DNA of 64,000 bases. It comes from Candidatus Bathyarchaeota archaeon. GTDB taxonomy: Archaea > Thermoproteota > Bathyarchaeia > 40CM-2-53-6 > RBG-13-38-9. Each line of letters opens with the position of its first letter. The stretch's first letter is position 1. The stretch spans positions 448,377 through 512,376 of the forward strand of contig CAWECG010000003.1 of the NCBI GenBank assembly GCA_963807605.1. The letters are read 5' to 3'. The notes beneath the pieces were generated by a model. That model ran no database searches and was not told the origin of the DNA. It was given only the letters and a program-made list of their open reading frames with translations. Positions 1 to 64,000 of this stretch are shown piece by piece. The translations under genes and the position numbers were made by a program.

Positions 1-210
1 TACAACAGAGATCCCTAGGCGCGACATATTGGAGAGTATCTTAGCCACCGTCAGATGATGGTAAGTCAAAGTAATTGGCATCAAAGAGCAATAGGTTACT
101 ATGTCCTCGCCTGAACGTATTGTGTTGGATATTTGCTCTGAAAGATCCTTTTTATTGACGTTCAGGGAAAGATTATCGAATAGCTTCTCTATTTCACTAG
201 CGCTGGTCAT
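1..210 (-). CDS. partial hypothetical protein (5' part; runs off window start)
   Basis: Minus-strand ATG at 210..208 opens a frame that stays open to position 1 (70 codons; MTSASEIEKLFDNLS...). No recognisable motif. Confidence 0.3.
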   Translation of the reverse strand, partial: MTSASEIEKLFDNLSLNVNKKDLSEQISNTIRSGEDIVTYCSLMPITLTYHHLTVAKILSNMSRLGISVV

Positions 211-444
211 ATTGTCTTTCCACTCTTACTATTGACGATAAGCTGGGAGTTATTGAAGTTCTCGCCTGGAATACCAAATCTGTGGAATCGAGATTCGCGA
301 TTTCGCGAAGTCAGTTTTTGACATGTATCTTGGGGCCATTATATAGCTGGACACCATCCTGCGTCCAAGGAGTAAGACACTAAGGAGGGCGTGATGAAAA
401 ACCGCTCCTGTGTGTCTTCATAATAAACCTAGGCTGGGACGCAA

Positions 445-1080
445 TTGAGAAAAATGGAACGTATACTATCAATTGTGGGGATTTCCATAATTCTGATAGG
501 AACACTTGTTCTTGCAAGTTTCCTTGGATTTGAGAGTACAGTGGAGCAGGTATTCGACGATGTTCTATTTGATGAGGTTCACAGAGAACTGGCTCAGTTT
601 GCATTTACGTTAACGTCAAAAGGAGCGTTCACAACTAATTATCCGATCCATGTCAGAGTTCGAGTTCTCATAATCGAGAAACAGGTTATGGAAATGCTAC
701 CTATCCAGGTGGTGTTTCCTAATGCCTGTGAGTACCCTCGTAGAGTCGTGACCCCCTTAGAAATACCAGCCGTAGCTCGAGTATCTATTAGCAACATCTC
801 TCCATATTGTGGAGAGGCATATATGGAGTTTACCTACTCGGGAACCTTTGGCTACATGATCTTCTTAAAAGATAACCCACTATGCGAGACTGTTCGCCAG
901 AAGATAATCACGGTGTCCCCTTATGAAGTGCGACTGCAAATTGACAATGTTAGAAGACAGCTAGGGATAGGTATAGTTGCTCTCGGCATAGCGATCACGA
1001 AAACGAAGATCATAGTACATTACCACAGTCATAAGGTAGTCTATATCACGCGCCAAGAGGAATTTTGTACGAGGCTCTGA
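445..1080 (+). CDS. hypothetical membrane-anchored protein
   Basis: 211-aa ORF with a hydrophobic N-terminal helix (ILSIVGISIILIGTLVLASFLG) and a second hydrophobic stretch near the C-terminus. No family motif recognised. Confidence 0.4.
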   Translation: MRKMERILSIVGISIILIGTLVLASFLGFESTVEQVFDDVLFDEVHRELAQFAFTLTSKGAFTTNYPIHVRVRVLIIEKQVMEMLPIQVVFPNACEYPRRVVTPLEIPAVARVSISNISPYCGEAYMEFTYSGTFGYMIFLKDNPLCETVRQKIITVSPYEVRLQIDNVRRQLGIGIVALGIAITKTKIIVHYHSHKVVYITRQEEFCTRL

Positions 1081-2183
1081 GAACCAAGAATCTTAACCTA
1101 AAGGCATACTCAACACGATTTCCAACAGACAATACTCATTTGAAGCAGAGGCAATAGCTTACACAATATCCAAACACTTTGGCATAAATTTAAATTCGGA
1201 TACCTACCTGGCCATATGGCAAAAAGAACCAAAGAAAATCATTGAGAGTTTTGAGCGGATGCATGGTGTGGTAAACAAGATCATAACAGAAGTGGAGCAG
1301 ACAGAAACACGGCAGATACTCACCGTCACCCGCTAAGAGATCAAAAAGATATGACTATAACGGCATATGGAACAGAAGAAGACGCAACAAAAGAGACAGA
1401 AAAGATAAAGAAACTATACCCCAAAGCCAAACTCCTCGCCCCATCCCAATACGTGTGGATACGCATGATTGCCAAGCATTTGGAATAAGATCCTTTGAAG
1501 GTGAGGAGTTGGAGCAGGGCGAGATCCGCTACATACTAGCAGCCTCAACAGAAGAAGCAACAAACTGGAATCTCAAGAGTAAATTATTATAAGGAATGAA
1601 ACGCATTTTTTTTATGCTGATTTTTTTCAAATTTCTATATATCTACCTATTTATCTAACATATCATCTTACAATTTCCTGCAGTAGTAGGACATTCAAAC
1701 ACCCTATACACACCCCACATATGTAGTACCTTACATTCACAGAAACGGTGGGGGTGGGTATGGCGGTTCTGGTAGCTAGGTGCTGTCCTAATTGGTGACT
1801 TGCATCGTCAGTTGTGTATCATGGTGTCTCTCAAATCTCCCGTTCTTGCCCAGTTCCTTCGCTATTCATTTAATCTCTTCAACGATTTCTTTCTTAGTTG
1901 TCGTTCCCTCGCCTCCTAAACAAGGACTAGCACAAGAGCTCAGTAAATGATTCTCGGACGATTCCACTAATCTTGCTTCATTATGAACGCACACTTTGCC
2001 TTAGCCGTTGAGCATAGCAGAGACTCTCGAATTCTTCGTCGGTCAGTTGATCCCATTCTAGCACACTTGATCCGACCTATCGTGACCGTCGTGGTACCTT
2101 GAATGTACTTCCTAGTACGCGCACTATGGAATAAATAGCTATATTACCAAAATGAGTAAGGAGTCCTTACATAAGGGATAGTC

Positions 2184-2696
2184 GTGTCGTCACTTCGTGT
2201 TATGATATTCATAGACGGTTCAAATCTATTCAAAGCATCAGAACGATATAGAACGGGGTATCGCCCTGACCTGGCGAAACTCCAAGATAAGTTGGTCAAG
2301 GGTCGAACGTTGATGAGAACCTATTACTACTGCTCAATAGCTAATCCACCAAGAATTGAGCAGATCAAGTTTCAAGATAAATTGAAAAATCTACACATCC
2401 AAGTGGTTTCTAAGTCTCTCAAAAATCGTCCTACTGGTGAAAAGGTTGAAAAGGGGGTCGATGTTGCACTTGTGACTGACATGCTTAGCCTTGCGTTTCG
2501 TAATGCGTATGATGTAGCCATTTTGGTCAGCGGCGATAGCGACTTCCTTCAAACGGTGAATGAAGTCAAACGAGCTGGCAAAAGAGTTGAAATAGCTTCA
2601 TTCAGGTTCACTATAGGCAAGGAGTTACAAACGGAAGCTGACGATTTCATTCCAATTGAACCAATAGCCGATGAGATAGCACTTGAGCGAGGCTAA
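2184..2696 (+). CDS. NYN/LabA-like (PIN-fold) domain protein
   Basis: Translation has the NYN/LabA signature: IFIDGSNL near the N-terminus, GVDVALVTDM, and ILVSGDSDF (the acidic catalytic-site motifs of the DUF88/NYN fold). Confidence 0.7.
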   Translation: MSSLRVMIFIDGSNLFKASERYRTGYRPDLAKLQDKLVKGRTLMRTYYYCSIANPPRIEQIKFQDKLKNLHIQVVSKSLKNRPTGEKVEKGVDVALVTDMLSLAFRNAYDVAILVSGDSDFLQTVNEVKRAGKRVEIASFRFTIGKELQTEADDFIPIEPIADEIALERG

Positions 2697-3434
2697 GTTT
2701 GATGGTGGCTACACACGCGTAAAACGCAAATTATAATAATACGTAAGATAAGGTAATGTGTACATCACAACCTAGCAGTAGGTGGGGATTACCCCTAGTG
2801 ACGGGAAACCGTCAACCAACTGCTTAATTTGACTTATGTGGTGGGGTATTAGTACTCTCCCCAAGGATTGAAAGCGGTTCTTGGGGGAGGGGTGTACGGG
2901 CAACCTGCACCTTACACCCACCGCACTTGTTCTAAGACCTAAACATGAGCACTTCACAGGCTTTCAATTTTGAAAATGTAGTCTTCTTTGTTGCATGTAT
3001 AGGTCTTGCCGCATCGGGGACACTTTTCTTGAATGTTTTGTAACGTTGCGGTTTTGAAGGAAGCGTAGTCCATCTGCATTATTGAAGGATGCATAAATCG
3101 GCATTCTGATACCTTGCATATTGCCAGTAAAGGCATAACGAGCATCGCTAGTACTGCTTTGTACTACTTCTACCTGCAGTATCGTCATGATGTTTTGCAT
3201 AACCTCTATTTCATGTTAAAGTTACTTTAGTCTTCAATGTATTGTGACACTCTCCTAAGCGTAACACAGCCAATGAACGTCTAGCAAGCGAGATCTACAA
3301 GGGATCCTGACCGTTATAATTTCCAGTATATCGAGCTCCAGTTATCCCAACCTTTCAGTTTCAATAATCCTATTATTAATCTTGCATATCTCAATGCAAG
3401 CAATGTTTCCAAAAAAGGAGCTTTTCTGTCTTTC

Positions 3435-3623
3435 TTATCCTAGAGTCACGACCTTACCGCAGTTACTACATTTCAATAAGAGGATCTCATACTGGACTCC
3501 ACTAGCGGGGATTCTGGTTTGGTCAGCGGTATATAGTGGTAGCATCATGGCGTCTTTTGTCTCTTCTTTCTTAGCACAATCAGGGCAGGGAGGATAATGC
3601 TCGAAACTCAGACTGATTGACAT
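3435..3623 (-). CDS. putative small zinc-ribbon protein
   Basis: 62-aa ORF with CPDC ... CSNCG, i.e. a four-Cys ribbon spacing. Very short and in an ORF-poor region, so speculative. Confidence 0.25.
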   Translation of the reverse strand: MSISLSFEHYPPCPDCAKKEETKDAMMLPLYTADQTRIPASGVQYEILLLKCSNCGKVVTLG

Positions 3624-3951
3624 AGCAACTCACTAGTCTATTTTCCATTATCCCTAGAAAACTATGGGTCAACGTTATTTGGTGGTGGATAATGGGTGAG
3701 CGCATCTTAATTTGGACACATTCATAACCTTAGACCCTAGATATCCTAGCATTCAAAACCTTAGAACCTAACCAAATTGGCTGTCTGAGTGTAAATTGGT
3801 GCGCGAATCCCACTCCCCGCACCAATACGCGCCTGCGTGTTGACGCAAGCCCGCGCGTATGTCGGCAAGATTGGCTCGGGATTTCACGGCAGTCATACAA
3901 AGAAATCGTGGCGACGCCGCTGAAGCTGCACGACAATTATACAATTAAGAT

Positions 3952-4224
3952 TCAAGTACGTGTCAAAGAGGAAGTTCCGTGAGCGATTCTTGGAGAAGGC
4001 TCATGCAATCTATCTTTTACTTTACTATCGAGTTCTAAAGTGGCCTTCTCGTGATGGGTCGTGACAGGAATTTTGATTGTGTTGTCGGGTTCGGTCTGGA
4101 TATGTCTGATACTTCGAAGGGCACTTGTGAAATGTGCTTTTCTACAGACATCGCAGTATCTTAAGCCTCTGCTCGTCTTTCTTCCGCAATCAACACATTT
4201 CTCAGATACGTCCAGCATCAACAA
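3952..4224 (-). CDS. putative small zinc-ribbon protein
   Basis: 90-aa ORF with CVDCG ... YCDVC (C-x2-C ... C-x2-C). Speculative. Confidence 0.25.
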   Translation of the reverse strand: MLMLDVSEKCVDCGRKTSRGLRYCDVCRKAHFTSALRSIRHIQTEPDNTIKIPVTTHHEKATLELDSKVKDRLHEPSPRIAHGTSSLTRT

Positions 4225-5571
4225 CTCACCAACGATTTACGATACGGGAAGCAGAATAACCGCTGAGAGCAAAACTATCCCACAAAACCGTTATCCCTTC
4301 AAAACATTATGTCATGAAGTTAGTTAAGAGCCATCATATAAAACCATTGTCACCTAGGCGTCTCGAACTCGGTTACACTAGACTCCTCCGGTCGTCCTCT
4401 TGACCGCAAAATTAACTAACCGTCTGGTTTTCATGCTCGCATTTCGATTTGCAGATTTACAGACTAATGAAAATCGATCTCTCTTGGTAAGACCTTGATC
4501 TAAACCTTCTTGACTATGGATATCATAGTAAGTCAGCAGAAAGATGGAGCAACGGTAACAGTCGATTCAAAGCCCAAAGTCTGGTATAATCTTTCTGGAT
4601 CGGAACGGGCTAAAAGAAACGCAGAGGCTCTACTTGACGAATTAGATAAACAAGTATGATGAAGGCCCATCCCACAATCCCCCTCTACAGAATGCTATCG
4701 TCGGTTCTGTCAAGTCTACGTCGGTTGACAGATGCTGTAAAAATACGTCGGGTGGCGATGGGTGTTGCACCCGAAAGGGCTCTGTTAAGTTGGCGGTTGC
4801 CTGTTCAGGCTGTTAAGTTTCGGTTGATGGCAAAGGGTTAATTTCTTCGATTGGACAAATATTTTGTCTCTTCTTGCACCAAGCTTTTCCCTCTTCCGCT
4901 AGTTTTTTCTGCACTTCAAATGATAAACCAGCCAATACGGGTATCTCTAAACTTGGGCATGACACTTCAGGTATTAATGAACCTCTGACCTCCTTTCTCG
5001 GTTTCTCGACCCGCCTGTATTTTCCATCTGACCCTTTCCTTTGTGTTATGACAAGCTCATCTGGGTCAAAGAATTTTGTTGTTATTTCATCTACCCCAGT
5101 TATTGGGCAAATTTTCCTGATAATTTTAGCAAATTTTTCTGTTGATTTAAGCCCATAGCGAATTTTACCCATTACTCATTCCCCCCATATTCTTTGGTTC
5201 TGTTAAGTCTTCATAATGGAAGCTTTAATCCTTGAAGCTTCATCCTCTTATCTAAGTATTCTAGGTTAGGTTTGAATTTTGCATCCGTCGCAAGAGTACA
5301 AAACTTCGAATGGTTGGCTAGTTATGATAAGGCTAGAAATAGGCAAACTTGTGCGTCTAAAAACATATACCGACACTGACGAGCCAATCTATTGGGCCAA
5401 CAATCAAAGAGTTTTCCGATTGAAGAAAGCCTAGTTTGGCTCTATGTAGTCTGCGTCGGATCGATTGGGCTGTAAAAAATCGTCGGATAGAGTCACATTT
5501 CTTATGGTAGATAGTTTATGGCAGATTCGTGAACAAAGTCGGTTGAGATGTAGACCCTTAGTTATTGGCTT

Positions 5572-5997
5572 TCAAACCTTGAGTTCGTCAGAAGTTAGCT
5601 GAGTTTTCTTTCCCCAGAGGGCTTTCCTCATTTCGGTTAATGTCTTCCAATAACTGGCAGGTGAGGGATTTGCCATAAAGGATTTCACCGCTTGAAGAAC
5701 CTCATCGGGAGCGAAAAGAACCATACGAGAGTATTCGGCGAAGAGCGTGTTTTGAATATCCTTCTTGGTCTTGATATTATAGGTTTGAAGCACATCGACT
5801 GGTAAATGGTCAATTTGGTTGGGGTACAACAAGACCTGCATATAGATAGGCACAGATCGGAAGCGACTTACCCTCTCTTCGAACTCAGCAAGTTGGGTCT
5901 GGGTTCGACGTCTGAAAAACTCCGAGAAATATGCGCCGACTATTCCCCCTACGCCGAGTCCTGTTAGTAGTGTAAGTACCAACCCATTATCTACCAA
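5572..5997 (-). CDS. hypothetical protein with N-terminal TM anchor
   Basis: 141 aa with an N-terminal hydrophobic helix (LVLTLLTGLGVGGIVGAYF) followed by a charged soluble region. No motif recognised. Confidence 0.4.
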   Translation of the reverse strand: MVDNGLVLTLLTGLGVGGIVGAYFSEFFRRRTQTQLAEFEERVSRFRSVPIYMQVLLYPNQIDHLPVDVLQTYNIKTKKDIQNTLFAEYSRMVLFAPDEVLQAVKSFMANPSPASYWKTLTEMRKALWGKKTQLTSDELKV

Positions 5998-6060
5998 GAG
6001 ACTCCAAATTCAATTCTTACTGACGATATTTATGGTTAATGGCGAGAAGAAACTTAAGAT

Positions 6061-6214
6061 GCACTCACCAGCTATGTCACACACAGACAAAAAAATCAAT
6101 ACCTAACGGTTAAAATTCAGATGCTCTCACCAAGGGACACAGAAAAATAGCTCGCTCTAACGGTTCAAATCCATGTGATCTCACCAGCTAAGGCGCACAT
6201 ACTTTTTTTTAAGG
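6061..6214 (+). repeat. tandem array of three ~53-nt units of a dispersed repeat family
   Basis: Units start near 6061, 6111 and 6165 and share the core (g)atgc(a/t)ctcaccag.. ..cacaca plus acggtt(a/c)aaat(t/c)ca. The third unit is followed by a T8 run. Confidence 0.7.
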
Positions 6215-6217
6215 AAG

Positions 6218-6406
6218 TTGCTTGTCCCTATTCTAGGGAAGTCTGCAATGGAACTTGATTTGGATTCATGGGAACAACGAGTCGCGAATCCAAAGGCGTT
6301 GGGTGATGCAGGGAAGACTCTGTGGAAGAAAATACAACCTGTTCTCAACGACGTTTTGGATGAGATAAAAAAGAACGGGAGAATTAACAATTTACGTAAA
6401 AGCTGA
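6218..6406 (+). CDS. small hypothetical protein (62 aa) abutting the downstream ORF
   Basis: Its stop TGA is immediately followed by the ATG of 6408..6926 in the +1 frame. It may be a partner protein or the N-terminal part of a frameshifted gene. Confidence 0.3.
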   Translation: MLVPILGKSAMELDLDSWEQRVANPKALGDAGKTLWKKIQPVLNDVLDEIKKNGRINNLRKS

Positions 6407-6407
6407 G

Positions 6408-6926
6408 ATGGACAGACTCAGTGGCCCAATCAAAATGCTTGAAGAAATAACCGCAACTTACAACACGGTAATCCATATCTTTGAGAGACCGCAGGAAGAG
6501 CGGTTGCGATTCTTCCAGGCAATCCAACCATTCGGTTTCGAAGAAGCTAGTGTGACCCGCATGCATCTAACGTTGGCGGTAGCGATCACTGTTCTTTCAA
6601 CAGAACTCTTCAAGCTAGTTCTGCTATTTCATATGAAAGATGTAAGCCCTGATGTCTCAAAATTCAATATCACAATGCAAAGTTCTGCTCCCAAAACTTG
6701 GCCGCTGCTCAAGCTTTTCGTTGACAATGATTTTCGCAACGCCTTAGCGCACGGTACGTACGCTATTGTCAACAAGAAGATTGTCCTCTACAGGGATACA
6801 ACGCTGATTCCATTTGAGGAAATGGAGCTTCACGAGTTCATGATGAGGAGCAAAGATCAGAATGTGCTGTTTCACTGCCTCTTCAATGTCTTAGCGGCTA
6901 AGAAAAGATTGGGCTTCTTCACTTGA
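6408..6926 (+). CDS. hypothetical protein with HEPN-like Rx4HG motif
   Basis: 172 aa, predicted mostly helical. Contains DNDFRNALAHGTY (R-x4-H-G..Y), which resembles the HEPN/HepT ribonuclease active-site motif R(N)xxxH.Y. Confidence 0.45.
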   Translation: MDRLSGPIKMLEEITATYNTVIHIFERPQEERLRFFQAIQPFGFEEASVTRMHLTLAVAITVLSTELFKLVLLFHMKDVSPDVSKFNITMQSSAPKTWPLLKLFVDNDFRNALAHGTYAIVNKKIVLYRDTTLIPFEEMELHEFMMRSKDQNVLFHCLFNVLAAKKRLGFFT

Positions 6927-6997
6927 TCAGTTCGATTAACTAGACTTAGATCCGAAGTATGTGACTTCTGCGAGCGTAGCGAGCCATTAGATTATGA

Positions 6998-7088
6998 TTT
7001 GTGTGTGTGCCATAGCTGGTGAGCACACACAATTAACCTGCTCCAACGGTTCAAATTACGATGCTCTCACCAGCTAAGTTGACAAAAG
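6998..7088. repeat. two copies of the dispersed repeat in inverted orientation (palindromic unit plus tRNA-T-loop-like unit)
   Basis: 6998-7033 'ttgtgtgtgtgccatagctggtgagcacacacaat' is a near-perfect hairpin version. 7045-7088 'aacggttcaaattacgatgctctcaccagctaagttgac' is the direct-orientation unit. Confidence 0.7.
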
Positions 7089-7143
7089 TTAAAAGACTCG
7101 AGCAGTAGATCATTAGTCTTAGATGAGTTTGTGAGGTGATAAG

Positions 7144-7515
7144 ATGCCAAAAATGGAAGTAAAGAGTCTGAATTCTCCGGATGAAGTGAGAACTTTCGAG
7201 AAGGGGAAGCTGGAACTTGTAAGTATTGGAGGAGCAACGGTTGTGCGTTATACACTGGAACCTGGGTGGCGATGGTCTAAACACGTCAAGCCAGTAGCGA
7301 AGACCGAGAGTTGTGAGGCTCCACATTTTGAATATCACGTCTCAGGAATTATGCATGTTGTGATGGATGATGGTACAGAAAGAGACGTGAAAGCTGGTGA
7401 AGTCTCCTCAATTCCGCCAGGACACGATGGTTGGGTTGTTGGAAACGAACCTGCGGTCGTAGTTGATTTCCAAGGATTGGTCGATTACGCCAAGCAGCCA
7501 CCAAGAAATAAGTAG
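7144..7515 (+). CDS. cupin-domain protein
   Basis: 123 aa; the beta-strand-rich core with HxH-like residues (EYHVSGIMHVVMDDGTE ... PPGHDGWVV) fits the small cupin_2 barrel. Confidence 0.6.
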   Translation: MPKMEVKSLNSPDEVRTFEKGKLELVSIGGATVVRYTLEPGWRWSKHVKPVAKTESCEAPHFEYHVSGIMHVVMDDGTERDVKAGEVSSIPPGHDGWVVGNEPAVVVDFQGLVDYAKQPPRNK

Positions 7516-7543
7516 CATTCCAAAACCATTTTTTTGTGTCCCT

Positions 7544-7578
7544 TTGTGTGTGTGCCCTAGCTGGTGAGCACACAATGG
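7544..7578 (-). repeat. palindromic copy of the dispersed repeat
   Basis: 'ttgtgtgtgtgccctagctggtgagcacacaatgg' is the reverse complement of the core ctcaccagcta.ggcacacaca and can fold as an 8-9-bp stem hairpin. Confidence 0.7.
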
Positions 7579-7582
7579 ATTC

Positions 7583-8152
7583 CTAGACGTTATCGCGGTA
7601 ATTCCATACCTTCCGAAGAGTTTCCATATATTCTCGGTCTGCGTTTGGATAGAACTCTTCAAGCCTTTTCCATTTCTCGCGCATTTGGGTGACGTCAAGC
7701 ATCCAGTAGGCGTCCTTCATGCTGATTTCTGATGTACTTACGATGAGTCTCACGAGATACTCCTTGAACGATCCCTTCGCGCTCAAATAGCGTTCACTTG
7801 TGCCGAATATCAGATCAGCTATTTCATTTATGGAATTACTTGCTTCAAATGCGAACCATAACAGGGTTAATCCTTTGGGGTCAAATTGCGAGTAGTTCAA
7901 CTGTCCCCATTCCTGATAGTATCTGCTGACAATTTCAGGATGAATCTTCTCCTGAATCACGACATCAATTAGTGACTTGCCACTCTTGAAGAGTCTAAAC
8001 AGCCTTGATGCTAGCTCGCCGTTTAACTCAGAGCTGACTGTCCTTACTTCATCCTCGCTATTGGTGCTGAGGGATTGCGGCTTGAGTGTCCTGTGTATTG
8101 TTGTGATGGAAGAATTTGTTACCTTTGCTATGACTCTATAGCTCATCTTCAA
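7583..8152 (-). CDS. hypothetical protein with N-terminal HTH-like segment
   Basis: 189 aa; the N-terminus YRVIAKVTNSSITTIHRTL looks like a helix-turn-helix. The rest is unassigned. Confidence 0.4.
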   Translation of the reverse strand: MKMSYRVIAKVTNSSITTIHRTLKPQSLSTNSEDEVRTVSSELNGELASRLFRLFKSGKSLIDVVIQEKIHPEIVSRYYQEWGQLNYSQFDPKGLTLLWFAFEASNSINEIADLIFGTSERYLSAKGSFKEYLVRLIVSTSEISMKDAYWMLDVTQMREKWKRLEEFYPNADREYMETLRKVWNYRDNV

Positions 8153-8172
8153 TGCTCTAAGCCGTTTGATCC

Positions 8173-9033
8173 ATGCTGCCAGATCCTCGTTTTCCTGCTG
8201 TTTCCGGGGGTATCGTGTACGTAGGCTCAGGGGATGGTAAGGTGTATGCGTTGAATGCTGCTACAGGAGCCAAGGTATGGAATTACGCAACAGGCGTCCC
8301 TGTCGCGTCTTCTCCTGCTGTTTCAGGTGGTATCGTGTACGTAGGCTCATTTGATGGTAATGTGTATGCGTTGAATGCTACCACAGGCGCCAAGGTATGG
8401 AATTACACAGTGCGCTACGGTGTCACAACTTCTTCTCCTGCTGTTTCAGGAACCGTTGTGTACGTAGGCTCATTGGATGGTAAGGTGTATGCGTTTGCAC
8501 CTACTTCAGCTCAGGTGGCTTGTGCCACGGGCACTGGGACGGGGACGTTCACTATGAGTCCGAGTACTGCTGGAGGATTCACAAGTCTAACCGCTTCAGC
8601 ATCATCGAGTGTCTCACCCGCTCCGCCAGCAGGGTTAACGTTTCCTGACGGCTTATTCTCCTTCACAATCTCAGGTCTCGCACCGAGGGCAACTGTTACA
8701 GTAACCCTCAAGTTGCCTGCTCCGTTGCCGGCGGGTTCCTTCTCGTATTGGAAGTTTCAGTCTGGTGTGTGGAGTCAGTATTCGTCGGCTTCGCTTGATT
8801 CCACTCGAACCATTATCACGTTAACCTTCACCGCATCAGCCAGTGGCACAATTACTGACCCTGGGGGCCCAGCAATCGTGCCGCCTCCTCCGTCCGCAAG
8901 ACCGGTCGGAGGCGTCGTGGAACCCGTCAACAAACTCACACTTCTCACACCATATTTGGCCTTCTTCGGAGTGGTCGCGGCTGTTGCAGTCGTCATTGTG
9001 ACGGATAGGAAACGCAGAGAACCCACAGACTAG
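8173..9033 (+). CDS. PQQ-like beta-propeller repeat protein, N-terminally truncated, with C-terminal TM anchor
   Basis: Three or more tandem ~40-aa repeats SPAVSGGIVYVGSxDGxVYALNAxTGAKVWNY (PQQ/WD-like blades), then a Ser/Thr-rich linker and a C-terminal hydrophobic helix plus a basic tail. The ORF starts inside a repeat with no signal peptide, so it is probably a fragment. Confidence 0.6.
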   Translation: MLPDPRFPAVSGGIVYVGSGDGKVYALNAATGAKVWNYATGVPVASSPAVSGGIVYVGSFDGNVYALNATTGAKVWNYTVRYGVTTSSPAVSGTVVYVGSLDGKVYAFAPTSAQVACATGTGTGTFTMSPSTAGGFTSLTASASSSVSPAPPAGLTFPDGLFSFTISGLAPRATVTVTLKLPAPLPAGSFSYWKFQSGVWSQYSSASLDSTRTIITLTFTASASGTITDPGGPAIVPPPPSARPVGGVVEPVNKLTLLTPYLAFFGVVAAVAVVIVTDRKRREPTD

Positions 9034-9070
9034 TCAGTGAGCTGATTTCGCAATCCCTGATTTTGTGTGT

Positions 9071-9120
9071 GTACCTTAGCTGGCGAGAGCATCTAGAATT
9101 GAACCGCTTGGTATTGATTG
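9071..9120 (-). repeat. dispersed repeat copy (reverse orientation)
   Basis: Reverse complement reads 'caagcggttcaattctagatgctctcgccagctaaggtacacacacaaaa', matching the family consensus. Confidence 0.7.
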
Positions 9121-9953
9121 ATGGTGTGTGCTCGCTCCGTGCAAACGTGGAGCGTCTTGACGTCAAAAGTTCTGCAGCGCTAGGCAGACGGGGATACCTT
9201 CTCTTTCTCTACAGGGGCGAGACGGTCTCTTCCCTTTCAAAGGAGGCGGTATCTCTCTCTAATAGTTCCAAGACACACACTAGCGCCCCAATATAAGATT
9301 GATACGGGTTCGTAAGGATAGTACCTTACTAAGCTACGGGCCCGCGCAGTAGCACCTACTCTCCTTTGCATTAAAAAAACCTTTCAGCAAAGCTGCTTAG
9401 AGGAAACAGAGCCTCGCCGTTGTGTACCCAATAATCGGCTATTTCATCTAGTCGGGCTATCCGCAAAAGCGACGAACGAGAAAGGCTTTAAAGTTACTCT
9501 GAAACCTATAGACAAGCTTGGCTGGACTAATAGGCCGTGCCCAACCGTCATGGGTGCATAGAGGTAGTATAGTCTGGCCTAGTAAGCCTAGAAAGGCCTA
9601 GAGTGTACGGCTGTCACCCGTACGACTTCCGATAGGAGGACGTGACGCGGGTCCAAATCCCGCCCTAAGGGGAGCGCTCAAAGCTCTCTCCTGGCGATGG
9701 GCGCCAACCTCATTGCCCGCGTTCACCACTCCAGAGGCAGTCGCTGAGCAGACTATTCTTTTGTGACCGCATGTGGCGGAAAGAATTGGCATCAACAAGC
9801 CAGCAGGTCAGTCATAGAGCTAATTGGTGTTCAGGTCATTCAACCCGTTCTGTAATAAATATCTTCATGCAACAAGGTTGTATCCAAGTGGACAACTATT
9901 CTCTTCGGGAGAAGGAATGTTGGAGCCTTATTCCAGAATTGAGTATATACAGA

Positions 9954-11070
9954 GCGCGCGGGGTTGTCCCGTTATTAGCGTTTTCATGTTAGGTTTGTCC
10001 AGTAGGTTATGCTTCTGGTTTTGGTGGGTTGTTTGGTGTTGTGTGAGGCTTCTATGGTGTAGAGGAGGCATAGTATGCAGTAGCTGATGTGGATGGTGAT
10101 GTTTTCTAGTCCTCGTGTCTTGTGGTTGTTGAGGTTGAGGTGTTCTTTGAGTGATGCGAAGACCAACTCGATGATGGAGCGTTTATTGTAGATGTGTTTG
10201 AGGTTTTCTGGGCCGTGTGTTTTGAAGTCGCTGGTTACTCTGAGGATGTTTTGTCTTTCAGGTTTCTGGTTGGCTGGGTAGGGTATCGCGGTCTTGATTC
10301 TGTGTTTTTTAGCGGTCTCTCTGAGTCTGTTGCTGGAGTATTGACTGTCAGCGGTTAGCTGTCGGATTCTGGTTGCTGTGGTTTTAACTGTCATTTTGAG
10401 GAGTGGTATGCTCGGTTTCTTCTCGTTAGTGTTTGCTGGTGTCACTAGGAATGTTAGGGGTGTGGCTGTGTCTGTATCGACTGTTAGGTGTAGTTTGTAG
10501 CCTAACCCGTATGTGCGGTAGGCTCTTCCTACACGTGCTTGAGGGTCACTGAAGCCTGTTCTATTGTTTATGTTTCGTCTGCTGTAGGCTTTGATGAAGG
10601 TGGCGTCCATAGCAACTATTCTTGGTGTTACATAGCGCTTCTTCAGTAATTTCTTGACCTGTTTGTTTACTATGCGTCTTAGTCTTCTTGTTCCTAGTCG
10701 CTGGTTGAATCTTGAGAGTACCGTCCTACCGTAGGCTGGCTCCTCATATCTTATGTCGCATATGTCACGTAGCCGCTCATCGATCCATAAGCGACGTTCA
10801 AGCTCACGCAGACTGTTTATTCTGAGGTAGCGTCTGGCAAGGTGTGCCTTGAAGAGTCCTAGAGGGTTACGTGGAGGTTTACCTGGACCTTCTTGATGAT
10901 AGCAACTAACAACTAGACGTTCAACAAATGATAAATCCAGATTACTCAGCAGTGACTCCAGAGTCTCGTACCCTTCTATCTGGAATCTCCTCCAAGTAGA
11001 AGGGTGCGGGGCTCAACCCTTATGGATCTTTCCGTGTCAACTCAAAGAATATCGGGACAACCCTGCGCGC
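9954..11070 (-). mobile_element. insertion sequence (~1.1 kb) with 23-bp terminal inverted repeats; IS4/IS5-superfamily DDE transposase
   Basis: Left end 9954-9976 'gcgcgcggggttgtcccgttatt'. The reverse complement of 11048-11070 is 'gcgcgcagggttgtcccgatatt' (21/23 identical). The single internal ORF is a DDE transposase. Flanks are ..caga| and |taga.., suggesting a short AGA-type target duplication. Confidence 0.65.
9984..10988 (-). CDS. IS4/IS5-family DDE transposase (no canonical start codon upstream of Met-126; possibly inactive)
   Basis: The ATG-initiated part (9984..10610) begins MDATFIKAYSRR.., typical of DDE_Tnp_1. The same frame stays open upstream to a TGA at ~10989 and encodes the usual N-terminal region (..GKPPRNPLGLFKAHLARRYL..), but with no ATG/GTG/TTG. 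Confidence 0.6.
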   Translation of the reverse strand, partial: RFQIEGYETLESLLSNLDLSFVERLVVSCYHQEGPGKPPRNPLGLFKAHLARRYLRINSLRELERRLWIDERLRDICDIRYEEPAYGRTVLSRFNQRLGTRRLRRIVNKQVKKLLKKRYVTPRIVAMDATFIKAYSRRNINNRTGFSDPQARVGRAYRTYGLGYKLHLTVDTDTATPLTFLVTPANTNEKKPSIPLLKMTVKTTATRIRQLTADSQYSSNRLRETAKKHRIKTAIPYPANQKPERQNILRVTSDFKTHGPENLKHIYNKRSIIELVFASLKEHLNLNNHKTRGLENITIHISYCILCLLYTIEASHNTKQPTKTRSITYWTNLT

Positions 11071-11326
11071 TAGAAGCCGAGACGATATCTGCATTAATCA
11101 TGGATGAGATGCCGATAGGAGTAGTGAACGATAAACCCGCTGGCGTAAGATTGATACCTGTCCCTAATAGAGAGTTGGCGACACTGTCAAGTTTGGGGGG
11201 TTGTTAGGAGAAACGATCATAATGCCTATCAGCACTTTCAGTTCAGCTAGATTCGTAAGGCGAGGAGGGCAGATTCCAGCCCCTATACTCAGCCTGACAG
11301 GATAACGAGATTGGAGTGAGTTTAAG

Positions 11327-12652
11327 ATGAGAGAATTTGATCTCTTGATTGTTGGCGCGGGAACCGGCGGATGTATAGCCGCCTCCACAGCAGTAAAGAA
11401 AGGTTTGGCTGTGTGTTTGATTGATTGCAAGTCTCAAGACAAGATCGGGGAGAAAGTCTGCGGCGATGCCATAGCGGGACACCATTTTGAAAGACTGGAA
11501 ATCAACCCACCAACGGGCGAAGACTATGACTCCACGATAGAAGGTGTAAGGCTCTACTCCCCTGACCTGTCGAGTACCTTTACCATAGGAGGCCCCGGAG
11601 TCAAAGGTTTCATAGTCAACAGACTCAGCTTCGGTCAAAGACTTCTCAAAGAGACACTTGACGGCGGGGTGGCATTTTATGATTCGATGCTGGTCACTGA
11701 GCCCTCCGTCGAGGGCGGATATGTAAACGGCGTAGTAGCTCGGAATACTAAAGACGGGAATAAACAGAGTCTCAGAGCTAAAGTCACCATCGACGCCAGC
11801 GGCGTTGGAGCAGCAATAAGACGTGGACTTTCCGAAGATTTCGGCATCGAGAAAGAGATTTCGAAGAGAGATATCATGGCGTGCTACAGAGAGATCAGAG
11901 GTGACGTTCGAATGGAGGAAGGATATTGCGACATATACTTCAATCAAGCCGCCGCGCCAGGGGGATACTTCTGGATCTTTCCAAGAAGTGGAGGAAAGGT
12001 GAATGTTGGCGTCGGCCTCCAAGGGATGCAGACGAGTTTACACCCGAAGACTCAACTCTACGACCATGTCTTGACCAAGGGGATGTTCAAAGGATCAACG
12101 GTTCTCGAAGCGGGAGGAGGATATGTGCCGACCCGCCGACCCCTAGACCTCCTCGTCGGAAATGGTGTGATGTTTGTTGGCGATGCCGCCTGCCTTGTCA
12201 ATCCAATACACGGTGGCGGAATTGGCCCCTCGATGATCAGTGGAAGAATTGCTGCAGAGGTAGCAACAGAGGCAATAGAGGATGGTGATACAAGCAGCAA
12301 GGGCCTGTGGAGATATAACACAGATTACATGAAGACATACGGAGCAAAGCAAGCCGGTCTAAATGTTTTCAGAGTATTCCTCCAGGAGATAAGTGATGAA
12401 GAATTGAACTACGGTATGAAGCAGCAACTGGTCAAGCCAAACGATATTCTCAGAGCAAGTCTGGACGGTGATCTGAAACTGAGCATAACTGATAAGGCAG
12501 AGAGAGCCTTTAGAAGTATAAGGAGACCGGACTTCCTAATCAGGATCAGAGATGTCGCAAGAAGGATGCGTATAGTGAAGGATCATTTTCTTAACTATCC
12601 AACTCCTGAAGATTTCTCCGCGTGGAGAGCGAAGGCCAAGACTCTTCATTAA
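11327..12652 (+). CDS. geranylgeranyl reductase family flavoprotein (digeranylgeranylglycerophospholipid reductase-like)
   Basis: 441 aa. It has an N-terminal FAD-binding fingerprint FDLLIVGAGTGGCIAAS, the conserved CGD (KVCGDAI), and a later GDAA motif (FVGDAACLVNPIHGGGI), the GGR-family layout. Confidence 0.8.
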   Translation: MREFDLLIVGAGTGGCIAASTAVKKGLAVCLIDCKSQDKIGEKVCGDAIAGHHFERLEINPPTGEDYDSTIEGVRLYSPDLSSTFTIGGPGVKGFIVNRLSFGQRLLKETLDGGVAFYDSMLVTEPSVEGGYVNGVVARNTKDGNKQSLRAKVTIDASGVGAAIRRGLSEDFGIEKEISKRDIMACYREIRGDVRMEEGYCDIYFNQAAAPGGYFWIFPRSGGKVNVGVGLQGMQTSLHPKTQLYDHVLTKGMFKGSTVLEAGGGYVPTRRPLDLLVGNGVMFVGDAACLVNPIHGGGIGPSMISGRIAAEVATEAIEDGDTSSKGLWRYNTDYMKTYGAKQAGLNVFRVFLQEISDEELNYGMKQQLVKPNDILRASLDGDLKLSITDKAERAFRSIRRPDFLIRIRDVARRMRIVKDHFLNYPTPEDFSAWRAKAKTLH

Positions 12653-12722
12653 ACTGAAGCGACTAGAAGAAGAACTAAATACTCAATGCAATCGAATAAC
12701 ACAGCGTTTTATCTGTGGGACT

Positions 12723-14003
12723 TTGATGAATTCACAACCCAAGACTCAGAGAGATCCTCCGGAAGAGAACGGTTCCAAGATATCGAGCGTCGATGGAGTA
12801 TTGACCGTTCCAGACAAGCCTACCGTCCCGTATATTGAAGGAGATGGAATAGGCCCTGACGTTATCGGAGCTGCCAGAAGAGTCTTGGATGCGGCTGTAG
12901 AAAAGGCGTACGGTTCTCGAAGAAAAATAGCTTGGCTTGAAGTACTAGCCGGCGAAAAGGCCAGACAGAAACATCGAGAGTCGCTACCCGAGGAGACTCT
13001 GAAAACGATTGAGGAATACGTGGTTGCTCTAAAGGGGCCTCTTGAGACCCCTATCGCCGGAGGTCACAGAAGCCTAAACGTTGCTCTAAGGCAGAGGCTG
13101 GACCTTTACTCATGTGTCAGACCTGTAAAGTACATTCTAACAGCACCAAGCAGAATGAAACGTCCCGAAGAGCTCGACATTGTAATCTTCAGGGAGAATA
13201 CAGAAGACGTCTACTCGGGTATTGAGTTCAAAGAAGGTTCTGAAGAGGCTAAGAGACTCATAATTTTTCTGAAAGAAGAATTGAAAAGTGAAATCAGGCC
13301 GGACTCTGCAGTGGGTATAAAGCCGATAAGCGAGTACGCGACCAAGAGGATAGTCAGAGCGGCCATAAATTATGCTATAAAGAATAACCGAAAGAGCGTC
13401 ACGATAGTCCACAAAGGAAACATAATGAAGTACACAGAAGGGGGCTTCATGCGCTGGGCCTACGAGGTTGCCAACAAGGAGTTTAAGGACAAGACCGTTA
13501 CCGAGGCGGAACTGACAAAAGCGGATGGCCCACACAAGGGTGTGATGCCTCCCGGAAAGATACTGGTGAAGGACAGACTCGCCGACAACATGTTCCAGCA
13601 GCTGATACTGAGAACAAGCGAATACGATGTTCTTGTTCTTCCAAACCTAAACGGCGACTATATCTCGGACATGGCTGCTGCTATGGCTGGAGGCCTTGGG
13701 CTTGCCCCAGGCGCAAACATAAACTACGAGACTGGTGTTGGCCTTTTTGAGCCTACGCACGGCACAGCCCCTACTTACGCAAATCAAGATAAGGTAAACC
13801 CGACCTCAGCGATTTTTTCTGGGGTGTTGTTGCTCAGACACTTGGGTTGGAAGGAAGCAGCAGACACAATAGAGAAGGCCGTAGCACGAACGGTAAGCCA
13901 GAGAAGAGTAACATATGATCTCGCGAGACAACTTGAAGGAGTCCAGCCGATAGGAACCTCGAAGTTTGCAGATGCGGTAATCGAGAATATGCAAGTGATC
14001 TAG
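12723..14003 (+). CDS. icd: NADP-dependent isocitrate dehydrogenase
   Basis: 426 aa with near-collinear prokaryotic IDH motifs: PYIEGDGIGPDV, GGHRSLNVALRQRLDLYSCVRPVKY, and NLNGDYISD. Confidence 0.9.
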   Translation: MMNSQPKTQRDPPEENGSKISSVDGVLTVPDKPTVPYIEGDGIGPDVIGAARRVLDAAVEKAYGSRRKIAWLEVLAGEKARQKHRESLPEETLKTIEEYVVALKGPLETPIAGGHRSLNVALRQRLDLYSCVRPVKYILTAPSRMKRPEELDIVIFRENTEDVYSGIEFKEGSEEAKRLIIFLKEELKSEIRPDSAVGIKPISEYATKRIVRAAINYAIKNNRKSVTIVHKGNIMKYTEGGFMRWAYEVANKEFKDKTVTEAELTKADGPHKGVMPPGKILVKDRLADNMFQQLILRTSEYDVLVLPNLNGDYISDMAAAMAGGLGLAPGANINYETGVGLFEPTHGTAPTYANQDKVNPTSAIFSGVLLLRHLGWKEAADTIEKAVARTVSQRRVTYDLARQLEGVQPIGTSKFADAVIENMQVI

Positions 14004-14136
14004 TGACTCATAGTCACCAAGTTATGTTCTGCCAGTAAACTCGAATGAAAGCAGTATCGTGAGGTTTCGTGAGGCTCCTTTCATATTCGTGTCAGACGTT
14101 GACATCGTATCTGCTCTATCTTGGTAGGATTCAACT

Positions 14137-14556
14137 ATGGCAGTAGTAACAGGGCATATCCCTGTCAAGAGCAGAGGAGAGACTGACATTATAGACTTAA
14201 CCGACGATGTGGAAAAGGCTGTAAAAGAATCCGGATTAACAAGTGGTATAGCAACGATATTTGTTCCAGGCGCTACAGGTGCACTCACAACTATAGAGTA
14301 TGAGCCAGGATTGCTGCATGACCTGCCGGCGGCCCTCGAGAGAATCGTCCCGAGAAGCATAAGTTATGAACATGAGAGGAGGTGGCACGACGGAAATGGC
14401 CACTCCCATGTGAGGGCCTCCCTCCTAGGTCCGAGTCTTACGGTACCTTTCCATGATGGACAGCTCATTCTAGGAACATGGCAACAAATAATCTTCATAG
14501 AACTCGACACTCATGCGAGAACAAGGGATCTTGTAGTCCAAATACTCGGTGAGTAA
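14137..14556 (+). CDS. YjbQ/UPF0047 family protein (secondary thiamine-phosphate synthase-like)
   Basis: 139 aa. Family-typical segments ITDDVEKAV, FVPGATGALT..EYEPGL, GNGHSHVRASLLGPSL and LILGTWQQIIFIELD. Confidence 0.75.
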   Translation: MAVVTGHIPVKSRGETDIIDLTDDVEKAVKESGLTSGIATIFVPGATGALTTIEYEPGLLHDLPAALERIVPRSISYEHERRWHDGNGHSHVRASLLGPSLTVPFHDGQLILGTWQQIIFIELDTHARTRDLVVQILGE

Positions 14557-14682
14557 TGGGCTGCTCTATCAAGCAATTCTGTTATAATCTCGTTCGGCCC
14601 CACGAGTTCTGGAAATACTGGACAATGCTCTGCAAATTTTGAAACTAATTTTATGTTTCTGGAAGAAAATGGGGGAGGCAAA

Positions 14683-15501
14683 CTACTGAGGTTTGCCGCA
14701 GACAGGACAGTAAGTCGCTCCAGCAGGAATTTGCGCTCCGCATGCCATGCAGAATTTCTTTTCCGAAGGTTGTATTATTGCTGGGCTCGCGGTTTCTGCA
14801 TCCGTGTACATCAGTGCACCTGATCTTGAGGCGAAGACGCCGAATATGGGCCATATGATGATTGATATGAGCCAGCCGATGGCTGGTATAGATCCAACTG
14901 CACTCACGATGATTGCAAAGACGAAGACCACGATCAGCCATGCGATGTATCTGCCCCATCCTATTCTTCCTATGATGCGGACGATCTCGCCTACAGCGAA
15001 GGCTTTGCCGAAGCTCCCCGTCTTGACCATGTGAACGATGGCCATTGCCATTATGATGGCTATCACGAAAGCAAGGATGATGCCTGCTGCAAACAGTATG
15101 ACGCCAAAACCAAGCGGGATCAACCAGAAGCTCGGTCCGTAGGGGACGACCATGTATGGCGCAAAGAGCGTCAATGCCCCGAATGCAATTAGTATCAACG
15201 GAATTATCATGTATATTACAGCTACCACGGCTATCTTCAGTCCATCAATCCAGAGTTCTACGTATTTCTCAAGTCTTGGCGGCGAGTCTGAGCTGGGTGT
15301 TTCTCTGATCGTCTTTGCATAATACCCCGTAACGATTAGGTTTACTATCGGTATTATGTTTAGGATGATGAGAATAACGAGTCTGCCAAGGTCAGTGAAG
15401 AGCTTCCTTGCATAGTCTACAGAGAGGTTAATGTTCTGTCCTAAATCCAAGAAAGCCACCAATCTAGGTATTCGTCTAGGAAGCGTTATAACGCTTCCCA
15501 T
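14683..15501 (-). CDS. polytopic membrane protein with C-terminal zinc ribbon (DUF4013-like)
   Basis: 272 aa with about 6 hydrophobic helices and a C-terminal CMACGAQIPAGATYCPVCGKPQ (C-x2-C-x10-C-x2-C). Last gene of a four-gene minus-strand cluster. Confidence 0.5.
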   Translation of the reverse strand: MGSVITLPRRIPRLVAFLDLGQNINLSVDYARKLFTDLGRLVILIILNIIPIVNLIVTGYYAKTIRETPSSDSPPRLEKYVELWIDGLKIAVVAVIYMIIPLILIAFGALTLFAPYMVVPYGPSFWLIPLGFGVILFAAGIILAFVIAIIMAMAIVHMVKTGSFGKAFAVGEIVRIIGRIGWGRYIAWLIVVFVFAIIVSAVGSIPAIGWLISIIIWPIFGVFASRSGALMYTDAETASPAIIQPSEKKFCMACGAQIPAGATYCPVCGKPQ

Positions 15502-15528
15502 GAGAATCGTTAACAGTCGAACGATCTT

Positions 15529-15852
15529 TTAGACCTTGACGCTGGGTCGCCTACGGCCCAACGCGTAGGTTATCAGCCCAACAATAAAAATAATGATCCC
15601 TGCTATTCCCCAGCCCATCCATGAAGAGTGCAAGTATTCATTCAGGTATAATGCCGCGGTTGCAAAGAGGAATATTATGCCTATGACGACGATGAAGATG
15701 CCCACGGCCATGAGCATGATTCGCTTGGCGATGTTCTGGATGAAGCCTATCAAGTAGTCTTTCAGTCTCTTGTCAACGTTTGATAAGATTTTACTCGCAA
15801 CAGCCGAGGAGAATATCTCGATTATATTCTCGAGGAGCCCTTCTTTGGGCAT
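15529..15852 (-). CDS. small membrane protein (2 TM)
   Basis: 107 aa with two long hydrophobic segments; separated by 3 nt from the next gene. Confidence 0.4.
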   Translation of the reverse strand: MPKEGLLENIIEIFSSAVASKILSNVDKRLKDYLIGFIQNIAKRIMLMAVGIFIVVIGIIFLFATAALYLNEYLHSSWMGWGIAGIIIFIVGLITYALGRRRPSVKV

Positions 15853-15854
15853 AT

Positions 15855-16049
15855 TCAGCTGCGCCTAGCTATTGAGCTGCCGATCAGGATGCCGACAACT
15901 ATTCCAGCGATGAATACGACACCGGCCGACTCCACGGGTCTCTTCTTAATCATCCCTTCAAGTTCTACCCTACTTCTCTCCGCGTACTCTTTAAGATCAC
16001 CAAGTCTCTTCTGGAGTTCCTCAAGGGTCAATTTTGACTTTTCAGCCAT
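15855..16049 (-). CDS. small tail-anchored protein (coiled-coil N-terminus plus C-terminal TM; YqjD/ElaB-like architecture)
   Basis: 64 aa: a charged helical N-half (LEELQKRLGDLKEYAERSRVELE) then VVFIAGIVVGILIGSSIARR. Confidence 0.4.
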   Translation of the reverse strand: MAEKSKLTLEELQKRLGDLKEYAERSRVELEGMIKKRPVESAGVVFIAGIVVGILIGSSIARRS

Positions 16050-16128
16050 CTTCTTTGACCTCCAATAATAGGTTTGATGTTGCCTATTGTATAAATGTGT
16101 TGCATGAAGGGTTAGGGCTGTGTTCTTT

Positions 16129-16332
16129 TTATTTGTCTGATCGGGGGTTCAACGCAATTCCAAGGGCAAACCCCAAGACGAAAGCCAAGGACAACGAGAG
16201 GAAGGGGTAGGTTTCGAATTTTCTTTCAACGTAGTCTATCTTTTCACGAATAATATCGCGTTGAAGTTCAAGAAGGTCCTCAATCTGTTCCTCAGAAAAG
16301 CTCTTGGAGGTTGTTCTTCGGGCTTTAGACAT
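16129..16332 (-). CDS. small tail-anchored protein, paralog of 15855..16049
   Basis: 67 aa with the same layout: charged helical N-half (EEQIEDLLELQRDIIREKIDYVERK) then FLSLSLAFVLGFALGIAL. Confidence 0.4.
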   Translation of the reverse strand: MSKARRTTSKSFSEEQIEDLLELQRDIIREKIDYVERKFETYPFLSLSLAFVLGFALGIALNPRSDK

Positions 16333-16403
16333 CTTCGACCACCTTGAAAGTTACTATATGAACTTTAGTCGTCCACTTAAAGGCTTTCAGCCGTTTGGCC
16401 TTC

Positions 16404-17175
16404 CTACGTCTTAGATCTTGCCTTCGGAATGTAAGAATAAAGCTTGGTTGCCGCAAGATGCGGCCCGATCTCAGAGATCACACCCGGCGCTTGTGTTCCC
16501 AGTTTGCATATGAGAATGGTGGATGCGAGGCTGAGTCGCTCAACTCTTACAATATCTTTTGCCAAGCCTGTTCTCTCAATAGCTCTATGAACCGAGTTGA
16601 TGGTTGAACCCAGAACTACTACCCTATCAAATGGGTATCGCTCCCAATCCTTGAAGTATGATTCCTGCCTATCTGTAAGTGCCAATGTCACTTTTCCAGC
16701 ATTCTCAAACCCTTCGATTCCTCACTTTGAGAGGTAAGCCGTCATGGAGGCAGAATCTTCTTGCTATCTGCCTAAGTGATTGAACCCAACCATCTGCAAG
16801 TTGGGCTCTCATCCGATAAAGCGGGTAGAGGCCATCAACTCTCTGTGGGGAAAGGATGCCCAGATCCAAGTACAGGCCATAGCCGACTTCTCCTGAATTC
16901 ACAATGAAGCCGCGATACGTATCGCCGAGTTCCAATTTTGAGAACTGAACGGGTGCTAATCCATAGTGATTTTTTAGAATCTCAGTGAAGACTTCGCTGT
17001 CTTCACCATTATAATCTATTGAAATCCAGCCTCCGGCTCCGGCCTCCATCTTTCCTATCCGGATCTGTAAGCCTGAGGAGATCTCTTCTAGATCTGACTC
17101 TAACTCTTGAAGTCCCTCGCGACTAGGGGTAGGGTCTAACTTCTCAGAAAGAACTGTCTTCATCAACTCAGCCAT
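16404..17175 (-). CDS. hypothetical protein, possibly one gene split by a frameshift (ORFs 16705..17175 and 16404..16691)
   Basis: Two same-strand ORFs are separated by 13 nt in different frames. Neither half matches a known family. The split is inferred by analogy with the confirmed frameshifts elsewhere in this window. Confidence 0.3.
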
Positions 17176-17728
17176 TAATCGTATGTCTTATCTCTTCGTC
17201 GAGTCTTTTGAGCCTCTCTATGGAGGGGTGATCTCGACCGAGTTTATCTGCAAAATGTTTAATCACAAAGTCAATATCGGTGACTTTGCTTCCGCTAACA
17301 AGCTTGTCAGCGTAGCAGACGATTTTCTCCTCAAGCGTCTCAGGCAGGTAATCCTTTGGAGGCAGACCCAAGGCCATCGCCTCTTCCTTAGGGATGCCTG
17401 CTCCGACATGCCTCTCGGCTATCCTCGCCAAGTCTTCGCCGAAGCCAGCTTCCCTGAGAATACCTGCCCCCTCCATCCCATGCTTCACGTCCGTCGTAAC
17501 TGAGCGACCTACGTCATGGAGGAGTGCTCCTGACCTAACTAGAGCCATGTCAACGCGAGTTCCTTTTCTTATGCAGGATTCGGCGAGCTCGACAGCCGTC
17601 GTTGCTACAGCGATGGAATGCTTGATGATCTTTGGATTGCAGGCTTTCTTCTTGAGAAAGCTTAGAGCCTCCTCAGTCGTCGGGCGCTTCAGCTTAGGGG
17701 GTGAGGACAACCTTAATCGGATCATCAC
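17168..17728 (-). CDS. HD-domain (HDIG) metal-dependent phosphohydrolase
   Basis: 186 aa with the H..HD motif (ALLHDVGR) plus downstream conserved His/Asp residues (ERHVGAGIP ... CYADKLV). Confidence 0.7.
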   Translation of the reverse strand: MMIRLRLSSPPKLKRPTTEEALSFLKKKACNPKIIKHSIAVATTAVELAESCIRKGTRVDMALVRSGALLHDVGRSVTTDVKHGMEGAGILREAGFGEDLARIAERHVGAGIPKEEAMALGLPPKDYLPETLEEKIVCYADKLVSGSKVTDIDFVIKHFADKLGRDHPSIERLKRLDEEIRHTING

Positions 17729-18788
17729 CTTCGACCTCGTTTGCAGCCAACTTCAAACCTTTCTCCGCTTCTTCCAGTGGGAGAACGTGGGTGGCCATCT
17801 TCTTTATTGGGTATTTCTGTTCCTCCAGTAGTCTTACAGCCGCCTCGACATTCCAAGCTTGGCCGAGTCCGCCAACTATCTTGAGCTCTTTCATGACTAT
17901 CTCATCGGTTGGTATTGGAACTGTCTTTCCACCTGTCAAGCCGGGGATAACAATGGTCCCTAATGCTTTGACGAGTCTCGGTGCTTCTGAGATGGCCTTG
18001 ACTGAGCCTGTGTTAAAAATTGTCACATCGCTCATCTCTCCGGACGTTATCTCTGCTACACGCTCTACCAGGTTGACCTCATCGACATTTACTGTGTAGT
18101 CAGCTCCAAACTCCCTTCCCAGCTGAAGTCTCTTCTTGTCAATAGATGTTCCCGCAAGAATGATCGTACCGGCACCAACATGGTCCGCAACCATGACTGT
18201 CGCCAAGCCTTGAGAGCCGGGTCCGACAACGACGACAGTGTCACCGGGCTGAACATTTCCTTTAGTGCAGATCCACCGCAAGCCATTGCCAACCACGGAA
18301 GCAAGGCATGCTTCCTCTTTTGGAACATTGGAAGATACCTTATGAACTCGGGAGTTCGGGGCGACGTACATGTATTGTCCATACGCCCCCCACAGGTGAG
18401 GAGGCTCTCTGCATGAGATGTTCACACCATAGCATCTATTATTGATGCAGATCGGGTAATTCCCAGTTAAGCAATATCTACATCTTCCGCAGGGGATGTA
18501 TGGCTCTACGATCAGTCGGTCGCCAACTTTCACCTTATAGTATTCTGAGGCTTTACGTCCAACTTGATGTGCTCTTCCGACCAATTCATGGCCCATGATT
18601 ATTGGGAAGGGAGTTGCTAGTATTCCCCCGAATTTCGTCCCGACGTATCTCTCAGCATCGGAGCCGCAGACGCTGACAGCCTCAATTTGCAGAAGCATAT
18701 CTTCTGGACCGATTGAAGGGATGTCGAAATTCTGAAGCTGAACTTTTCTTGGCGCCTCGAGTACTACAGACAATTCTCGGTTTGACAC
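17694..18788 (-). CDS. zinc-dependent alcohol/threonine dehydrogenase family (MDR) oxidoreductase
   Basis: 364 aa. Catalytic Zn ligands (CGSDAERY, GHELVG), a structural Zn Cys cluster (CGRCRYCLTGNYPIC) and a Rossmann GxGxxG (VVVGPGSQG). Confidence 0.8.
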   Translation of the reverse strand: MSNRELSVVLEAPRKVQLQNFDIPSIGPEDMLLQIEAVSVCGSDAERYVGTKFGGILATPFPIIMGHELVGRAHQVGRKASEYYKVKVGDRLIVEPYIPCGRCRYCLTGNYPICINNRCYGVNISCREPPHLWGAYGQYMYVAPNSRVHKVSSNVPKEEACLASVVGNGLRWICTKGNVQPGDTVVVVGPGSQGLATVMVADHVGAGTIILAGTSIDKKRLQLGREFGADYTVNVDEVNLVERVAEITSGEMSDVTIFNTGSVKAISEAPRLVKALGTIVIPGLTGGKTVPIPTDEIVMKELKIVGGLGQAWNVEAAVRLLEEQKYPIKKMATHVLPLEEAEKGLKLAANEVEGDDPIKVVLTP

Positions 18789-18838
18789 TAAAGATTCCCC
18801 TATTGTTTTGAGAGGTTAGAATGCCAAAACTGAGGATT

Positions 18839-19483
18839 TCATTTTGACATTAGTTGCTTGGCTTTGATCACGCCGTCCCATGCGTCGCGGCCGAAAGCAT
18901 CCGCGCCGACTTCGTGTGCAATCTTCTCGTTTAGACAACTCCCTCCGACAAGGACCTTTACTTTCTTTCTGAGCGAGGACTCGTTGAGAGTGTTGATGGT
19001 TTCTTTGACCTTGCTGATAGTTACGCTGAGCAATGCTGAAAGTGCCACTATGTCTGGATTGAGTTCCTTTGTCTTCTCTACTATAGTCCTGGGAGGGACA
19101 TCCGCTCCGAGGTCATGAACCTCAAACTCTGCTGACTTTAACATTGTCGCAACTATGTTCTTTCCTATGTCGTGGAGGTCTCCTTCAACCGTTCCAATCA
19201 ACACCCTGCCTTTGGTTTCGGTCGTTTGGCCCTTCAAATGAGGTTCTATAAGTGCCATGCCTTCTTTCATGGTGACGCCTGCCATTATGAGTTCTGAAAG
19301 GAAGTAATCCCCCTTTTCATATCTTTCACCAACAATTTCCATTCCTCGACCCATTCCTTCTCTAATGATCTCTTGGGGTGAGATCTTGTTCCGCAGGGCT
19401 ACTTCTATTGAACTCTTGAGATTGTCGGAATCGAGTTCTGCAAGGCTCTTTGCGACTTTCCCAAGAAGCTCTTTCTTACTCAA
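18839..19483 (-). CDS. cobalamin-binding corrinoid protein (methyltransferase-cognate type, MtaC/MttC-like)
   Basis: 214 aa with an N-terminal helical B12-binding_2 region and a C-terminal Rossmann B12-binding domain carrying the DxHxxG signature (GDLHDIGKNIV). Confidence 0.75.
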   Translation of the reverse strand: MSKKELLGKVAKSLAELDSDNLKSSIEVALRNKISPQEIIREGMGRGMEIVGERYEKGDYFLSELIMAGVTMKEGMALIEPHLKGQTTETKGRVLIGTVEGDLHDIGKNIVATMLKSAEFEVHDLGADVPPRTIVEKTKELNPDIVALSALLSVTISKVKETINTLNESSLRKKVKVLVGGSCLNEKIAHEVGADAFGRDAWDGVIKAKQLMSK

Positions 19484-19934
19484 AGTCTATACCTCATCCT
19501 ATGCGTCTTAATTCCATTTTTCGTATCTCTTTCCTTCATCGATCATCGTTAATATGTTCTCTGTCTCGACGTGCTGTGCGTTGAGTTCCTGTCTAAGAGG
19601 ATGAAGCTGGCATTTTCAGCAGCTGAGTCGATGCAGCCTCCGGTGTCTCTCCTGACATCACGCTCTGCACCTTATGGGATTGCCTGTACACAGTCAACGT
19701 TTCCTCTTGCGCGTGCACAGCCGCCTCCCCCCCCACCCGACAGTCCCTTTCCCGTATCCTCTCTACGTAAACTTTCCATGAAGTCGTGTTGAACGGGAAT
19801 GTATGAGGTTGCTCCAAGTTGAGCCCCCCGAGGAAACGTTTCTTGTTAGTCATTATTCTCTGGTACGGGTGCAATCCTGAAAACGGTCGGAGTGCAACAG
19901 TTTAAGAAAAATTATCCGATGAAGATCTTATCAT

Positions 19935-20492
19935 TCACGTTAGCATTTCAGTCTCAAGCTTCTGAATCATATTCGAGAGTTCATCGACTATCTTGCTGTT
20001 TTCGCTTTCCACGAATTGGCCGCCGCATTTCGGACATCTGAAAGCAGATTCTATAGCTTCTTCAAAGGGAAGACGGACGTTGCCACACTTACTGCAGACG
20101 AAGAAACTATGGGACTTTTCATATTCCAGTCTGGGCCTCAGTTTATCGAGTGTCCTTTTCTTACGACTTCGAATGAACGCGTCAAGTTGGTCCGGTTGAA
20201 GTTTCCAGTAGAAGATGTACCAACCCGTCTTCTCGTCTCTCACTCTGGTACAAGAAACCAGGGTCTTGTCGTATAATTTGTAGAGGACTTTCCTCACAAC
20301 ATTCAAGCGAACGCCTGAATCATTTGCGATAACATCATCTGTGGCTTCCCTCAATTTTGCGAGGGACCTTACTATCTTGACCGCGTCCTCCTCTCCAAGG
20401 AGGCTCGCCACCTTCATTAGTTCATCGTCTAAGAGCGACAATGGTCGAATCCTCATTAACCGCACAAGTGAAGTCATAGGCAGTTTTCTCAA
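19935..20492 (-). CDS. tfe: transcription factor E (TFIIE alpha homolog)
   Basis: 185 aa with an N-terminal winged helix (IVRSLAKLREATDDVIANDSGVRLNVVRKVLYKLYD) and a C-terminal zinc ribbon (CSKCGNVRLPFEEAIESAFRCPKCG). Confidence 0.85.
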   Translation of the reverse strand: MRKLPMTSLVRLMRIRPLSLLDDELMKVASLLGEEDAVKIVRSLAKLREATDDVIANDSGVRLNVVRKVLYKLYDKTLVSCTRVRDEKTGWYIFYWKLQPDQLDAFIRSRKKRTLDKLRPRLEYEKSHSFFVCSKCGNVRLPFEEAIESAFRCPKCGGQFVESENSKIVDELSNMIQKLETEMLT

Positions 20493-20654
20493 CAGATTTC
20501 CAAGGTTTCGTTTCTGAATTTTGCGGGGTTCATCACATCCTGATATACTCTTGGAAGTTCATGCTCTTATGTAATTCTATTTTTTTCTGTTTTAAGGATC
20601 CGATCTGTATGATTACCGGTCACTGCTATGTCGAGTATCGCCTTAGGCCATGTC

Positions 20655-21233
20655 TTACGCTGAAATGATTTGCTTTCTACGTGGGGATGGAATAATCCTC
20701 AACTTTGCATCTTGAAACTGTTGTGAGAGTTCCTTGCCTTCAAACAGTCGATCGAGGAAGACCGCTAAGGCAGCAACCTCTGAGTGGGGTTGATTGCCGA
20801 TTGCGACATTGAAGTCGGATATCTCTTCGCTGTAGAACTTAGCTGGAACCTTCTGGCTTCCTATCAAGACAAGAATATCTTTCCCAGCACTTCTGATCCT
20901 CTCCATCACATCGCTTGATTCAATGTTCTCACCGTATACTGTCAGATGAACGGTTGCTCCCCCTTTCTGCCGCCAGGACTTGACAAATCGTTGCCATGCA
21001 ATGCCCATGTCTAGGTTGAAGGAGCCGCCCCACCTCTCAACAACTCTCCTTATGGTCGTCGCGACTGTTCTGTCTTCAGCGTCAGTTAGGACAAGACCTG
21101 AGGCGCCAAACGCCCGCGCGGTTAGGGCGACATGGCTTGTAACCCTCATGTCTCGAGGTCTATGCCCCCAGCGCAGTACAACAATCTTCAAATCAAATCC
21201 TTCTTCCGTAGCTGTAGAGCGATTGCATACCAC
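20655..21233 (-). CDS. tRNA (cytidine56-2'-O)-methyltransferase aTrm56 (SPOUT)
   Basis: 192 aa with VVLRWGHRPRDMRVTSHVALTARAFGA, matching the aTrm56 signature LRLGHR..RD.R.TTHV.L.ARAFGA. Conserved neighbourhood with tfe and mbf1. Confidence 0.7.
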   Translation of the reverse strand: MVCNRSTATEEGFDLKIVVLRWGHRPRDMRVTSHVALTARAFGASGLVLTDAEDRTVATTIRRVVERWGGSFNLDMGIAWQRFVKSWRQKGGATVHLTVYGENIESSDVMERIRSAGKDILVLIGSQKVPAKFYSEEISDFNVAIGNQPHSEVAALAVFLDRLFEGKELSQQFQDAKLRIIPSPRRKQIISA

Positions 21234-21256
21234 TGACTCCGGCTAGGTACTTATCG

Positions 21257-21775
21257 CTACTTCTTCTTGTATTGGATTACGTCCCCGAGCGTGGGCTCAG
21301 ATTGTTCCGGCTTCTCAACGGAGACATCGGTCTCCTTTCTAGGCAAAAGAAGCTTGATCTTTAATGTGTGTTCAAGTGAGTGGGTCGACCTGAGGTCTGG
21401 AGCCATTTTACCTAACTCGATCTTCTGCACTATGGAGAGGCGTTCTTTAATTGCCCTAGCCAGATCTTGTTGAGACATCTTGTTCTTCTCTCTAGCCTTT
21501 TTGATTATTCTTGGGAAATCATCTGTAATCTCAAGCTCTTCAACCTCCCTTGGCAGACGACTGGCGACCGGCTTGATGACTCTTGGAGTCCCCACGCGTT
21601 CTGTGGTCGTGTGAGGGGTTGTTTCTTCTCTTTTTAGATCAGGTTCGCCTAGGCTGGAGCATCTCATGCAAACGAGCAACCTCGAACCCTCAATGACTAT
21701 TCTGTTAGGTAGTCCGTAGATGTTGGAACCACAAATCTCGCAGTTCATTTGCGTTCGCAACTCTTGTAGAGGCAA
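21257..21775 (-). CDS. archaeal multiprotein bridging factor 1 (N-terminal Zn ribbon plus HTH_XRE)
   Basis: 172 aa with CEICGSNI..LLVCMRC at the N-terminus and a C-terminal XRE-type helix-turn-helix (KMSQQDLARAIKERLSIVQKIE). Confidence 0.8.
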   Translation of the reverse strand: MPLQELRTQMNCEICGSNIYGLPNRIVIEGSRLLVCMRCSSLGEPDLKREETTPHTTTERVGTPRVIKPVASRLPREVEELEITDDFPRIIKKAREKNKMSQQDLARAIKERLSIVQKIELGKMAPDLRSTHSLEHTLKIKLLLPRKETDVSVEKPEQSEPTLGDVIQYKKK

Positions 21776-21796
21776 AGGAAGCTTAAATCTGATGCG

Positions 21797-22315
21797 ATGT
21801 TATTAGCTTTACGAGTTGTTATGGATAGACCGGACTTCTGGCAGTTGAGGAAGCTTAGAGGTGTAGCCAATTACCAATTTGGAAATTCTGTCGGCGAGAT
21901 CCTATTTCCCAAAGGCGTAAGGATCACAAGATCCCCAAGAACTGGGAAGATCAAGCTGATCTATTTTCGAAGGCAACATCTTGCGACTTTGAGAAGCAAC
22001 GACGGACTCTTCAGTCTCGGTATATATGGCGCGAAGCGACTCCTGAACAAACTGGGAGATAAGGCTCCGCTTAGAGCCACGATGAAGGACGGCTTCGAAG
22101 ACTTCGTTCGGGCGGGAAGAAATCTATTCGCCAAACATGTCATCTCCGCTGATCCTGCAATTCGACCGCAGAATGAAGTCATCATTGTAGACGGGCGGGG
22201 AAGACTGGTCGCTGTCGGAAAGGCGATTCTGAGCGGTGAGGAAATGGTGTCCTTCAAGCTGGGCGTCGCTGTAAAGGTCAGAAGAGGTGTCGGCGAAGTA
22301 GCTCGTTTTAAATAG
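21797..22315 (+). CDS. PUA-domain RNA-binding protein (COG2016-like)
   Basis: 172 aa with a C-terminal PUA-like segment (VIIVDGRGRLVAVGKAILSGEEMVSFKLGVAVKVRRGV). The N-terminal domain is unassigned. Confidence 0.6.
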   Translation: MLLALRVVMDRPDFWQLRKLRGVANYQFGNSVGEILFPKGVRITRSPRTGKIKLIYFRRQHLATLRSNDGLFSLGIYGAKRLLNKLGDKAPLRATMKDGFEDFVRAGRNLFAKHVISADPAIRPQNEVIIVDGRGRLVAVGKAILSGEEMVSFKLGVAVKVRRGVGEVARFK

Positions 22316-22348
22316 CATCTGGTCTACATTACTGATATTGGGGTACCC

Positions 22349-24112
22349 ATGTTGAAAAGTCTCAGCAGAGTCTCCCTAGTTTTGGTGATGCTATCAATTT
22401 TATTTGCCTCAATAAACACCTCAATTGTGAGAGCACAACAGGTATCCGTTGGAACTGATAATACAACATACAGTGTTGGCGACCCAGTCAGGATAGGCAT
22501 TCTTCTCAGCGATATGGGTACGGCAAGCGTAGAAATGCATGTCAATACGCCTGGAGGGTCAGTTAGCTATGACCTCGGAACTATCGGCTCTGGAGCCTGG
22601 TACTACACTACATTGACTGGACTTACAGTAACCACCGGAACCTATAATGTGGAAGTTGACGCTATGTCCGGAGACGTGATATGGAAGGGTTACACGACCT
22701 TTTATGTTCAAGGCCCGGCCTTCGATTTTGCGATGACCGTTTCGCCGCCTACTCAGACGATAACTCAAGGAGGAACTGCCAATTTCCAAATTCTGATCAC
22801 TTACAGCAGTCAGGCCTACAGTGGAACCACCATCAACATTATATTGACCGGATTAGGCGCTGGAATGGACCATACTGTATCAAGCGGTGGCGCTCTTACT
22901 ATTCTTACGTCTGAAAACACTCCACCTGCAACCTATTCTATTATTATTACGGGATCAGCTGGTGGCATTACTCATCAGGCGAGCCTCACACTAACAGTAA
23001 CCCCAAGATTTGATTTTTCTGTCTCAATCTCGCCAACAACCCAGACAGTTACTATAGGTGATAAGACCTCTTACTCTGTTACGGTAAGTCTGGTGAGCGG
23101 CACTGCTGCCCCTGTCTCTCTGAGTGCCTCTGGCCTGCCTAGTGACGTAACCTTCAGTTTCTCACCCCCGACAGGCCTTCCAACCTTCACCTCAACCCTC
23201 ACAGTCGATGCCTCTGCAGCCACATCTGAAGGCGGTAACACCATCACGGTCATGGCGTCGAGTGGTACGAACTCCAGGACGGCTACTGCGACCCTTGTCG
23301 TAAAGAAAGAGGACTTTGCATTGTCGGCATCCCCTAACATGACCTCCGTCAGGAAAGGAGAGAAAGCAAACTTCAACCTGAATGTGAACCCTATAGGAGG
23401 CTTCAATCAACCCGTAACCTTCGCCATCTCAGGGCTCCCTAGCGGGGCATCTTCCACATTCGCCGTCCCATCGGGTAAACCTCCGTTGACTTCAGAGCTA
23501 GCGATAGACGTATCGTCATCGACCCCTGTGGGTAACTACTCACTAGCAATAGATGCATCTGGTGGAAACAAAACTCACTCCCTAACAGTTTCGCTAGTGG
23601 TAGAGAAGAAGATCAGCAGCCTGGAGATATCAGTCGACCACGGATTGCTCGGCGATGTAACTGTCTCAGGTAATCTAAAACCACCAGTTAAGAATGCGGA
23701 AGTCACTCTGTCTTACCATGGGCCCGAAGGAAAGGAGATGACTCGCAAGGCCACTGTTGACGCAGATGGCGCATTCAAAGATACGCTCTCGCCAGATCCG
23801 TCGGGCAACTGGACAGTCGCGGCAAAATGGCCCGGAAACGATGACTACGATAACTCGTCAAGTCAAACGGCATCATTCACTTCTCAGAAAGGAATCAACC
23901 TGGAAATGTTGTTATCTTTCCCTTACTTCATAATACCTCTAGTCGTGGCAGTGGTTATCGTCTCTGCAATCGCTGTGACAGTAGGTAGACGTCGTGCAAA
24001 GTCCAGAATCGTTCAACCCTCCGCGAAAGCAAACATATGTTCCAGATGCGGAACTCCAGTTACACCAGGAGACTTGTTCTGTCCAAACTGTGGATCAAGT
24101 ATCAGCGAGTAA
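22349..24112 (+). CDS. cell-surface protein with tandem Ser/Thr-rich Ig-like repeats, C-terminal TM and cytoplasmic zinc ribbon
   Basis: 587 aa. A signal peptide (VSLVLVMLSILFASINTSIVRAQQ) is followed by four or more ~100-aa repeats with the pattern S.SP.TQT.T.G..A.F....T.........TL.V..., then a TM helix (FPYFIIPLVVAVVIVSAIAVTV) and CSRCGTPVTPGDLFCPNCG. Confidence 0.6.
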   Translation: MLKSLSRVSLVLVMLSILFASINTSIVRAQQVSVGTDNTTYSVGDPVRIGILLSDMGTASVEMHVNTPGGSVSYDLGTIGSGAWYYTTLTGLTVTTGTYNVEVDAMSGDVIWKGYTTFYVQGPAFDFAMTVSPPTQTITQGGTANFQILITYSSQAYSGTTINIILTGLGAGMDHTVSSGGALTILTSENTPPATYSIIITGSAGGITHQASLTLTVTPRFDFSVSISPTTQTVTIGDKTSYSVTVSLVSGTAAPVSLSASGLPSDVTFSFSPPTGLPTFTSTLTVDASAATSEGGNTITVMASSGTNSRTATATLVVKKEDFALSASPNMTSVRKGEKANFNLNVNPIGGFNQPVTFAISGLPSGASSTFAVPSGKPPLTSELAIDVSSSTPVGNYSLAIDASGGNKTHSLTVSLVVEKKISSLEISVDHGLLGDVTVSGNLKPPVKNAEVTLSYHGPEGKEMTRKATVDADGAFKDTLSPDPSGNWTVAAKWPGNDDYDNSSSQTASFTSQKGINLEMLLSFPYFIIPLVVAVVIVSAIAVTVGRRRAKSRIVQPSAKANICSRCGTPVTPGDLFCPNCGSSISE

Positions 24113-24161
24113 AACTAAACGGAACATGCGCAGCAAAGAATGACTTCAAGACGCCTTAGGA

Positions 24162-24473
24162 TCATATCCTCTCAACATTGCTTTCCAGTTGATCGATGCT
24201 GAACTTCAGAATGATGGCATCGCCTATCTTATCGATTACAGATACAGGTATTCTAACTTTTGTTTTACCTATGTCAAATCTCTTGGAAAAGGCTCTCTTA
24301 GCCACATCGCTGTCTAATTCAACGACAAAATCCGTTAGAAGACATTTTTCAGGGTCAACAACAAGATCCTTAACCTTGCCTACGAATTGCATTCCAACCC
24401 CGTACACCTTCATCTCACCGAATTCGCTTGCCAGCACGAGACTCACCATCCTAGGATCTATGACGTTGAACAC
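24162..24473 (-). CDS. PRC-barrel domain protein
   Basis: 103-aa beta-rich protein (VKDLVVDPEKCLLTDFVVELD ... IPVSVIDKIGDAIILKF) resembling archaeal stand-alone PRC barrels. Confidence 0.5.
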   Translation of the reverse strand: MFNVIDPRMVSLVLASEFGEMKVYGVGMQFVGKVKDLVVDPEKCLLTDFVVELDSDVAKRAFSKRFDIGKTKVRIPVSVIDKIGDAIILKFSIDQLESNVERI

Positions 24474-24727
24474 TTTATGTCTTCCCTTAATTTGACATCA
24501 AATAAATCTCTCAGACTGGGAGTGTTTTGTAAGACGAATACCTTTATGGTCAGAATGCCCCCTTGATCTAGCTGTCGACTTGCCGGGCGTGCGGCACATG
24601 TCACTAAGCTATCTGGTTCATTCTAGAATATGTTGATCATCCGGCCACGTGAAAAACATTTTTCAGAGACCCTTAAGTTTTCTTAGGATTATTAACTAGC
24701 GTTGTCGCACGTTGGAGTGGAAGAGGT

Positions 24728-25111
24728 TTGGCTAATAAGGCTCTTCGATCTATGAGGGGTATGCCATCGGGTAGGGATGCCCTTCGCATGATGCAACGAA
24801 TGGGTATGGAGACAAATCCAATAGAGGGCGTCAAAGATGTTACTATCCGAACGACTGAAAGAAAGATCATTATAGACGAACCTGCTGTGGTGTCTATTCG
24901 AATGCAAGGGCAATCCATCTTTCAAGTGGCCGGCGGGACCTTGAGGGAAGAGCCGATAACTGCGGGGTCCAAACCCATTATCCCTGAGGATGATATTGCC
25001 CTTGTCGCTCAGCAGGCTAATGTTACTTTGGGAGAAGCTAGGAGAGCCTTAGAGAGTTCTGGCGGAGACCTAGCCCAAGCCATTATCTCTTTAAAAAAGG
25101 AGAAATCTTAG
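24728..25111 (+). CDS. nac: nascent polypeptide-associated complex protein (NAC alpha homolog)
   Basis: 127 aa with a NAC domain (IEGVKDVTIRTTERKIIIDEPAVVSI) and a C-terminal UBA-like helix bundle (EDDIALVAQQANVTLGEARRALESSGGDLAQAI). Confidence 0.85.
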   Translation: MANKALRSMRGMPSGRDALRMMQRMGMETNPIEGVKDVTIRTTERKIIIDEPAVVSIRMQGQSIFQVAGGTLREEPITAGSKPIIPEDDIALVAQQANVTLGEARRALESSGGDLAQAIISLKKEKS

Positions 25112-25752
25112 CTCTCTTCTTCCAATCGTCTTTTTATCCTTTTAAGACGGAAGAAGTCCTCCCTTTCCCTTTCTTCAAGATACATCCTGATGAAACGTAT
25201 CGTATTGCTCATCCTCGGGATTATCACGTATTCTAGGCTGTTGACCCTTCTCTTGACCGATGCTATCGCTTCCGCGAGTTTTGTGAGAGCCGTCTCGATT
25301 CCTGCAAGTTCAGCTAGGGTCTTGACCGCTTCAATCATCGCTAATGTGGCCTCATCCAGTCTTGCAGATGTGTCGATGACGCTATATGGATAGCTGCTCA
25401 AAGGTTTGACCTCGATTTGTAAGTTCGGTATGGATACGCCAATCACGCTGCGGGTCTTTGCGACGACATCAAACCTATCTTCGACACCGTAGGCCAACTC
25501 TTGAAGTTTGGAGTATCCCATTATCATCTGCGCCTCAGAGAAGGCTGCGTATGCTACCTCTAGAGACTCCTGGGCTTTCGCTCTGAGGGAGGATATCTCC
25601 CTGACGAACTCGAAGAATTCCATCATCAGAGCGTCAAGCTTCTCTCTAAGAAGCTCTCTCCCTCTCTCGGCAATGTCCATCCTCTTTCTTAGAGCTAGAA
25701 GTTCCATCCTTGTAGGATGGACATTCATCAACTGCTCTGACATCGAGAGCAC
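25108..25752 (-). CDS. atpD: A/V-type ATP synthase subunit D
   Basis: NVHPTRMELLALRKRMDIAERGRELLREKLDAL is the canonical subunit-D N-terminus. The ORF track uses a GTG at 25752; the ATG at 25743 is the more likely start. Confidence 0.85.
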   Translation of the reverse strand: MLSMSEQLMNVHPTRMELLALRKRMDIAERGRELLREKLDALMMEFFEFVREISSLRAKAQESLEVAYAAFSEAQMIMGYSKLQELAYGVEDRFDVVAKTRSVIGVSIPNLQIEVKPLSSYPYSVIDTSARLDEATLAMIEAVKTLAELAGIETALTKLAEAIASVKRRVNSLEYVIIPRMSNTIRFIRMYLEEREREDFFRLKRIKRRLEEES

Positions 25753-27149
25753 TCAGTTCTTTGTCCTGTACTTCGGGTGGTGAATCTTGATAGTCTCCGG
25801 ATCTATCCTCTTCAGTTCGCTCTCAGGAAGCATTGAGAGAAGCTCCCAACCGAGATCTAAGTATCCTCAATCTCCCGGTTCTCGTATACTCCTTGCGTCA
25901 CAAATCTCCTCTCAAAGATGTCTGCGAACTTAAGGTACATCTTATCCCTTGAAGAGAGCGCCTCCTCACCGACGACTGCAACTAAATCTCTGAATCCCCT
26001 ACCTTCTGCGTAGGCATAATACAATTGGTCCGAGACCTCTCTGTGGTCTTCACGTGTTCTGCCCTTACCTATCCCTTCCTTCATGAGTCTTGAGAGAGAT
26101 GGTGAAACGTCTATTGGAGGATATACACCCCTTCTATAGAGACCTCTATCAACTATTATCTGTCCCTCCGTTATGTAACCTGTCAAGTCGGGTATGGGAT
26201 GTGTCATGTCATCGTGCGGCATAGTAAGGATGGGCATCTGAGTAACTGAGCCTTTGCTGCCGTGCGTTCTGCCGGCCCGTTCATAAATCGTTGAAAGATC
26301 CGTGTACAGGTAGCCGGGGTATCCTCTTCGTCCCGGGACCTCCTCCCTTGCTGCAGATATCTCTCTCAGGGCTTCACAATAATTCGTCATGTCGGTAAGT
26401 ATTATCAGAACATGCATTCCAAGTCGATGGGCAAAGAATTCCGCAGCTGTCAAGGCGATCCTTGGTGTCAGGATCCTCTCTATTGCGGGGTCCTCTGCCA
26501 AGTTCACGAATAGAGTGACGTGTTCAAAAGCGCCCTGCCTCTCGAAATCTTCTTTGAAGAACTGGGCCTCATCAGCCGTTATGCCCATGGCCGCGAAGAC
26601 TGTTGTAAAAGGCTCCTCGGTGCCTCTTACCTTTGCTTGACGCGCGATCTGTGCAACTATGGTGTTGTGTGGCAATCCTGACCCTGAGAAGATTGGTAGC
26701 TTCTGCCCCCTGACAAGCGTATTCATTCCATCTATTGTGGAGATTCCTGTCTGGATAAAGTCTCTAGGATACTCTCTCGCGTAGGGGTTGATTGGCGCCC
26801 CATGGACATCTAGATAGTCTTCCGCGATTATCTTGGGTCCGCCATCAATAGGTTCTCCACTGCCGTTGAAGACTCGGCCAAGCATGTCAGAGGAGACTGG
26901 TAGCCGGATAGTTTCACCGCTGAAAGACACCTTTGTTGTTGGGATATCTAGGTCCGAGGTGCCTTCAAAAACTTGGACGACGGCTATGTCTTCGCCAACT
27001 TCAAGAACCTGCCCCCGCCTCTCCAAGCCAGTTGGCGTAATTATCTTGGCGACTTCACCATATCCAACGCCCCGTACTGCTTTTACGAAGAGTAACGGGC
27101 CTGCTATCTCGCTTACTGTGCTGTATTCTCTTCCAAGCATTGTGGACAT
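25753..27149 (-). CDS. atpB: A/V-type ATP synthase subunit B (C-terminus interrupted by a 1-nt frameshift near 25857)
   Basis: The N-terminus [14 protein letters not shown] and the rest of the body are collinear with subunit B. The track ORF stops at ..ENREIEDT*, but the adjacent frame continues [31 protein letters not shown].., the expected subunit-B tail. The shift sits at 'gatacttagatc' (a tt versus ttt homopolymer). Confidence 0.85.
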
Positions 27150-28946
27150 CTAACGCATCCCTGCTGTAGCAAGAAGTTGTGAAGACAGCTGGCTGAATTG
27201 AACATCTATCTTCTTCAGGAGTTCCTTTGCAAAGACCTCGAAATCCTCAGAAGGCTGTATCTTCATCCTTGCAATCTCATCCTTTACGGGTAGCTCGAGT
27301 ATCCGCTGCAGAGGTACACCGCTTTCAGTAGCTTTCATCATCCCTCGGTGGAAGTTCATTATCACTTTGATCATATAGAAGCTCTTCTTAATGGGACAGA
27401 AGCTGTCAATGGGATGGACAGCGCTTTGCATGAGAAAATCTTCCTTTAGCATTCTGGCAACCTCTAGGGTCACTCTCTGGCTCTCGGATAAAGCGTCTGG
27501 ACCAACGAGCATCACTATCTCCCTAAGCTCCTCATCTCTCTGAAGTATCTGCATAACCTCACGGCGAAGGTCGACCCATTCTTCTCCAATTCCTTTTCTG
27601 TACCACCCCTCAAGGGGATCCAGGTAGAGTGAGTAGCTCGTTAACCAGCTTATAGCCGGGAAGTGTCTTCTCTCAGCCAGGGCTTTATCAAGAGCCCAGA
27701 AGACCTTGACTATGCGTAGAGTATTTTGAGTGACAGGTTCGGAGAAGTCGGATCCCGGAGGTGAGACCGCGCCCACCACCGATACTGACCCCAGATTAGA
27801 TTCGCTGCCTAGGATCTCGACTCTTCCTGCCCTCTCGTAGAACTCTGCGAGTCTTGAGGCAAGATAGGCAGGATAGCCCTCTTCTCCAGGCATCTCCTCA
27901 AGTCTGCCTGAGATCTCTCTTAGGGCTTCAGCCCATCGAGATGTCGAGTCAGCCATCAACGCCACATCGTAGCCCATATCCCTGAAATACTCACTCACCG
28001 TAATGCCGGTGTAGATGCTAGCCTCCCTCGCCGCGATAGGCATATTTGATGTGTTAGCGAATAGTATTGTACGCGCCATCAACTCCTGTCCTGAACGTGG
28101 ATCCTTAAGCTGTGGAAAACGCTCTAGAACCTCAGCCATCTCATTGCCTCTCTCACCACAACCAACATAGACTATGATGTCAGCGTCGGCCCATTGAGCC
28201 AGTTGATGCTGCATCACAGTCTTGCCTGTTCCAAAGCCCCCTGGAATAGCCGCAGTTCCACCCTTAGCGATTGGAAAGAGAAAGTCTATAATCCTCTGAC
28301 CTGTCACGAGCGGTGTGTCTGCTGGCACCTTTCTCTTAAATGGTCGGGCTCTCCGGACAGGCCATGTGTGCATGAGTCTGGCTGTAACCTTTCCGGATGG
28401 ACCGTCGATTGAGCATATATCATCCTCGACAGTGTAGTCTCCCTCGGAGACTATGCTTTTTATGGCGCCGGACACCTTGGGAGGCACTAGGATCCTGTGA
28501 TTAACGAGGACAGACTCCTTCACTGTCCCGAGAACGTCCCCAGATTGAATACTCGCCCCTTTCTTCTGAGTTGGTTTGAAGGCCCATTTCTTCTTGCGGT
28601 CCAACGCTGTGACTACAATGCCTCTCTCGATGAAGTCACCAGAGAGCTCTTTGATAACTGGTAGCGGCCTCTGAATTCCATCATAAGTCTGTCCGACTAT
28701 CCCAGGGCCAAGCTCGACCGATAGAGGTTTACCTGTTCGTTCTATCTTCTCTCCTGGCTTGATCCCGGTTGTCTCTTCATAGACCTGTATGGTCGCTCTG
28801 TCACCTTCGAGCCGTATGACCTCTCCTATGAGTCCGACTTCACCGACTTTGACAAGCTCATACATCAGCGACCCCGTCATGTTTTTGCCGACTACCACCG
28901 GCCCAGCAATATTCTCGATCTTTCCTGATTTGAACAAACATTTCAC
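27150..28946 (-). CDS. atpA: A/V-type ATP synthase catalytic subunit A
   Basis: 598 aa with a Walker A (GGFGTGKTV), the N-terminal beta-barrel and a subunit-A-specific non-homologous region. Translationally coupled to atpB (27149/27150). Confidence 0.9.
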
Positions 28947-29435
28947 CGGAAGCGTTTCATCAGCAAACCTACAAGTTGTCGTTCTAGATTCAGATAAAAC
29001 GAATTAAAGCTTTCTAACCACATAACGTCTTGATCGTGTGCATTCTTCTCAGAAATCTAGGAAGATCCTACTCTCCATGAATAGGTTTGCCGTCACTAGA
29101 AAATTGAAGGTGCATATCCTTCTCAGGCAACCATGGGGAAGGCCTTTCCAAATCTACAGGAGGCTCTAGTAAATGCAATTGGCAGCCCCCGCTTTTCTCC
29201 AATGATGCGCATGTAATGAGTGGTTTAGTTTCTTGACGCGCGCGCTCTCTCACATGGGAGGCAGAGTAAAGGCAGATTACCATCAAGATTTCATTGTGTC
29301 GTCGCCGACGGTTGAAGTCGATGGCACAGTGCTTATGGAAAAGGGAAAGTTGGATGCTCGATATATCAATTCAGGCAGACATATCCTTTGATGAGGATGG
29401 CTGAATGATAATGCTCAAGTCCCTTTGGAGACTGT

Positions 29436-29813
29436 TCAACAATCAGTTTTGCAGATAGCACAGTCTTTGAGAGAACGATCCCTTCGTCTGCAAAGTGGGC
29501 AGACCAATCCCTTCTTTCTGACCAGGTTGCAAGCCTCACACAGAGCTTGAACGAGTTGAGACCTAGAGATTTCTTTGCTGACAAGTCTGTTCGCTATCTT
29601 CGCAGTTAGGATTTGGATCTCTGGTATGTTTTCAAGATCTAAGGCTCTCCCTCTGACTTTCCTAATGTATTTGCTTATGGCTGCCTGTGTGATTCCAAGG
29701 AGTTTGGCTGCCTCTTTCTGTCTAAGACCATGTTCCTCAAGAAGCTTCTTGGCCAGAACTGCTCTCAAGGCCGGTGCCACTGATTTGACAACAGCTTCAC
29801 AGGGGACTGACAA
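29436..29813 (-). CDS. HTH transcriptional regulator with C-terminal Cys-rich metal-binding tail
   Basis: 125 aa with an HTH (QKEAAKLLGITQAAISKYI) and a C-terminus CEACNLV..CPLC..CAICKTDC (multiple C-x2-C pairs). Confidence 0.5.
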   Translation of the reverse strand: MSVPCEAVVKSVAPALRAVLAKKLLEEHGLRQKEAAKLLGITQAAISKYIRKVRGRALDLENIPEIQILTAKIANRLVSKEISRSQLVQALCEACNLVRKKGLVCPLCRRRDRSLKDCAICKTDC

Positions 29814-29937
29814 ATGTCACCACGAGGGGCTTTTGATAACGTAGTATATATGACATGTGTTATCTAACAGGTAAATAACCACATTATTCTTCTATCGAGA
29901 TTCGGAACATAACCGAGCTGTAACGGTAGAGTTCAGT

Positions 29938-30666
29938 ATGCCAGAAACGGGAGAGTTCGGTGGGAGTAAGCCAGTGAAAAAGGAAGAGCCCGTTCAGCAA
30001 GCCCTCAGAATACTCGGGATTCCCAGTTCTATCAACGTGAAGCTTGTGAAGAGCAAGAGAGTGGCGCCCTACGCAACTTTAGTATCTTACAGACAAAGTC
30101 AAGATGGAGAATCAAACCTAGAATATGTGATAGAGTATAGGAAGAATATGAAACCAGAGTTATTGAGACACGAACTCTGTCATCTTAAGCTTCATCTAAT
30201 GGGTCTGCCTGTGGTTGAGGTTGACGTAGGCTCGCCACCCAGTCTGCGAAGCCAAGTGCTTAGCACCCTACATGAAGACTACTATGCGAGCCTAATAATG
30301 CACCAGAAGTTCACGAAAGATTTCTTGTCGTCAATAATGAGAGACACGGGCAGTGGCGATCACGGCATACACCTCCATGATGAGGTCAACGATGATCTCC
30401 TCTCATGGTTACTCCAGAGATACGTCCTAAAAATTGCCGTACTTGAAGCTCTAGGATACAAGAATGAGGCCGAAACCAATAGAGAAGAAATAGAGCACTT
30501 GAAAGAGGAATCACATTTACAGCTTTACCTCTATCTGAACGCTATCTGTGAATATCTGAGTAGACTGCCGCCTCTGGATCCAAGTCTAAGGAAATTCACG
30601 GCTGAGGAGAAGGATTGCATCGGAAAAATAGTTGGAGCAATAAACGATGTTGAGATTTCTCTATGA
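29938..30666 (+). CDS. hypothetical protein with HExxH motif (putative metallopeptidase-like)
   Basis: 242 aa with LLRHELCHLKLH (HExxH) and a downstream His/Glu-rich region (HQKF...GDHGIHLHDE). Divergent from the upstream HTH regulator. Confidence 0.35.
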   Translation: MPETGEFGGSKPVKKEEPVQQALRILGIPSSINVKLVKSKRVAPYATLVSYRQSQDGESNLEYVIEYRKNMKPELLRHELCHLKLHLMGLPVVEVDVGSPPSLRSQVLSTLHEDYYASLIMHQKFTKDFLSSIMRDTGSGDHGIHLHDEVNDDLLSWLLQRYVLKIAVLEALGYKNEAETNREEIEHLKEESHLQLYLYLNAICEYLSRLPPLDPSLRKFTAEEKDCIGKIVGAINDVEISL

Positions 30667-30675
30667 GTCGCGGCT

Positions 30676-30879
30676 CTACTCTTTTACTTCAATGGCCTGT
30701 GTTGGACATTGTGTTTCACAAGCGCGGCAGACAATGCAGGAATCATTGTTCACAGGAACAGCTTTCGTTTCACCGTTGAAGTCAGGTTTATTCTGTAGCT
30801 CAAAGACTGAAACTGGGCAGACGCTGACACAAGTTCCATCCCCATTACATTTGGAAAAGTCTACTGTGACCTTTGGCAT
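30676..30879 (-). CDS. 2x[4Fe-4S] ferredoxin
   Basis: 67 aa with two cluster motifs: C-x6-C-x3-CP (CNGDGTCVSVCP) and C-x2-C-x2-C-x3-CP (CIVCRACETQCP). Confidence 0.75.
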   Translation of the reverse strand: MPKVTVDFSKCNGDGTCVSVCPVSVFELQNKPDFNGETKAVPVNNDSCIVCRACETQCPTQAIEVKE

Positions 30880-31007
30880 TATTACACCTCACAATTTTTG
30901 GCTCCAACAGTTCAGCATTATCTCTTATATAGTTTCCTTAAATGAGAGAAGTTTAATACTGCTTGAACTCATCTTAGCCAGCTCTTCCGGGTTAGAGAGC
31001 TTAATCG

Positions 31008-32234
31008 ATGAATCATGCGCAAGACTACAGAGAGATACGCAGAGGAGAATATGAGATGACAAGAAATCTTTCCGATAGATCGCTAGAGCTCAAACAGTCG
31101 GCCTTCGCGGAGTTCTTCGCAGAAGCAGTCGAGATGCAGCGTTCAGGAGAGGATGTAATACATCTACATGTTGGAGAACCTGACTTCAAGACTCCAAGAC
31201 ATATTGTGGAGGCAGCTCGATTAGCAATGGAAGAAGGTTTCACACATTACACTCCTCCGGGAGGATTCTACGAACTAAGAGAGACGATCTCAGAGAAACT
31301 AAAGAACGATAATGGAATAGAAGCGGATCCCTCGAGTGAGATTTGTGTTCTCTCTGGCGGCTACAGTGCGCTCTACTGCGCTTTTCAAGCACTCATCAAT
31401 CGAGGCGATGAGGTTATACTTCCTCAGCCTTGCCTGCCCCAATACTGGGGCGACATAGTCTTAGCGGGTGGCAAAGCAGTTTCCCTCAGACTGTGCAAGG
31501 AAAACCAGTTCAAACCGGATCTTGATGAACTCAAGTCAAAGGTCAGCGAGAAGTCTAAGGTACTTCTGTTAAACTCCCCCCAAAACCCGACCGGTTCAGT
31601 ATTAACTGAAAAGGACATGACAGGCATTGCGGACATTGTTGAAAGTAATAAGCTCTTCGTCATCTCCGACGAAGTCTACGAGAAGTTCATATACAACGGC
31701 CAAGGGCACATCAGCTTCGCAACTATACCTGGAATGACGGAGAGAACCCTAACCGTAAATTCCTTCTCCAAGACTTATGCGATGACTGGCTGGAGAGTGG
31801 GATATGCCGCGGGAAACAGCGAACTGATCGCCAAAATCCGCGCAATAAGTGAACATACCTGTTGGTGTCCTAACTCGATAGCACAGAAAGCCGCTATCGC
31901 CGCGTTGAAGGGCCCTCAAGAGTGCGTCAAAGAGATGGTTGAGGAATTTAGGAGAAGACGCGATCTAATAACAACCGGTCTCAACCAGATTGACGGGTTT
32001 AAATGCAATTCACCAGGAGGAGCCTTCTACGCATTCCCTGACATTGAAGAGGTCGGACTATCATCAATGGATTTGGCGCAGTCTCTCCTGAGGAAAGCGA
32101 AGGTCGCGGTCGTCCCCGGCATCGCCTTTGGGTCGGAAGGTGAGGGGAGCATTAGATTCTCTTTCGCAAACTCAAGAGAGCACATAAGCGAGGCGTTAGA
32201 ACGAATAAAGAAGACAGTGAAAGTCCTAGGTTGA
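31008..32234 (+). CDS. class I/II pyridoxal-phosphate-dependent aminotransferase (aspartate aminotransferase family)
   Basis: Fold-type I motifs, including the PLP lysine context SFSKTYAMTGWRVGY and N-terminal LHVGEPDF. The likely true start is the internal Met at ~31056. Confidence 0.8.
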   Translation: MNHAQDYREIRRGEYEMTRNLSDRSLELKQSAFAEFFAEAVEMQRSGEDVIHLHVGEPDFKTPRHIVEAARLAMEEGFTHYTPPGGFYELRETISEKLKNDNGIEADPSSEICVLSGGYSALYCAFQALINRGDEVILPQPCLPQYWGDIVLAGGKAVSLRLCKENQFKPDLDELKSKVSEKSKVLLLNSPQNPTGSVLTEKDMTGIADIVESNKLFVISDEVYEKFIYNGQGHISFATIPGMTERTLTVNSFSKTYAMTGWRVGYAAGNSELIAKIRAISEHTCWCPNSIAQKAAIAALKGPQECVKEMVEEFRRRRDLITTGLNQIDGFKCNSPGGAFYAFPDIEEVGLSSMDLAQSLLRKAKVAVVPGIAFGSEGEGSIRFSFANSREHISEALERIKKTVKVLG

Positions 32235-32238
32235 GTCA

Positions 32239-33492
32239 TCAGGCCTTAATCAAAGCCCGATGCTCCATCTTCATCTGACCAAATAATTCTTTATTGGCAA
32301 AGAGATCAATACAGGTAAGCGCCATTGCTTTAGTTGCTAATATCAAAGCCTGATCTCCACTCTCAGAGACTGACGCGTCCGCAAACTCATGGGAGTGGAT
32401 CGCTATGCCTTTCTTTCCAAGAGAGATTAGCGGATGTATAGCCGGAACGACTTGGCTAACGTTTCCGATGTCTGAGGATCCTAGATGCTCATGCTCGTCA
32501 AGCTCTTGTACGACTCCGCCGAGTTCGATTAGATTTCTCTCGAAGACTTGGGAAAGAACTTCATTCGTTAACATGTTTGCCAGACTGTATGAGCTTGGCT
32601 CAAAGTTCAGGCTTGCGCCGGTCGCTAGTGAAGCTCCTTCAGCGCAATTTTTCACCTTTGTCAGGACCTCGCCAAGATAATTCTTATCTGATGCTCTCAA
32701 GTAAAAAAGGGCCGACGCTTTTTCGGGAACGATATTGGGGGCATCGCCACCTTCCGTTACGATGCCGTGGATCCTGACATCACTGCGAAGGTGCTGCCTC
32801 AGAGCATTTATGCCATTAAATGTCAGAATGATTGCGTCGAGAGCGTTGATGCCTTTCTCTGGAGAGGCTGCAGCATGGGCTGGCCTTCCGCGAAAGATCA
32901 TCTTGACCGGGGTGAGTGCAAGAAAACGCGGCTCCAAGGTTGTCTTGACATAAGGATGGATCATCAACACTGCATCAACATCTTTGAAGCAGCCGGCCTC
33001 AACCATCTTCACTTTTCCTCTAATCTGAGATTCCACATCAACCAATTCTTTTCCAGGCGCAGTTGCGCCCTCCTCGTTGGGTGTGCCAAACACGACAAGG
33101 CGACCCCCAATGTCGCTTATTAGGCCAGATAATGCCATCGCTGCCCCGATCGCGCTGGCGGCTATAATGTTGTGACCGCAGCCATGACCGAGTGTCGGCA
33201 GTGAGTCGTACTCGGCTATGAGACCAACAGTAGGTTCTCCGAGGTTGCCTTTGTAGGCTTTAAAGGCTGTTGCAAGACCTGCCACACACCTCTCAATTGA
33301 AAAGCCGTACTTCTTCAATTCGGTCGTCAGAAGTTCTGCGGCCTTGAATTCTGAGAGGCCAAGTTCTGGGTTCTTGAAGATCTCGTGGCTGATTTGCAAA
33401 ATCCTTGGTGTCAGAAGATCTATTCTTTGCTTAATGAGACTCTTCGTCGCGACGACATTCCAAGATGGCAAGTGTAATCCTCCTAAAGACAC
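32239..33492 (-). CDS. M20-family amidohydrolase (aminoacylase/hippurate hydrolase type)
   Basis: 417 aa with the metal-binding signature GHGCGHN plus downstream conserved Glu/His residues typical of M20D. Confidence 0.75.
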   Translation of the reverse strand: MSLGGLHLPSWNVVATKSLIKQRIDLLTPRILQISHEIFKNPELGLSEFKAAELLTTELKKYGFSIERCVAGLATAFKAYKGNLGEPTVGLIAEYDSLPTLGHGCGHNIIAASAIGAAMALSGLISDIGGRLVVFGTPNEEGATAPGKELVDVESQIRGKVKMVEAGCFKDVDAVLMIHPYVKTTLEPRFLALTPVKMIFRGRPAHAAASPEKGINALDAIILTFNGINALRQHLRSDVRIHGIVTEGGDAPNIVPEKASALFYLRASDKNYLGEVLTKVKNCAEGASLATGASLNFEPSSYSLANMLTNEVLSQVFERNLIELGGVVQELDEHEHLGSSDIGNVSQVVPAIHPLISLGKKGIAIHSHEFADASVSESGDQALILATKAMALTCIDLFANKELFGQMKMEHRALIKA

Positions 33493-33924
33493 GTTTACTG
33501 ATCTGGCCTGAGGGCTTGTGTTGCCTCAACCGCTCTTGTTTGGTTAGCAACGGCCCCCGAGTAGCCAACGTTACCTGCGTTAGCAGTCCTGATGAAGCCT
33601 TGTTGTGAGGGTCGGATTTCGTCTTTCTTTTCAGTGAACGTTTGAACCACCAGTTTATCATCCTGCAAAACTGTTCTGATATAAAGATAGCCTAAACAAA
33701 ATCATGACAGCGAATAGTCTGATGATTGGGCTATTTCTGCCAAATCATCGTGAACGTTGTAGAAGAATAAAGTTGTTTTTATGCTTATAACACGCCAGAA
33801 GATATCCTCAAATCAGGTCCTTATGAAGCCAAGCGGAAATATTCTATTGGAAAGCAGATTACGGCCAAGTGCGCTTTCTGTCAGAATTGCGAACTGAAAT
33901 ATCCATGGGATCGGTCGATAATAC

Positions 33925-34370
33925 TTGAACAGAATACAAAATATTTGTCGAAGAACCATGCACCAGACTAATGAGAATTTGAAGTCCGCATTAACTGGTG
34001 AGTCGCAAGCCAACATGCGGTACATTATGTTTTCTGAAGTCGCCAAGCGAGAGGGATACGGCGAGCTTGCAAGTCATTTCAGAAGGACAACTGAAGAGGA
34101 GACAAAACATGCAAGAGCGCTGTTCGAGATGCTGTATCCACAGATATCCGCCAAGGACGCGTTGAAGATGGCTCTTGAGATCGAAACGCTTGAGACTAGA
34201 AGGTATTCAGAATATGCGGTAACAGCTGAGGAGGGAAGGTTCCTGATGCATCTGAACTCAAGAGGTTACTTAATGAAGCCAAGAAACATCTCGAAGAGTG
34301 CGTTGCAGCCGAGAAAGAACATTCAGAAGCCGCCAAGAAAGGCCTTGAGTTACTGTTTCCAGGAGTATGA
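33925..34370 (+). CDS. rubrerythrin-like ferritin-fold diiron protein (frameshifted near 34230)
   Basis: The N-half has E..E..Y and E..H helices (GESQANMRY..; EEETKHA), and the third helix ends ..ETRRYSEYAVTAEEG. The fourth E..H helix (AAEKEHSEAAKKGLELL) lies in the adjacent frame. The shift is at a gg/ggg run in 'gaggagggaagg'. Confidence 0.6.
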
Positions 34371-34594
34371 GCAAACTCGTACGCTTAGAAAGCTACAGTC
34401 TCGCCTTGAATAAGCGCGCGCCTAAATGATGGCAACCACAAACGAGATCATTTTTCAAGCAATGCACTAGATCCTTAGAACAACGTTCAGTATTGTTTCA
34501 GAATGACGTATACAATAAGCAAACTTAAGTAGAACACTCCATCGTCATCAGGAATAACTCGTATGAATCCAGTCAAACCAGTGGTGATGGTCTG

Positions 34595-35149
34595 ATGTAT
34601 GAAGTCAGATGGCACGGTAGAGCAGGTCAAGGGGTAATTACGATTAGTCGCCTTCTAGGCTTGGCTGCCATGTTGGAAGGTAAGCACATCCAAGCCTTCC
34701 CCGAATTTGGACCAGAACGGATTGGTGCTCCAATGTCAGGTTTCACGAGAATGTCTGACAAGCCGATTGAAATTCATAACAAGATCTACAACCCGGATGC
34801 TGTCATAGTCTTGGATCCAACTTTGTTTGCTTTTGTCAATGTGAGTGACGGGCTGAAATCGAATGGGAGTCTCCTTGTCAATACCACTGAAGCTCCAAAG
34901 CAAGTTCTGACCAGACTGGGGCTTAAGGGTCCATCATGTTTTTGTGTCGATGCAACAGGAATCTCACTCAAGATCCTGAAGAGCACAAGGGGATTCAACA
35001 CAGTGATGCTGGGTGCATTTGCTAAAGCAACTGATGTAGTTTCAATGGACTCCGTTAGAGAAGCTGTTAGATCACGATTCTCGGGAGAACTGCTTGAGAA
35101 GAACTTGGAGTTATTGGCAAGCGGAAATCAAGAGGTAGTTACTTTATGA
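34595..35149 (+). CDS. porG: pyruvate/2-oxoacid:ferredoxin oxidoreductase gamma subunit
   Basis: 184 aa; the N-terminus MYEVRWHGRAGQGVITISRLLG is typical of the POR/VOR gamma subunit. First gene of a four-gene coupled operon. Confidence 0.8.
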   Translation: MYEVRWHGRAGQGVITISRLLGLAAMLEGKHIQAFPEFGPERIGAPMSGFTRMSDKPIEIHNKIYNPDAVIVLDPTLFAFVNVSDGLKSNGSLLVNTTEAPKQVLTRLGLKGPSCFCVDATGISLKILKSTRGFNTVMLGAFAKATDVVSMDSVREAVRSRFSGELLEKNLELLASGNQEVVTL

Positions 35150-35484
35150 GTCAGAAGGAAAGTCTGAGCGAACGAATGAAACTCAGCTGGAAAGATATGC
35201 CCATTGGGGGCGTTATGTTCGAACCCGGTTCCACTGTCGAATATAAGACAGGAGCATGGAGGGTACAAAAGAAACCACTCATAGATCAGGATAAGTGCAT
35301 TCGATGCTTAATATGTTGGATCGTATGTCCCGACGTTTCCATTGAACGCCTACCGAAATCCTACAAGAAGTACACAGAGAGCGTTAGAGTAGACTATGAA
35401 CACTGCAAAGGTTGCGGCATCTGTTCTGCTGAATGCCCCGTAGACGCTATTGAGATGGTGGAGGAATCAAAGGTTGTACCGTAA
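35146..35484 (+). CDS. porD: pyruvate/2-oxoacid:ferredoxin oxidoreductase delta subunit (2x[4Fe-4S])
   Basis: 112 aa with CIRCLICWIVCP and CKGCGICSAECP; overlaps porG by 4 nt. Confidence 0.8.
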   Translation: MSQKESLSERMKLSWKDMPIGGVMFEPGSTVEYKTGAWRVQKKPLIDQDKCIRCLICWIVCPDVSIERLPKSYKKYTESVRVDYEHCKGCGICSAECPVDAIEMVEESKVVP

Positions 35485-36745
35485 GAAAAGCGAATTCACA
35501 GCTGAAGGAATCATTCCCTACTCGGGGGAAGGAGACACTGTCACAATAACAGGAGGAGCAGTATGCACCCAAGTGGGCTGCGCTTACACAGGTGATGAAG
35601 CTGTCGCATACGCAGCCAAACAGTCTGATGTTGATGTCGTCGCTGCTTACCCAATCACGCCTCAAACCATCATTGTGGAGAGATTCAGTGAATATGTTGC
35701 AAACGGTGAAGTTGACACAAAATTTATGGCTGTAGAGTCTGAGCACTCTGCAATGTCTGCTTGTGTTGGATCGAGTCTGGCAGGTGCGCGAGTATTCACA
35801 TCGACCGCCAGCCAAGGACTGGCCTTGATGCATGAAGTCCTCTACCTAGCATCCGGCCTCCGATCCCCTATCGTTATGGCCGTTGTCAATCGAGCCCTCT
35901 CAGCGCCGATCAACATACATGGAGATCACAGTGATATGATGGGCTCACGAGATTGTGGGTGGATCCAAATATATGCTGAGAATGCCCAAGAAGCCTACGA
36001 CTGTACCATACAAGCATTCAAGATAGCCGAGGACACTCGTGTCCAACTTCCAGTAAGCGTTAATCTCGACGGCTTTTTCGTTTCGCATGCAACAGAGAGC
36101 ATGAAAGTCATAGCTGATGAGGCAGTTACCCGATTTCTCCCCCCCAGAAAGCCCCTCTTCAAGGTAGATCCAACAGTACCATTATCCGTAGGTGGAATGA
36201 TGTTGCCCGAATATTATTATGAAGTAAAACGTCAGCAAGAGGAGGCGCTCCGTCTTTCAAAACCGGTTGTAAGTAGTATCGGGAAAGAGTATGGAGAATT
36301 GACTGGAAGACGATACGGCCTTATGGAGACCTACGGGCTTGAGGATGCTGACGCAGCCATAATCGCCTTGGGAAGTACTTGTGGAACTGTCCGGTCAGTC
36401 GCAAAGCAGCTCAGGGCTAAGGGCAAGAAAGTTGGAGCAATCAAACTATGGGTGTACAGGCCTTTTCCCATTGAGGAGTTCCTCTCCAGTGTAGAGGATC
36501 TTAAGGCACTCACGGTATTGGATCGAGCTATTAGCTTTGGAGCTCCCTACGGTGCCTTATGCAGTGACATAGCGTCCGCCCTACAAAACACTGGAAGCGA
36601 CTTGAAGGTGCTTAACATGATTTACGGTCTTGGAGGACGTGACATACCCACCTCAACAATCGAGCAGGTCTTTGAGGATACGCTTGAAACTGCAAAGACG
36701 CGTAAAGTAAGTGGGCGCATCAAGTTCTTGGATGTGAGAGAGTAA
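35450..36745 (+). CDS. porA: pyruvate/2-oxoacid:ferredoxin oxidoreductase alpha subunit
   Basis: The alpha-subunit core (AYAAKQSDVDVVAAYPITPQT.. ; domains I-II) is present. The track start overlaps porD, so the real start is probably an internal start after ~35490. Confidence 0.85.
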   Translation: MRWWRNQRLYRKKSEFTAEGIIPYSGEGDTVTITGGAVCTQVGCAYTGDEAVAYAAKQSDVDVVAAYPITPQTIIVERFSEYVANGEVDTKFMAVESEHSAMSACVGSSLAGARVFTSTASQGLALMHEVLYLASGLRSPIVMAVVNRALSAPINIHGDHSDMMGSRDCGWIQIYAENAQEAYDCTIQAFKIAEDTRVQLPVSVNLDGFFVSHATESMKVIADEAVTRFLPPRKPLFKVDPTVPLSVGGMMLPEYYYEVKRQQEEALRLSKPVVSSIGKEYGELTGRRYGLMETYGLEDADAAIIALGSTCGTVRSVAKQLRAKGKKVGAIKLWVYRPFPIEEFLSSVEDLKALTVLDRAISFGAPYGALCSDIASALQNTGSDLKVLNMIYGLGGRDIPTSTIEQVFEDTLETAKTRKVSGRIKFLDVRE

Positions 36746-37680
36746 TGGTTGCACTAAAAGATCTGTCGAAAGAGGAACTCTACGCTCCAGGCCACAGACT
36801 CTGCGCGGGATGCGGGCCATCAATATCTGTCAGGATGGCGCTCAAGGCAACGAGGGGTCCAACCGCAGTTGTCAACGCAACGGGCTGTGTCGAAGTCTCC
36901 ACCACTATATTCCCCTACACTGCCTGGAGGATCCCATGGGTACATGCCCTCTTCGAGAACGCCGCCGCAGTTGCCAGCGGTCTAGAATACGGCTACGAAG
37001 CACTAGAGAAACGTGGCGAGAGAAAGGGCAAGGTCGATGTAATAGCTCTCGGAGGTGACGGGGGAACCTTTGACATAGGGATCCAAGCACTCTCAGGTAT
37101 GCTTGAGAGAGGTCATGACATTGTCTACATATGTTATGATAATGAGGCTTACATGAATACGGGGATCCAACGTTCGGGTGCTACTCCAAGAGGTGCCGCA
37201 ACTACGACAACCCCGGCTGGGAAGGTTATACCTGGCAAGAGGGAGAACAAGAAGGACCTAGCGGGCATCTGTGCAGCTCATGGGATAAGTTACGTAGCGA
37301 CAGCCTCGATAGGCTTTTTCAGTGACTATATCGAAAAGGTGAAGAAAGCAATTGAAGTGGATGGACCCGCTGTCATACACGTCCTAGCTCCCTGCCCGCT
37401 CGGCTGGCGCTCAAACCCCACAGATACGATAAAGCTGGCAAAGATGGTGGTGCAAACAGGATTGTTTCCGATCTATGAGATTATAAACGGGCAATACAAG
37501 ATGAGCCTTAAACCGGGCAAGCTTGTCCCGATTGAAGAATACTTTAAGCTTCAGGGAAGATTCTCTCACCTCTTGAAACCAGAATCCAAAGACGAACTCG
37601 AAGCGATAAAGCGAGAGGTTGAGAAGAACTACAATAGAGTTCTAAGATTAGCTGGCGAGCAGACCACCCCATCAAAATAG
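36745..37680 (+). CDS. porB: pyruvate/2-oxoacid:ferredoxin oxidoreductase beta subunit (TPP-binding)
   Basis: 311 aa with a Cys cluster (CAGCG) and a TPP motif (GGDGGTFDIG...YDNEAYMNTG). Confidence 0.85.
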   Translation: MVALKDLSKEELYAPGHRLCAGCGPSISVRMALKATRGPTAVVNATGCVEVSTTIFPYTAWRIPWVHALFENAAAVASGLEYGYEALEKRGERKGKVDVIALGGDGGTFDIGIQALSGMLERGHDIVYICYDNEAYMNTGIQRSGATPRGAATTTTPAGKVIPGKRENKKDLAGICAAHGISYVATASIGFFSDYIEKVKKAIEVDGPAVIHVLAPCPLGWRSNPTDTIKLAKMVVQTGLFPIYEIINGQYKMSLKPGKLVPIEEYFKLQGRFSHLLKPESKDELEAIKREVEKNYNRVLRLAGEQTTPSK

Positions 37681-37910
37681 TCCAATAGGCATATTACGTA
37701 GCGTTTTGTTAACTTAGTCTAGCTTGGCTCGCGCGCGCTGTGGTCCGGATATCAAGTCAACCAGAAGGGAATCTGTCAGGCGATCGCTTTGAATAAGTGA
37801 GATCGTGGATTACATGAGGCATAAGTTGATGTCCGCGCCTCAACTGCCCAAGTTTATTTTTATATTTTGGATGCTATACTGACCAGTTAAGCGAATCGAA
37901 GGCAAATAGT

Positions 37911-38258
37911 ATGGGGCATGACATAAGAGAGGTAGAGTCTGGAGACCTGGTGGCTAAGAAGGCACTGCTGGCTGACTTGGTAGTCTATCAAAAGGGGTCT
38001 GTGGTAAGCAGGACAATAATCGACAAGGATTCGGGAACAGTGACACTATTCGCTTTCGATCAAGACCAAGGATTAAGTGAACACACGGCGCCGTTTGATG
38101 CTCTGATCAACATTCTTGATGGTGAGGCTGAAGTCATCATTTCTAGTAAAGCCTATCGTTTAAAGGAAGGCGAAATGATCATCATGCCCGCCAATGAGCC
38201 ACATGCACTAAGAGCCGCAAAGAAATTCAAAATGATATTGACTATGATAAGGTCTTGA
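37911..38258 (+). CDS. cupin-domain protein
   Basis: 115-aa small cupin barrel (GTVTLFAFDQDQGLSEHTAPFDALINILDGEAEVII ... MPANEPHAL). Confidence 0.6.
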   Translation: MGHDIREVESGDLVAKKALLADLVVYQKGSVVSRTIIDKDSGTVTLFAFDQDQGLSEHTAPFDALINILDGEAEVIISSKAYRLKEGEMIIMPANEPHALRAAKKFKMILTMIRS

Positions 38259-38318
38259 GTCTATCACTGCCCAGTTGCTTGAGGATTCTATTAGGCCTTT
38301 GATTTTTGACGTTCTAAT

Positions 38319-38849
38319 ATGTCTCGGATCTCATTCAGAGCCGCTTCGATTGTAAGAGGCATAACACGCGCGCTAACACAATTATACATATTAAACATTT
38401 CTTGGCAGTACTATAATTTGGAGAAGATCAATTTGCCATCTGAAGGTGTCTGCAGGTTCAGCGTATCGGCTCCTAGAAGCCTTGTTGAAGAATTTGACTC
38501 TGTCATCAAGAAGATAGGTTACGATAGGTCAAAAGCGATCCAAGCTGCAATGCGTATATTCCTAAACGATTACAAATGGACACATGACGTTGGAGGCAAT
38601 ATAGCTGGAGGTCTCGTAATGATCTACGACCACGAGATTCAAGGTTTGGAAGAAGACCTGACGGATGTCCAACACCGCTACCAGAACATAATCAGTTCGA
38701 CCACACATGTACATCTCGATGAACGTCACTGCCTTGAGATAATCCCGCTTAAAGGAGAGGCAAAACTCGCCAAGAAGCTGTCTGAGGAGATCATGACGAA
38801 AAGGGGAGTCAAACAGAGCAGGTTAGTGGCGATTACACAATCAACCTGA
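38319..38849 (+). CDS. nikR: nickel-responsive regulator NikR (RHH plus ACT-like Ni-binding domain)
   Basis: Collinear with NikR: an RHH domain (RFSVSAPRSLVEEFDSVIKKIGYDRSKAIQAAMRIFL) and the Ni site HVHLDERHC (H-x-H-x5-C). The likely real start is the TTG at 38433, as the track N-terminal extension has no counterpart. A TATA-like 'ctataatt' lies at 38412-38419. Confidence 0.85.
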   Translation: MSRISFRAASIVRGITRALTQLYILNISWQYYNLEKINLPSEGVCRFSVSAPRSLVEEFDSVIKKIGYDRSKAIQAAMRIFLNDYKWTHDVGGNIAGGLVMIYDHEIQGLEEDLTDVQHRYQNIISSTTHVHLDERHCLEIIPLKGEAKLAKKLSEEIMTKRGVKQSRLVAITQST

Positions 38850-38901
38850 TCTTCTTTATGTCGTGCGCGTCAAAGCGTCGAATGGAGCGCATGTATTTCT
38901 G

Positions 38902-39723
38902 TTATTTGTGAGAGCTGATTCTTCTCAACTTGGCGGCTCTATTGGCGATAAGAATTGCCACGACGCCTGCCGCCACACCTCCATCAATATTGACGACAGC
39001 TAGCCCTAAGGAACAAGCCTGAAGCATCGCGGTCAAGGCGCCAACGCCCTTTTCTCCAAATCCATATCCAACTGAGGTTGGAACGCCGATTACTGGAATA
39101 TCCACCAAACCTGACACAACCGATGGTAGCGCCCCCTCTCGTCCAGCAACCACGATTATCGCATCAACGTCTTTCTCTATGATTTCTTTTAGTGGAGAGA
39201 ATAGTCTATGAAGTCCAGCGATGCCTACATCATAGGCCGTTAGGACTTCGCAGCCCATCTCCTCAGCAAGGATCCTTGCCTCTTCGGCGACGGGAATGTC
39301 TGCCGTTCCTGCGGCTAGGACTCCGATCTTGCCACCGGTTTTCTCAATTCGAAAGTTCTTCTTCTTTATAGCAACCATGCCGGCTTTCTGATTCACCGTT
39401 AGAATGAAGTCGTTTGGAACCGCGGCCTTGAGGTTTTCAATCTGCTTCTCATTGGCTCGGCTGATTATCACTCTTCCTTTGTCCATCATCTTTAACGCTA
39501 TTTCTAGAAGATCCTCGGGTGTCTTCCCTTCGGCTAGGATAATTTCGGGAATTCCCTTTCTAATCTCTCGATTAACATCCAACCTGGCAACATCACTAAC
39601 TGTATCAATAGCTTGCACTCGAAGGAGTTTTTCAGCATCGTCTAATGAGATCAACCCCTTCGAAAGTCTCTCCAAGATTTCTCTCAACGGTGACCCACCG
39701 ACTATGACTCTCAAATCAAACAT
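38902..39723 (-). CDS. larB: nickel-pincer cofactor biosynthesis protein LarB (PurE-like pyridinium-3,5-biscarboxylic acid mononucleotide synthase)
   Basis: 273 aa with a C-terminal PurE-fold region (IGVLAAGTADIPVAEEARILAEEMGCEV...AIIVVAGREGALPSVVSGL) and an N-terminal extension typical of LarB. Confidence 0.75.
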   Translation of the reverse strand: MFDLRVIVGGSPLREILERLSKGLISLDDAEKLLRVQAIDTVSDVARLDVNREIRKGIPEIILAEGKTPEDLLEIALKMMDKGRVIISRANEKQIENLKAAVPNDFILTVNQKAGMVAIKKKNFRIEKTGGKIGVLAAGTADIPVAEEARILAEEMGCEVLTAYDVGIAGLHRLFSPLKEIIEKDVDAIIVVAGREGALPSVVSGLVDIPVIGVPTSVGYGFGEKGVGALTAMLQACSLGLAVVNIDGGVAAGVVAILIANRAAKLRRISSHK

Positions 39724-39842
39724 GTAGCCATATTTTATCTTTGAGAATGAACCCCGCTCGACTGGTAAGCCCTTGACTTATTACAATTGAGGGTAAATCT
39801 TACAGTTATTTCCGATCTATGCGCCCAATGTGAGTATAGTAT

Positions 39843-40751
39843 TCAAGTGCGATCGGTAGGTAGCTTTTTGTCTCTATTCTTCAATGCGACTCTAGGCACT
39901 ATCTTTTTCTCTAGAGCCTCATCCATGCTCCCGCTTCGGTAGCCAAGAAGATCTATGGTCACATACAGAAATCCTAACCTTTTGAGTTTCATTGCCAAGG
40001 ACTCCATCAATTCCTCGTCGAAAAAGAGTCTGCGCTCATTTTTCCCAACCTCTATGCGCGCCAAATTCCCGTGGTCACGTATTCGAAGCTCCCTGACTCC
40101 AGTCATTTTTCTCAGGAGCTTCTCGGCTTCAGCTACCCTTCTTATCTTGTCCTCAGTTATCTCCTGGCCATAGGGAAACCTAGAGGATAGACATGCCATG
40201 GAGGGTTTGTCTGCGGTGACTAGGCCAAACATCTTGGCAAGGGCTCTGACTTCAGTCTTCTTAATGCCTGCGTCAGCGAGCGGGCTGAATACCCCGCCCT
40301 CAAAAAGCGCTAAGGCTCCTGGCCTGTGGACTTTCATGTCATCAGCGTTTGTCCCATCAACTATGCATGCGATCCCATGTTCCTCCGCTATCTGCTTTAG
40401 TCTCGCGATTAGTTCCTTTTTGCAGTAGTAGCATCTGTCTGGTGGATTCCTGACGAAGTTTGGATTAGTAGTTTCGTCAACTTTTATCGTTATGTGTCTT
40501 ATTCCAATTTCTTTGGCAATACCCTTCGCCTCTTCGAGTTCTCCGTAGGGTAGAGTCGTCGAATTGGCTGTCACCGCGATGGCTTTATTTCCGACAGCCA
40601 TCTTGGCGATTAATGCAACCAGAGAACTGTCAACTCCCCCAGACATGGCAACTAGTACGCTGCCTTCGTTTCTTAGCTTATCCAGTACCCTGTTCATCTT
40701 CTTTGTCAACATCTTTCGTTGATTCAATTGTGTTACGCCAGTTTTCCCCAT
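39843..40751 (-). CDS. larE: ATP-dependent sacrificial sulfur transferase LarE (PP-loop ATPase)
   Basis: PP-loop SGGVDSS. Catalytic-Cys region SMACLSSRFPYGQEIT matches LarE (ASCSVSSRFPYGTTLT in the Lactobacillus plantarum LarE), as does LRIRDHGNLARIEV. Confidence 0.85.
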   Translation of the reverse strand: MGKTGVTQLNQRKMLTKKMNRVLDKLRNEGSVLVAMSGGVDSSLVALIAKMAVGNKAIAVTANSTTLPYGELEEAKGIAKEIGIRHITIKVDETTNPNFVRNPPDRCYYCKKELIARLKQIAEEHGIACIVDGTNADDMKVHRPGALALFEGGVFSPLADAGIKKTEVRALAKMFGLVTADKPSMACLSSRFPYGQEITEDKIRRVAEAEKLLRKMTGVRELRIRDHGNLARIEVGKNERRLFFDEELMESLAMKLKRLGFLYVTIDLLGYRSGSMDEALEKKIVPRVALKNRDKKLPTDRT

Positions 40752-41177
40752 TGGTTCTCACTGCCTCAAGTTTGGAGTCATTACTGTTCCTGTGAATTCT
40801 TCTTTTCCAAGCATGGCGTACGAGTTGCGTACAAGCCATGCGAGGTCATTGATACTGAAGGGATTTGACGTTTGAAGGAATCTGGAGTATGCTCGTAACC
40901 AGACAAACCTGCCTAAATTTCTGTGTAAAAGACTGATACTCCGTGTATTATTTCTGTGTCCTAAGAAGGGGCGCTCGAACGTATTATCTTAGCTCGCGAC
41001 AAGAGCAGCAAATGCAAACTACTTCTAATTAACCTATCGTTTAACCACGTGATGCATAGAGATGGATCTTGCGGGGTTTCACACTGGTGGATTGAGTTCG
41101 CGCTTCTATTCGGGCAAATGCAAAGAATTCTTTATTATGAGCTGTGGAAAGAAATGATGATAGAAGCCAATGGATGA

Positions 41178-41663
41178 GTGTTCAGTATGGAGAGGCAGGT
41201 TAAGGTCGGAGATAAGGCTCCAGATTTTACGCTATTCGACACTGAATTAAAGCCCAGGAGTCTCAAGGATTTCAAAGGAAATGTCGTGCTAGCCTTTTAC
41301 CCTGGAGCATTCACCAACACCTGCACAAAGGAGATGTGCGCCTTCAGAGATTCTCTTACGAGGCTAAGCGGTCTTAAAGCTCAGGTTGTTGGAATAAGCG
41401 TCAACGATCCATTCTCTAACAAAGCATTTGCCGAGGCAAATGGGCTGACTTTCCCATTGTTAAGCGACTACAATCGAGAAGTTCTTCGGAGATACGGTGT
41501 TATGGTGAACGACTTTGCCGGTCTTAAAGGCTACAGTGCTGCCAAACGTTCCGTCTTCATCATAGACACGAAGGGAATAGTGTGTTACAGATGGGTGACT
41601 GAAAACCCAGGAATAGAACCTAATTATGGCGAGATAGAAAAGGCGTTAGAGGAAATAAAGTAG
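41178..41663 (+). CDS. peroxiredoxin, Bcp/PrxQ type
   Basis: 161 aa with [17 protein letters not shown], i.e. the peroxidatic Cys in PxxxTxxC and a resolving Cys five residues later, the Bcp arrangement. Confidence 0.8.
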
Positions 41664-41744
41664 AGGCTTATCGCGCCTCTTAACTATCTTATTGTGCCTC
41701 CGATTCTTCGCTTCTACCTTTGTCTAAACGTTCCTTGTCGAATA

Positions 41745-43685
41745 TTATGTGAAACTCTCTTTCCGAGTTTCTTTGACGTAGTTTATCAGTCCACCTGCGA
41801 GCAGGATACGCCTCTCCCTTTTCGAAAAAGTGTTAAGGCACTCCATTCGCCTTCCTTCTATCTCTATCAGTATTTTTTGAGATTCATGTGTGATCTGATC
41901 TTTGACATTCTGGATTTGGATAATGTCCCCATAGTTTATTCTACCGTAGTCTTCTGGCTCTGCAAAAATCAGAGGTACCACTCCAAAATTGATTAGGTTA
42001 GTTCTATGTATCCTAGCAAAACTCTTGGCTATTTTGCCCTTCACGCCCAAGTATCGGCATACTAGAGCTGCATGCTCTCGACTCGAACCCTGACCATAAT
42101 TTTCCCCGCCAACAACGAATCCTCCTGCCGACTCCTTAGCTCTCCTTGTGAAAGTAGGGTCTACCTTTTCGAAGGTAAACTCGCTTATAGCAGGGATGTT
42201 GCTTCTGAGCGGCAGGATCTTACTTCCGGCAGGAAGTATGTCGTCTGTGCTGACATTATCTGCAAGTTTGAGCAAGACTCTTCCAGAGAGCCTGTCTTCC
42301 AGAGCTACAAGAGTAGGGAATGGTTTGATGTTGGGTCCTCTGAAAACCTCAACGGCTCTCTTGTGCTGCACAGGTGGAATTACTGACTCTTCATTTACAA
42401 CATAGCGTGTAGGTTCAACTATCTCTGGATATTCTCCCAAAGTCCTTGGATCTGTTATCTTCCCGTTTATGGCAGCTGCCACCGCGACTTCAGGGCTGCA
42501 TAGATAGACCTTATCATCTTTTGTCCCACTTCTACCAGGAAAGTTTCTTGGGAAAGTCCTTAGCGAGACCGTTCCAGTAGCAGGGGCCTGCCCGATTCCT
42601 ATACACCCAAGACAGCCCAGTTGGTGGATACGTGCACCAGAACGAATCAGCTGGGTTAGACCGCTTGCATCACCTAAGTTCTCTATAATCTGTCGGCTTC
42701 CCGGGTTTACTTCGAAACTGATGTCTTCATGAATCTTCCTGCCTTCCATTGCCTTTGCGATGATCATCAAATCTCTGAAAGAGGAGTTTGTGCATGAGCC
42801 GACTATAACCTGTGCGACCTTGATTCCCTCGACCTCTTTTACCCTCCGGACATTGTCAGGAGAGGAGGGGCAAGATATGAGAGGTTCTAGCTCGCTCAAA
42901 TCCAATTCTGCATGTTCATCATATTCTGTGTCAGAGTCAGCCTGGATCCTCTGCCAAGCCTCACCTCTATCTTGAGCTTCAAGGAATCTCTTGGTGTTAT
43001 CATCTGAAGGGAATACGGTAGAGGTCGCGCCCAACTCTGCTCCCATATTGGCAATAGTTGCCCTCTCAGGCGTAGCCAGAGTCTCGACGCCTGGTCCATA
43101 ATACTCTATGATCTTTCCGAGGCCGCCTTTGACGGAGTATCTTCTGAGCATCTCAAGTATGACGTCTTTGGCTGAAACCCAAGGTCTGAGTCGGCCTGTT
43201 AACTTCACTCCAAAGATGCTCGGTACCTTAAGATAGAAAGGTTCACCAGCCATAGCCATCGCGACATCCAAGCCACCTGCGCCGATGGCGAGCATCCCGC
43301 ATCCTCCGGAGGTTGGAGTGTGGCTGTCAGAGCCCAGAAGCGTCTTGCCGGGAACTGCGAAGCGTTCAAGATGGATATGATGTGAAATTCCATTGCCGGG
43401 TTTGGAGAAGTAGACGCCGAACTTCTTGGCGGTGGTCTGAAGGAATAAGTGGTCATCCATATTTCGGAAATCTGTCTGCAAGAGGTTGTGGTCGACATAG
43501 CTTACTGAGAGTTCCGTCTTCACATGCGGAATGCCGAGAGCTTCAAATTCTATGAAGGCAAGGGTACCTGTTGCATCTTGGGTAAGTGTTTGATCGATTC
43601 TTACTGCTATCTCTTCCCCAGGTTCAAATCGGCCTTCGACCAAGTGGTTCTCAATTATCTTTTGAGCTACACTCTTGCCCATCAA
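41745..43685 (-). CDS. aconitase-family hydratase (fused large plus swivel domains)
   Basis: 646 aa with the aconitase signatures GSDSHTPTSGG and cluster-ligand Cys regions (IVGSCTNSS, CLGCIGIG), and a C-terminal swivel domain (..GENYGQGSSREHAAL). Confidence 0.8.
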   Translation of the reverse strand: MMGKSVAQKIIENHLVEGRFEPGEEIAVRIDQTLTQDATGTLAFIEFEALGIPHVKTELSVSYVDHNLLQTDFRNMDDHLFLQTTAKKFGVYFSKPGNGISHHIHLERFAVPGKTLLGSDSHTPTSGGCGMLAIGAGGLDVAMAMAGEPFYLKVPSIFGVKLTGRLRPWVSAKDVILEMLRRYSVKGGLGKIIEYYGPGVETLATPERATIANMGAELGATSTVFPSDDNTKRFLEAQDRGEAWQRIQADSDTEYDEHAELDLSELEPLISCPSSPDNVRRVKEVEGIKVAQVIVGSCTNSSFRDLMIIAKAMEGRKIHEDISFEVNPGSRQIIENLGDASGLTQLIRSGARIHQLGCLGCIGIGQAPATGTVSLRTFPRNFPGRSGTKDDKVYLCSPEVAVAAAINGKITDPRTLGEYPEIVEPTRYVVNEESVIPPVQHKRAVEVFRGPNIKPFPTLVALEDRLSGRVLLKLADNVSTDDILPAGSKILPLRSNIPAISEFTFEKVDPTFTRRAKESAGGFVVGGENYGQGSSREHAALVCRYLGVKGKIAKSFARIHRTNLINFGVVPLIFAEPEDYGRINYGDIIQIQNVKDQITHESQKILIEIEGRRMECLNTFSKRERRILLAGGLINYVKETRKESFT

Positions 43686-43980
43686 TAATCAAACCTTGCT
43701 TCTGTCTATGTGATATTGCGATCTTGAATTAGCTGGACGCTGAGACTTGGACCGGGCATCATGATAGGTTATTGCAGCAAGCCTTGAAGGGCCTATGTCT
43801 GCCCCAGCGGCGAAATAAAAGATTTGCTTCAAAGATGATATGCGTGGAACAGTTCATCATTATCATCATGATGATTTCCTGACCTTAAATAAGTGATATT
43901 AAGATACAGTCAAACAGCATTTCACTATCATCAATGGATTTGGAAAGACCGACAAAATTATGGTAGGTAAGATTCCGGCT

Positions 43981-44297
43981 TCACAAACGGACGATTGTTT
44001 TTGAGATGTAGCTCATGACAGAAGCGTGCGCGCTTGCGTCTCTATAGTGGTATTGAACGTCAGTGAGTGCTTCTTGGACTCCGTGGGATCGGTGGTCATA
44101 GGTTAACAGAACCGCGCATGCTTCAAGTTTGTTTTCTCTCCTTTCCATGTATAGTCTGTGATGAAGTTGCGCATGGCAACCTGCAACCCTTTCGATCGGT
44201 CTTTGTATCCTATTGCCCTGAGCGAATCATCAAATTGCTTCATCAACTTTGGAGGCGTAGAGAAGCTAAACTTGTCCACCTTCACCAAGAACGGCAC
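43981..44297 (-). pseudogene. nikR paralog disrupted by a frameshift (RHH intact; C-terminal domain out of frame)
   Basis: The track ORF 44103..44297 encodes only the RHH (FSFSTPPKLMKQFDDSLRAIGYKDRSKGLQVAMRNFI). The -1 frame continues VLLTYDHRSHGVQEALTDVQYHYRD, matching the NikR YDH..LTDVQ.RY block. The shift is at a gg/ggg run in 'gcgcggttctg'. The far C-terminus diverges further. Confidence 0.5.
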
Positions 44298-44459
44298 ACC
44301 TCCCCTCCAAGTGCAACTTTCAACATATCACAATTTCGTCTTTCAGCTTCTGATATGATAACCTATCCAGCGGATCAAGTGATTATCGGGCATCCGCACC
44401 ATCCTAAAAGTTTATTAGAGTAACACTAATCAGCGAAATCGTAATACTGGTGACTTACC

Positions 44460-45233
44460 GTGCATATTCCGGATGGATATCTAGGGCCTTCAACGTTCAT
44501 TTTCTTCTACATATTCATGATCCCGTTATGGTTCGTAGCGTCTAGGAAAGTGGAGAAAAATCTCAAGACCAAGGAAATACCTTGGCTTGCTTTTGGAGTG
44601 GCCTTCTCATTCGTGATAATGATGTTCAACTTTCCCGCGCCTGGAGGAACAACGGGGCACGCGGTTGGGGCGGCTATCCTTGCATTAACCTTGGGGCCTT
44701 GGTTCGGGTTTCTGGGTGTTACAGGTGCGCTGCTAATTCAATGCCTCTTGTTTGGAGACGGAGGAATAACCACTTTCGCTGCTAACTCGTTCAACATGGG
44801 GCTAGTCATGTCCTTTGTCAGCTACTATGTCTACAAGTTGCTGGCTACTCGTGCTTCCGTTTTGTCGCGTCGGCGTTGGTTGGCGGCTGCGACATCCGGA
44901 TATGTTGGACTAAACGCCGCGGCTCTGTGCTGTGCGATAGAATTAGGTCTTCAGCCTCTACTGTACTACACTGCGAACGGCAGCCCTCTCTACGCTCCTT
45001 TCCCGCTATCTGTAACGATTCCCGCCATGTTGATTTCTCACATGTTTATTTTCGGGTTTGTCGACGCGGCTGCAACTGGTTTCTTGGTTTCCTACATAAT
45101 TCGTTCCGACCCATCAATGTTAGCACCTTCAATGGCGCAAAGCATTCCGGGCAGCCCGGTGGTGAATGAGCAGTCTCCAGCGCCAAAGCGTCAATTTTCA
45201 GAAGACTGTGGATGCTCCTCGCCGTTTTGGTAG
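44460..45233 (+). CDS. cbiM: ECF-type Ni/Co transporter substrate-capture component CbiM/NikM
   Basis: The N-terminus MHIPDGYL (the metal-ligating N-terminal His) and 6-7 TM helices. The C-terminal ~30 aa of the ORF overlap cbiN and are probably not real. Confidence 0.8.
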   Translation: MHIPDGYLGPSTFIFFYIFMIPLWFVASRKVEKNLKTKEIPWLAFGVAFSFVIMMFNFPAPGGTTGHAVGAAILALTLGPWFGFLGVTGALLIQCLLFGDGGITTFAANSFNMGLVMSFVSYYVYKLLATRASVLSRRRWLAAATSGYVGLNAAALCCAIELGLQPLLYYTANGSPLYAPFPLSVTIPAMLISHMFIFGFVDAAATGFLVSYIIRSDPSMLAPSMAQSIPGSPVVNEQSPAPKRQFSEDCGCSSPFW

Positions 45234-45532
45234 TACTGGTTCCCGTGGGTCTGTTGGCTCCGGGATCGGCGTTTGCCGAATGGAGTGCTTCCGAGCTGGA
45301 AACACTATTTGGGATCACGCCTCCTGCAGGGCTCACCAGCTTGGAAGGATTATACAATGCTCCTTTGAGTGGCTACAGCGTGCCTGGAGCAACGACCTTC
45401 ACCCAACTTAGCCTGGCGTATATCCTCGCAGCCGCCATTGGGGTATCTATTTTCGGTTTGTGTCTTTTCGCGTTCTACCGAGTTAAATCAAGAGCTATCG
45501 TCTCAGATGCTGTACCTCCAGAAGAGGCGTGA
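45212..45532 (+). CDS. cbiN: CbiN/NikN small membrane component
   Basis: 106 aa with two terminal TM helices flanking an extracytoplasmic loop, as in CbiN. Position is between cbiM and cbiQ. Confidence 0.55.
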   Translation: MLLAVLVVLVPVGLLAPGSAFAEWSASELETLFGITPPAGLTSLEGLYNAPLSGYSVPGATTFTQLSLAYILAAAIGVSIFGLCLFAFYRVKSRAIVSDAVPPEEA

Positions 45533-45538
45533 TTTCAG

Positions 45539-46483
45539 ATGCTTCCTGAATGGCTCAGTCAGAGACCAACCGTCGGCGCTTGTCCCTGCTGCACCGTAGG
45601 AGGGCCTAGCAAGAAGAGCATTGTGGATAGAACCATAGGAGCCTTCTCAGGTTTCTTCGATGAATCCAGCTTCGCTGAAGGCTATGCATGCAAGGGAGGG
45701 CTACTGCAATTCGTTGACCCGCGTTTCAAGCTGGTCGGGATGCTTTGGCTTGTCGTTTGTGTTATCCTTGTGAGTCGCGTGGAATGGGTTCTTGTTATTC
45801 TTGGGGTTGCTATTCTTCTTGCTGTTGCCTCGAAAGTGAGGCTGGGTTACTACCTGAAGAGAGTTTGGCTCTTCATCCCGCTATTCACATTGGTCATTGC
45901 TGTGCCGGCTATGTTCAACTTCATCGTTCCCGGGCAACCTCTTTTCGTACTGCTAAGTAAGGGTCAGCCCCTTGGTCCTCTTGTTTTTCCGTGGACGATT
46001 TCAATCACGGTTCCTGGCCTTCAAGGGGCCGTCCTCTTTGTCTTGAGGACAGGAGCTGCCGTTTCCTTTGTGATCCTACTCGCTTTGACCACCCGCTGGA
46101 CTGACCTGCTAGCATCTCTTCAAAGTCTGAGGGTTCCAAAGGCCTTCGTGATGATACTCGGCATGACTTACAGGTATGTGTTCGTCCTAGTGGGCATTGC
46201 ACAAGACATGTCCTTTGCCCTAAAGAGCAGAACACTGAACCCCGAACGTAGTGCGAATGTGAGAGAGTGGTTGGGTGCAACGATTGGAGTGCTTTTCCGT
46301 CGGTCAATGAATATGAGTGAGCTTGTTAATTTGTCAATGATTTCACGTGGTTATGATGGGAGAGCCAGAAAGGTTACTGAATTCCGCGCTGAACCGTTTG
46401 ACTGGGCTTTCTTGGGATTTCTCCTTGGACTAGGCGTATTACTACTAATGCTTCGCAATATCGCCGTGTTGAATGGGATTTGA
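45539..46483 (+). CDS. cbiQ: ECF transporter transmembrane (T) component CbiQ
   Basis: Polytopic protein with the conserved cytoplasmic coupling region (ALKSRTLNPERSANVREW). It carries a ~50-aa N-terminal extension with CPCC. Confidence 0.7.
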   Translation: MLPEWLSQRPTVGACPCCTVGGPSKKSIVDRTIGAFSGFFDESSFAEGYACKGGLLQFVDPRFKLVGMLWLVVCVILVSRVEWVLVILGVAILLAVASKVRLGYYLKRVWLFIPLFTLVIAVPAMFNFIVPGQPLFVLLSKGQPLGPLVFPWTISITVPGLQGAVLFVLRTGAAVSFVILLALTTRWTDLLASLQSLRVPKAFVMILGMTYRYVFVLVGIAQDMSFALKSRTLNPERSANVREWLGATIGVLFRRSMNMSELVNLSMISRGYDGRARKVTEFRAEPFDWAFLGFLLGLGVLLLMLRNIAVLNGI

Positions 46484-46524
46484 AATGACTCAAAGATAGT
46501 GGGCTCGTCTTCGAGCTACAGAAT

Positions 46525-47301
46525 GTGGGCTATTCATACTCTGGCAATCATTCCGCCCTGAGTGACGTATCGATGAACGTTAAAGCTGGGGAGTCAATCG
46601 CCATTCTCGGAGCGAATGGCTCAGGGAAATCGACGCTCCTCAAAATATTATGCGGTCTAATCTTCCCCTCGTCAGGAACCGTCAAAGCGTTTGGGTCTAC
46701 ATTAAGTGAAGCGGGAATGGAGTTGAACAGAAGTGAATTCGCCCGCTACTTCAGACGAAGGGTGGGAATGGTGTTTCAAGATGCTGATTCTCAGCTATTC
46801 TCGCCCGTGGTCTGGGAAGAAGTGTCATTCGCTCCTCTGCAACTTGGCCTGTCTCAACAGAACGTGGAGAAACGGGTGAATGAAGCGCTTTCTCTCTTGA
46901 GAATTCAGCATCTCAGAAATCGTAGCCCACAGAGCTTGAGTGAGGGCGAAAAGCGGAAAGTGTCTTTAGCGTCCGTTCTTTCATTGGGTCCCGACATTCT
47001 CCTGCTCGATGAGCCCAGCTCAGATCTCGACCCCCGCACTAAAGTCTGGCTAGAAGGATTTCTCAATGAATTGCATGATAGCGGCAAGACAGTCATTATG
47101 GCTACTCACGATCTTGAACTTGCAGCCGACACGTCAAACCGCTGTATCATCCTTGACGAGCAACACAGCATTGCAGGCGAGGGACCAACAGAAGAAATGC
47201 TAGGGAACTGGGATCTTCTGTTGAATGCTAACCTAGTGCACGTTCATGCGCACAAACACGGACAAGTTCTTCACATCCATCCGCATGCCCACTCGGAATG
47301 A
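46525..47301 (+). CDS. cbiO: ECF transporter ATPase CbiO with His-rich C-terminal tail
   Basis: Walker A (GANGSGKST), ABC signature (LSEGEKRKVSLA), Walker B (LLLDEP). The C-terminus is HVHAHKHGQVLHIHPHAHSE. Confidence 0.85.
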   Translation: MGYSYSGNHSALSDVSMNVKAGESIAILGANGSGKSTLLKILCGLIFPSSGTVKAFGSTLSEAGMELNRSEFARYFRRRVGMVFQDADSQLFSPVVWEEVSFAPLQLGLSQQNVEKRVNEALSLLRIQHLRNRSPQSLSEGEKRKVSLASVLSLGPDILLLDEPSSDLDPRTKVWLEGFLNELHDSGKTVIMATHDLELAADTSNRCIILDEQHSIAGEGPTEEMLGNWDLLLNANLVHVHAHKHGQVLHIHPHAHSE

Positions 47302-47475
47302 AATTCAGGCCATTTCGATTCCCAAGCCGAATCTCGTTCGATCCCGTTTGCCATTCACTATTTCAAGAAAACTCAGTCCAAACCATGAAAGGTCTGCAAG
47401 TCGTAGACTAACGATTGCTTTGTCGGGTAATCAGCGAAATCATGCAGAAAGCCAACGGAGGGCTCTAGCCTGACA

Positions 47476-47513
47476 ATATTGATTGGTAGCGCGGACTAGC
47501 TGGCAGGCTACCG
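47476..47513 (+). terminator. hairpin plus T-run downstream of the cbi operon (candidate terminator)
   Basis: 'ggtagc gcggactagctggcag gctacc' (6-bp stem) is immediately followed by 'gatttttt'. Confidence 0.3.
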
Positions 47514-47816
47514 ATTTTTTAGTGCCGCAGCTCTAAGGATTCCCTTCTCAGTCAGCCTGTACAGGAATTTGTGGCCTACCCTCCTTCTTTCCAGAAGCCC
47601 CTGTCGATAATATCGGACAAACCTCATGGCGATAGTCTTCCTGCCAGGCACTTTGCCCTCCCTAAACATTAAAACGTGCTTAACATCAAATAACCTGTGA
47701 TCGAGTTCCCCAGTCCTATGGGAAAGATAGCCCTCAACTGAAAACCAACTATCAGGAGCCAAACCCAACGTATGAGCCTTGACAGCCGGTCTTACAAGAC
47801 GTTTAAGGGAATGCAA
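47508..47816 (-). CDS. hypothetical protein with C-terminal winged-helix-like segment
   Basis: 102 aa; LLERRRVGHKFLYRLTEKGILRAAAL resembles the recognition helix and wing of a wHTH. Confidence 0.35.
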   Translation of the reverse strand: MHSLKRLVRPAVKAHTLGLAPDSWFSVEGYLSHRTGELDHRLFDVKHVLMFREGKVPGRKTIAMRFVRYYRQGLLERRRVGHKFLYRLTEKGILRAAALKNR

Positions 47817-47842
47817 TACTAGAGACCACGTGAAGAACCCAA

Positions 47843-47864
47843 GGTAACATCTTGAGATGTTACC
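47843..47864. promoter_or_regulatory. perfect 9-bp inverted repeat with 4-nt spacer (candidate operator) just upstream of 47508..47816
   Basis: 'ggtaacatc ttga gatgttacc', located 27 nt upstream of the start codon of the wHTH gene. Confidence 0.3.
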
Positions 47865-48027
47865 TTTACCTTTCTAAACTTTACAATACGTTTCTTACTC
47901 AATTAAGTATGATAAAATACTCAAACCCATAGATCGTAGGGCGCGGCTGGGCACCCAGACAGAAGATTCTTACCCTTAGAAACCACGCGTAACCGCTCTC
48001 ATTCTGGCTAGTCTTAGCAAACGAGCT

Positions 48028-48062
48028 CTAGCTCATCAGCTAAGGCGCACACACAAAATCAC
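48028..48062 (+). repeat. partial copy of the dispersed repeat (3' half)
   Basis: 'ctagctcatcagctaaggcgcacacacaaaatcac' carries the core agctaaggcgcacacac. Confidence 0.65.
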
Positions 48063-48081
48063 ATTCAACTTTCGTTGTTTC

Positions 48082-48834
48082 TCATTTCTCTCCAGCGATA
48101 ATACCTATCGTTCCCACCATAAATGGCAATTTTAGCGCCAGAGGAATAAAGGCAGCTTCTCGTGTTTCTATAAATTGCGCGTTTCTTATCCCCCAACTTC
48201 GGATAGTCTCAATCAAATCAGCTGTATTGCCATATATCTGCCTCCGCAAGAACAAGTCCTGAAAGACAAATATTCCCCCCTTCTTAACCACACGCAATGC
48301 TTCCCGGATAACTTCTCGCTTATCTTTGGTGTCCCTCACTTCATGAAACACGAGATTGCTTACAACCGCATCAAAATACCCATCCTCAAATGGTAACGCC
48401 GAAGCGCTGGCTTTCTGGAAGGTTACACGCTCATCTACTCCTTCAATCTTCGCATTGCTTTCACATGTGTTTTTTGAGTATCCCCACCGTCTTCCCCAAG
48501 AGTCAATTCCCACAACCCGGCCTCTCGCATACTTTTGAGCAAGCTTGATCGTAAGGGCACCATTTCCACATCCTATATCCAATGCGCGCCCTTCTCCATT
48601 CCAATCCAAATGTGCCAAAACCAATTCAACGATATGGTCTTGGATATTCCCCCCTTGGGCAGAAAACTTGTATCGCGCATACGCACAATAGAGGGAAACT
48701 AGGAAGAACAAACCAGCAGGAATTACGAAGACTGGAAACAAAAGGGCAACCCCCAAAAACACGAGACCTGCAGCACCAGGAATATAGACTAGTCTCTTTG
48801 AGAGCCAGTTCCCGTATTCTGGCTTTCCTGCCAT
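48082..48834 (-). CDS. class I SAM-dependent methyltransferase with N-terminal membrane anchor
   Basis: Motif I (LDIGCGNGALTIKLAQ), motif II (VVGIDSW) and a later DAVVSNLVFHEV; two N-terminal hydrophobic helices. Flanked by repeat copies on both sides. Confidence 0.7.
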   Translation of the reverse strand: MAGKPEYGNWLSKRLVYIPGAAGLVFLGVALLFPVFVIPAGLFFLVSLYCAYARYKFSAQGGNIQDHIVELVLAHLDWNGEGRALDIGCGNGALTIKLAQKYARGRVVGIDSWGRRWGYSKNTCESNAKIEGVDERVTFQKASASALPFEDGYFDAVVSNLVFHEVRDTKDKREVIREALRVVKKGGIFVFQDLFLRRQIYGNTADLIETIRSWGIRNAQFIETREAAFIPLALKLPFMVGTIGIIAGEK

Positions 48835-48955
48835 TTGTACATCCCTTTCTTTTCCCTTCTCGACACTCTACTATGCGCCAACCTGTGCATATATGAAGTT
48901 AAACAATGCGAGCGGCGTAGCGAACAGCATAGATGCGTATGTTCACCAAAAGATA

Positions 48956-49010
48956 CACAAAAATCACGATTCAAATCATGATGCTCTCACCAGCTAAGGC
49001 ACACACACAG
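48956..49010 (+). repeat. full copy of the dispersed repeat
   Basis: 'acaaaaatcacgattcaaatcatgatgctctcaccagctaaggcacacacacag'. Confidence 0.7.
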
Positions 49011-49251
49011 TACTTAAACGACGATCAACGACCCAGTGAGGCTTAAGAGAGTCTTGAAATATCATTTCTACTGAGTTGAATTGAAGGCATAGCCTCTGAT
49101 AACGGAGGGTTAGTCCATTTATCCTCAGAGTTACCCATATGCGTCACAGTTTGGTCCCCCACCTGCATATCCACCCCTGCCGCTACCTTTCCAAAGAGGT
49201 CCAACAATCTCCGCTCCGACCGCTTCCAAAGTTGCAGGCATATTACTGATA

Positions 49252-49902
49252 TTGAGTGGTGCTCTCACACTCATTCTCGTGTCTTTTGACAAGATACTCT
49301 GGTTATCCTCGACTTTCAACGCTGTTGCGCTCTTAGTTTTCGCTATTATAGATCTGCTTCTGGGCGTTATCCTCTTCATTCGGCCTTACACGTACATCTT
49401 CATCCTTGTAACGGTCTGGAGTATTGTGCGAATCGCAATATGGTTCGGCGTCATTGTACAAGGTCCAAATTATGGGCTGACGTACGCTCAGTTCGCCGAC
49501 TACCTTTTCAACCCTATCGCCGTTAACCCGCCGAACCCTCCAGGCGTACCCGGTATTCTGACTGACCCAATCATAGTCTTAGAGATACTAGTTATCATCT
49601 TTGCACTGCTGGGTTACCATGCATATTCACACCTGACGCCTTTCCTCGGCTACATTCCGCTTCCCAGTTTTGCCGGTTATCCACCAGTTATAGGACCTGC
49701 ACCGTTCCCGAGGTTTCCACCAAGATTCGCGCCAAGCGCACCACTAGCTTTTGGACGGTCGCCTTATTATGGAGCACAACGATGGGGCGTTCCACATGCG
49801 TACGAGACTTGCAGGTATTGTGGGCAACAATTGATAGCCAGTGCTGACCGACACATGGATTATTGTCCCTACTGTAACAGGCATCAATGGCATCATGTCT
49901 AG
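49252..49902 (+). CDS. Pro-rich polytopic membrane protein with C-terminal zinc ribbon
   Basis: 216 aa with four or more TM helices, a Pro-rich segment (PPVIGPAPFPRFPPRFAPSAP) and a C-terminal CRYCG..x12..CPYC. Confidence 0.45.
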   Translation: MSGALTLILVSFDKILWLSSTFNAVALLVFAIIDLLLGVILFIRPYTYIFILVTVWSIVRIAIWFGVIVQGPNYGLTYAQFADYLFNPIAVNPPNPPGVPGILTDPIIVLEILVIIFALLGYHAYSHLTPFLGYIPLPSFAGYPPVIGPAPFPRFPPRFAPSAPLAFGRSPYYGAQRWGVPHAYETCRYCGQQLIASADRHMDYCPYCNRHQWHHV

Positions 49903-50060
49903 AACAATAAAGCGCGCGCTTAACCCAATTTCATCCTAGAAATGTCCATGTGGATGTTCACGTCGGAAAAGCAGCATCCACGTGACCACACCAAACAGCC
50001 AGATGTATGTATCCCCTGTCCCCTGCTGAGCGACGACGACGGTGTGCATATGATGATGCA

Positions 50061-51212
50061 CTATGGTTCGCCGACTATCTTGAAAGTTACGGGATATCTT
50101 GCCACATCGTTCCTTATGACCTTAGCCTTGTGTTTGAAAACAAGACCTTGAGTGTCACGCGAGAACATTTGACTTGTAATAACGACCGCTGATATTGTGG
50201 AGTTCTTGCTCAGTACCCGTTTGACCATAGTGTCAAGCCTCCTGAAGTCTTCATCCATCATTTGGCGATCTATGCTGTTCAGATCCACGTAGATCATACC
50301 GGGCTTATTTCCGCTCAACTGCTTCTTTGCCTTAGTTATGGACTCGATGACGCTCTTTATGCGATCGGGCATAATTGCACACTTGAAACCAAAAATCCTC
50401 GGATTTCTAATTACAGGTTGATCCTCTTTCTTTTCCATAGCGAAAACAAAAAAGTCCAGTTCTTCTGTCGACGCAAATTCCATCGAGTGAGATGTGATTG
50501 GGAGGTCATACTGCGAAAGTATCTTCACGGTTATTTCGATACCTTTCTCAGGAAACGCGAAGCGTCCTTGTTGTTTGCTCTTCATGAAACGTCTGAGCTC
50601 ATGAAGAATGAATTCAACATTCTCTTGCGTTGGATCACGTTGGGTCTTGACAACGAAGCCATAATTACACTTTAAATGATTCATGATAGCGGAGGCCTTC
50701 TGCATGATAAGCTTCCAGTACCCGTGGTTCCGCCTATCTCTTTGTGACAGTTTATCTTTTTGCTTGCATTCAACTTCTACCTGTTCGTCAATTTCCATTT
50801 CTGCCGTTTTGATCTTTTCGTCAGGTTTCTCCTTCAAGAATGCGACCTTATAATTCGCTCTTGCGTATGCCGATGCAACTTGCAGTTCATACACAGTCTT
50901 CTCAAATAGCTCTGATGAAACCGTGAGATTGCGTATTTTGCAGTCTAGTCGTTTTACGCTATTCTGACGAAGTATCGACAAACTCTCGCCGAGATGAGCC
51001 AATCGCATCATTTCTTCTGTCACATTCTCATTCGCGCCAGAGACTTCTAGCTGCTTATCCACTTGATGAATAAGGACTGCGAGTGGGTGATACCGATCTG
51101 TATAGTCGACGAAGGTCAGCCTTGTCTTGTCTTTTGGCGGAGCGTAAGACTTGATTTTCTGAAGCTCACTACTCAACCAATCACGGTCAATTACGCCTTT
51201 CACTTCGGACAC
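50061..51212 (-). CDS. hypothetical protein (383 aa), possible PD-(D/E)xK-like core
   Basis: No recognisable family. The segment ..YELQVASAYARANYKVAFLKE..EMEIDEQVEVECKQ has a D ... E-x-K pattern with strand-like hydrophobic context. Weak evidence. Confidence 0.35.
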   Translation of the reverse strand: MSEVKGVIDRDWLSSELQKIKSYAPPKDKTRLTFVDYTDRYHPLAVLIHQVDKQLEVSGANENVTEEMMRLAHLGESLSILRQNSVKRLDCKIRNLTVSSELFEKTVYELQVASAYARANYKVAFLKEKPDEKIKTAEMEIDEQVEVECKQKDKLSQRDRRNHGYWKLIMQKASAIMNHLKCNYGFVVKTQRDPTQENVEFILHELRRFMKSKQQGRFAFPEKGIEITVKILSQYDLPITSHSMEFASTEELDFFVFAMEKKEDQPVIRNPRIFGFKCAIMPDRIKSVIESITKAKKQLSGNKPGMIYVDLNSIDRQMMDEDFRRLDTMVKRVLSKNSTISAVVITSQMFSRDTQGLVFKHKAKVIRNDVARYPVTFKIVGEP

Positions 51213-51258
51213 ATGAGTGCATCTTCAAATGAAATGTCCCTCACATACCTGCAACTCC

Positions 51259-51492
51259 CTATGGTGAACGTTCGAGTCTGGCGAGGACTTTGGAGTACAT
51301 TCGGAAAGGTGTTCTGCCGGCCGCATTCTTGCGAAGGTGATGCAGTGTACTCTTAGCGATTCCTGGTTTAGAGGCTTGCTTTTGAGTCAACTCTAGGATT
51401 CGTTTACGAAGCTCCACACTATAGCTTTCTACCAGGTTGGGAGGCGCGCGCGCTTTTATATTTTCATTCTCTTCCGGCGAGAATATCTTCAA
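51259..51492 (-). CDS. small hypothetical protein (77 aa), possible HTH
   Basis: A basic C-terminus with LTQKQASKPGIAKSTLHHLRK. Overlaps the 3' end of the next gene by 29 nt. Uncertain. Confidence 0.25.
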   Translation of the reverse strand: MKIFSPEENENIKARAPPNLVESYSVELRKRILELTQKQASKPGIAKSTLHHLRKNAAGRTPFRMYSKVLARLERSP

Positions 51493-52084
51493 TTGGCGGG
51501 AAAGGAGGCTCAGCGCCTATTGAGGAGATCCTGCCGGTTGGGCATACAACATAGCAATGGTTGCATACTGTGCATATTGCTGCCTTTTCAGGGTAGAGCG
51601 CAATCCGTCTCCTTACGCCTCTTCCCACAGATCCAATCGCGCTATCCCAAGTCGCCTCAATGCACCGACGAAGACATAACCCACATAGGATGCATTTCGT
51701 GGGGTCGCTCTGCACCTTTGAGCGGAATCTAGAGAGATCAGCCTTGTATTCGCCGGCCAATTCGCGCATCCTGCCAGCGACATCTTCTCCCGCAGATGCG
51801 GCAGCCAACTCGAGTATGGTCTTTCTCATAGAATCGATTCTGGGAGACCTCGTTCTTACCTTCAAGCCTTCCTCAGCAGGGTAGCAGCACGCAGCGACTA
51901 TCCGTGATCTGCCTCTCTTCTCGATCTCCACGCTGCAGATGCGACAGACGCCATACGACTCCAGCTCCTCGTGATGGCACAGCGTCGGTATCTCCACGCC
52001 TGAACACTTTGCAGCCTCCAGAATCGTCATTCCCTCTTCGGCTTCAACATCTCTATCGTCTATTCTCAAGCTTAGAGCCTTCAT
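51464..52084 (-). CDS. stand-alone NuoG/HydA-N-terminal-like iron-sulfur protein ([2Fe-2S] plus [4Fe-4S] domains)
   Basis: 206 aa with a 2Fe-2S ferredoxin-type N-terminus (CHHEELESYGVCRIC), a His/Cys cluster region (ACCYPAEE), then CILCGLCLRRC and CTVCNHCYVVCP. No catalytic molybdopterin or H-cluster domain follows. Confidence 0.7.
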   Translation of the reverse strand: MKALSLRIDDRDVEAEEGMTILEAAKCSGVEIPTLCHHEELESYGVCRICSVEIEKRGRSRIVAACCYPAEEGLKVRTRSPRIDSMRKTILELAAASAGEDVAGRMRELAGEYKADLSRFRSKVQSDPTKCILCGLCLRRCIEATWDSAIGSVGRGVRRRIALYPEKAAICTVCNHCYVVCPTGRISSIGAEPPFPPIEDILAGRE

Positions 52085-52093
52085 GATCTAACC

Positions 52094-54013
52094 TCATCTT
52101 TTCCGGATTGGTTTCATTCCCTTTGGTGGTGGAGGTGGAATCGGTTCTCCTGATGATTTCCTGACCGCGTCGAACTTGCAGACCTCGTAGCACGCTCCAC
52201 ACTTCGAGCATTTCTCTTGTGTGATCCAGTGAACTTGCTCCTTTTCGCCGTTGATAGCATTAGTCGGGCATGCCTTTAGGCATAGTAGGCAGGCTTGGCA
52301 TCTCTTGGGCTCTATGTAGTAGTTAATCAGAGCTCTGCAGGCTTTGGCTGGACAACGCTTTTCCCTCAAGTGTTGTTCCCACTCGTCTCTGAAGTACTTC
52401 AGAGAAGTGAGCACTGGATTGGCTGCGGTCTTGCCTAACGCACATAGGGAAGCCTCCTCCATCGTCTTGGCTATTTCTTCAACTATCGACATGTCTTCAT
52501 TGTTGCCTTTTCCGGCGCAGATGTCTCCCAGAGTGCTGGAGAGAACTTTCAGTCCTTCTCGGCATGGAATACATTTGCCGCATGACTCCTCAAGCAAGAA
52601 ATCTACAAAGTACTTTGACGCATCAACCATGCAGGTGTTCTCATCCATGACCACCATGCCGCCAGATCCCATCATGGATCCGACCTTAGTGAGCTCGTCA
52701 AAGTCTACTGGAAGGTCGAGATACTTGTCAGGGATGAAGCCTCCTGATGGGCCGCCGGTTTGTACTGCTTTGAATCTCTTGTCACCCCTAATTCCTCCGC
52801 CGATCTCGAAGATTAGGTCTCGGAGGCTAATTCCCATAGGAACCTCTACAAGGCCTGTGCTGTTTACCTTGCCGACAAGTGAGAAGATCGCGGTTCCGCT
52901 GCTCCCTTGTGTCCCGATCTTCCTGAACCATTCTGAACCATTCAGGACTATCAACGGAACAGTGGCCCATGTCTTGACGTTGTTAAGGCAGGTGGGTTTG
53001 CCCCACAGCCCCTTTACCGCTGTGTGAATGTATTTTGGCTTGGGTTCGCCAATCTTACCTTCGATCGCTGACATGAGAGCGCTGGACTCTCCCGAGACGA
53101 ACGCTCCAGCACCTCTGTGTACCGTCACCCTAAAACTGAAACCTGACCCCATTATGTCTTCGCCAAGCAGTCCATAATCTTCGGCCTGCTTGATGGCGGT
53201 CGACACATTCTCCGCTGCTATGGGGTATTCTTCTCTCACATAGACGAAGCCTTTGTGGGCTCCGATCGCATAAGCTCCTATTGTGAAGCCCTCAAGTACG
53301 CTGTGAGGGTTATCCTCCATAAGCGATCTATCCATAAAGGCGCCAGGATCTCCCTCGTCGCAGTTGATGATGACGTACTTGGGTTCTTCAGGGGCGTTCC
53401 GTGTGGTCTCCCATTTCAGTGCGGTTGGAAAGCCTCCTCCACCACGGCCACGCAGGTTTGCCTTCTTGATTTCATCAACAACTTGTTGAGGTTTCATCTC
53501 GAAGAGGGCTTTTGCAAGGGCGTTGTACCCGTCGAATGCAATGTAATCTTCAATGCTCTTCGGGTCTAATTTTCCATTATTCTCCGTCAGTATCCTAAGC
53601 TGGTGCTTGTAGGAAGGTATCTCCTGGAGCTTATTTGATCTCTTGCCTGTTGCTGGATCTTTGTACAGCAGCCGCTCAACAATCTGCTTATTCTTAACAG
53701 TCTTTGAGACTATTTCCGGGGCATCTTCAGCCTTTACCCTGAAGTAACAGATCTCCTCTGGGTAGATCGTGACTGTGGGGCCTTGTTCACAGAAACCTGA
53801 ACATCCAGTCCCCTTGAGCCCCACCTCGTCCTTTAGTCCCTGCTTTTCAAGCTCGGCTTTGAAAGCTTCCATGACTTTGAAGGCGCCGAGTGCAACGGAG
53901 CATGTGCTGACGCTGACTAAGATTCTGCGCTGATTTTTAGTTTGATTCGCTGTGATTGTCTTACGGAGGCTTCCAAGGTCTTTGGGTGATTTTATTCGGG
54001 TTACAACTGCCAA
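52094..54013 (-). CDS. NuoF-like NAD(P)H-binding flavoprotein with N-terminal Trx-like [2Fe-2S] and C-terminal 2x[4Fe-4S] (HydB/NfnB-type architecture)
   Basis: 639 aa with a Trx-like 2Fe-2S (CSVALGAF..GCSGFCEQGP), a NuoF core (GRGGGGFPTALKWE; EESCGKCIPCREG) and a C-terminal CQACLLCLKACP and CSKCGACYEVCKFDA. Confidence 0.8.
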   Translation of the reverse strand: MAVVTRIKSPKDLGSLRKTITANQTKNQRRILVSVSTCSVALGAFKVMEAFKAELEKQGLKDEVGLKGTGCSGFCEQGPTVTIYPEEICYFRVKAEDAPEIVSKTVKNKQIVERLLYKDPATGKRSNKLQEIPSYKHQLRILTENNGKLDPKSIEDYIAFDGYNALAKALFEMKPQQVVDEIKKANLRGRGGGGFPTALKWETTRNAPEEPKYVIINCDEGDPGAFMDRSLMEDNPHSVLEGFTIGAYAIGAHKGFVYVREEYPIAAENVSTAIKQAEDYGLLGEDIMGSGFSFRVTVHRGAGAFVSGESSALMSAIEGKIGEPKPKYIHTAVKGLWGKPTCLNNVKTWATVPLIVLNGSEWFRKIGTQGSSGTAIFSLVGKVNSTGLVEVPMGISLRDLIFEIGGGIRGDKRFKAVQTGGPSGGFIPDKYLDLPVDFDELTKVGSMMGSGGMVVMDENTCMVDASKYFVDFLLEESCGKCIPCREGLKVLSSTLGDICAGKGNNEDMSIVEEIAKTMEEASLCALGKTAANPVLTSLKYFRDEWEQHLREKRCPAKACRALINYYIEPKRCQACLLCLKACPTNAINGEKEQVHWITQEKCSKCGACYEVCKFDAVRKSSGEPIPPPPPKGMKPIRKR

Positions 54014-54016
54014 AGT

Positions 54017-54670
54017 CTAGGCCTGCCTATACTTGGATAGGACCTTTTCCACATCAGGTAGTTTGAGGTTGCCGTGATATTCCTCGTTGACGGTCATGAC
54101 TGGGCCCAGGGCGCAACAGCCTACACAATTGACGGTCTCAAGACTGAATTTACCATCGGCGGTTGTTCCTTCCCTATCCACGTTGAGGGATTTCTCGGCC
54201 TGTTCAAGAATCGTTTGAGAGCCTCGAACTTTGCAGGATGTTCCCATACAGACCCGGACGAGGTGCTTCCCCCGAGGAGCAAGAGAAAACGCCTTGTAGA
54301 AAGTTGCGATCTGGTAGACTTGGCTGATGGGTACATTCAGCTGCTTGCTCACCTCTGACAGCATCTCTCTTGGAAGCCAGCCGAAGCTTCGTTGCAGTCT
54401 CAAGAGGATCTGGATGAGCATACTCTTGTCATGTCCATACTCTTCCACTGCTTTATTCACTATCGCTGCGACTCCACGCAGTTTCACGGCCTTTCGTTTG
54501 ATCGAGGCCCTTTTCTTCAATTCTAAGTCCAACTTCCTTCGACCCAAAACGGAGGCTATATCTTCAGGTACCTTTACCTTGTAACGACATTGCGGGCAAG
54601 TGGCATAGTATTGGTTCTGACCCTGGTAGTCCCATTTATAACCGCAATGCTGGCAAGCTAATTCAACCAT
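54017..54670 (-). CDS. NuoE/HoxE-like [2Fe-2S] thioredoxin-fold subunit with N-terminal zinc-ribbon extension
   Basis: A NuoE core (VCMGTSCKVRGS ... VNCVGCCALGPV) preceded by about 35 aa with CQHCG..x15..CPQC. Confidence 0.75.
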   Translation of the reverse strand: MVELACQHCGYKWDYQGQNQYYATCPQCRYKVKVPEDIASVLGRRKLDLELKKRASIKRKAVKLRGVAAIVNKAVEEYGHDKSMLIQILLRLQRSFGWLPREMLSEVSKQLNVPISQVYQIATFYKAFSLAPRGKHLVRVCMGTSCKVRGSQTILEQAEKSLNVDREGTTADGKFSLETVNCVGCCALGPVMTVNEEYHGNLKLPDVEKVLSKYRQA

Positions 54671-54843
54671 GGCTAAGATTACTACCTACCTACCCACAAA
54701 CTAGAAGGTCACATATTTGAGTCTTTTTCGAACCCCTGGACTGGCCCAAGTCAAATAGATCGGGCTGGCAGCCGCTGCAAAGGGATCTCAGGTTATGTCT
54801 CATGCTTTTATACACGATTTCCTCCGCTATGACTGGATGATCG

Positions 54844-55860
54844 TTGTCGAGGACTGAAGTTGGCATAGGAGTTGTAGGATTAGGGTTTGTCGGCGAGAAA
54901 GCCCATCTTCAAGCCTTTCGGTCGATCCAAGGAGCTAAGCTAATCGCGATAGCCGACGTGGATGTCGAACGCGCGAGGAAGGCAGGGGAAAAATTCAAGC
55001 TAAGATCAGTGTATTCCAACCATCAGGATCTGATCAAGGATCCCAACGTAGATGCAGTTGTAATCTCAGTCCCAACCTTTCTCCACCACCAAATTGTGAC
55101 GGATGCTTTGAGGGGGGGCAAACATGTCCTATGTGAGATGCCATTGGCCCCAACGTTGAAGGAAGCTTACGAAATTGTCGACGAGGCCAAGAAAGCAGGT
55201 GTCGTCTTTATGCCGAGTCTGAACTTCAGATTCACACCAAATTATGTTAAGATGAAAGAGTTGATCGATCAAGGCTCGATCGGAAATCCGGTAGCGGCAC
55301 TCTACAGAGAGTTCATTCCTGCCAAGGATTTGGCATTGCAATGGCCACCGGGATCGTGGGCGTGGGACGACAAAAAAAGTGGAGGGGGCCCGGCGTTTAC
55401 ACTATCTGTATGGTCGATTGATCTTTTACGTTGGCTCCTCAAAGCGGATGTTGAGGAAGTTCATTCTGTTTTGAGAAATGTTAGTCTGCGTGAGCTGGGC
55501 GGAACTATTGGATACACTTCCCTCGCAGTTCTTAAATTCTCAAATGGAGCGGTCGCAACTCTCCAGTTCAGTGGGCTCGTCAGGCCCTCGATGAGCGATA
55601 GTAAACTGGAAGTTCTAGGTGATAACATGAATGGGCTGGTCGCAACTGGTAATGATGGTCTAGGTCTCAACGCTTCCGATCCGGACAAACAGGAATGGGT
55701 CTTTCGAGAGAAAGGAGCAAAAGTTTGGGGTCATTACCAAGAAGATGAGCACTTTGTGAGATCAATTCTGCAGAACAAAGAACCTCTCATCACCGTAGAT
55801 GATGCCCTAAAGGCTCAAGAGGTAGCCACTAGGATACTGCAGCCAGCACACGCCTCTTAA
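54844..55860 (+). CDS. Gfo/Idh/MocA-family NAD(P)-dependent oxidoreductase
   Basis: 338 aa with an N-terminal Rossmann fold (IGVVGLGFVGEKAHLQAF), the family motif (EMPLAPTLKEA) and a C-terminal alpha/beta dimerisation domain. Confidence 0.8.
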   Translation: MSRTEVGIGVVGLGFVGEKAHLQAFRSIQGAKLIAIADVDVERARKAGEKFKLRSVYSNHQDLIKDPNVDAVVISVPTFLHHQIVTDALRGGKHVLCEMPLAPTLKEAYEIVDEAKKAGVVFMPSLNFRFTPNYVKMKELIDQGSIGNPVAALYREFIPAKDLALQWPPGSWAWDDKKSGGGPAFTLSVWSIDLLRWLLKADVEEVHSVLRNVSLRELGGTIGYTSLAVLKFSNGAVATLQFSGLVRPSMSDSKLEVLGDNMNGLVATGNDGLGLNASDPDKQEWVFREKGAKVWGHYQEDEHFVRSILQNKEPLITVDDALKAQEVATRILQPAHAS

Positions 55861-55926
55861 CCGCAAGAAAGTTCGGTAATTCTCTCGATTGAGCATATTC
55901 GAGATTCGCTACTTCATCCAGATTGA

Positions 55927-57144
55927 TTATTCGCTTTCTAGGAGTAGAAGGTCTGGATCCTCAAGATATTTGATAATCGTATTTACGAATCTCGCCGCCA
56001 TCGCGCCATCAATCACCCTATGATCGAAGGATAGGGATAGCGGGATGATCTTTCTTATGACGACCTTTCCGCCTCGAACAACGGGTTTCTCATAGATTCG
56101 TCCCGTGGCCAAAATTGATGTCTCGGGGTAGTTGATTATCGGCGTTGCGTGAAGACCCCCAATGAAGCCGATATTGGTAATGGTGAAAGTCCCGCCCTTC
56201 AGATCTGCTAGGTTGACTGTTCGGGATCGTGCCTTTTCAGCCAAGTCTTGAATCTCGTTGGCGATCTTGAGTATGCTCTTCTGATCAGCACCCTTGACCA
56301 CAGGAACAATTAGACCTTCGTCGGTGTCTACTGCTACCCCGATATTGTAGTACTTCTTGAGAATGATTTCTTCATGCTCATCGTCAATAGAGGAGTTCAG
56401 ATAAGGATATTGTTTGAGAGCTGCAATTACAGCTTTGATCACGAAGGGTACGTATGTTAGGTGGATGCCATTTTTTTCTGAAACCTCATTCTCCTTTTCC
56501 CTGATCTTGACAAGATGGGTTACATCCGCCTCATCCATATGCGTTACATGTACTGCTGTCCTGCTTGACTCAATCATCTTCTTGGCAGTGCTTTTTCTTA
56601 CGCCCTTCATTGGTAGAGCTTCAATGTATCCGTAAAGGTCGTATTTCCTCGCAATCTTGGTAACTTCCAGTTTCCTCCCTTTTTCTTCTGCAAATCTTCT
56701 CACATCATCTTCTGTTATTCGACCTTCCAAACCCGTTCCCTTAACCTGGGAGATCTCGATGCCCAATTCTCTTGCAGCTCTCCTTGTGGCCGGTGTCGCA
56801 AGTATTTCGGGAGGTCCTGCTGTGGCTTCAGGTGCCTCTTCGAGGACGCCGACGACTGAGGCTTTAGGCTGAACAGGAACTAATTCCGGCCTCTCAAACT
56901 TCTCTCCAGGCTCCACTATGGTTACTAGTGTCTCTCCGACTTTGACGGTATCTCCTTCTTTATGGTGGATCCTTAGTATTCTTCCACCTAGCGGAGAGGG
57001 TATCTCGACTACGGCCTTATCCGTCTCTATCTTGACGATGGGTTGATGTTCCTGAACCGTGTCTCCTTCTTTGACCTCCCACTCTACTATTTCTCCTTCA
57101 GTAATCCCCTCACCAACGTCTGGAAATTTGAAATTCGTTGGCAT
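55927..57144 (-). CDS. 2-oxoacid dehydrogenase E2 (dihydrolipoamide acyltransferase)
   Basis: Lipoyl domain with IETDKAVVEIPSP, an Ala/Pro linker, an E3-binding domain (PATRRAARELGIEISQVKGTG) and a catalytic domain with the DHRVIDG motif (SFDHRVIDGA). Confidence 0.85.
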   Translation of the reverse strand: MPTNFKFPDVGEGITEGEIVEWEVKEGDTVQEHQPIVKIETDKAVVEIPSPLGGRILRIHHKEGDTVKVGETLVTIVEPGEKFERPELVPVQPKASVVGVLEEAPEATAGPPEILATPATRRAARELGIEISQVKGTGLEGRITEDDVRRFAEEKGRKLEVTKIARKYDLYGYIEALPMKGVRKSTAKKMIESSRTAVHVTHMDEADVTHLVKIREKENEVSEKNGIHLTYVPFVIKAVIAALKQYPYLNSSIDDEHEEIILKKYYNIGVAVDTDEGLIVPVVKGADQKSILKIANEIQDLAEKARSRTVNLADLKGGTFTITNIGFIGGLHATPIINYPETSILATGRIYEKPVVRGGKVVIRKIIPLSLSFDHRVIDGAMAARFVNTIIKYLEDPDLLLLESE

Positions 57145-57154
57145 AACAAAGCCT

Positions 57155-58129
57155 CTAGAAGCTCGCTGTCTTTTCCAGTGCTGTCATAATCTTTTCCACG
57201 TCTGGAAGATAATAGTTCTCCAGCTTGAAGAGTGGAAAAGGAACATCTAGGCCTGTGACCCGCGCAATCGGGGCCTCTAAACTTAGAAAGACTTTCTCGT
57301 TGATGAGCGCGGTGATCTCAGCACCGAGCCCGCACGTCTTAGGCGCTTCATGGACGATTACGGCTCTTCCTGTCTTCTCAACGGATTTGACCACGGTTTC
57401 GCTATCTAAAGGTGAGAGAGTGCGAAGGTCAATGACCTCTACGCTGATCTTATTTCCTTCCTTCTCAGCAGCTTCCAGAGAAGGTCGCATCATTGCGCCC
57501 CAAGAGATCACTGTGACGTCGCTGCCCTCTCGAACTACCTTTGCCTTGCCGAGTGGTACGACGTAATCTTCCTCAGGTACATCGCCCCTGACTGCGCGGT
57601 AAATTCTCTTCGGTTCCATGAAGATTACGGGGTCAGGGTCTCTGATGGCTGAGATGAGTAGGCCTTTCGTATCGAATGGTGTCGACGGTGTTGTGACTTT
57701 GATACCTGGAGTATGGACGAGATACGCTTCAGGGCTGTCGGAATGGTGTTCGGGCGGGCGTATCCCTCCGCCGTACGGAACTCTAACTACAAGTGGTACG
57801 TGGAATCTCCCGCGAGAACGGTTTCTTATCTTTCCAGCATGGGATATGATCTGGTCCAGTGCGGGGTATAGGAAACCCTCGAACTGAATCTCTGCCACTG
57901 GCCTCAGGCCGTATAACGCCAAGCCTATTGCGACACCCACTATTCCAATTTCGGAGAGTGGTGTATCTATCACTCTGTTCTCTCCAAATTCGTCTACCAG
58001 GCCTTCAGTCGCTCTGAAGACTCCGCCGTTTCTCCCTACGTCCTCTCCCAAGATCAGGACATTTGGGTCTCTCGTCATCTCTTGCTGGAGGGCGGACTTT
58101 ACGGCTTGGACGATATTCAGCTCAGCCAT
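57155..58129 (-). CDS. 2-oxoacid dehydrogenase E1 component beta subunit
   Basis: The transketolase-like beta subunit begins at MAELNIVQAVKSALQQEM.. (about 58129), overlapping E1-alpha by 8 nt. The track ORF (to 58312) adds ~60 implausible residues read through the alpha gene. Confidence 0.85.
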   Translation of the reverse strand: MAELNIVQAVKSALQQEMTRDPNVLILGEDVGRNGGVFRATEGLVDEFGENRVIDTPLSEIGIVGVAIGLALYGLRPVAEIQFEGFLYPALDQIISHAGKIRNRSRGRFHVPLVVRVPYGGGIRPPEHHSDSPEAYLVHTPGIKVTTPSTPFDTKGLLISAIRDPDPVIFMEPKRIYRAVRGDVPEEDYVVPLGKAKVVREGSDVTVISWGAMMRPSLEAAEKEGNKISVEVIDLRTLSPLDSETVVKSVEKTGRAVIVHEAPKTCGLGAEITALINEKVFLSLEAPIARVTGLDVPFPLFKLENYYLPDVEKIMTALEKTASF

Positions 58130-59207
58130 TTCGCTCGACTCCTCTGGATCGCAAGAGTTCTTCGTACTGTGTCTTGAGGTGTGGTGGCAACTCGGCGTAC
58201 GTCCAGACGAAGAGGTCTTTGATCTCTTGAGGAGTAATGGATTCTGCCTTCTGGACGGCTTGTTGAACCTTTGCCATGGCTTCTGCTTGGACTCTCTTTT
58301 CGTACTCCTCATTCCAGAGTCCCTTGTGCTGCAGATACTTGCGTAACCTATCTACTGGATCTCGTTTGATCCATGCTTCCAACTCTTCCTTTGGCCTGTA
58401 TCTTGACGCGTCATCGGAGGTTGTATGGTCGGCTATTCTGTAGGTGACACACTCGATCATTGTGGGACCTTTGCCTGACCGGGCTTTCTCTAGAGCCTCT
58501 TTGGTAGCCTTGTACACGGCGAACACATCATTCCCATCAATTTGGATTCCTTCGAAGCCGTAAGCCAGCGCTTTCTGAGCTAACGTTTGCGAAGCAGTCT
58601 GTCGGCTTCTAGGGACCGATATTGCCCACTGATTATTCTCACATACGAAGACTATTGGTACCTTGAAGGTTCCGGCGAAATTAGAGCCTTCGTGAAAATC
58701 TCCTTTGGATGTTGCTCCGTCTCCAAGATAGACTAGGACCGCTTTTCGATCTCCTTTAAGTTTGGCGGCCCAGGCGAAACCGACTGCGTGAGGAATTTGG
58801 GTTCCCACGGGAACGGCGACGGTGAAGGCGTTAATGTTTTCTGGAATCTTATTCCCTCTTTCATCTCCGCCCCAATATTCATAGAGCATCTCCATCGGCA
58901 AACCCATGGCGATATATGCAGGATTTTCTCTAAACGATGGAAACATCCAGTCAGAACTCTCGAGAGCATACACGCTTGCCACCTGAGCAGCTTCCTGCCC
59001 CCTGGCTGAAGCATAGGTTCCGATCCTGCCTTCACGCTGCAACTTTACAGCAACATCATCGAAGGTTCTGGATAAGATCATCAATTCAAAAATTTCCTTG
59101 ATCTGGCTGTCAGATAGGTCAGGCTTCAGCGCTTCGTCACAATTTCCCTCCTCGTCAAGAATCTTCAAAATGGGAACATCGAATCTTGTGACAATCTCTC
59201 GTGGCAT
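58122..59207 (-). CDS. 2-oxoacid dehydrogenase E1 component alpha subunit (TPP-dependent)
   Basis: 361 aa with a TPP motif (GDGATSKGDFHEGSNFA ... ENNQWAIS) and a phosphorylation-loop-like region (YRIADHTTSDD). Confidence 0.85.
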   Translation of the reverse strand: MPREIVTRFDVPILKILDEEGNCDEALKPDLSDSQIKEIFELMILSRTFDDVAVKLQREGRIGTYASARGQEAAQVASVYALESSDWMFPSFRENPAYIAMGLPMEMLYEYWGGDERGNKIPENINAFTVAVPVGTQIPHAVGFAWAAKLKGDRKAVLVYLGDGATSKGDFHEGSNFAGTFKVPIVFVCENNQWAISVPRSRQTASQTLAQKALAYGFEGIQIDGNDVFAVYKATKEALEKARSGKGPTMIECVTYRIADHTTSDDASRYRPKEELEAWIKRDPVDRLRKYLQHKGLWNEEYEKRVQAEAMAKVQQAVQKAESITPQEIKDLFVWTYAELPPHLKTQYEELLRSRGVERNG

Positions 59208-59300
59208 GTTAACTCAGCCCAAAATCGCTTGCTCACCTAAGAATATGATCCGCCGTCTATAGATGGTTTTCCAGACTCTGTCACGCTTGGAAGTCGTGCT

Positions 59301-59579
59301 TCACTGACCTAGAGCCCATTGCTTTAGGGTCTCGTAGTCATGAGCTCCACAAAGCCATTTACCCGTCTTCTTGTTGAAGAAGAATGGGACTCCACCGCAG
59401 TATCCATTATCGATCTCTCTCAATAGACTGGCGTTTGCCTCGTTGTGCCATACCTCCAACCTTTTCACTTTCAAGTTCGTTTCTGTCTCTAAACGCTCTA
59501 TGAGGGCATCCATCTTTTTGCAATGGACGCATTCTGTCCCGTAAAACTCCAGCAGGTCCGAATCAACCACTTCGCTCAT
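59301..59579 (-). CDS. thioredoxin/glutaredoxin-like small redox protein
   Basis: 92 aa with CVHC (CxxC) after a beta strand and downstream GGVPFFF, the thioredoxin-fold cis-Pro region. Confidence 0.6.
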   Translation of the reverse strand: MSEVVDSDLLEFYGTECVHCKKMDALIERLETETNLKVKRLEVWHNEANASLLREIDNGYCGGVPFFFNKKTGKWLCGAHDYETLKQWALGQ

Positions 59580-60205
59580 TCATTCTACCATCCTGTAACA
59601 CTTACCGCCCTCTAACAAATAATTTAGAATCCGCAAACTGATAAATGTGAATTTCTAAAAAATATTCACGGCTTTCGGCTTGGTGCCAGAATGGCGGTAA
59701 CGTACTGATTTCGTGAGTCTGCTGTCTGAGATTTCTTGATCGACCTTAGAAAGAGGTAAACTGTAAAAAAAGGAGAGATCCTACGAGAGGGAACGAATAC
59801 ATTGACTAGAGTGAAGTCGGATCGCAAAGATTCTCTTTCTTCGCTGCTACACGACCACAAACCTTGCATATGAACTGAGCATTCTTGACGAGGTCTCTAA
59901 CTTCACCGACATCATACGTGTCTGACCAAATCTTGCATAGGTGGTTCTCATGTCCAACATGTGGCAACTTAACCATGGTTTTCTACATCCTGTGTTTATG
60001 CAGGTACGTATCGAGTTTTTGTCTACTTAAGTTTAGCTCCAAACTCGCCATTTTTTGGGCATCAGAAGTAGGCGGTAATACAAAACTTCCAAAGAAGAGG
60101 GGCGCGCGAGTAATCTCAAGAGCGCGCGCTTAGTCAGCGGAATGACTGCTGATTGGACACAGATGTAGACGCAGTGGTCAACCTTTTTTTGGATGATCTT
60201 CCTAA

Positions 60206-61108
60206 TTGATCTTGTTTAAGCAGTCTAACCTCTTCGTTAGATGCTCCTCAAGTGGATCTGAGGATTCTGTAATGCAAGAATTCGCTGGGCTTCATGAGAA
60301 GGTCTCAAAAAGTCCCTACACTCTTACGTTTGATGATGGACGCACTCTCATACTTCATGAAAATGCCGAGCCCGGTAGCGGAGATTCATCCCCCTTGCAG
60401 AAAGGCCTCATCATGCTTGTTAAGGGTCGACCTGTATGTGGTGAAGGCGTTGGATTTGGAGTTCCTGCACTGGAGTATCCGGGAAAGGTTTTCTTTTCCA
60501 CATCTGCCAAGGTCGAAGCCAGAGATGACGAGTTAATAAAGTACTTCTCGATTGACGCTTTCTCAAGAAAGGCTTGGAAGGAAAGATATCCCATAGAGAA
60601 CGGGATATACTCAGCTATACAAAGCAGACTGGCTAAGAGGTATCAGACTGACAAGAATAATCGTTCTCTGCTAACCAGTTTGATGAAACTCCAACATCTT
60701 CTAGGAGTTAAGTTATCTTTTCAGAGGGTCACGCCAAGAGGGATAGTCAAGATCACCTATCAACTGGCTGGAAATAAAGTGAAGGTTCGAGTTGATTGTT
60801 CGAAGATCGCAGACGAAATTCCTGAGAGACTTCTGATTTTCAACGAACAATCAAGCGATTTTAATCTCTACGAAGACTGTTTCGAGAAGTTGACAAACGA
60901 TCAGATAGGAGTGTGGGAGCTGGTGCACAGTGAAAGAGCGTGTCTAACCAATAGCTATGCAGAAACAACCTTGTGTGTTGAGGCTATTCCTGGAGCAGAG
61001 TTGTACAGGGGACGAGAACTTCTAAGGCCACGTTTGGACTGGTCCGGCTTTTGTTACGCAATTCCCTCCTTCGATCAAAGTTTCTGCTATACAATCAAGA
61101 TCACTTAG
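60206..61108 (+). CDS. hypothetical protein (300 aa)
   Basis: No recognisable motif. Its stop is 1 nt before the start of the radical-SAM gene, so the two are probably co-transcribed. Confidence 0.4.
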   Translation: MILFKQSNLFVRCSSSGSEDSVMQEFAGLHEKVSKSPYTLTFDDGRTLILHENAEPGSGDSSPLQKGLIMLVKGRPVCGEGVGFGVPALEYPGKVFFSTSAKVEARDDELIKYFSIDAFSRKAWKERYPIENGIYSAIQSRLAKRYQTDKNNRSLLTSLMKLQHLLGVKLSFQRVTPRGIVKITYQLAGNKVKVRVDCSKIADEIPERLLIFNEQSSDFNLYEDCFEKLTNDQIGVWELVHSERACLTNSYAETTLCVEAIPGAELYRGRELLRPRLDWSGFCYAIPSFDQSFCYTIKIT

Positions 61109-61109
61109 C

Positions 61110-62468
61110 GTGACCCTGTTGATCGATGTTCTCCTTATCTACCCTTTTCAGAGAACGAGATTCGATAGATCGCCGTTCAGGTTTCCACCATTAGGTATAG
61201 GTTACATAGCCTCTGTTCTTCAGCAACGAGGGTTCAAAGTAGATGTACTAGATTGTACATTTCAAGATGAAAACGATCTACTTGATCAAATTGAAGGATC
61301 AAAGCCCAAGATAATTGGTATCTATTCCATGTACTCGATGGAGAGAGAAAGCATCTCACTTGCAAGAAAGATCAAGCATACGGCCGATCTCTTGGTCGCG
61401 GGGGGGCCTCTCCCGACTATTAATCCCAAGATTTTCCTAGACGATTTCGACATCGCGGTTGTTGGTGAGGCGGAAGTGACTATGCTTGAGATCGTTGAAG
61501 ACTTTTTTGATCATAAAGAGCCAAAGAAAGTCAATGGAATCGTATTCAAGGACAATTTTGGAATTCAACATACACCGAAGAGGGAACATATAGTAGATCT
61601 TGATTTGATTCCCTTTCCTGCGAGAGAGCTTTTCGATAATGACGCCTACAGGGAATATTATCAGAAGAGCTTTGGATATACCATGACTTCGATGATATCC
61701 TCTAGAGGTTGCCCTTTCAAATGCGATTTCTGCAGTAGGCCTGTCTTTGGGGAGAGTTTCCGATCGAGGTCCGCGACTAATATCGTTGACGAAATGGAGT
61801 TGGTATCTAAGCTAGGGTACGATTCAGTCTGGTTTGCAGATGATTGCTTCACAGTGTCTAAAGATCGCGTTATTAAAATATGTGACGAGATTATTCGCCG
61901 AGATCTACGAATCAACTGGGAATGTCTCTCAAGGGTGGACACACGAGATCCTGAGATGTTTTTAGTAATGAAAAAGGCTGGATGCAGAAAAATATTTTTT
62001 GGGGTAGAGTCGGGCGATGAAAGAATCCTGAAGTTGATGAAAAAGAATGTGGATATCCGGGCTGCAAGAGAGGCAATTTACAACGCAAGTTCTGCGGGCA
62101 TTGGTACCGGCGCTTTCTTCATGATAGGTTACCCAGGAGAGAGCAATGACACCATTCTCAACACCATAAGATTTGGAACCACCCTTCCGTTAGACTATCT
62201 TTCATTCACACTCCCCTATCCGATACCTGGAACTGGTCTCTATGATAAGGTGAAAGATGTCTTAAGAGCGCCCTCGAAAAAGAAGATCCGACTAGTAGAT
62301 CACGAGCTTCACTTCAAATCCGAATTCTCAGAATTCAAATTAAAATTTGCAATAGTTAAAGCTACTGTGCAGTTTAGAATCCGAAAGTATCTTGGTGATA
62401 GAGGATATAGTATAGTGGGAAGGCCCTTTGAAAAAATCTCAGATATGATATTCAGATCATTAGAATAA
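61110..62468 (+). CDS. B12-binding-domain radical SAM protein (class B)
   Basis: N-terminal cobalamin-binding Rossmann domain (IGYIASVLQQRGFKVDVLD ... IIGIYSMYSMERESISLARKIK ... LLVAGGP) followed by a radical-SAM CxxxCxxC (CPFKCDFC) and TIM-barrel motifs. Confidence 0.75.
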   Translation: MTLLIDVLLIYPFQRTRFDRSPFRFPPLGIGYIASVLQQRGFKVDVLDCTFQDENDLLDQIEGSKPKIIGIYSMYSMERESISLARKIKHTADLLVAGGPLPTINPKIFLDDFDIAVVGEAEVTMLEIVEDFFDHKEPKKVNGIVFKDNFGIQHTPKREHIVDLDLIPFPARELFDNDAYREYYQKSFGYTMTSMISSRGCPFKCDFCSRPVFGESFRSRSATNIVDEMELVSKLGYDSVWFADDCFTVSKDRVIKICDEIIRRDLRINWECLSRVDTRDPEMFLVMKKAGCRKIFFGVESGDERILKLMKKNVDIRAAREAIYNASSAGIGTGAFFMIGYPGESNDTILNTIRFGTTLPLDYLSFTLPYPIPGTGLYDKVKDVLRAPSKKKIRLVDHELHFKSEFSEFKLKFAIVKATVQFRIRKYLGDRGYSIVGRPFEKISDMIFRSLE

Positions 62469-62594
62469 CGAACATTCTTCTACGCGTACGACAAAGGGTC
62501 ACCTAAGTGTGAGAGGCCACAATATCTTGGGGCATCATTTACCGGAATCAATGATGAGATAAAGTATGATAAAGTAGCAGGGAATCGCGACGAA

Positions 62595-63860
62595 ATGATA
62601 TTTCGGCAAAAAATTCGAAAAGAGCGGCTTGTGTTCTGCGCACTCAGTTTGGCTCTCCAATCTGCAATTGGGTTGTTTTTGGGCCATCAGTATGATATGC
62701 AAATATTCTACGCAACAGGCTACGAGGTATTTAACGGAACCACGCCTTACGGTATTCTTCCAACAAGTTCGATATTTAACCGCCCAGATTTTATAGGCTT
62801 AGTTCCAAGCATTGGGTATCCCCCTCCTTGGGCACTTTATCTTGGAGTTATTTATGGCGCAGTATATTTACCGACAAAAAACATATTTGCGTATAATCTT
62901 GCAATAAAACTGCCAAGCATCATTAGCAACATCGCTTTAGCCTTCTTGGCAGAGCAAATAGCAATTCAGGAAGGTCTTGACAGAAAGACCTCTAACAAGG
63001 TGTTCTATGTTCTTCTCTTTAATCCATTTATGATCTACATATCGGCGGCGTGGGGTCAATTTGATTCAATTGTAGTTCTAGCAACTGTTCTCGCTTTGAA
63101 TGAGCTATATCGTGGCAAAATCGGCATATCCTCAATTCTCATAGCTCTATCCATATCCTTGAAGATCATTCCGCTGATTCTGGTACCGATGTTTCTGCTT
63201 TTCATCATAAAGAATTACGGTTTGAAGTTCATATCAAAGTTCGTAGTGGGTTGCGTTGTTGCGTTTGCCACTTTTTCTTTTCTACCATTCAAGATCTTTG
63301 GTTGGGACCTTAGTTTCATTTTAAACAATTTGCAGGACCCATTTAGTAGAGCCGGGTGTTTTACTTTCTTTAACATTCTTGAATTGTTAAAAGATCGTGT
63401 TTCTCTTCCTCAAGAGTGGGCATTTTTGGGTTACCTGTGGATTCCAAGCCTAATTATCGGCTACTCTTGTCTTTCAAGGACTAGCCTGAATTCCAAGATG
63501 GATCTTTTCAGGTGGTCATCATCGATACTATTTGTTCTTATGCTCACAAGAAGCTGGGTTTCAGAGCAGAACGTTGTATTGTTGGTTCCAATGGTCATGC
63601 TTGTTTCAGTCATAGGTTTTGAGGGTTGGAAAATGTCACATCTCGTTTGGATAATTACTCTTATCTTCACTTTTCTCAATACAAGTCCGTTTCAGCTATT
63701 CTTCCTCGTATCGCCTAAACCGTATATCTGGATAAAAAGCCTAGACGAATCCTTTAGAACATCTAGACTCATCTTGAGATTTCTTGCGGTGATACCGTGG
63801 CAAATAGTAGGTTGGCATTATTTTAGGAGAACAATCAACGCGCGAAGGCTGTCTCTATGA
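62595..63860 (+). CDS. polytopic membrane protein, GT-C-like glycosyltransferase candidate
   Basis: 421 aa with 10 or more hydrophobic helices, large loops, and acidic residues in the first loop (YEVFNGTTPYG...RPDF). Resembles the DUF2029/GT-C mannosyltransferase-like topology but is unconfirmed. Confidence 0.4.
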   Translation: MIFRQKIRKERLVFCALSLALQSAIGLFLGHQYDMQIFYATGYEVFNGTTPYGILPTSSIFNRPDFIGLVPSIGYPPPWALYLGVIYGAVYLPTKNIFAYNLAIKLPSIISNIALAFLAEQIAIQEGLDRKTSNKVFYVLLFNPFMIYISAAWGQFDSIVVLATVLALNELYRGKIGISSILIALSISLKIIPLILVPMFLLFIIKNYGLKFISKFVVGCVVAFATFSFLPFKIFGWDLSFILNNLQDPFSRAGCFTFFNILELLKDRVSLPQEWAFLGYLWIPSLIIGYSCLSRTSLNSKMDLFRWSSSILFVLMLTRSWVSEQNVVLLVPMVMLVSVIGFEGWKMSHLVWIITLIFTFLNTSPFQLFFLVSPKPYIWIKSLDESFRTSRLILRFLAVIPWQIVGWHYFRRTINARRLSL

Positions 63861-64000
63861 CTTCCGTAGGAGGAGTTCCTTAAACGAAGCAGGAGAAAAC
63901 GCATAATCGTAAGGATCGGTAGTATGAACTGAGGCGGTCAATCATTTTGGCTAGGATCACAACACATTGGCTAGATGAAAAAGATTAACATGCTCGAATA

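Follow-up and report, generated by a model that had tools for sequence, protein, structure and literature searches.

[quoted passage not shown] 2022 (PMC9304861), where the archaeal members are few and belong to the Nfn, Fdh, F420 and NiFe types. The same survey notes that a histidine at the B2 site is present in virtually all BfuB proteins and missing in non-bifurcating homologues. A solved example is WorABCSL of Acetomicrobium mobile (PDB 9MQX), described as a 'plug' in which cluster A4 links a bifurcating ABC core to WorSL, a distinct module with iron-sulfur and catalytic parts (PMC12318220).

We have examined a locus in a 64-kb stretch of DNA from a Bathyarchaeia archaeon, referred to here as the window, which extends past the operon by 9.3 kb at its promoter end (to position 64000) and by 51 kb at its 3' end. 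The three co-directional, tightly spaced genes of the original prediction are all open reading frames on the minus strand, with 3 nt between bfuC and bfuB and 9 nt between bfuB and bfuA by ORF coordinates. Judged by its sequence, this trio is the BfuCBA core of the Bfu family: the InterPro and Pfam domains that define BfuB, BfuC and BfuA are all found, the matches to Pfam and to solved structures are far above chance level, and in a neighbor-joining tree the clade containing the window adjoins Por-Bfu, cdh-linked and F420-Bfu (Type 1 and Type 2) enzymes. The flanking genes are those originally described, a Gfo/Idh/MocA oxidoreductase and a protein of no assigned family; the former is probably not a subunit of the trio, and presumably both promoters lie in the gap between it and bfuC.

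Table. Coordinates of the trio, its flanks and two sequence elements within the window.
Feature	Coordinates	Strand	Description	Basis
bfuC	54017..54670	-	NuoE/HydC-like [2Fe-2S] subunit, 217 aa	PF01257
bfuB	52094..54013	-	HydB-type flavoprotein, 639 aa, TTG start	Pfam
bfuA	51464..52084	-	predicted minimal 'Type 2' BfuA, 206 aa	PF13510 + Fer4
BfuC N-terminal zinc ribbon	54566..54670	-	residues 1-35, CQHC...CPQC	
BfuA conserved C-terminal tail	51467..51517	-	PPFPxxDD[IV]LAGR	nearly invariant in BfuA alignment
Divergent intergenic region, bfuC / Gfo/Idh/MocA	54671..54843	.	173 bp	sequence read directly
Gfo/Idh/MocA NAD(P)-dependent oxidoreductase	54844..55860	+		PF01408, PF22725, PF02894
383-aa protein	50061..51212	-	no family	Pfam

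BfuC matches PF01257 over residues 72–215 (E 7.6e-51), and the cysteines that ligate its cluster C1 (C141, C146, C182 and C186) are invariant in the alignment. Its best solved-structure matches are HydC of NiFe-HydABCSL (7t2r_C, 133 bits), FeFe HydC and WorC (9mqx_C). The N-terminal zinc ribbon attributed to this NuoE-like protein at the outset is borne out by relatives, in which its paired CxxC motifs are kept in frame (L001, L002, L003, L083 and L089) even where gene callers set a later start; a linker of some 35 residues, rich in Lys and Arg, comes next, and a search with the ribbon's own peptide patterns found it in 66 metagenome loci. The isolated module matches chiefly small stand-alone proteins of 40–100 aa, the best full-length match of BfuC size being P0287 (213 aa), and the ribbon is missing in the Por-Bfu and Chloroflexia relatives.

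BfuB has the HydB/NfnB-type layout expected of it, with a Trx-like N-terminal domain (B5 site; a weak PF01257-like match), the FMN/NAD(H) domain (PF01512, 4e-44), SLBB, the B1 [4Fe-4S] domain (PF10589, 3e-29), the B2 site and a C-terminal 2x[4Fe-4S] domain (B3/B4) in that order. Residue-level alignment places the B1 ligands at C478, C481, C484 and C524 and those of B2 at C461, C499, H548, C554 and C559, H548 being the equivalent of the diagnostic histidine; the GRGGGGFPT and DEGDPGAF loops are both retained, as are eight cysteines at B3/B4, which would be the ferredoxin-reactive end. Against solved structures, BfuB scores 754 bits with 7t2r_B, 728 with WorB (9mqx_B), 707 and 684 with HydB and 660 with NfnB, the solved bifurcating HydB, WorB and NfnB proteins together spanning 754–622 bits; these enzymes score about twice as high as Nqo1 (339 bits) or FdsB, and the protein thus does not group with complex I. 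The B5 site departs from the family pattern, having S34/C38/S39 where relatives have C34...C39, such that the canonical first cysteine is gone and C38, C71, C75 and perhaps C89 are left. Because an S/N34-C38 pattern is also found in at least three further lineages (L091, L093 and L101), we take this to be a conserved variant rather than damage; an active archaeal NfnABC has Zn at B5 (PMC12018979).

BfuA contains PF13510 (2.4e-18) and a 2x[4Fe-4S] ferredoxin domain, and in the Pfam scan has neither the PF10588 domain of the His-ligated (A3) cluster, nor A5, nor a catalytic domain. It was originally read as the NuoG/HydA N-terminal Fe-S domains and nothing else, which is right as regards the lack of a catalytic domain; without the His-ligated cluster, however, it is not the full N-terminal set, and its predicted content is exactly the A1, A2 and A4 of a minimal Type 2 BfuA. 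The ligands are C36, C47, C50 and C66 for the A1 [2Fe-2S] cluster, and C131, C134, C137 and C141 together with C171, C174, C177 and C181 for the two [4Fe-4S] clusters; all 12 cysteines are invariant in 18 homologues with identity down to 58%. Stand-alone proteins of this kind, about 206–209 aa long, form a large family (1879 matches). The closest solved match is WorA (9mqx_A, E 1.3e-30, residues 9–189), which is also the top Foldseek match of the BfuA model, itself weak (pLDDT 68.6). A motif related to the C-terminal tail, F..[DE]D.LAG, is found in the BfuAs of a Dehalococcoidia Por-Bfu (L004) and of a Chloroflexia lineage with the trio embedded among cdh genes (L006). The conserved cysteines and tail suggest that an outward-leading wire has been retained; any docking role of the tail, or of the BfuC ribbon, is one that we only infer.

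Relatives often hold the same trio beside genes for CO dehydrogenase/acetyl-CoA synthase, whereas the core in the window has no catalytic partner within 64 kb. The Pfam scan, which covered all ORFs of at least 300 aa and most smaller ones, found no hydrogenase, formate dehydrogenase, Hdr, CODH or AOR; tblastn of the window with Cdh, CooC, FrhB, Nfn and the other neighbor families gave no match, and a six-frame scan of the window found no [NiFe] large-subunit motif. AOR/WOR, polyferredoxin, GltD-like, cdh and FrhB-like genes are likewise absent from it. The reported absence of an adjacent hydrogenase, formate dehydrogenase or Hdr catalytic subunit therefore extends from the operon to the whole of the window.

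We have compared the surroundings of the trio in 53 dereplicated lineages, mainly Bathyarchaeia, of which 26 have at least 3 kb of sequence upstream, 19 serve as the downstream denominator and 16 have both flanks. The gene order C-B-A is kept at every locus that has the genes. An archaeal cdhABCDE cluster lies divergently upstream in eight of the 26; downstream, a pair of cooC-like genes is present in eight of the 19 and an FrhB-like gene with cofC/cofE in four of the 19. In L105 and L107 this FrhB slot is taken by a second Bfu set, one with a BfuA-FrhB fusion, which the ANME-1 lineage L008 also has. An NfnAB-like pair adjoins the trio in six lineages. Outside the clade, L006 has the trio within a cdh operon, between cdhA and cdhB, and L004 has porGDAB directly before it, which is the Por-Bfu arrangement. 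The neighbors are thus heterogeneous, yet all are enzymes linked to ferredoxin or NAD(P)H. Within the subclade of the window they are ferritin-like genes and the divergent Gfo/Idh/MocA gene, whose orthologues occupy an equivalent position and are 70–96% identical (L083-86, L090-97, L101, L118 and L153) and which is limited to this subclade (5/26 lineages with at least 3 kb upstream). The eight cdh-linked lineages fall into about two subclades of the neighbor-joining tree, the window's subclade not among them, and the linkage may therefore reflect few evolutionary events or inherited synteny.

On balance we think it somewhat probable that the trio is a bifurcating or confurcating NADH-ferredoxin core, with BfuA as its electron link to a partner encoded elsewhere. 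BfuB would bind FMN and NAD(H), and the bifurcation site would consist of BfuB, cluster B1 and the mobile [2Fe-2S] cluster C1 of BfuC; low-potential electrons would pass between B3/B4 and ferredoxin, and BfuA would act as a three-cluster wire (A1-A2-A4) through which the core and a third redox module exchange mid-potential electrons. For a fermenting archaeon with a supply of both NADH and reduced ferredoxin, the expected direction is confurcation, with NADH (from 2-oxoacid dehydrogenase, IDH or Gfo-type dehydrogenases) and reduced ferredoxin (from 2-oxoacid:ferredoxin oxidoreductase) yielding electrons of about -400 mV for the partner. Because no gene for the third module adjoins the operon, docking of the core with a partner encoded at another locus is the most likely arrangement; there being none in the window, location in trans is an argument from relatives. 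Across the clade the archaeal CODH/ACS (Cdh) is the candidate with the best support, perhaps acting with an F420 module of the FrhB type; for the window's own subclade, a ferritin-like diiron protein is another candidate. Two points weigh against the reading as a bifurcating core with a partner: the altered B5 site of BfuB, and the potential of the confurcated electrons, which at about -400 mV would be too weak for CO2 reduction to free CO under standard conditions, a step that would work only at very low steady-state CO.

The original prediction left a choice between a diaphorase and a partner in trans, and the neighborhoods of relatives favor the latter without settling the matter. If the trio were a complete soluble ferredoxin:NAD(P)+ oxidoreductase, ferredoxin (at B3/B4 or BfuA) and NAD(H) (at FMN) would exchange electrons, and the two pools would be equilibrated with no third substrate. 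We regard this as rather unlikely, even though the three-gene operon is autonomous and keeps its order while its surroundings change completely, two of the 16 lineages with both flanks (L001 and L110) have no recurrent neighbor, the shared use of ferredoxin or NAD(P)H by the recurrent neighbors fits pool balancing, and two papers describe the HoxEFU subcomplex as a ferredoxin:NAD(P)H oxidoreductase (PMC11647496, PMC7363133). The characterised Bfu enzymes need a third substrate for reduction of NAD+ and ferredoxin (PMC9304861), and uncoupled transfer from reduced ferredoxin to NAD+ loses about 200 mV. Moreover, BfuA-less (Type 4) cores exist, so a core needing no third site could drop BfuA, yet all of its ligands are invariant here; the BfuA-FrhB fusions of sister systems and the trios within cdh and por operons also argue that A4 serves a partner.

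A detached NADH-input (N) module, belonging either to the 11-subunit Nuo/Fpo/Hfo-like membrane complex that Bathyarchaeia have or to one of the Ech/Mbh type, is an improbable identity for the trio, although genome papers have interpreted such clusters along these lines, as for the NuoEFG cluster of Bathyarchaeum tardum (PMC10477458), and Schut et al. predict Mbh-Bfu and Nuo-Bfu enzymes, the former using a small A1/A2/A4 BfuA (PMC9304861). In one lineage (L110), NuoB/C/D-like genes bearing [NiFe] motifs do lie 2.4 kb away from the trio, but nuo, fpo and mbh genes are absent from the window and from beside the trio in 52 of the 53 lineages. In complex I the N5/A3 cluster is the exit towards NuoI. 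BfuA has neither this His-ligated cluster nor the large NuoG C-terminal domain, Nuo-Bfu is of Type 3 and has A3 (PMC9304861), and we reject a complex I NuoEFG identity given the low Nqo1 score and matches that fall below the NuoF and NuoE equivalog cut-offs. Still less probable is a HoxEFU diaphorase of a group 3d bidirectional [NiFe] hydrogenase with HoxYH elsewhere: hoxEFUYH is known in some Bathyarchaeia (PMC7886697), JGI annotation labels several BfuA homologues 'bidirectional [NiFe] hydrogenase diaphorase subunit', and HoxE and HoxU are the top NCBIfam partial matches, but their scores (143 against a cut-off of 224, and 112 against 333, respectively) are far below the equivalog thresholds, for which reason this identity too is rejected, and the best HoxU stretch spans residues 1–96 only. 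BfuB furthermore carries the C-terminal 2x[4Fe-4S] domain and B2 histidine that mark bifurcating HydB, and [NiFe] motifs, absent from the window, occur in the flanks of just two of the 53 lineages, one group 4-like and one group 3b-like, neither of them a HoxH adjoining the trio. Finally, the module could be decaying or inactive in this genome, in view of the lost B5 cysteine, an apparent insertion of about 7.5 kb downstream of bfuA relative to relatives, and a 1-bp indel that splits bfuB in a second assembly of the locus (Logan contig ERR10755942_384217). We consider this extremely unlikely: the three ORFs are intact in the window, all other cofactor ligands are retained, the B5 pattern is shared, and the indel is probably an error of assembly, the 12-kb alignment that contains it having two gaps and 99.98% identity elsewhere.

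Returning to the core with a partner in trans, comparison with known systems shows what is shared and what is distinct. The three subunits are homologous to those of complex I NuoEFG and HoxEFU, with the same order of cofactor domains, but BfuB carries additional cluster domains at both termini as well as the B2 site, and no nuo or hoxYH genes adjoin the trio. F420-Bfu and Nfn-Bfu (Type 1) have the same BfuA N-terminal domain, fused to an FrhB-like or GltD-like domain, whereas BfuA in the window is unfused. The predicted Codh-Bfu (bacterial CooS/CooF with BfuABC; PMC9304861, PMC12318220) likewise ties the trio to CODH genes, as seen in the eight sister lineages and one Chloroflexia MAG, together with cooC maturases; the linked CODH of these relatives is, however, the archaeal five-subunit Cdh (ACDS) rather than CooS/CooF, and the archaeal trio is a divergent neighbor of the cdh operon rather than inside it. 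WorA has A1, A2 and A4 but no A3, like BfuA, and WorB and, at 126 bits, WorC match their counterparts; the C-terminal part of WorA comprises a zinc finger and an alpha-helix adaptor for recruiting WorS, while BfuA stops some 60 residues sooner and has a conserved tail of another kind, and BfuB residue 499 is Cys here and in NiFe-HydB but Thr in WorB. With Bfu Type 2 enzymes the trio shares both the BfuBC core, with FMN, B1, the B2 His/Cys site, B3/B4 and C1, and a small BfuA restricted to A1, A2 and A4; it differs in having no co-encoded third-substrate subunit, in the shifted or missing cysteine of its B5 site, in the additional zinc ribbon of BfuC, and in its archaeal host.

The three co-directional, tightly spaced genes of the original prediction lie on the minus strand, 3 nt and 9 nt apart, and their sequences place them securely in the family of HydABC-type electron-bifurcating enzymes of Schut et al. 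(2022; PMC9304861), in whose terms the BfuA of this BfuCBA core would be a minimal one of Type 2. The order C-B-A holds in every locus where the genes are present, and the flanks are those described at the outset, a Gfo/Idh/MocA oxidoreductase gene and a gene for a 383-aa protein of no family; with one qualification concerning BfuA, the first description was right on every point that could be checked. The window DNA is archaeal, encoding A-type ATPase A, B and D subunits, TFE-alpha, aTrm56 and archaeosine TGT domains, and the nearest named homologues of the trio are in Candidatus Bathyarchaeia MAGs, with others in Hadarchaeales and Heimdallarchaeota MAGs. Farther out, the window encodes three components of a 2-oxoacid dehydrogenase complex (E2, E1-beta and E1-alpha); the window ORFs that were scanned include no gene for E3 (dihydrolipoamide dehydrogenase). 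As called mechanically, the E1-beta ORF starts with a basic extension that is implausible and overlaps E1-alpha; the public gene call is 324 aa. A DDE transposase gene lies where the G+C content climbs to 0.51 (8-10 kb), the first 8 kb of the window being at 0.42-0.44.

Coordinates of the bfu genes and of other window features discussed in the text
Feature	Position	Strand	Remarks
ORF1 (bfuC)	54670-54017	-	217 aa; NuoE Trx-like [2Fe-2S] domain PF01257 (E 7.6e-51)
ORF2 (bfuB)	54013-52094	-	639 aa; TTG start; Pfam domains in text
ORF3 (bfuA)	52084-51464	-	206 aa; Fer2_4 PF13510 (E 2.4e-18), then 2x[4Fe-4S] ferredoxin domain, nothing more
Gfo/Idh/MocA oxidoreductase	54844-55860	divergent from trio	assigned by Pfam
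383-aa protein	50061-51212	-	no family; flank of trio on bfuA side
E1-alpha, E1-beta and E2 genes	55927-59207	-	2-oxoacid dehydrogenase complex
E1-beta mechanical ORF	57155-58312	-	
Region of apparent insertion	43686-51463		about 7.5 kb extra
NikR, LarB-like and LarE-like genes	38319-40751		AIR-carboxylase-like (LarB-like); PP-loop ATPase (LarE-like)
2-oxoacid:ferredoxin oxidoreductase	34595-37680		four-subunit type
DDE transposase	9984-10610	-	

BfuB contains the Nuo51 FMN domain (PF01512, 4e-44), SLBB (PF10531), the NuoF [4Fe-4S] domain (PF10589, 3e-29) and, at its C-terminus, a 2x[4Fe-4S] domain (PF00037/Fer4 dicluster), with a weak match to a Trx-like ferredoxin domain at its N-terminus, so that both Pfam and the alignment to HydB bear out the predicted HydB-type layout. 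Equivalents of IPR011538, IPR019554, IPR019575 and IPR017896 are all matched, the set by which BfuB is defined. In a comparison with solved structures, HydB (7t2r_B) of the bifurcating enzyme NiFe-HydABCSL gives 754 bits, WorB (9mqx_B) 728, FeFe HydB 707 and 684, and NfnB of an Nfn-Bfu 660, as compared with 367 for the non-bifurcating FdsB and 339 for Thermus Nqo1; the grouping with complex I NuoEFG that would have refuted the original prediction is thus not seen. Residue-by-residue alignment to 7t2r_B shows that the FMN/NAD loops are kept, that the B1 ligands are C478, C481, C484 and C524, and that the B2 ligands C461, C499, H548, C554 and C559 correspond to C438, C476, H525, C531 and C536. 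The B2 residues are retained in nearly all of 31 members of the clade that shares the zinc-ribbon trio (one has a Tyr at 499, and truncated sequences appear as gaps); the B2 histidine is reported in virtually all BfuB proteins and is missing from non-bifurcating homologues (Schut et al. 2022, PMC9304861). B3/B4, the ferredoxin-reactive end in this family, is accounted for by eight cysteines, which fall into a CxxCxxCxxxC motif at 572-582 and another at 602-612. The B5 site departs from the family pattern CxxxxC...CxxxC, being S34-x3-C38-S39, C71 and C75 in the window protein; C34-x4-C39 is present in 109 of 121 homologues, and the S/N34-C38 pattern is common to three sister lineages. This departure need not argue against function, because an active archaeal NfnABC carries zinc at B5, its bifurcation site being FMN, B1 and C1 (PMC12018979).

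Several further observations concern BfuB. At seven loci (L119, L120, L125 and L135-L138), representing four zinc-ribbon lineages, the protein is only 565-570 aa and lacks the C-terminal 2x[4Fe-4S] (B3/B4) domain, so that the usual site of reaction with ferredoxin would be missing from these cores. Four NCBI proteins named [Eubacterium] cellulosolvens (P0116, P0165, P0203, P0206) are BfuB and BfuA sequences 65-72% identical to archaeal ones, which could reflect misbinning, contamination or horizontal transfer. The window locus is also present in a second public assembly, a 27.7-kb Logan contig (ERR10755942_384217; L157) that is 99.98% identical, in which a 1-bp indel, probably an assembly error, breaks bfuB (8071-9991) into 408-aa and 184-aa genes.

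BfuC has the NuoE-type thioredoxin-like [2Fe-2S] domain (IPR002023) with invariant C1 ligands C141, C146, C182 and C186. The extra zinc ribbon proposed at its N-terminus (CQHC...YYATCPxCRYKV) is genuine and conserved in frame in all close relatives, and gene callers often begin the gene downstream of it; the ribbon is absent from the Chloroflexi relatives of the trio. Peptide patterns of the ribbon by itself retrieved 66 metagenome loci, with the same trio in all of them wherever the contig permits. Taken in isolation, the ribbon has hundreds of look-alikes among small stand-alone proteins (40-100 aa), and its best full-length match of BfuC size is the protein P0287.

BfuA combines 2Fe-2S and 4Fe-4S ferredoxin-type domains (PF13510, Fer4 dicluster), and 12 cysteines are invariant across 18 homologues down to 58% identity, a set that by its sequence corresponds to one putative [2Fe-2S] and two putative [4Fe-4S] clusters. 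The original view of this protein as N-terminal Fe-S domains and nothing else stands as to its extent, but the set of domains is itself incomplete: Pfam gives no match in the 206 aa to the His-ligated cluster domain PF10588. Its best solved relative is WorA (9mqx_A; E 1.3e-30, query 9-189 against WorA 10-186), in an alignment that spans the whole N-terminal domain. An AlphaFold model built with 18 sequences is mediocre (pLDDT 68.6, with the C-terminal half below 60 and the tail uninterpretable), and although its top Foldseek match is again 9mqx_A, the fold search confirms only what the sequence already gives. The tail motif PPFPxxDD[IV]LAGR is conserved, and a related motif is present in Por-Bfu and cdh-embedded BfuAs.

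No catalytic subunit adjoins the trio, as originally noted, and no third-substrate domain or subunit for BfuABC was found in the operon or elsewhere in the 64-kb window. A Pfam scan of all window ORFs of 300 aa or more, together with the majority of the shorter ones, revealed no hydrogenase, formate dehydrogenase, Hdr, CODH/ACS, AOR, FrhB or Nfn; a six-frame scan of the window yielded no [NiFe] large-subunit motifs, and tblastn of the window with the neighbour families of relatives, including Cdh and CooC, gave no match. The window does hold a four-subunit-type 2-oxoacid:ferredoxin oxidoreductase, rubrerythrin, peroxiredoxin, a CbiMQO transporter, aconitase, isocitrate dehydrogenase, a Zn-dependent alcohol dehydrogenase, a corrinoid protein, a B12-radical SAM enzyme and a transposase. 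NikR lies beside the LarB/LarE-like genes, which suggests nickel-pincer cofactor synthesis; three related loci (L083, L091 and L093) show synteny between the LarB/LarE pair and the trio. The 383-aa protein was rejected as a subunit: it matches no Pfam or NCBIfam family, has only four scattered cysteines and no cluster-type Cys motif, and has 34 homologues, of which one is a named example from an Altiarchaeales MAG; in every relative its gene is absent beside the trio.

We compared neighbourhoods across 53 lineages (the window, exact look-up loci and metagenome loci, dereplicated at 97% BfuC identity), checking families of recurrent neighbours by Pfam. CODH/ACS is the most frequent neighbour of the trio: of the 26 lineages with at least 3 kb of upstream sequence, 8 have an archaeal cdhABCDE operon upstream in divergent orientation, and on the downstream side 8/19 have a convergent pair of genes for cooC-like ATPases, beyond which come a GNAT gene, an FrhB-like gene (4/19), cofC and cofE. 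The cdh-linked lineages form about two subclades, so that few evolutionary events may underlie the count, and the window's subclade is not among them. In two loci (L105 and L107) the FrhB slot is taken by a further set of Bfu genes, an F420-Bfu in which BfuA and FrhB form one protein; the fusion fills the slot in L107, where sister loci have a stand-alone FrhB-like gene. Such BfuA::FrhB F420-binding fusions are seen in Bathyarchaeia (L107, 15476-16960, minus strand) and in ANME-1 (L008, 10007-11410, plus strand). An NfnA/NfnB-like pair adjoins the trio in six lineages, in varying orientation, and in five a family-less, Cys-rich protein of about 200 aa follows BfuA. At one locus (L110, 15282-20012, minus strand) genes for 2-oxoacid:ferredoxin oxidoreductase alpha and beta run straight on into genes for NuoB-, NuoC- and NuoD-like proteins and for a 2x[4Fe-4S] protein, convergent to the trio and 2.4 kb off; the NuoD-like gene has both [NiFe] motifs, and the cluster may be one for a pyruvate-oxidising hydrogenase.

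The Gfo/Idh/MocA gene is divergently upstream in 5 of the 26 lineages, plus four short contigs, and in a neighbour-joining BfuB tree this group is the window's own subclade, which also shares synteny of aconitase, peroxiredoxin and LarE/LarB. Because the gene is confined to one subclade it is unlikely to encode a functional partner; in L083 it adjoins a UDP-glucose/GDP-mannose dehydrogenase-family gene and an epimerase-family gene. In L091/L094, L110 and the L083 group the gene after BfuA is a co-directional one for a ferritin-like diiron protein, an arrangement that recalls the predicted Rub-Bfu (L091, 13276-14442; L110, 13342-13845; L083, 10383-10889). One of these continues into a long, hydrophobic C-terminal region, presumably membrane-spanning, and a truncated remnant is present in L093. 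Aconitase lies 0.4-1.5 kb past bfuA in L091 and L093 and 7.8 kb past it in the window, so that the extra stretch, located where relatives carry the diiron gene, is an apparent insertion; it carries the gene for the 383-aa orphan, a zinc-ribbon membrane protein, a methyltransferase and the CbiM/Q/O-type Ni/Co transporter.

A search of GTDB genomes with the BfuA alignment returned mostly distant HydA/NuoG N-terminal domains and, among the matches listed, one Bathyarchaeia locus. It also yielded two Chloroflexi loci outside the clade. In the Dehalococcoidia locus L004, porGDAB directly precedes the trio, as in the Por-Bfu of Schut et al.; in L006, from a Chloroflexia MAG (4048-20376), BfuC-BfuB-BfuA interrupt an archaeal-type cdh operon, with cdhA on one side and cdhB on the other. 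L006 has another BfuC-BfuB pair after cooC and DUF3786, and the BfuA of the locus lacks three cysteines of the second [4Fe-4S] motif. The window 2-oxoacid:ferredoxin oxidoreductase, the alpha subunit of which is 47% identical to that of L004, was considered as a Por-Bfu partner in trans and set aside, as this value is not discriminating, the enzyme being the sole one of its kind compared.

Both functional options of the original prediction, an NAD(P)H:ferredoxin diaphorase or a partner in trans, are still apt, and the contexts of the relatives better support the second. A self-sufficient ferredoxin:NAD+ oxidoreductase is a serious rival, since the operon is autonomous and its varied neighbours are all ferredoxin- or NAD(P)H-linked. 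We nevertheless favor a partner that would be encoded elsewhere, because characterised Bfu enzymes are tightly coupled systems with three substrates (PMC9304861), and because the clade keeps every ligand of a three-cluster wire running to the surface even though cores without BfuA exist. Likewise, the nearest relatives have this BfuA domain either as a fusion with FrhB or within por and cdh operons, and WorA illustrates an A1/A2/A4 BfuA acting as a plug for a separate module (PMC12318220). As to which partner, the nearer hints for the window's subclade are diiron and peroxide-related genes of the kind predicted for Rub-Bfu. A more elaborate form of the partner-in-trans reading is that the stand-alone BfuCBA would be a general-purpose bifurcating plug of Bathyarchaeia and relatives, docking reversibly on several separately encoded enzymes through A4 of BfuA and perhaps the zinc ribbon of BfuC. 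Its principal partner would be archaeal CODH/ACS, in a supercomplex, Cdh-Bfu, that would either use NADH together with reduced ferredoxin to drive carbonyl-branch CO2 reduction or reduce both carriers by CO/acetyl oxidation; we regard this full scheme as speculative and rather unlikely.

The Bfu family, Type 2 BfuA and BfuB clades without assignable function are already published (Schut et al. 2022, PMC9304861). Our literature search found no description of Cdh-linked or orphan archaeal Bfu, of a large archaeal clade with a zinc-ribbon BfuC, of its free-standing three-gene operon, or of its recurrent link to archaeal Cdh-type CODH/ACS. Genome papers file the trio as NuoEFG or HoxEFU, but by sequence it is a bifurcation-type Bfu core, one of a large, conserved, partner-less clade that recurs beside archaeal CODH/ACS genes. 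Few archaea of sediments are as abundant as the Bathyarchaeia, for which the balancing of NADH against ferredoxin is not a settled matter. The Bfu placement together with the cdh linkage provides a testable hypothesis, that fermentation is coupled to CO2 reduction or, more generally, to mixed-reductant disposal. A Cdh-Bfu, if real, would be an energetic solution not yet described for archaeal acetogenesis from organic substrates, and a plain ferredoxin:NAD+ oxidoreductase would be the first Bfu-type core shown working without a third substrate. As a natural minimal BfuABC with a three-cluster BfuA, the trio could also serve mechanistic work on these poorly understood enzymes.

Comparison with known systems shows that the published readings, as the NADH module of a Nuo/Hfo-like complex (PMC10477458) or as HoxEFU (PMC7886697), fit poorly. 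NuoG has the His-ligated N5 cluster and a molybdopterin-like C-terminal domain, whereas BfuA has neither, and NuoF lacks the extra cluster domains of BfuB. The curated equivalog cut-offs for NuoF, NuoE, HoxE and HoxU are all missed (TIGR01959 for NuoF, 457.8 against 558.65; HoxE, 143.2 against 224; HoxU, 111.9 against 333), and the NuoG model matches residues 7-93 only. No nuo genes are present in the window, nor is there a [NiFe] large-subunit motif, and the trio is not accompanied by hoxYH, which would be expected to adjoin it in a group 3d HoxEFU(YH) enzyme. In CODH-linked Bfu systems the CODH genes are in the BfuABC cluster, an arrangement that eight sister lineages and L006 have and the window does not. 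WorABCSL is closer in one respect, as WorA has A1, A2 and A4 and no A3 (PMC12318220) and its N-terminal domain is matched by BfuA; however, WorA continues into a C-terminal zinc finger and helix adaptor, whereas BfuA stops at residue 206 with a different tail, and the Pfam-scanned ORFs of the window include no AFOR-domain (AOR-family) counterpart of worS/worL. Whereas the third-substrate module expected with BfuABC is absent from the window, the domains that define BfuB, BfuC and BfuA in the Bfu family, the B2 site and the B3/B4 domain are all present in the trio.

Follow-up and report, generated by a model that had tools for sequence, protein, structure and literature searches.

Three open reading frames, called here genes A, B and C, were confirmed on the forward strand of the window, the whole 64-kb stretch of DNA that was analysed (Table 1). 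Their location agreed with that given in an earlier note on this DNA, and the length of 300 aa assigned there to A had to be revised. The longest A frame, which opens at TTG 60206, does encode 300 aa; however, the start is most likely the downstream ATG at 60272, because the database protein P0121, 100% identical to A, has 278 aa, and the relatives of A span 266-290 aa. The A/B spacing, as had been proposed, indicates translational coupling and is tight with either candidate start of B, the second of which (TTG) would give a product of 449 aa, the same length as the 94%-identical protein P0001. Similarly tight spacing (gaps of ~1-40 nt or short overlaps) recurs in 50 of 80 related loci. The B-C gap in the closest relatives (L005-L011) is ~20-40 nt, shorter than that found here. 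No GT2 glycosyltransferase, flippase or second radical SAM gene was found in the 64-kb window.

Table 1. Position of genes A, B and C and of associated features in the window.
Feature	Position	Strand	Description and basis
Gene A	60272..61108	+	278 aa, soluble, unannotated family; ORF listing and 100%-identical P0121
Gene B	61110..62468	+	452-aa class-B (B12-binding domain) radical SAM enzyme; PF02310 and PF04055
Gene C	62595..63860	+	421-aa polytopic GT-C-fold glycosyltransferase-like protein; AF2 and Foldseek
CX3CX2C motif of B	61710..61733	+	C201, C205, C208 (CPFKCDFC), predicted [4Fe-4S] cluster site; script and PF04055 match
A/B junction	61106..61121	+	A stop TAG 61106-61108; candidate B starts GTG 61110 and TTG 61119
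B-C spacer	62469..62594	+	126 nt

The domain content of B identifies it as a class-B (cobalamin-binding domain) radical SAM enzyme, in line with its original description. PF02310 (B12-binding) matched residues 21-128 with 58.4 bits (cut-off 32.1) and PF04055 (Radical_SAM) residues 195-355 with 91.2 bits (cut-off 29.5), the CX3CX2C motif was intact at residues 201-208, and no hydrophobic segments were predicted. The protein passed no curated NCBIfam family cut-off. Its best matches in this collection were to PhpK-type methylases (171.4 bits against a cut-off of 600, TIGR04479), HpnJ (158.6 against 577.6, TIGR03471) and BchE (151.1 against 481.35, TIGR02026), every one far under the cut-off, and the hopanoid C-3 methylase HpnR scored 115.5 against 650 (TIGR04367). 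The "BchE" names carried by B homologues at JGI are, on these scores, unjustified over-annotations. Amongst PDB sequences, B matched AprD4 (6fd2) at 7e-25 and 9ccb at 6e-19, and over 100 homologues sharing 53-68% identity with it were found in Bathyarchaeia and Asgard archaea. Overall, B is approximately equidistant from the methylases PhpK and HpnR, the cyclase BchE, the putative ring-contraction enzyme HpnJ and the dehydratase AprD4, and its sequence neighbours give no clue to its reaction. Some class-B radical SAM members, such as AprD4, are not methylases.

Gene A belongs to a family of ~637 representatives (clusters) among 1.84 billion proteins and had no match in Pfam, in NCBIfam or, profile search included, amongst PDB sequences. 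The statement that none of the three genes could be assigned from sequence alone stands for A, as it does for B beyond the superfamily level. The AF2 model of A (pLDDT 89.4, pTM 0.88) showed in Foldseek a loose likeness to galactose-mutarotase-like beta-sandwiches (1jov, 3k25, 2ciq, 3q1n) and to domains of GH2, GH38, GH101 and PL33, with E of 6e-5 to 5e-3 and a probability of ~1.0, though with weak TM values of just 0.30-0.48 and rmsd of 7-13 Å. This fold also occurs as a purely structural subunit (match to 9grx). The invariant residues of the family alignment include E58, G61, F62, G63, P65, N191, E192, Q193, W215, E249 and W257; invariant Trp, Glu, Asn, Gln and Arg, as in A, are typical of sugar-binding sites. 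The galactose mutarotase-like (aldose 1-epimerase) fold has a catalytic His/Glu set; no His is invariant in the A alignment.

No hydrophobic or transmembrane segment and no signal sequence were predicted for A, which in relatives is joined to a nucleotide-sugar-type GT2 without an intervening transmembrane segment and also to the positively charged C-terminus of C. The lack of such segments, together with these fusions, places A in the cytoplasm. There A probably serves as a subunit that binds the sugar or presents the substrate, partnering the radical SAM enzyme B. The identification of A as a hydratase of the AttH/CrtC type, the partner of Ted, was rejected, as A lacks such a Pfam signature and its model is a mutarotase-type sandwich.

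The third protein, polytopic by transmembrane prediction with TM1 at residues 12-30, has in its AF2 model (pLDDT 91.8, pTM 0.92) a GT-C fold, which bears out the earlier label of a GT-C-like membrane protein. The model is closest to ALG6 (Foldseek TMq 0.70), GPI mannosyltransferase I (PIG-M/Gpi14; 0.67) and PimE (0.55-0.57), proteins of similar size, with PIG-U at 0.60 and ArnT, STT3 and Emb ranking lower. Unlike this structural agreement, identity to the GT-C matches is merely 13-15%, and the Pfam scores for GT87 (PF09594, 16.4) and Alg6_Alg8 (PF03155, 20.1) remain under the 25-bit gathering cut-off. A profile of C searched against PDB sequences retrieved GPI mannosyltransferase I at 4.6e-4 and ALG6 at 4e-3, and some C homologues carry precomputed PF09594, PF26314 or PF03155 matches. 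H31 and D34, directly after TM1, are near-invariant (at least 90% of 44 homologues), and W153, G154, D157, K190 and E324 are invariant in the homologue alignment. D34 is likely the catalytic Asp, in the first extracytoplasmic loop; a conserved Asp just past TM1 is also shared with ALG6, GPI mannosyltransferase I and PimE. Both termini of C are predicted to be cytoplasmic from the terminal charges. ALG6, GPI mannosyltransferase I and PimE use polyprenyl-phosphate sugar donors, and the ALG6 and GPI mannosyltransferase I structures matched by C were solved with Dol-P-Glc or Dol-P-Man bound. The use of such a donor by C is indirectly suggested by the fusion of C to a Dpm1-like GT2 in a relative (P0295).

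The conservation of the neighbourhood was evaluated in 80 loci encoding A, with C and GT2 counted within 6 kb. A is immediately followed by B in 50 of these loci, C was found in 38 and a GT2 in 21, and just five loci had none of the three; starting from B homologues, A was directly upstream in all four look-ups. The cluster is kept in relatives, a check that the earlier note had called for. These loci are spread over Bathyarchaeia, Asgard archaea, Methanoperedens, Anaerolineae (among them the isolate Longilinea arvoryzae KOME-1) and Thermoleophilia. Gene order varies: A-B-C in the window's own clade (L005-L011); GT2-C-A-B followed by a second B12-binding radical SAM gene on the opposite strand in Anaerolineae/Chloroflexota, including L. 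arvoryzae; C-A-B with a second B12-binding radical SAM gene and no GT2 detected in Thermoleophilia; and DUF420-A-B-B'-C-GT2 in other Bathyarchaeia. A DUF420-like protein with four transmembrane segments is a frequent neighbour in relatives. One A paralogue clade retains C and GT2 without B within 6 kb.

At least five independent fusions were found in the module. C is fused to A in L017, P0304 and P0349. Dpm1-like GT2 domains are joined to A in P0369 and to C in P0295, and these two domains are 54-56% identical; in L080, a single protein combines a polytopic GT2 and a membrane region with A. Additionally, one operon (L087) encodes GT2, C+GT2 and A with 4-nt overlaps, and another (L088) encodes B', GT2, GT87, C-A and an orthologue of B. 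The adjacency of A, B and C is not due to chance, because it recurs in dozens of distant genomes from both domains, in several orders and with fusions; the three genes are, by this comparative evidence, functionally linked. That they might be mere neighbours with unrelated functions, as the 126-nt B-C spacer and the many genomes with A-B and no adjoining C could suggest, is very improbable against the cross-domain adjacency and the independent fusions. The suggestion that the trio forms one unit modifying a membrane-associated glycoconjugate is supported by the conserved A-B and A-C pairs, the fusions, the GT2 neighbours and the GT-C fold of C.

Altogether, we favour a reading, which we place just short of an even chance, in which A-B-C represents a glycosylation system that resembles Gtr and Arn but is extended by one step in the cytoplasm, where A and B tailor a lipid-linked sugar and C transfers it. 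A cytoplasmic GT2 would place a hexose on a membrane lipid, either polyprenyl (dolichyl) phosphate or some other; this GT2, which adjoins or is fused to the module in relatives, is assumed to be encoded elsewhere in the genome. The soluble beta-sandwich A would bind the sugar head group at the cytoplasmic face and present it to B, which would alter the sugar by 5'-deoxyadenosyl-radical chemistry, through C-methylation, the commonest class-B reaction, or through epimerisation, deoxygenation or ring contraction. The modified lipid-linked sugar would then be flipped across the membrane, and C would attach it outside the cytoplasm to a glycolipid, a lipoglycan or a surface glycan as the acceptor. 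Of this scheme, the data show the domains and folds of B and C, the conserved coupling of A with B, the recurrent association of A with C and GT2 enzymes, and the cytoplasmic position of A; what B acts on and by which reaction, that A binds a sugar, and what C delivers it to are inferred. A more specific claim, that A and B are a new two-protein radical SAM system which tailors a polyprenyl-phosphate sugar at the cytoplasmic face, by C-methylation or some other radical rearrangement, before C as a dedicated GT-C enzyme installs it at the surface, is possible but on balance doubtful. Against the favoured reading count the absence of a GT2, a flippase and a second radical SAM gene from the window, the weak fold match of A, the lack of a clue to the reaction of B, the CelA/PgaC-like character of the bacterial GT2 and the A paralogue clade with no B nearby. 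In addition, the literature yielded no precedent for a radical SAM enzyme that modifies a polyprenyl-phosphate-linked sugar.

Several known systems share parts of this scheme. Gtr-type O-antigen glucosylation (GtrA/GtrB/Gtr) and ArnC/ArnD/ArnT (lipid A) are three-component extracytoplasmic glycosylation systems. In both, a GT2 working in the cytoplasm forms a polyprenyl-phosphate sugar, whose sugar is transferred on the outer side by a GT-C enzyme; as a tailoring step, ArnD deformylates the lipid-linked sugar of the Arn system before flipping. The Dpm1/ArnC-like GT2 fused to C or A in relatives and the GT-C fold of C match this organisation. Unlike in Gtr and Arn, no GtrA-type flippase was identified, the window itself lacks a GT2, and tailoring would fall to a B12-binding radical SAM enzyme together with a new beta-sandwich protein, a combination that we know of in no Gtr/Arn-type system. 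In mycobacteria, DprE1/DprE2 convert a sugar on polyprenyl phosphate before its use by the Emb/Aft GT-C arabinosyltransferases, as is proposed for the module, but their chemistry is a flavin/NADH-dependent epimerisation and they have no sequence relationship to A or B. GenK, GenD1 and MoeK5 are B12-dependent radical SAM sugar C-methyltransferases of antibiotic pathways that methylate unactivated sugar carbons, on a lipid-linked saccharide in the case of MoeK5. They are class-B enzymes like B; in contrast to the module, their pathways involve neither a GT-C enzyme nor a partner of the A type.

A head-group cyclitol pathway resembling HpnI/HpnJ or Cds was also considered, in which a GT2 would glycosylate a membrane lipid directly, B, aided by A, would turn the hexose into a cyclitol or calditol-like group by contracting or rearranging its ring, and C would add further sugars outside. 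Radical SAM ring contraction of a GT2-attached lipid hexose has been proposed for HpnJ, in the HpnI/HpnK/HpnJ route to the hopanoid cyclitol ether, and for Cds (PMC13459092). HpnJ is amongst the best curated matches of B and the top one for its Longilinea orthologue (169.5 bits), and the polytopic GT2 neighbour has weak matches to HpnI and Glyco_transf_21. This pathway is nevertheless rather unlikely: these scores are 3-4 times under the HpnJ cut-off (159 against 578 bits for B), BchE and PhpK match equally well, and no HpnK-type deacetylase was found amongst the conserved neighbours. Neither the hpn nor the Cds system includes a GT-C enzyme or an A-type partner, as the module does, and Cds homologues are found mainly in organisms from acidic environments (PMC13459092), unlike the module hosts.

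The earlier note had pointed to GDGT ring synthases and calditol synthase-type enzymes, a lead that the results did not favour. It is related to a scenario in which the module modifies the lipid core (isoprenoid tail or backbone), as GDGT ring synthases, GDGT/GMGT methylases and Ted-Hgs do, with A as a second enzyme acting on the product of B and C unrelated or accessory. In its favour, B shares its enzyme class, the B12-binding radical SAM enzymes, with Grs, Gmm and Ted. Ted-Hgs of Bathyarchaeota consists of a tetraether desaturase and an AttH-like hydratase, its ted gene overlaps the partner gene, and its reported range overlaps the Bathyarchaeia, Asgard archaea and Methanoperedens hosts of the module (bioRxiv 10.1101/2025.10.20.683597); the tight coupling of B to a ~300-aa partner is a further likeness. 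However, Ted homologues are defined as at least 500 aa whereas B has 452 aa, A has neither the signature nor the fold of AttH/CrtC, and the module extends to Anaerolineae and Thermoleophilia; the cultured L. arvoryzae KOME-1 of the former and the Thermoleophilia do not make archaeal tetraethers. The companions and fusion partners of A are glycosyltransferases and other sugar-handling proteins rather than lipid-core enzymes, Tes, Grs and GGR-type genes were not found amongst the conserved neighbours, and no curated cut-off, including those of BchE, HpnJ and HpnR, was reached by B. Due to these observations, a Grs- or Ted-like role on the tetraether (GDGT) lipid core is unlikely.

In the bacterial clusters, the polytopic GT2 is CelA/PgaC-like and could therefore make a polymer instead of a lipid-linked sugar. 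The module might accordingly belong to a synthase-dependent surface polysaccharide system, where this GT2 would polymerise and export a glycan, C would decorate it outside, and A-B, on the cytoplasmic side, would either act on a precursor or control the synthase. In favour of this, CelA and PgaC are the closest matches of the Longilinea GT2, which has a QxxRW-type motif, and L080 joins such a GT2 to A. The Longilinea scores of 126 and 92 bits are, however, far under the respective cut-offs of 699 and 422, the Dpm1-like fusions P0295 and P0369 point to polyprenyl-phosphate sugar formation, and the window's clade has no such synthase beside A-B-C, which leaves this option improbable.

If the tailoring of a lipid-linked sugar by A and B holds, family A would acquire a function as a radical SAM enzyme's obligate partner, the known GT2/flippase/GT-C scheme of surface glycosylation would be extended by a radical step that tailors the sugar, and the module would represent the first pathway with a radical-SAM-modified lipid-linked sugar donor. 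Such a pathway would be common to Bathyarchaeia, Asgard archaea, Methanoperedens, Chloroflexota and Thermoleophilia and would imply an undescribed modified sugar on the envelopes of these largely uncultured groups, including soil and sediment Chloroflexota and Thermoleophilia. To our knowledge, these envelopes have barely been characterised. The locus also suggests that an archaeal B12-binding radical SAM gene beside a membrane protein does not always encode a GDGT-modifying enzyme. The presence of the module in a cultured bacterium, L. arvoryzae KOME-1, makes it tractable by experiment.

The three ORFs described in the earlier note, which encode a soluble protein (A), a class-B, B12-binding radical SAM enzyme (B) and a polytopic GT-C-fold protein (C), were borne out on the plus strand at the positions it had listed. 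The coupling of A and B that it had reported also held, but its length of 300 aa for A did not; the most likely start is ATG 60272, giving 278 aa, since the database protein P0121 is exactly 278 aa long and 100% identical. The sequence reads TAG as the stop of A, ending at 61108 with a single nucleotide before the first of two candidate starts of B, and either start leaves A and B tightly coupled. B and C are separated by 126 nt. Hydrophobic segments were absent from A and B, and C was polytopic. The G+C content over the three genes (60001-64000) is 0.40-0.45 vs 0.49 in the 8 kb upstream, which may reflect membrane-protein composition or a separate evolutionary history. A comparable low-G+C stretch occupies 1-8000 of the window, and neither tRNA genes nor Rfam families (gathering threshold) were found anywhere in the 64 kb.

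Coordinates of the module genes, of nearby features in the window, and of DUF420-like neighbours of A in related loci (L-numbers)
Feature	Sequence	Coordinates	Strand	Remark
A	window	60272-61108 (ORF from 60206)	+	ORF listing
B	window	61110-62468	+	ORF listing; GTG 61110 or TTG 61119 as start
C	window	62595-63860	+	ORF listing
2-oxoacid dehydrogenase E1-beta ORF	window	57155-58312	-	listed 385 aa
Palindrome GCGCGC...GCGCGC	window	~60102-60129		by eye
Palindrome TCAGC...GCTGA	window	~60134-60152		by eye
DUF420-like 4-TM gene	L043	5362-5796		
DUF420-like 4-TM gene	L057	5358-5783		
DUF420-like 4-TM gene	L062	9485-9952	-	
DUF420-like 4-TM gene	L084	961-1371		

The gene-neighbourhood search that the earlier note had proposed revealed that the cluster is conserved across archaea and bacteria in varied gene orders. 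A pattern scan over 185,579 species genomes yielded 80 loci encoding A, for which neighbours were counted by tblastn and ORF clustering. The majority belong to Bathyarchaeia, with others in Asgard archaea (Atabeyarchaeum and LC30, plus Freyarchaeum, found starting from a B homologue), Methanoperedens, the isolate Longilinea arvoryzae KOME-1 and other Anaerolineales/Chloroflexota, and Thermoleophilia. B lies directly downstream of A in 50 of the 80 loci and C within 6 kb of A in 38, with both present in 21; a GT2 glycosyltransferase accompanies A in 21 loci and at least two B12-binding radical SAM genes in 16, and only five loci have A without B, C or GT2. When four B homologues were used as starting points, an A homologue was found directly upstream in all four, including Freyarchaeum, whose A-B spacing matches the 1 nt of the window and whose A is 32% identical.

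The order A-B-C characterizes the clade of the window (L005-L011). Anaerolineae/Chloroflexota have GT2-C-A-B followed, in opposite orientation, by a second B12-binding radical SAM gene that is 36% identical to B, Thermoleophilia have C-A-B with a second such gene and no detected GT2, and other Bathyarchaeia have a DUF420-like gene, A, B, a divergent second radical SAM gene (B', 485 aa), C and GT2. One further Bathyarchaeia clade has C, GT2 and an A paralogue, with B not nearby. In the A paralogue clade (L013-L025, L028, L029, L031, L034, L039, L061) there is no B within 6 kb, and a PAS/histidine-kinase-like gene of ~550 aa comes next instead. Both A paralogues occur within one supercluster on DATHCJ010000049 (L030/L064). 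Several soil MAG contigs (L015, L030/L064, L042, L047, L054) come from bins labelled as bacteria (Acidoferrum, Limnocylindrales, Acidiferrales and Krumholzibacteriaceae) and have a gene content like that of Bathyarchaeia; the gene order of L015 is that of L013 and L014, and the upstream genes of L042 are those of L051 and L060. Mis-binning of archaeal DNA is the probable cause, so that only the Anaerolineae/Chloroflexota and Thermoleophilia loci should count towards the bacterial range of the module.

Gene fusions linked the components further and placed them in the cell. C and A are joined in at least three proteins (L017, 706 aa; P0304, 714 aa; P0349, 751 aa), and in the database protein P0369 a Dpm1/ArnC-like GT2 is joined to A with no membrane segment in between. 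In P0295 C is joined to another GT2, which shares 54-56% identity with that of P0369; the gene lies in an operon of a polytopic GT2, the C-GT2 fusion and A with 4-nt overlaps. Locus L080 encodes a CelA-like GT2 fused through an unassigned membrane region to A, and in L088 adjacent genes encode B', a GT2, a GT87 protein, a C-A fusion and a B orthologue. As a nucleotide-sugar-dependent GT2 must be cytoplasmic, these fusions locate A and the C-terminus of C to the cytoplasm, where the radical SAM enzyme is too; the strong positive charge at both termini of C likewise predicts that both are cytoplasmic. Other candidates were rejected on reading their translations, namely the 712-714-aa apparent C-A fusions of high-GC Thermoleophilia (L048, L075) and a 659-aa ORF in L082, all wrong-frame or over-extended. 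The middle region of the L080 fusion had no Pfam match and no detectable similarity to C and was therefore not taken as C.

A is a new protein family within this module. It gave no match in Pfam, NCBIfam or, with a profile included, PDB sequences, and when 1.84 billion representative proteins were scanned in full with HMMER only 637 relatives came up, mostly stand-alone proteins of ~280 aa with sharp motifs (LQKGL, GEGVGFGVP, NEQG, IGxW, RGRE, WxGFxY). The AlphaFold model (pLDDT 89.4, pTM 0.88) is mainly beta-strand with one inserted helical hairpin, and nearly all of its Foldseek matches in the PDB are galactose-mutarotase-type beta-sandwiches, including the aldose-1-epimerase-like HI1317, Slr1438, YMR099c and LSEI_2598 and the equivalent domains of GH2, GH38, GH101, GH31, PL33 and cellobiose phosphorylase. 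Their E-values ranged from 6e-5 to ~1e-2 with TM-scores of just 0.30-0.48 in a single search library, and the model suggests, with moderate confidence, a carbohydrate-enzyme-type sandwich. An AttH-type hydratase, with the AttH/CrtC fold of the Hgs protein that is paired with a tetraether desaturase (Ted), was ruled out by the Pfam and fold results; the fold of A is different.

B contains a B12-binding domain (PF02310) and a radical SAM domain (PF04055) with the motif CPFKCDFC at residues 201-208. Many class-B families of NCBIfam match it about equally (PhpK 171 bits, HpnJ 159, BchE 151, ApyD 142, ladderane-type 134, MCR glutamine methyltransferase 123, HpnR 116), all 3-5x under curated cut-offs, and by sequence the nearest solved structures are AprD4 (7e-25) and 9ccb (6e-19), the latter an entry linked to published work on the MCR glutamine methyltransferase MgmA. 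By family thresholds B is not BchE, HpnJ, HpnR or PhpK, and these scores and PDB matches place it, at the level of sequence, outside every described subfamily. Its orthologues are 53-68% identical in Bathyarchaeia and Asgard archaea and 41-48% identical in bacteria and Methanoperedens. Many B homologues carry the JGI label 'anaerobic magnesium-protoporphyrin IX monomethyl ester cyclase' (BchE); judged by profile score this is a systematic over-annotation and unjustified, as the BchE score of 151 bits compares with a cut-off of 481. The enzyme class suggests that B may catalyze a C-methylation, but its distance from methylases is the same as from a cyclase, a putative ring-contraction enzyme and a dehydratase.

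C matched Alg6_Alg8 and GT87 of Pfam below threshold only and is by their thresholds a member of neither GT87 nor ALG6. Its AlphaFold model (pLDDT 91.8, pTM 0.92) superposed best on ALG6 (TMq 0.70), fungal GPI mannosyltransferase I (0.67), PIG-U (0.60) and PimE (0.55-0.57), with lower scores for STT3, ArnT and Emb proteins, and a profile of C also picks up GPI mannosyltransferase I and ALG6 by sequence. H31 and D34, directly after TM1, are kept in at least 90% of homologues and W153, G154, D157, K190 and E324 are invariant, a pattern that favours C being catalytically active over a scaffolding role.

Chance adjacency of A, B and C is effectively excluded, and the three very probably act together on a glycoconjugate. 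The simplest model using every part, plausible if tentative, would be a three-component extracytoplasmic glycosylation pathway of the Gtr/Arn type with an added radical step, in which a GT2 would make a lipid-linked sugar, A would bind the sugar head group on the cytoplasmic side, B would modify the bound sugar there by radical chemistry, a flippase would move it across and C would transfer it outside; the linkage of the parts and where they lie in the cell are shown, and what B acts on, how it reacts, what A does and which acceptor is used are inferred. Neither a GT2 nor a flippase is encoded in the 64-kb window, and both would therefore have to be encoded elsewhere in the genome. Gtr/Arn and DprE-Emb have the most similar logic, with a sugar tailored on a lipid carrier before GT-C transfer, and the hopanoid enzyme HpnJ and calditol synthase (Cds) resemble the model in that a radical SAM enzyme is proposed to work on a sugar attached to a lipid. 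The module itself is described in no curated family, solved structure or paper of the literature searched, in which nothing specific turned up on radical SAM enzymes with GT-C or polyprenyl-phosphate systems, on enzymes of butanetriol tetraether (BDGT) lipids, or on radical SAM enzymes in sugar modification of archaeal N-glycans.

A close variant, in which a lipid-bound hexose would be converted to a cyclitol as by HpnI/HpnJ or Cds, is unlikely; HpnJ is among the best matches of B, but that match is no better than those to BchE or PhpK, and a deacetylase is lacking among the conserved neighbours. We consider still less probable a role in the lipid core of the kind performed by GDGT ring synthases and methylases (Grs/Gmm) or Ted, against which stand the bacterial hosts, the fold of A, the fusions with glycosyltransferases and the length of B. 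Less probable again is a synthase-type polysaccharide system, which the CelA/PgaC-like GT2 of the bacterial clusters suggests.

Second B12-binding radical SAM genes (L038, L040, L043, L064/L030, L088; L062, L072, L075, L079, L081) suggest two radical steps in the full pathway. B' of Bathyarchaeia (485-499 aa, ~30% identical to B) is mostly directly upstream of C, and its bacterial counterpart B2 (~438 aa, 33-37% identical) follows B on the opposite strand; the window has B only. A ~140-aa 4-TM protein is a frequent neighbour of A in archaea and bacteria and is absent from the window. H37 is invariant in it and H82 at least 90% conserved, 11 of 14 members have weak DUF420 (PF04238) similarity, and it might, as a guess, be a flippase, a redox protein or a heme protein.

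A 31-kb JGI metagenome contig (L001), which stood in for the DNA beyond position 64000, has full synteny with the window, proteins 89-94% identical and the archaeal markers eIF-6, prefoldin and L18Ae; after it, the nearest relatives of A, B and C are in Bathyarchaeia MAGs. In L001 the module has 2-oxoacid:ferredoxin oxidoreductase genes downstream of it, while upstream are a thioredoxin-like gene and an operon for 2-oxoacid dehydrogenase E1/E2; other clades do not keep these flanks beside the module. Directly upstream of A, the loci L001, L005, L006, L010 and L011 carry a gene for a polytopic membrane protein of ~220 aa without a Pfam match. It is missing from the window, where tblastn finds no remnant and the spacer that separates A from the thioredoxin-like gene (59580-60271, vs 7659-9153 in L001) is ~800 nt shorter and holds short ORFs only. 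Two short G+C-rich palindromes able to form hairpins were seen in this spacer, at 60100-60160, and could be a terminator or regulatory element remaining where the ~220-aa gene is missing. Additionally, the E1-beta ORF of the window begins with a basic, Ser-rich N-terminal extension reaching into the E1-alpha gene (58122-59207); its syntenic counterpart in L001 was called at 324 aa, so that the true start in the window is probably ~60 codons downstream of the listed one.
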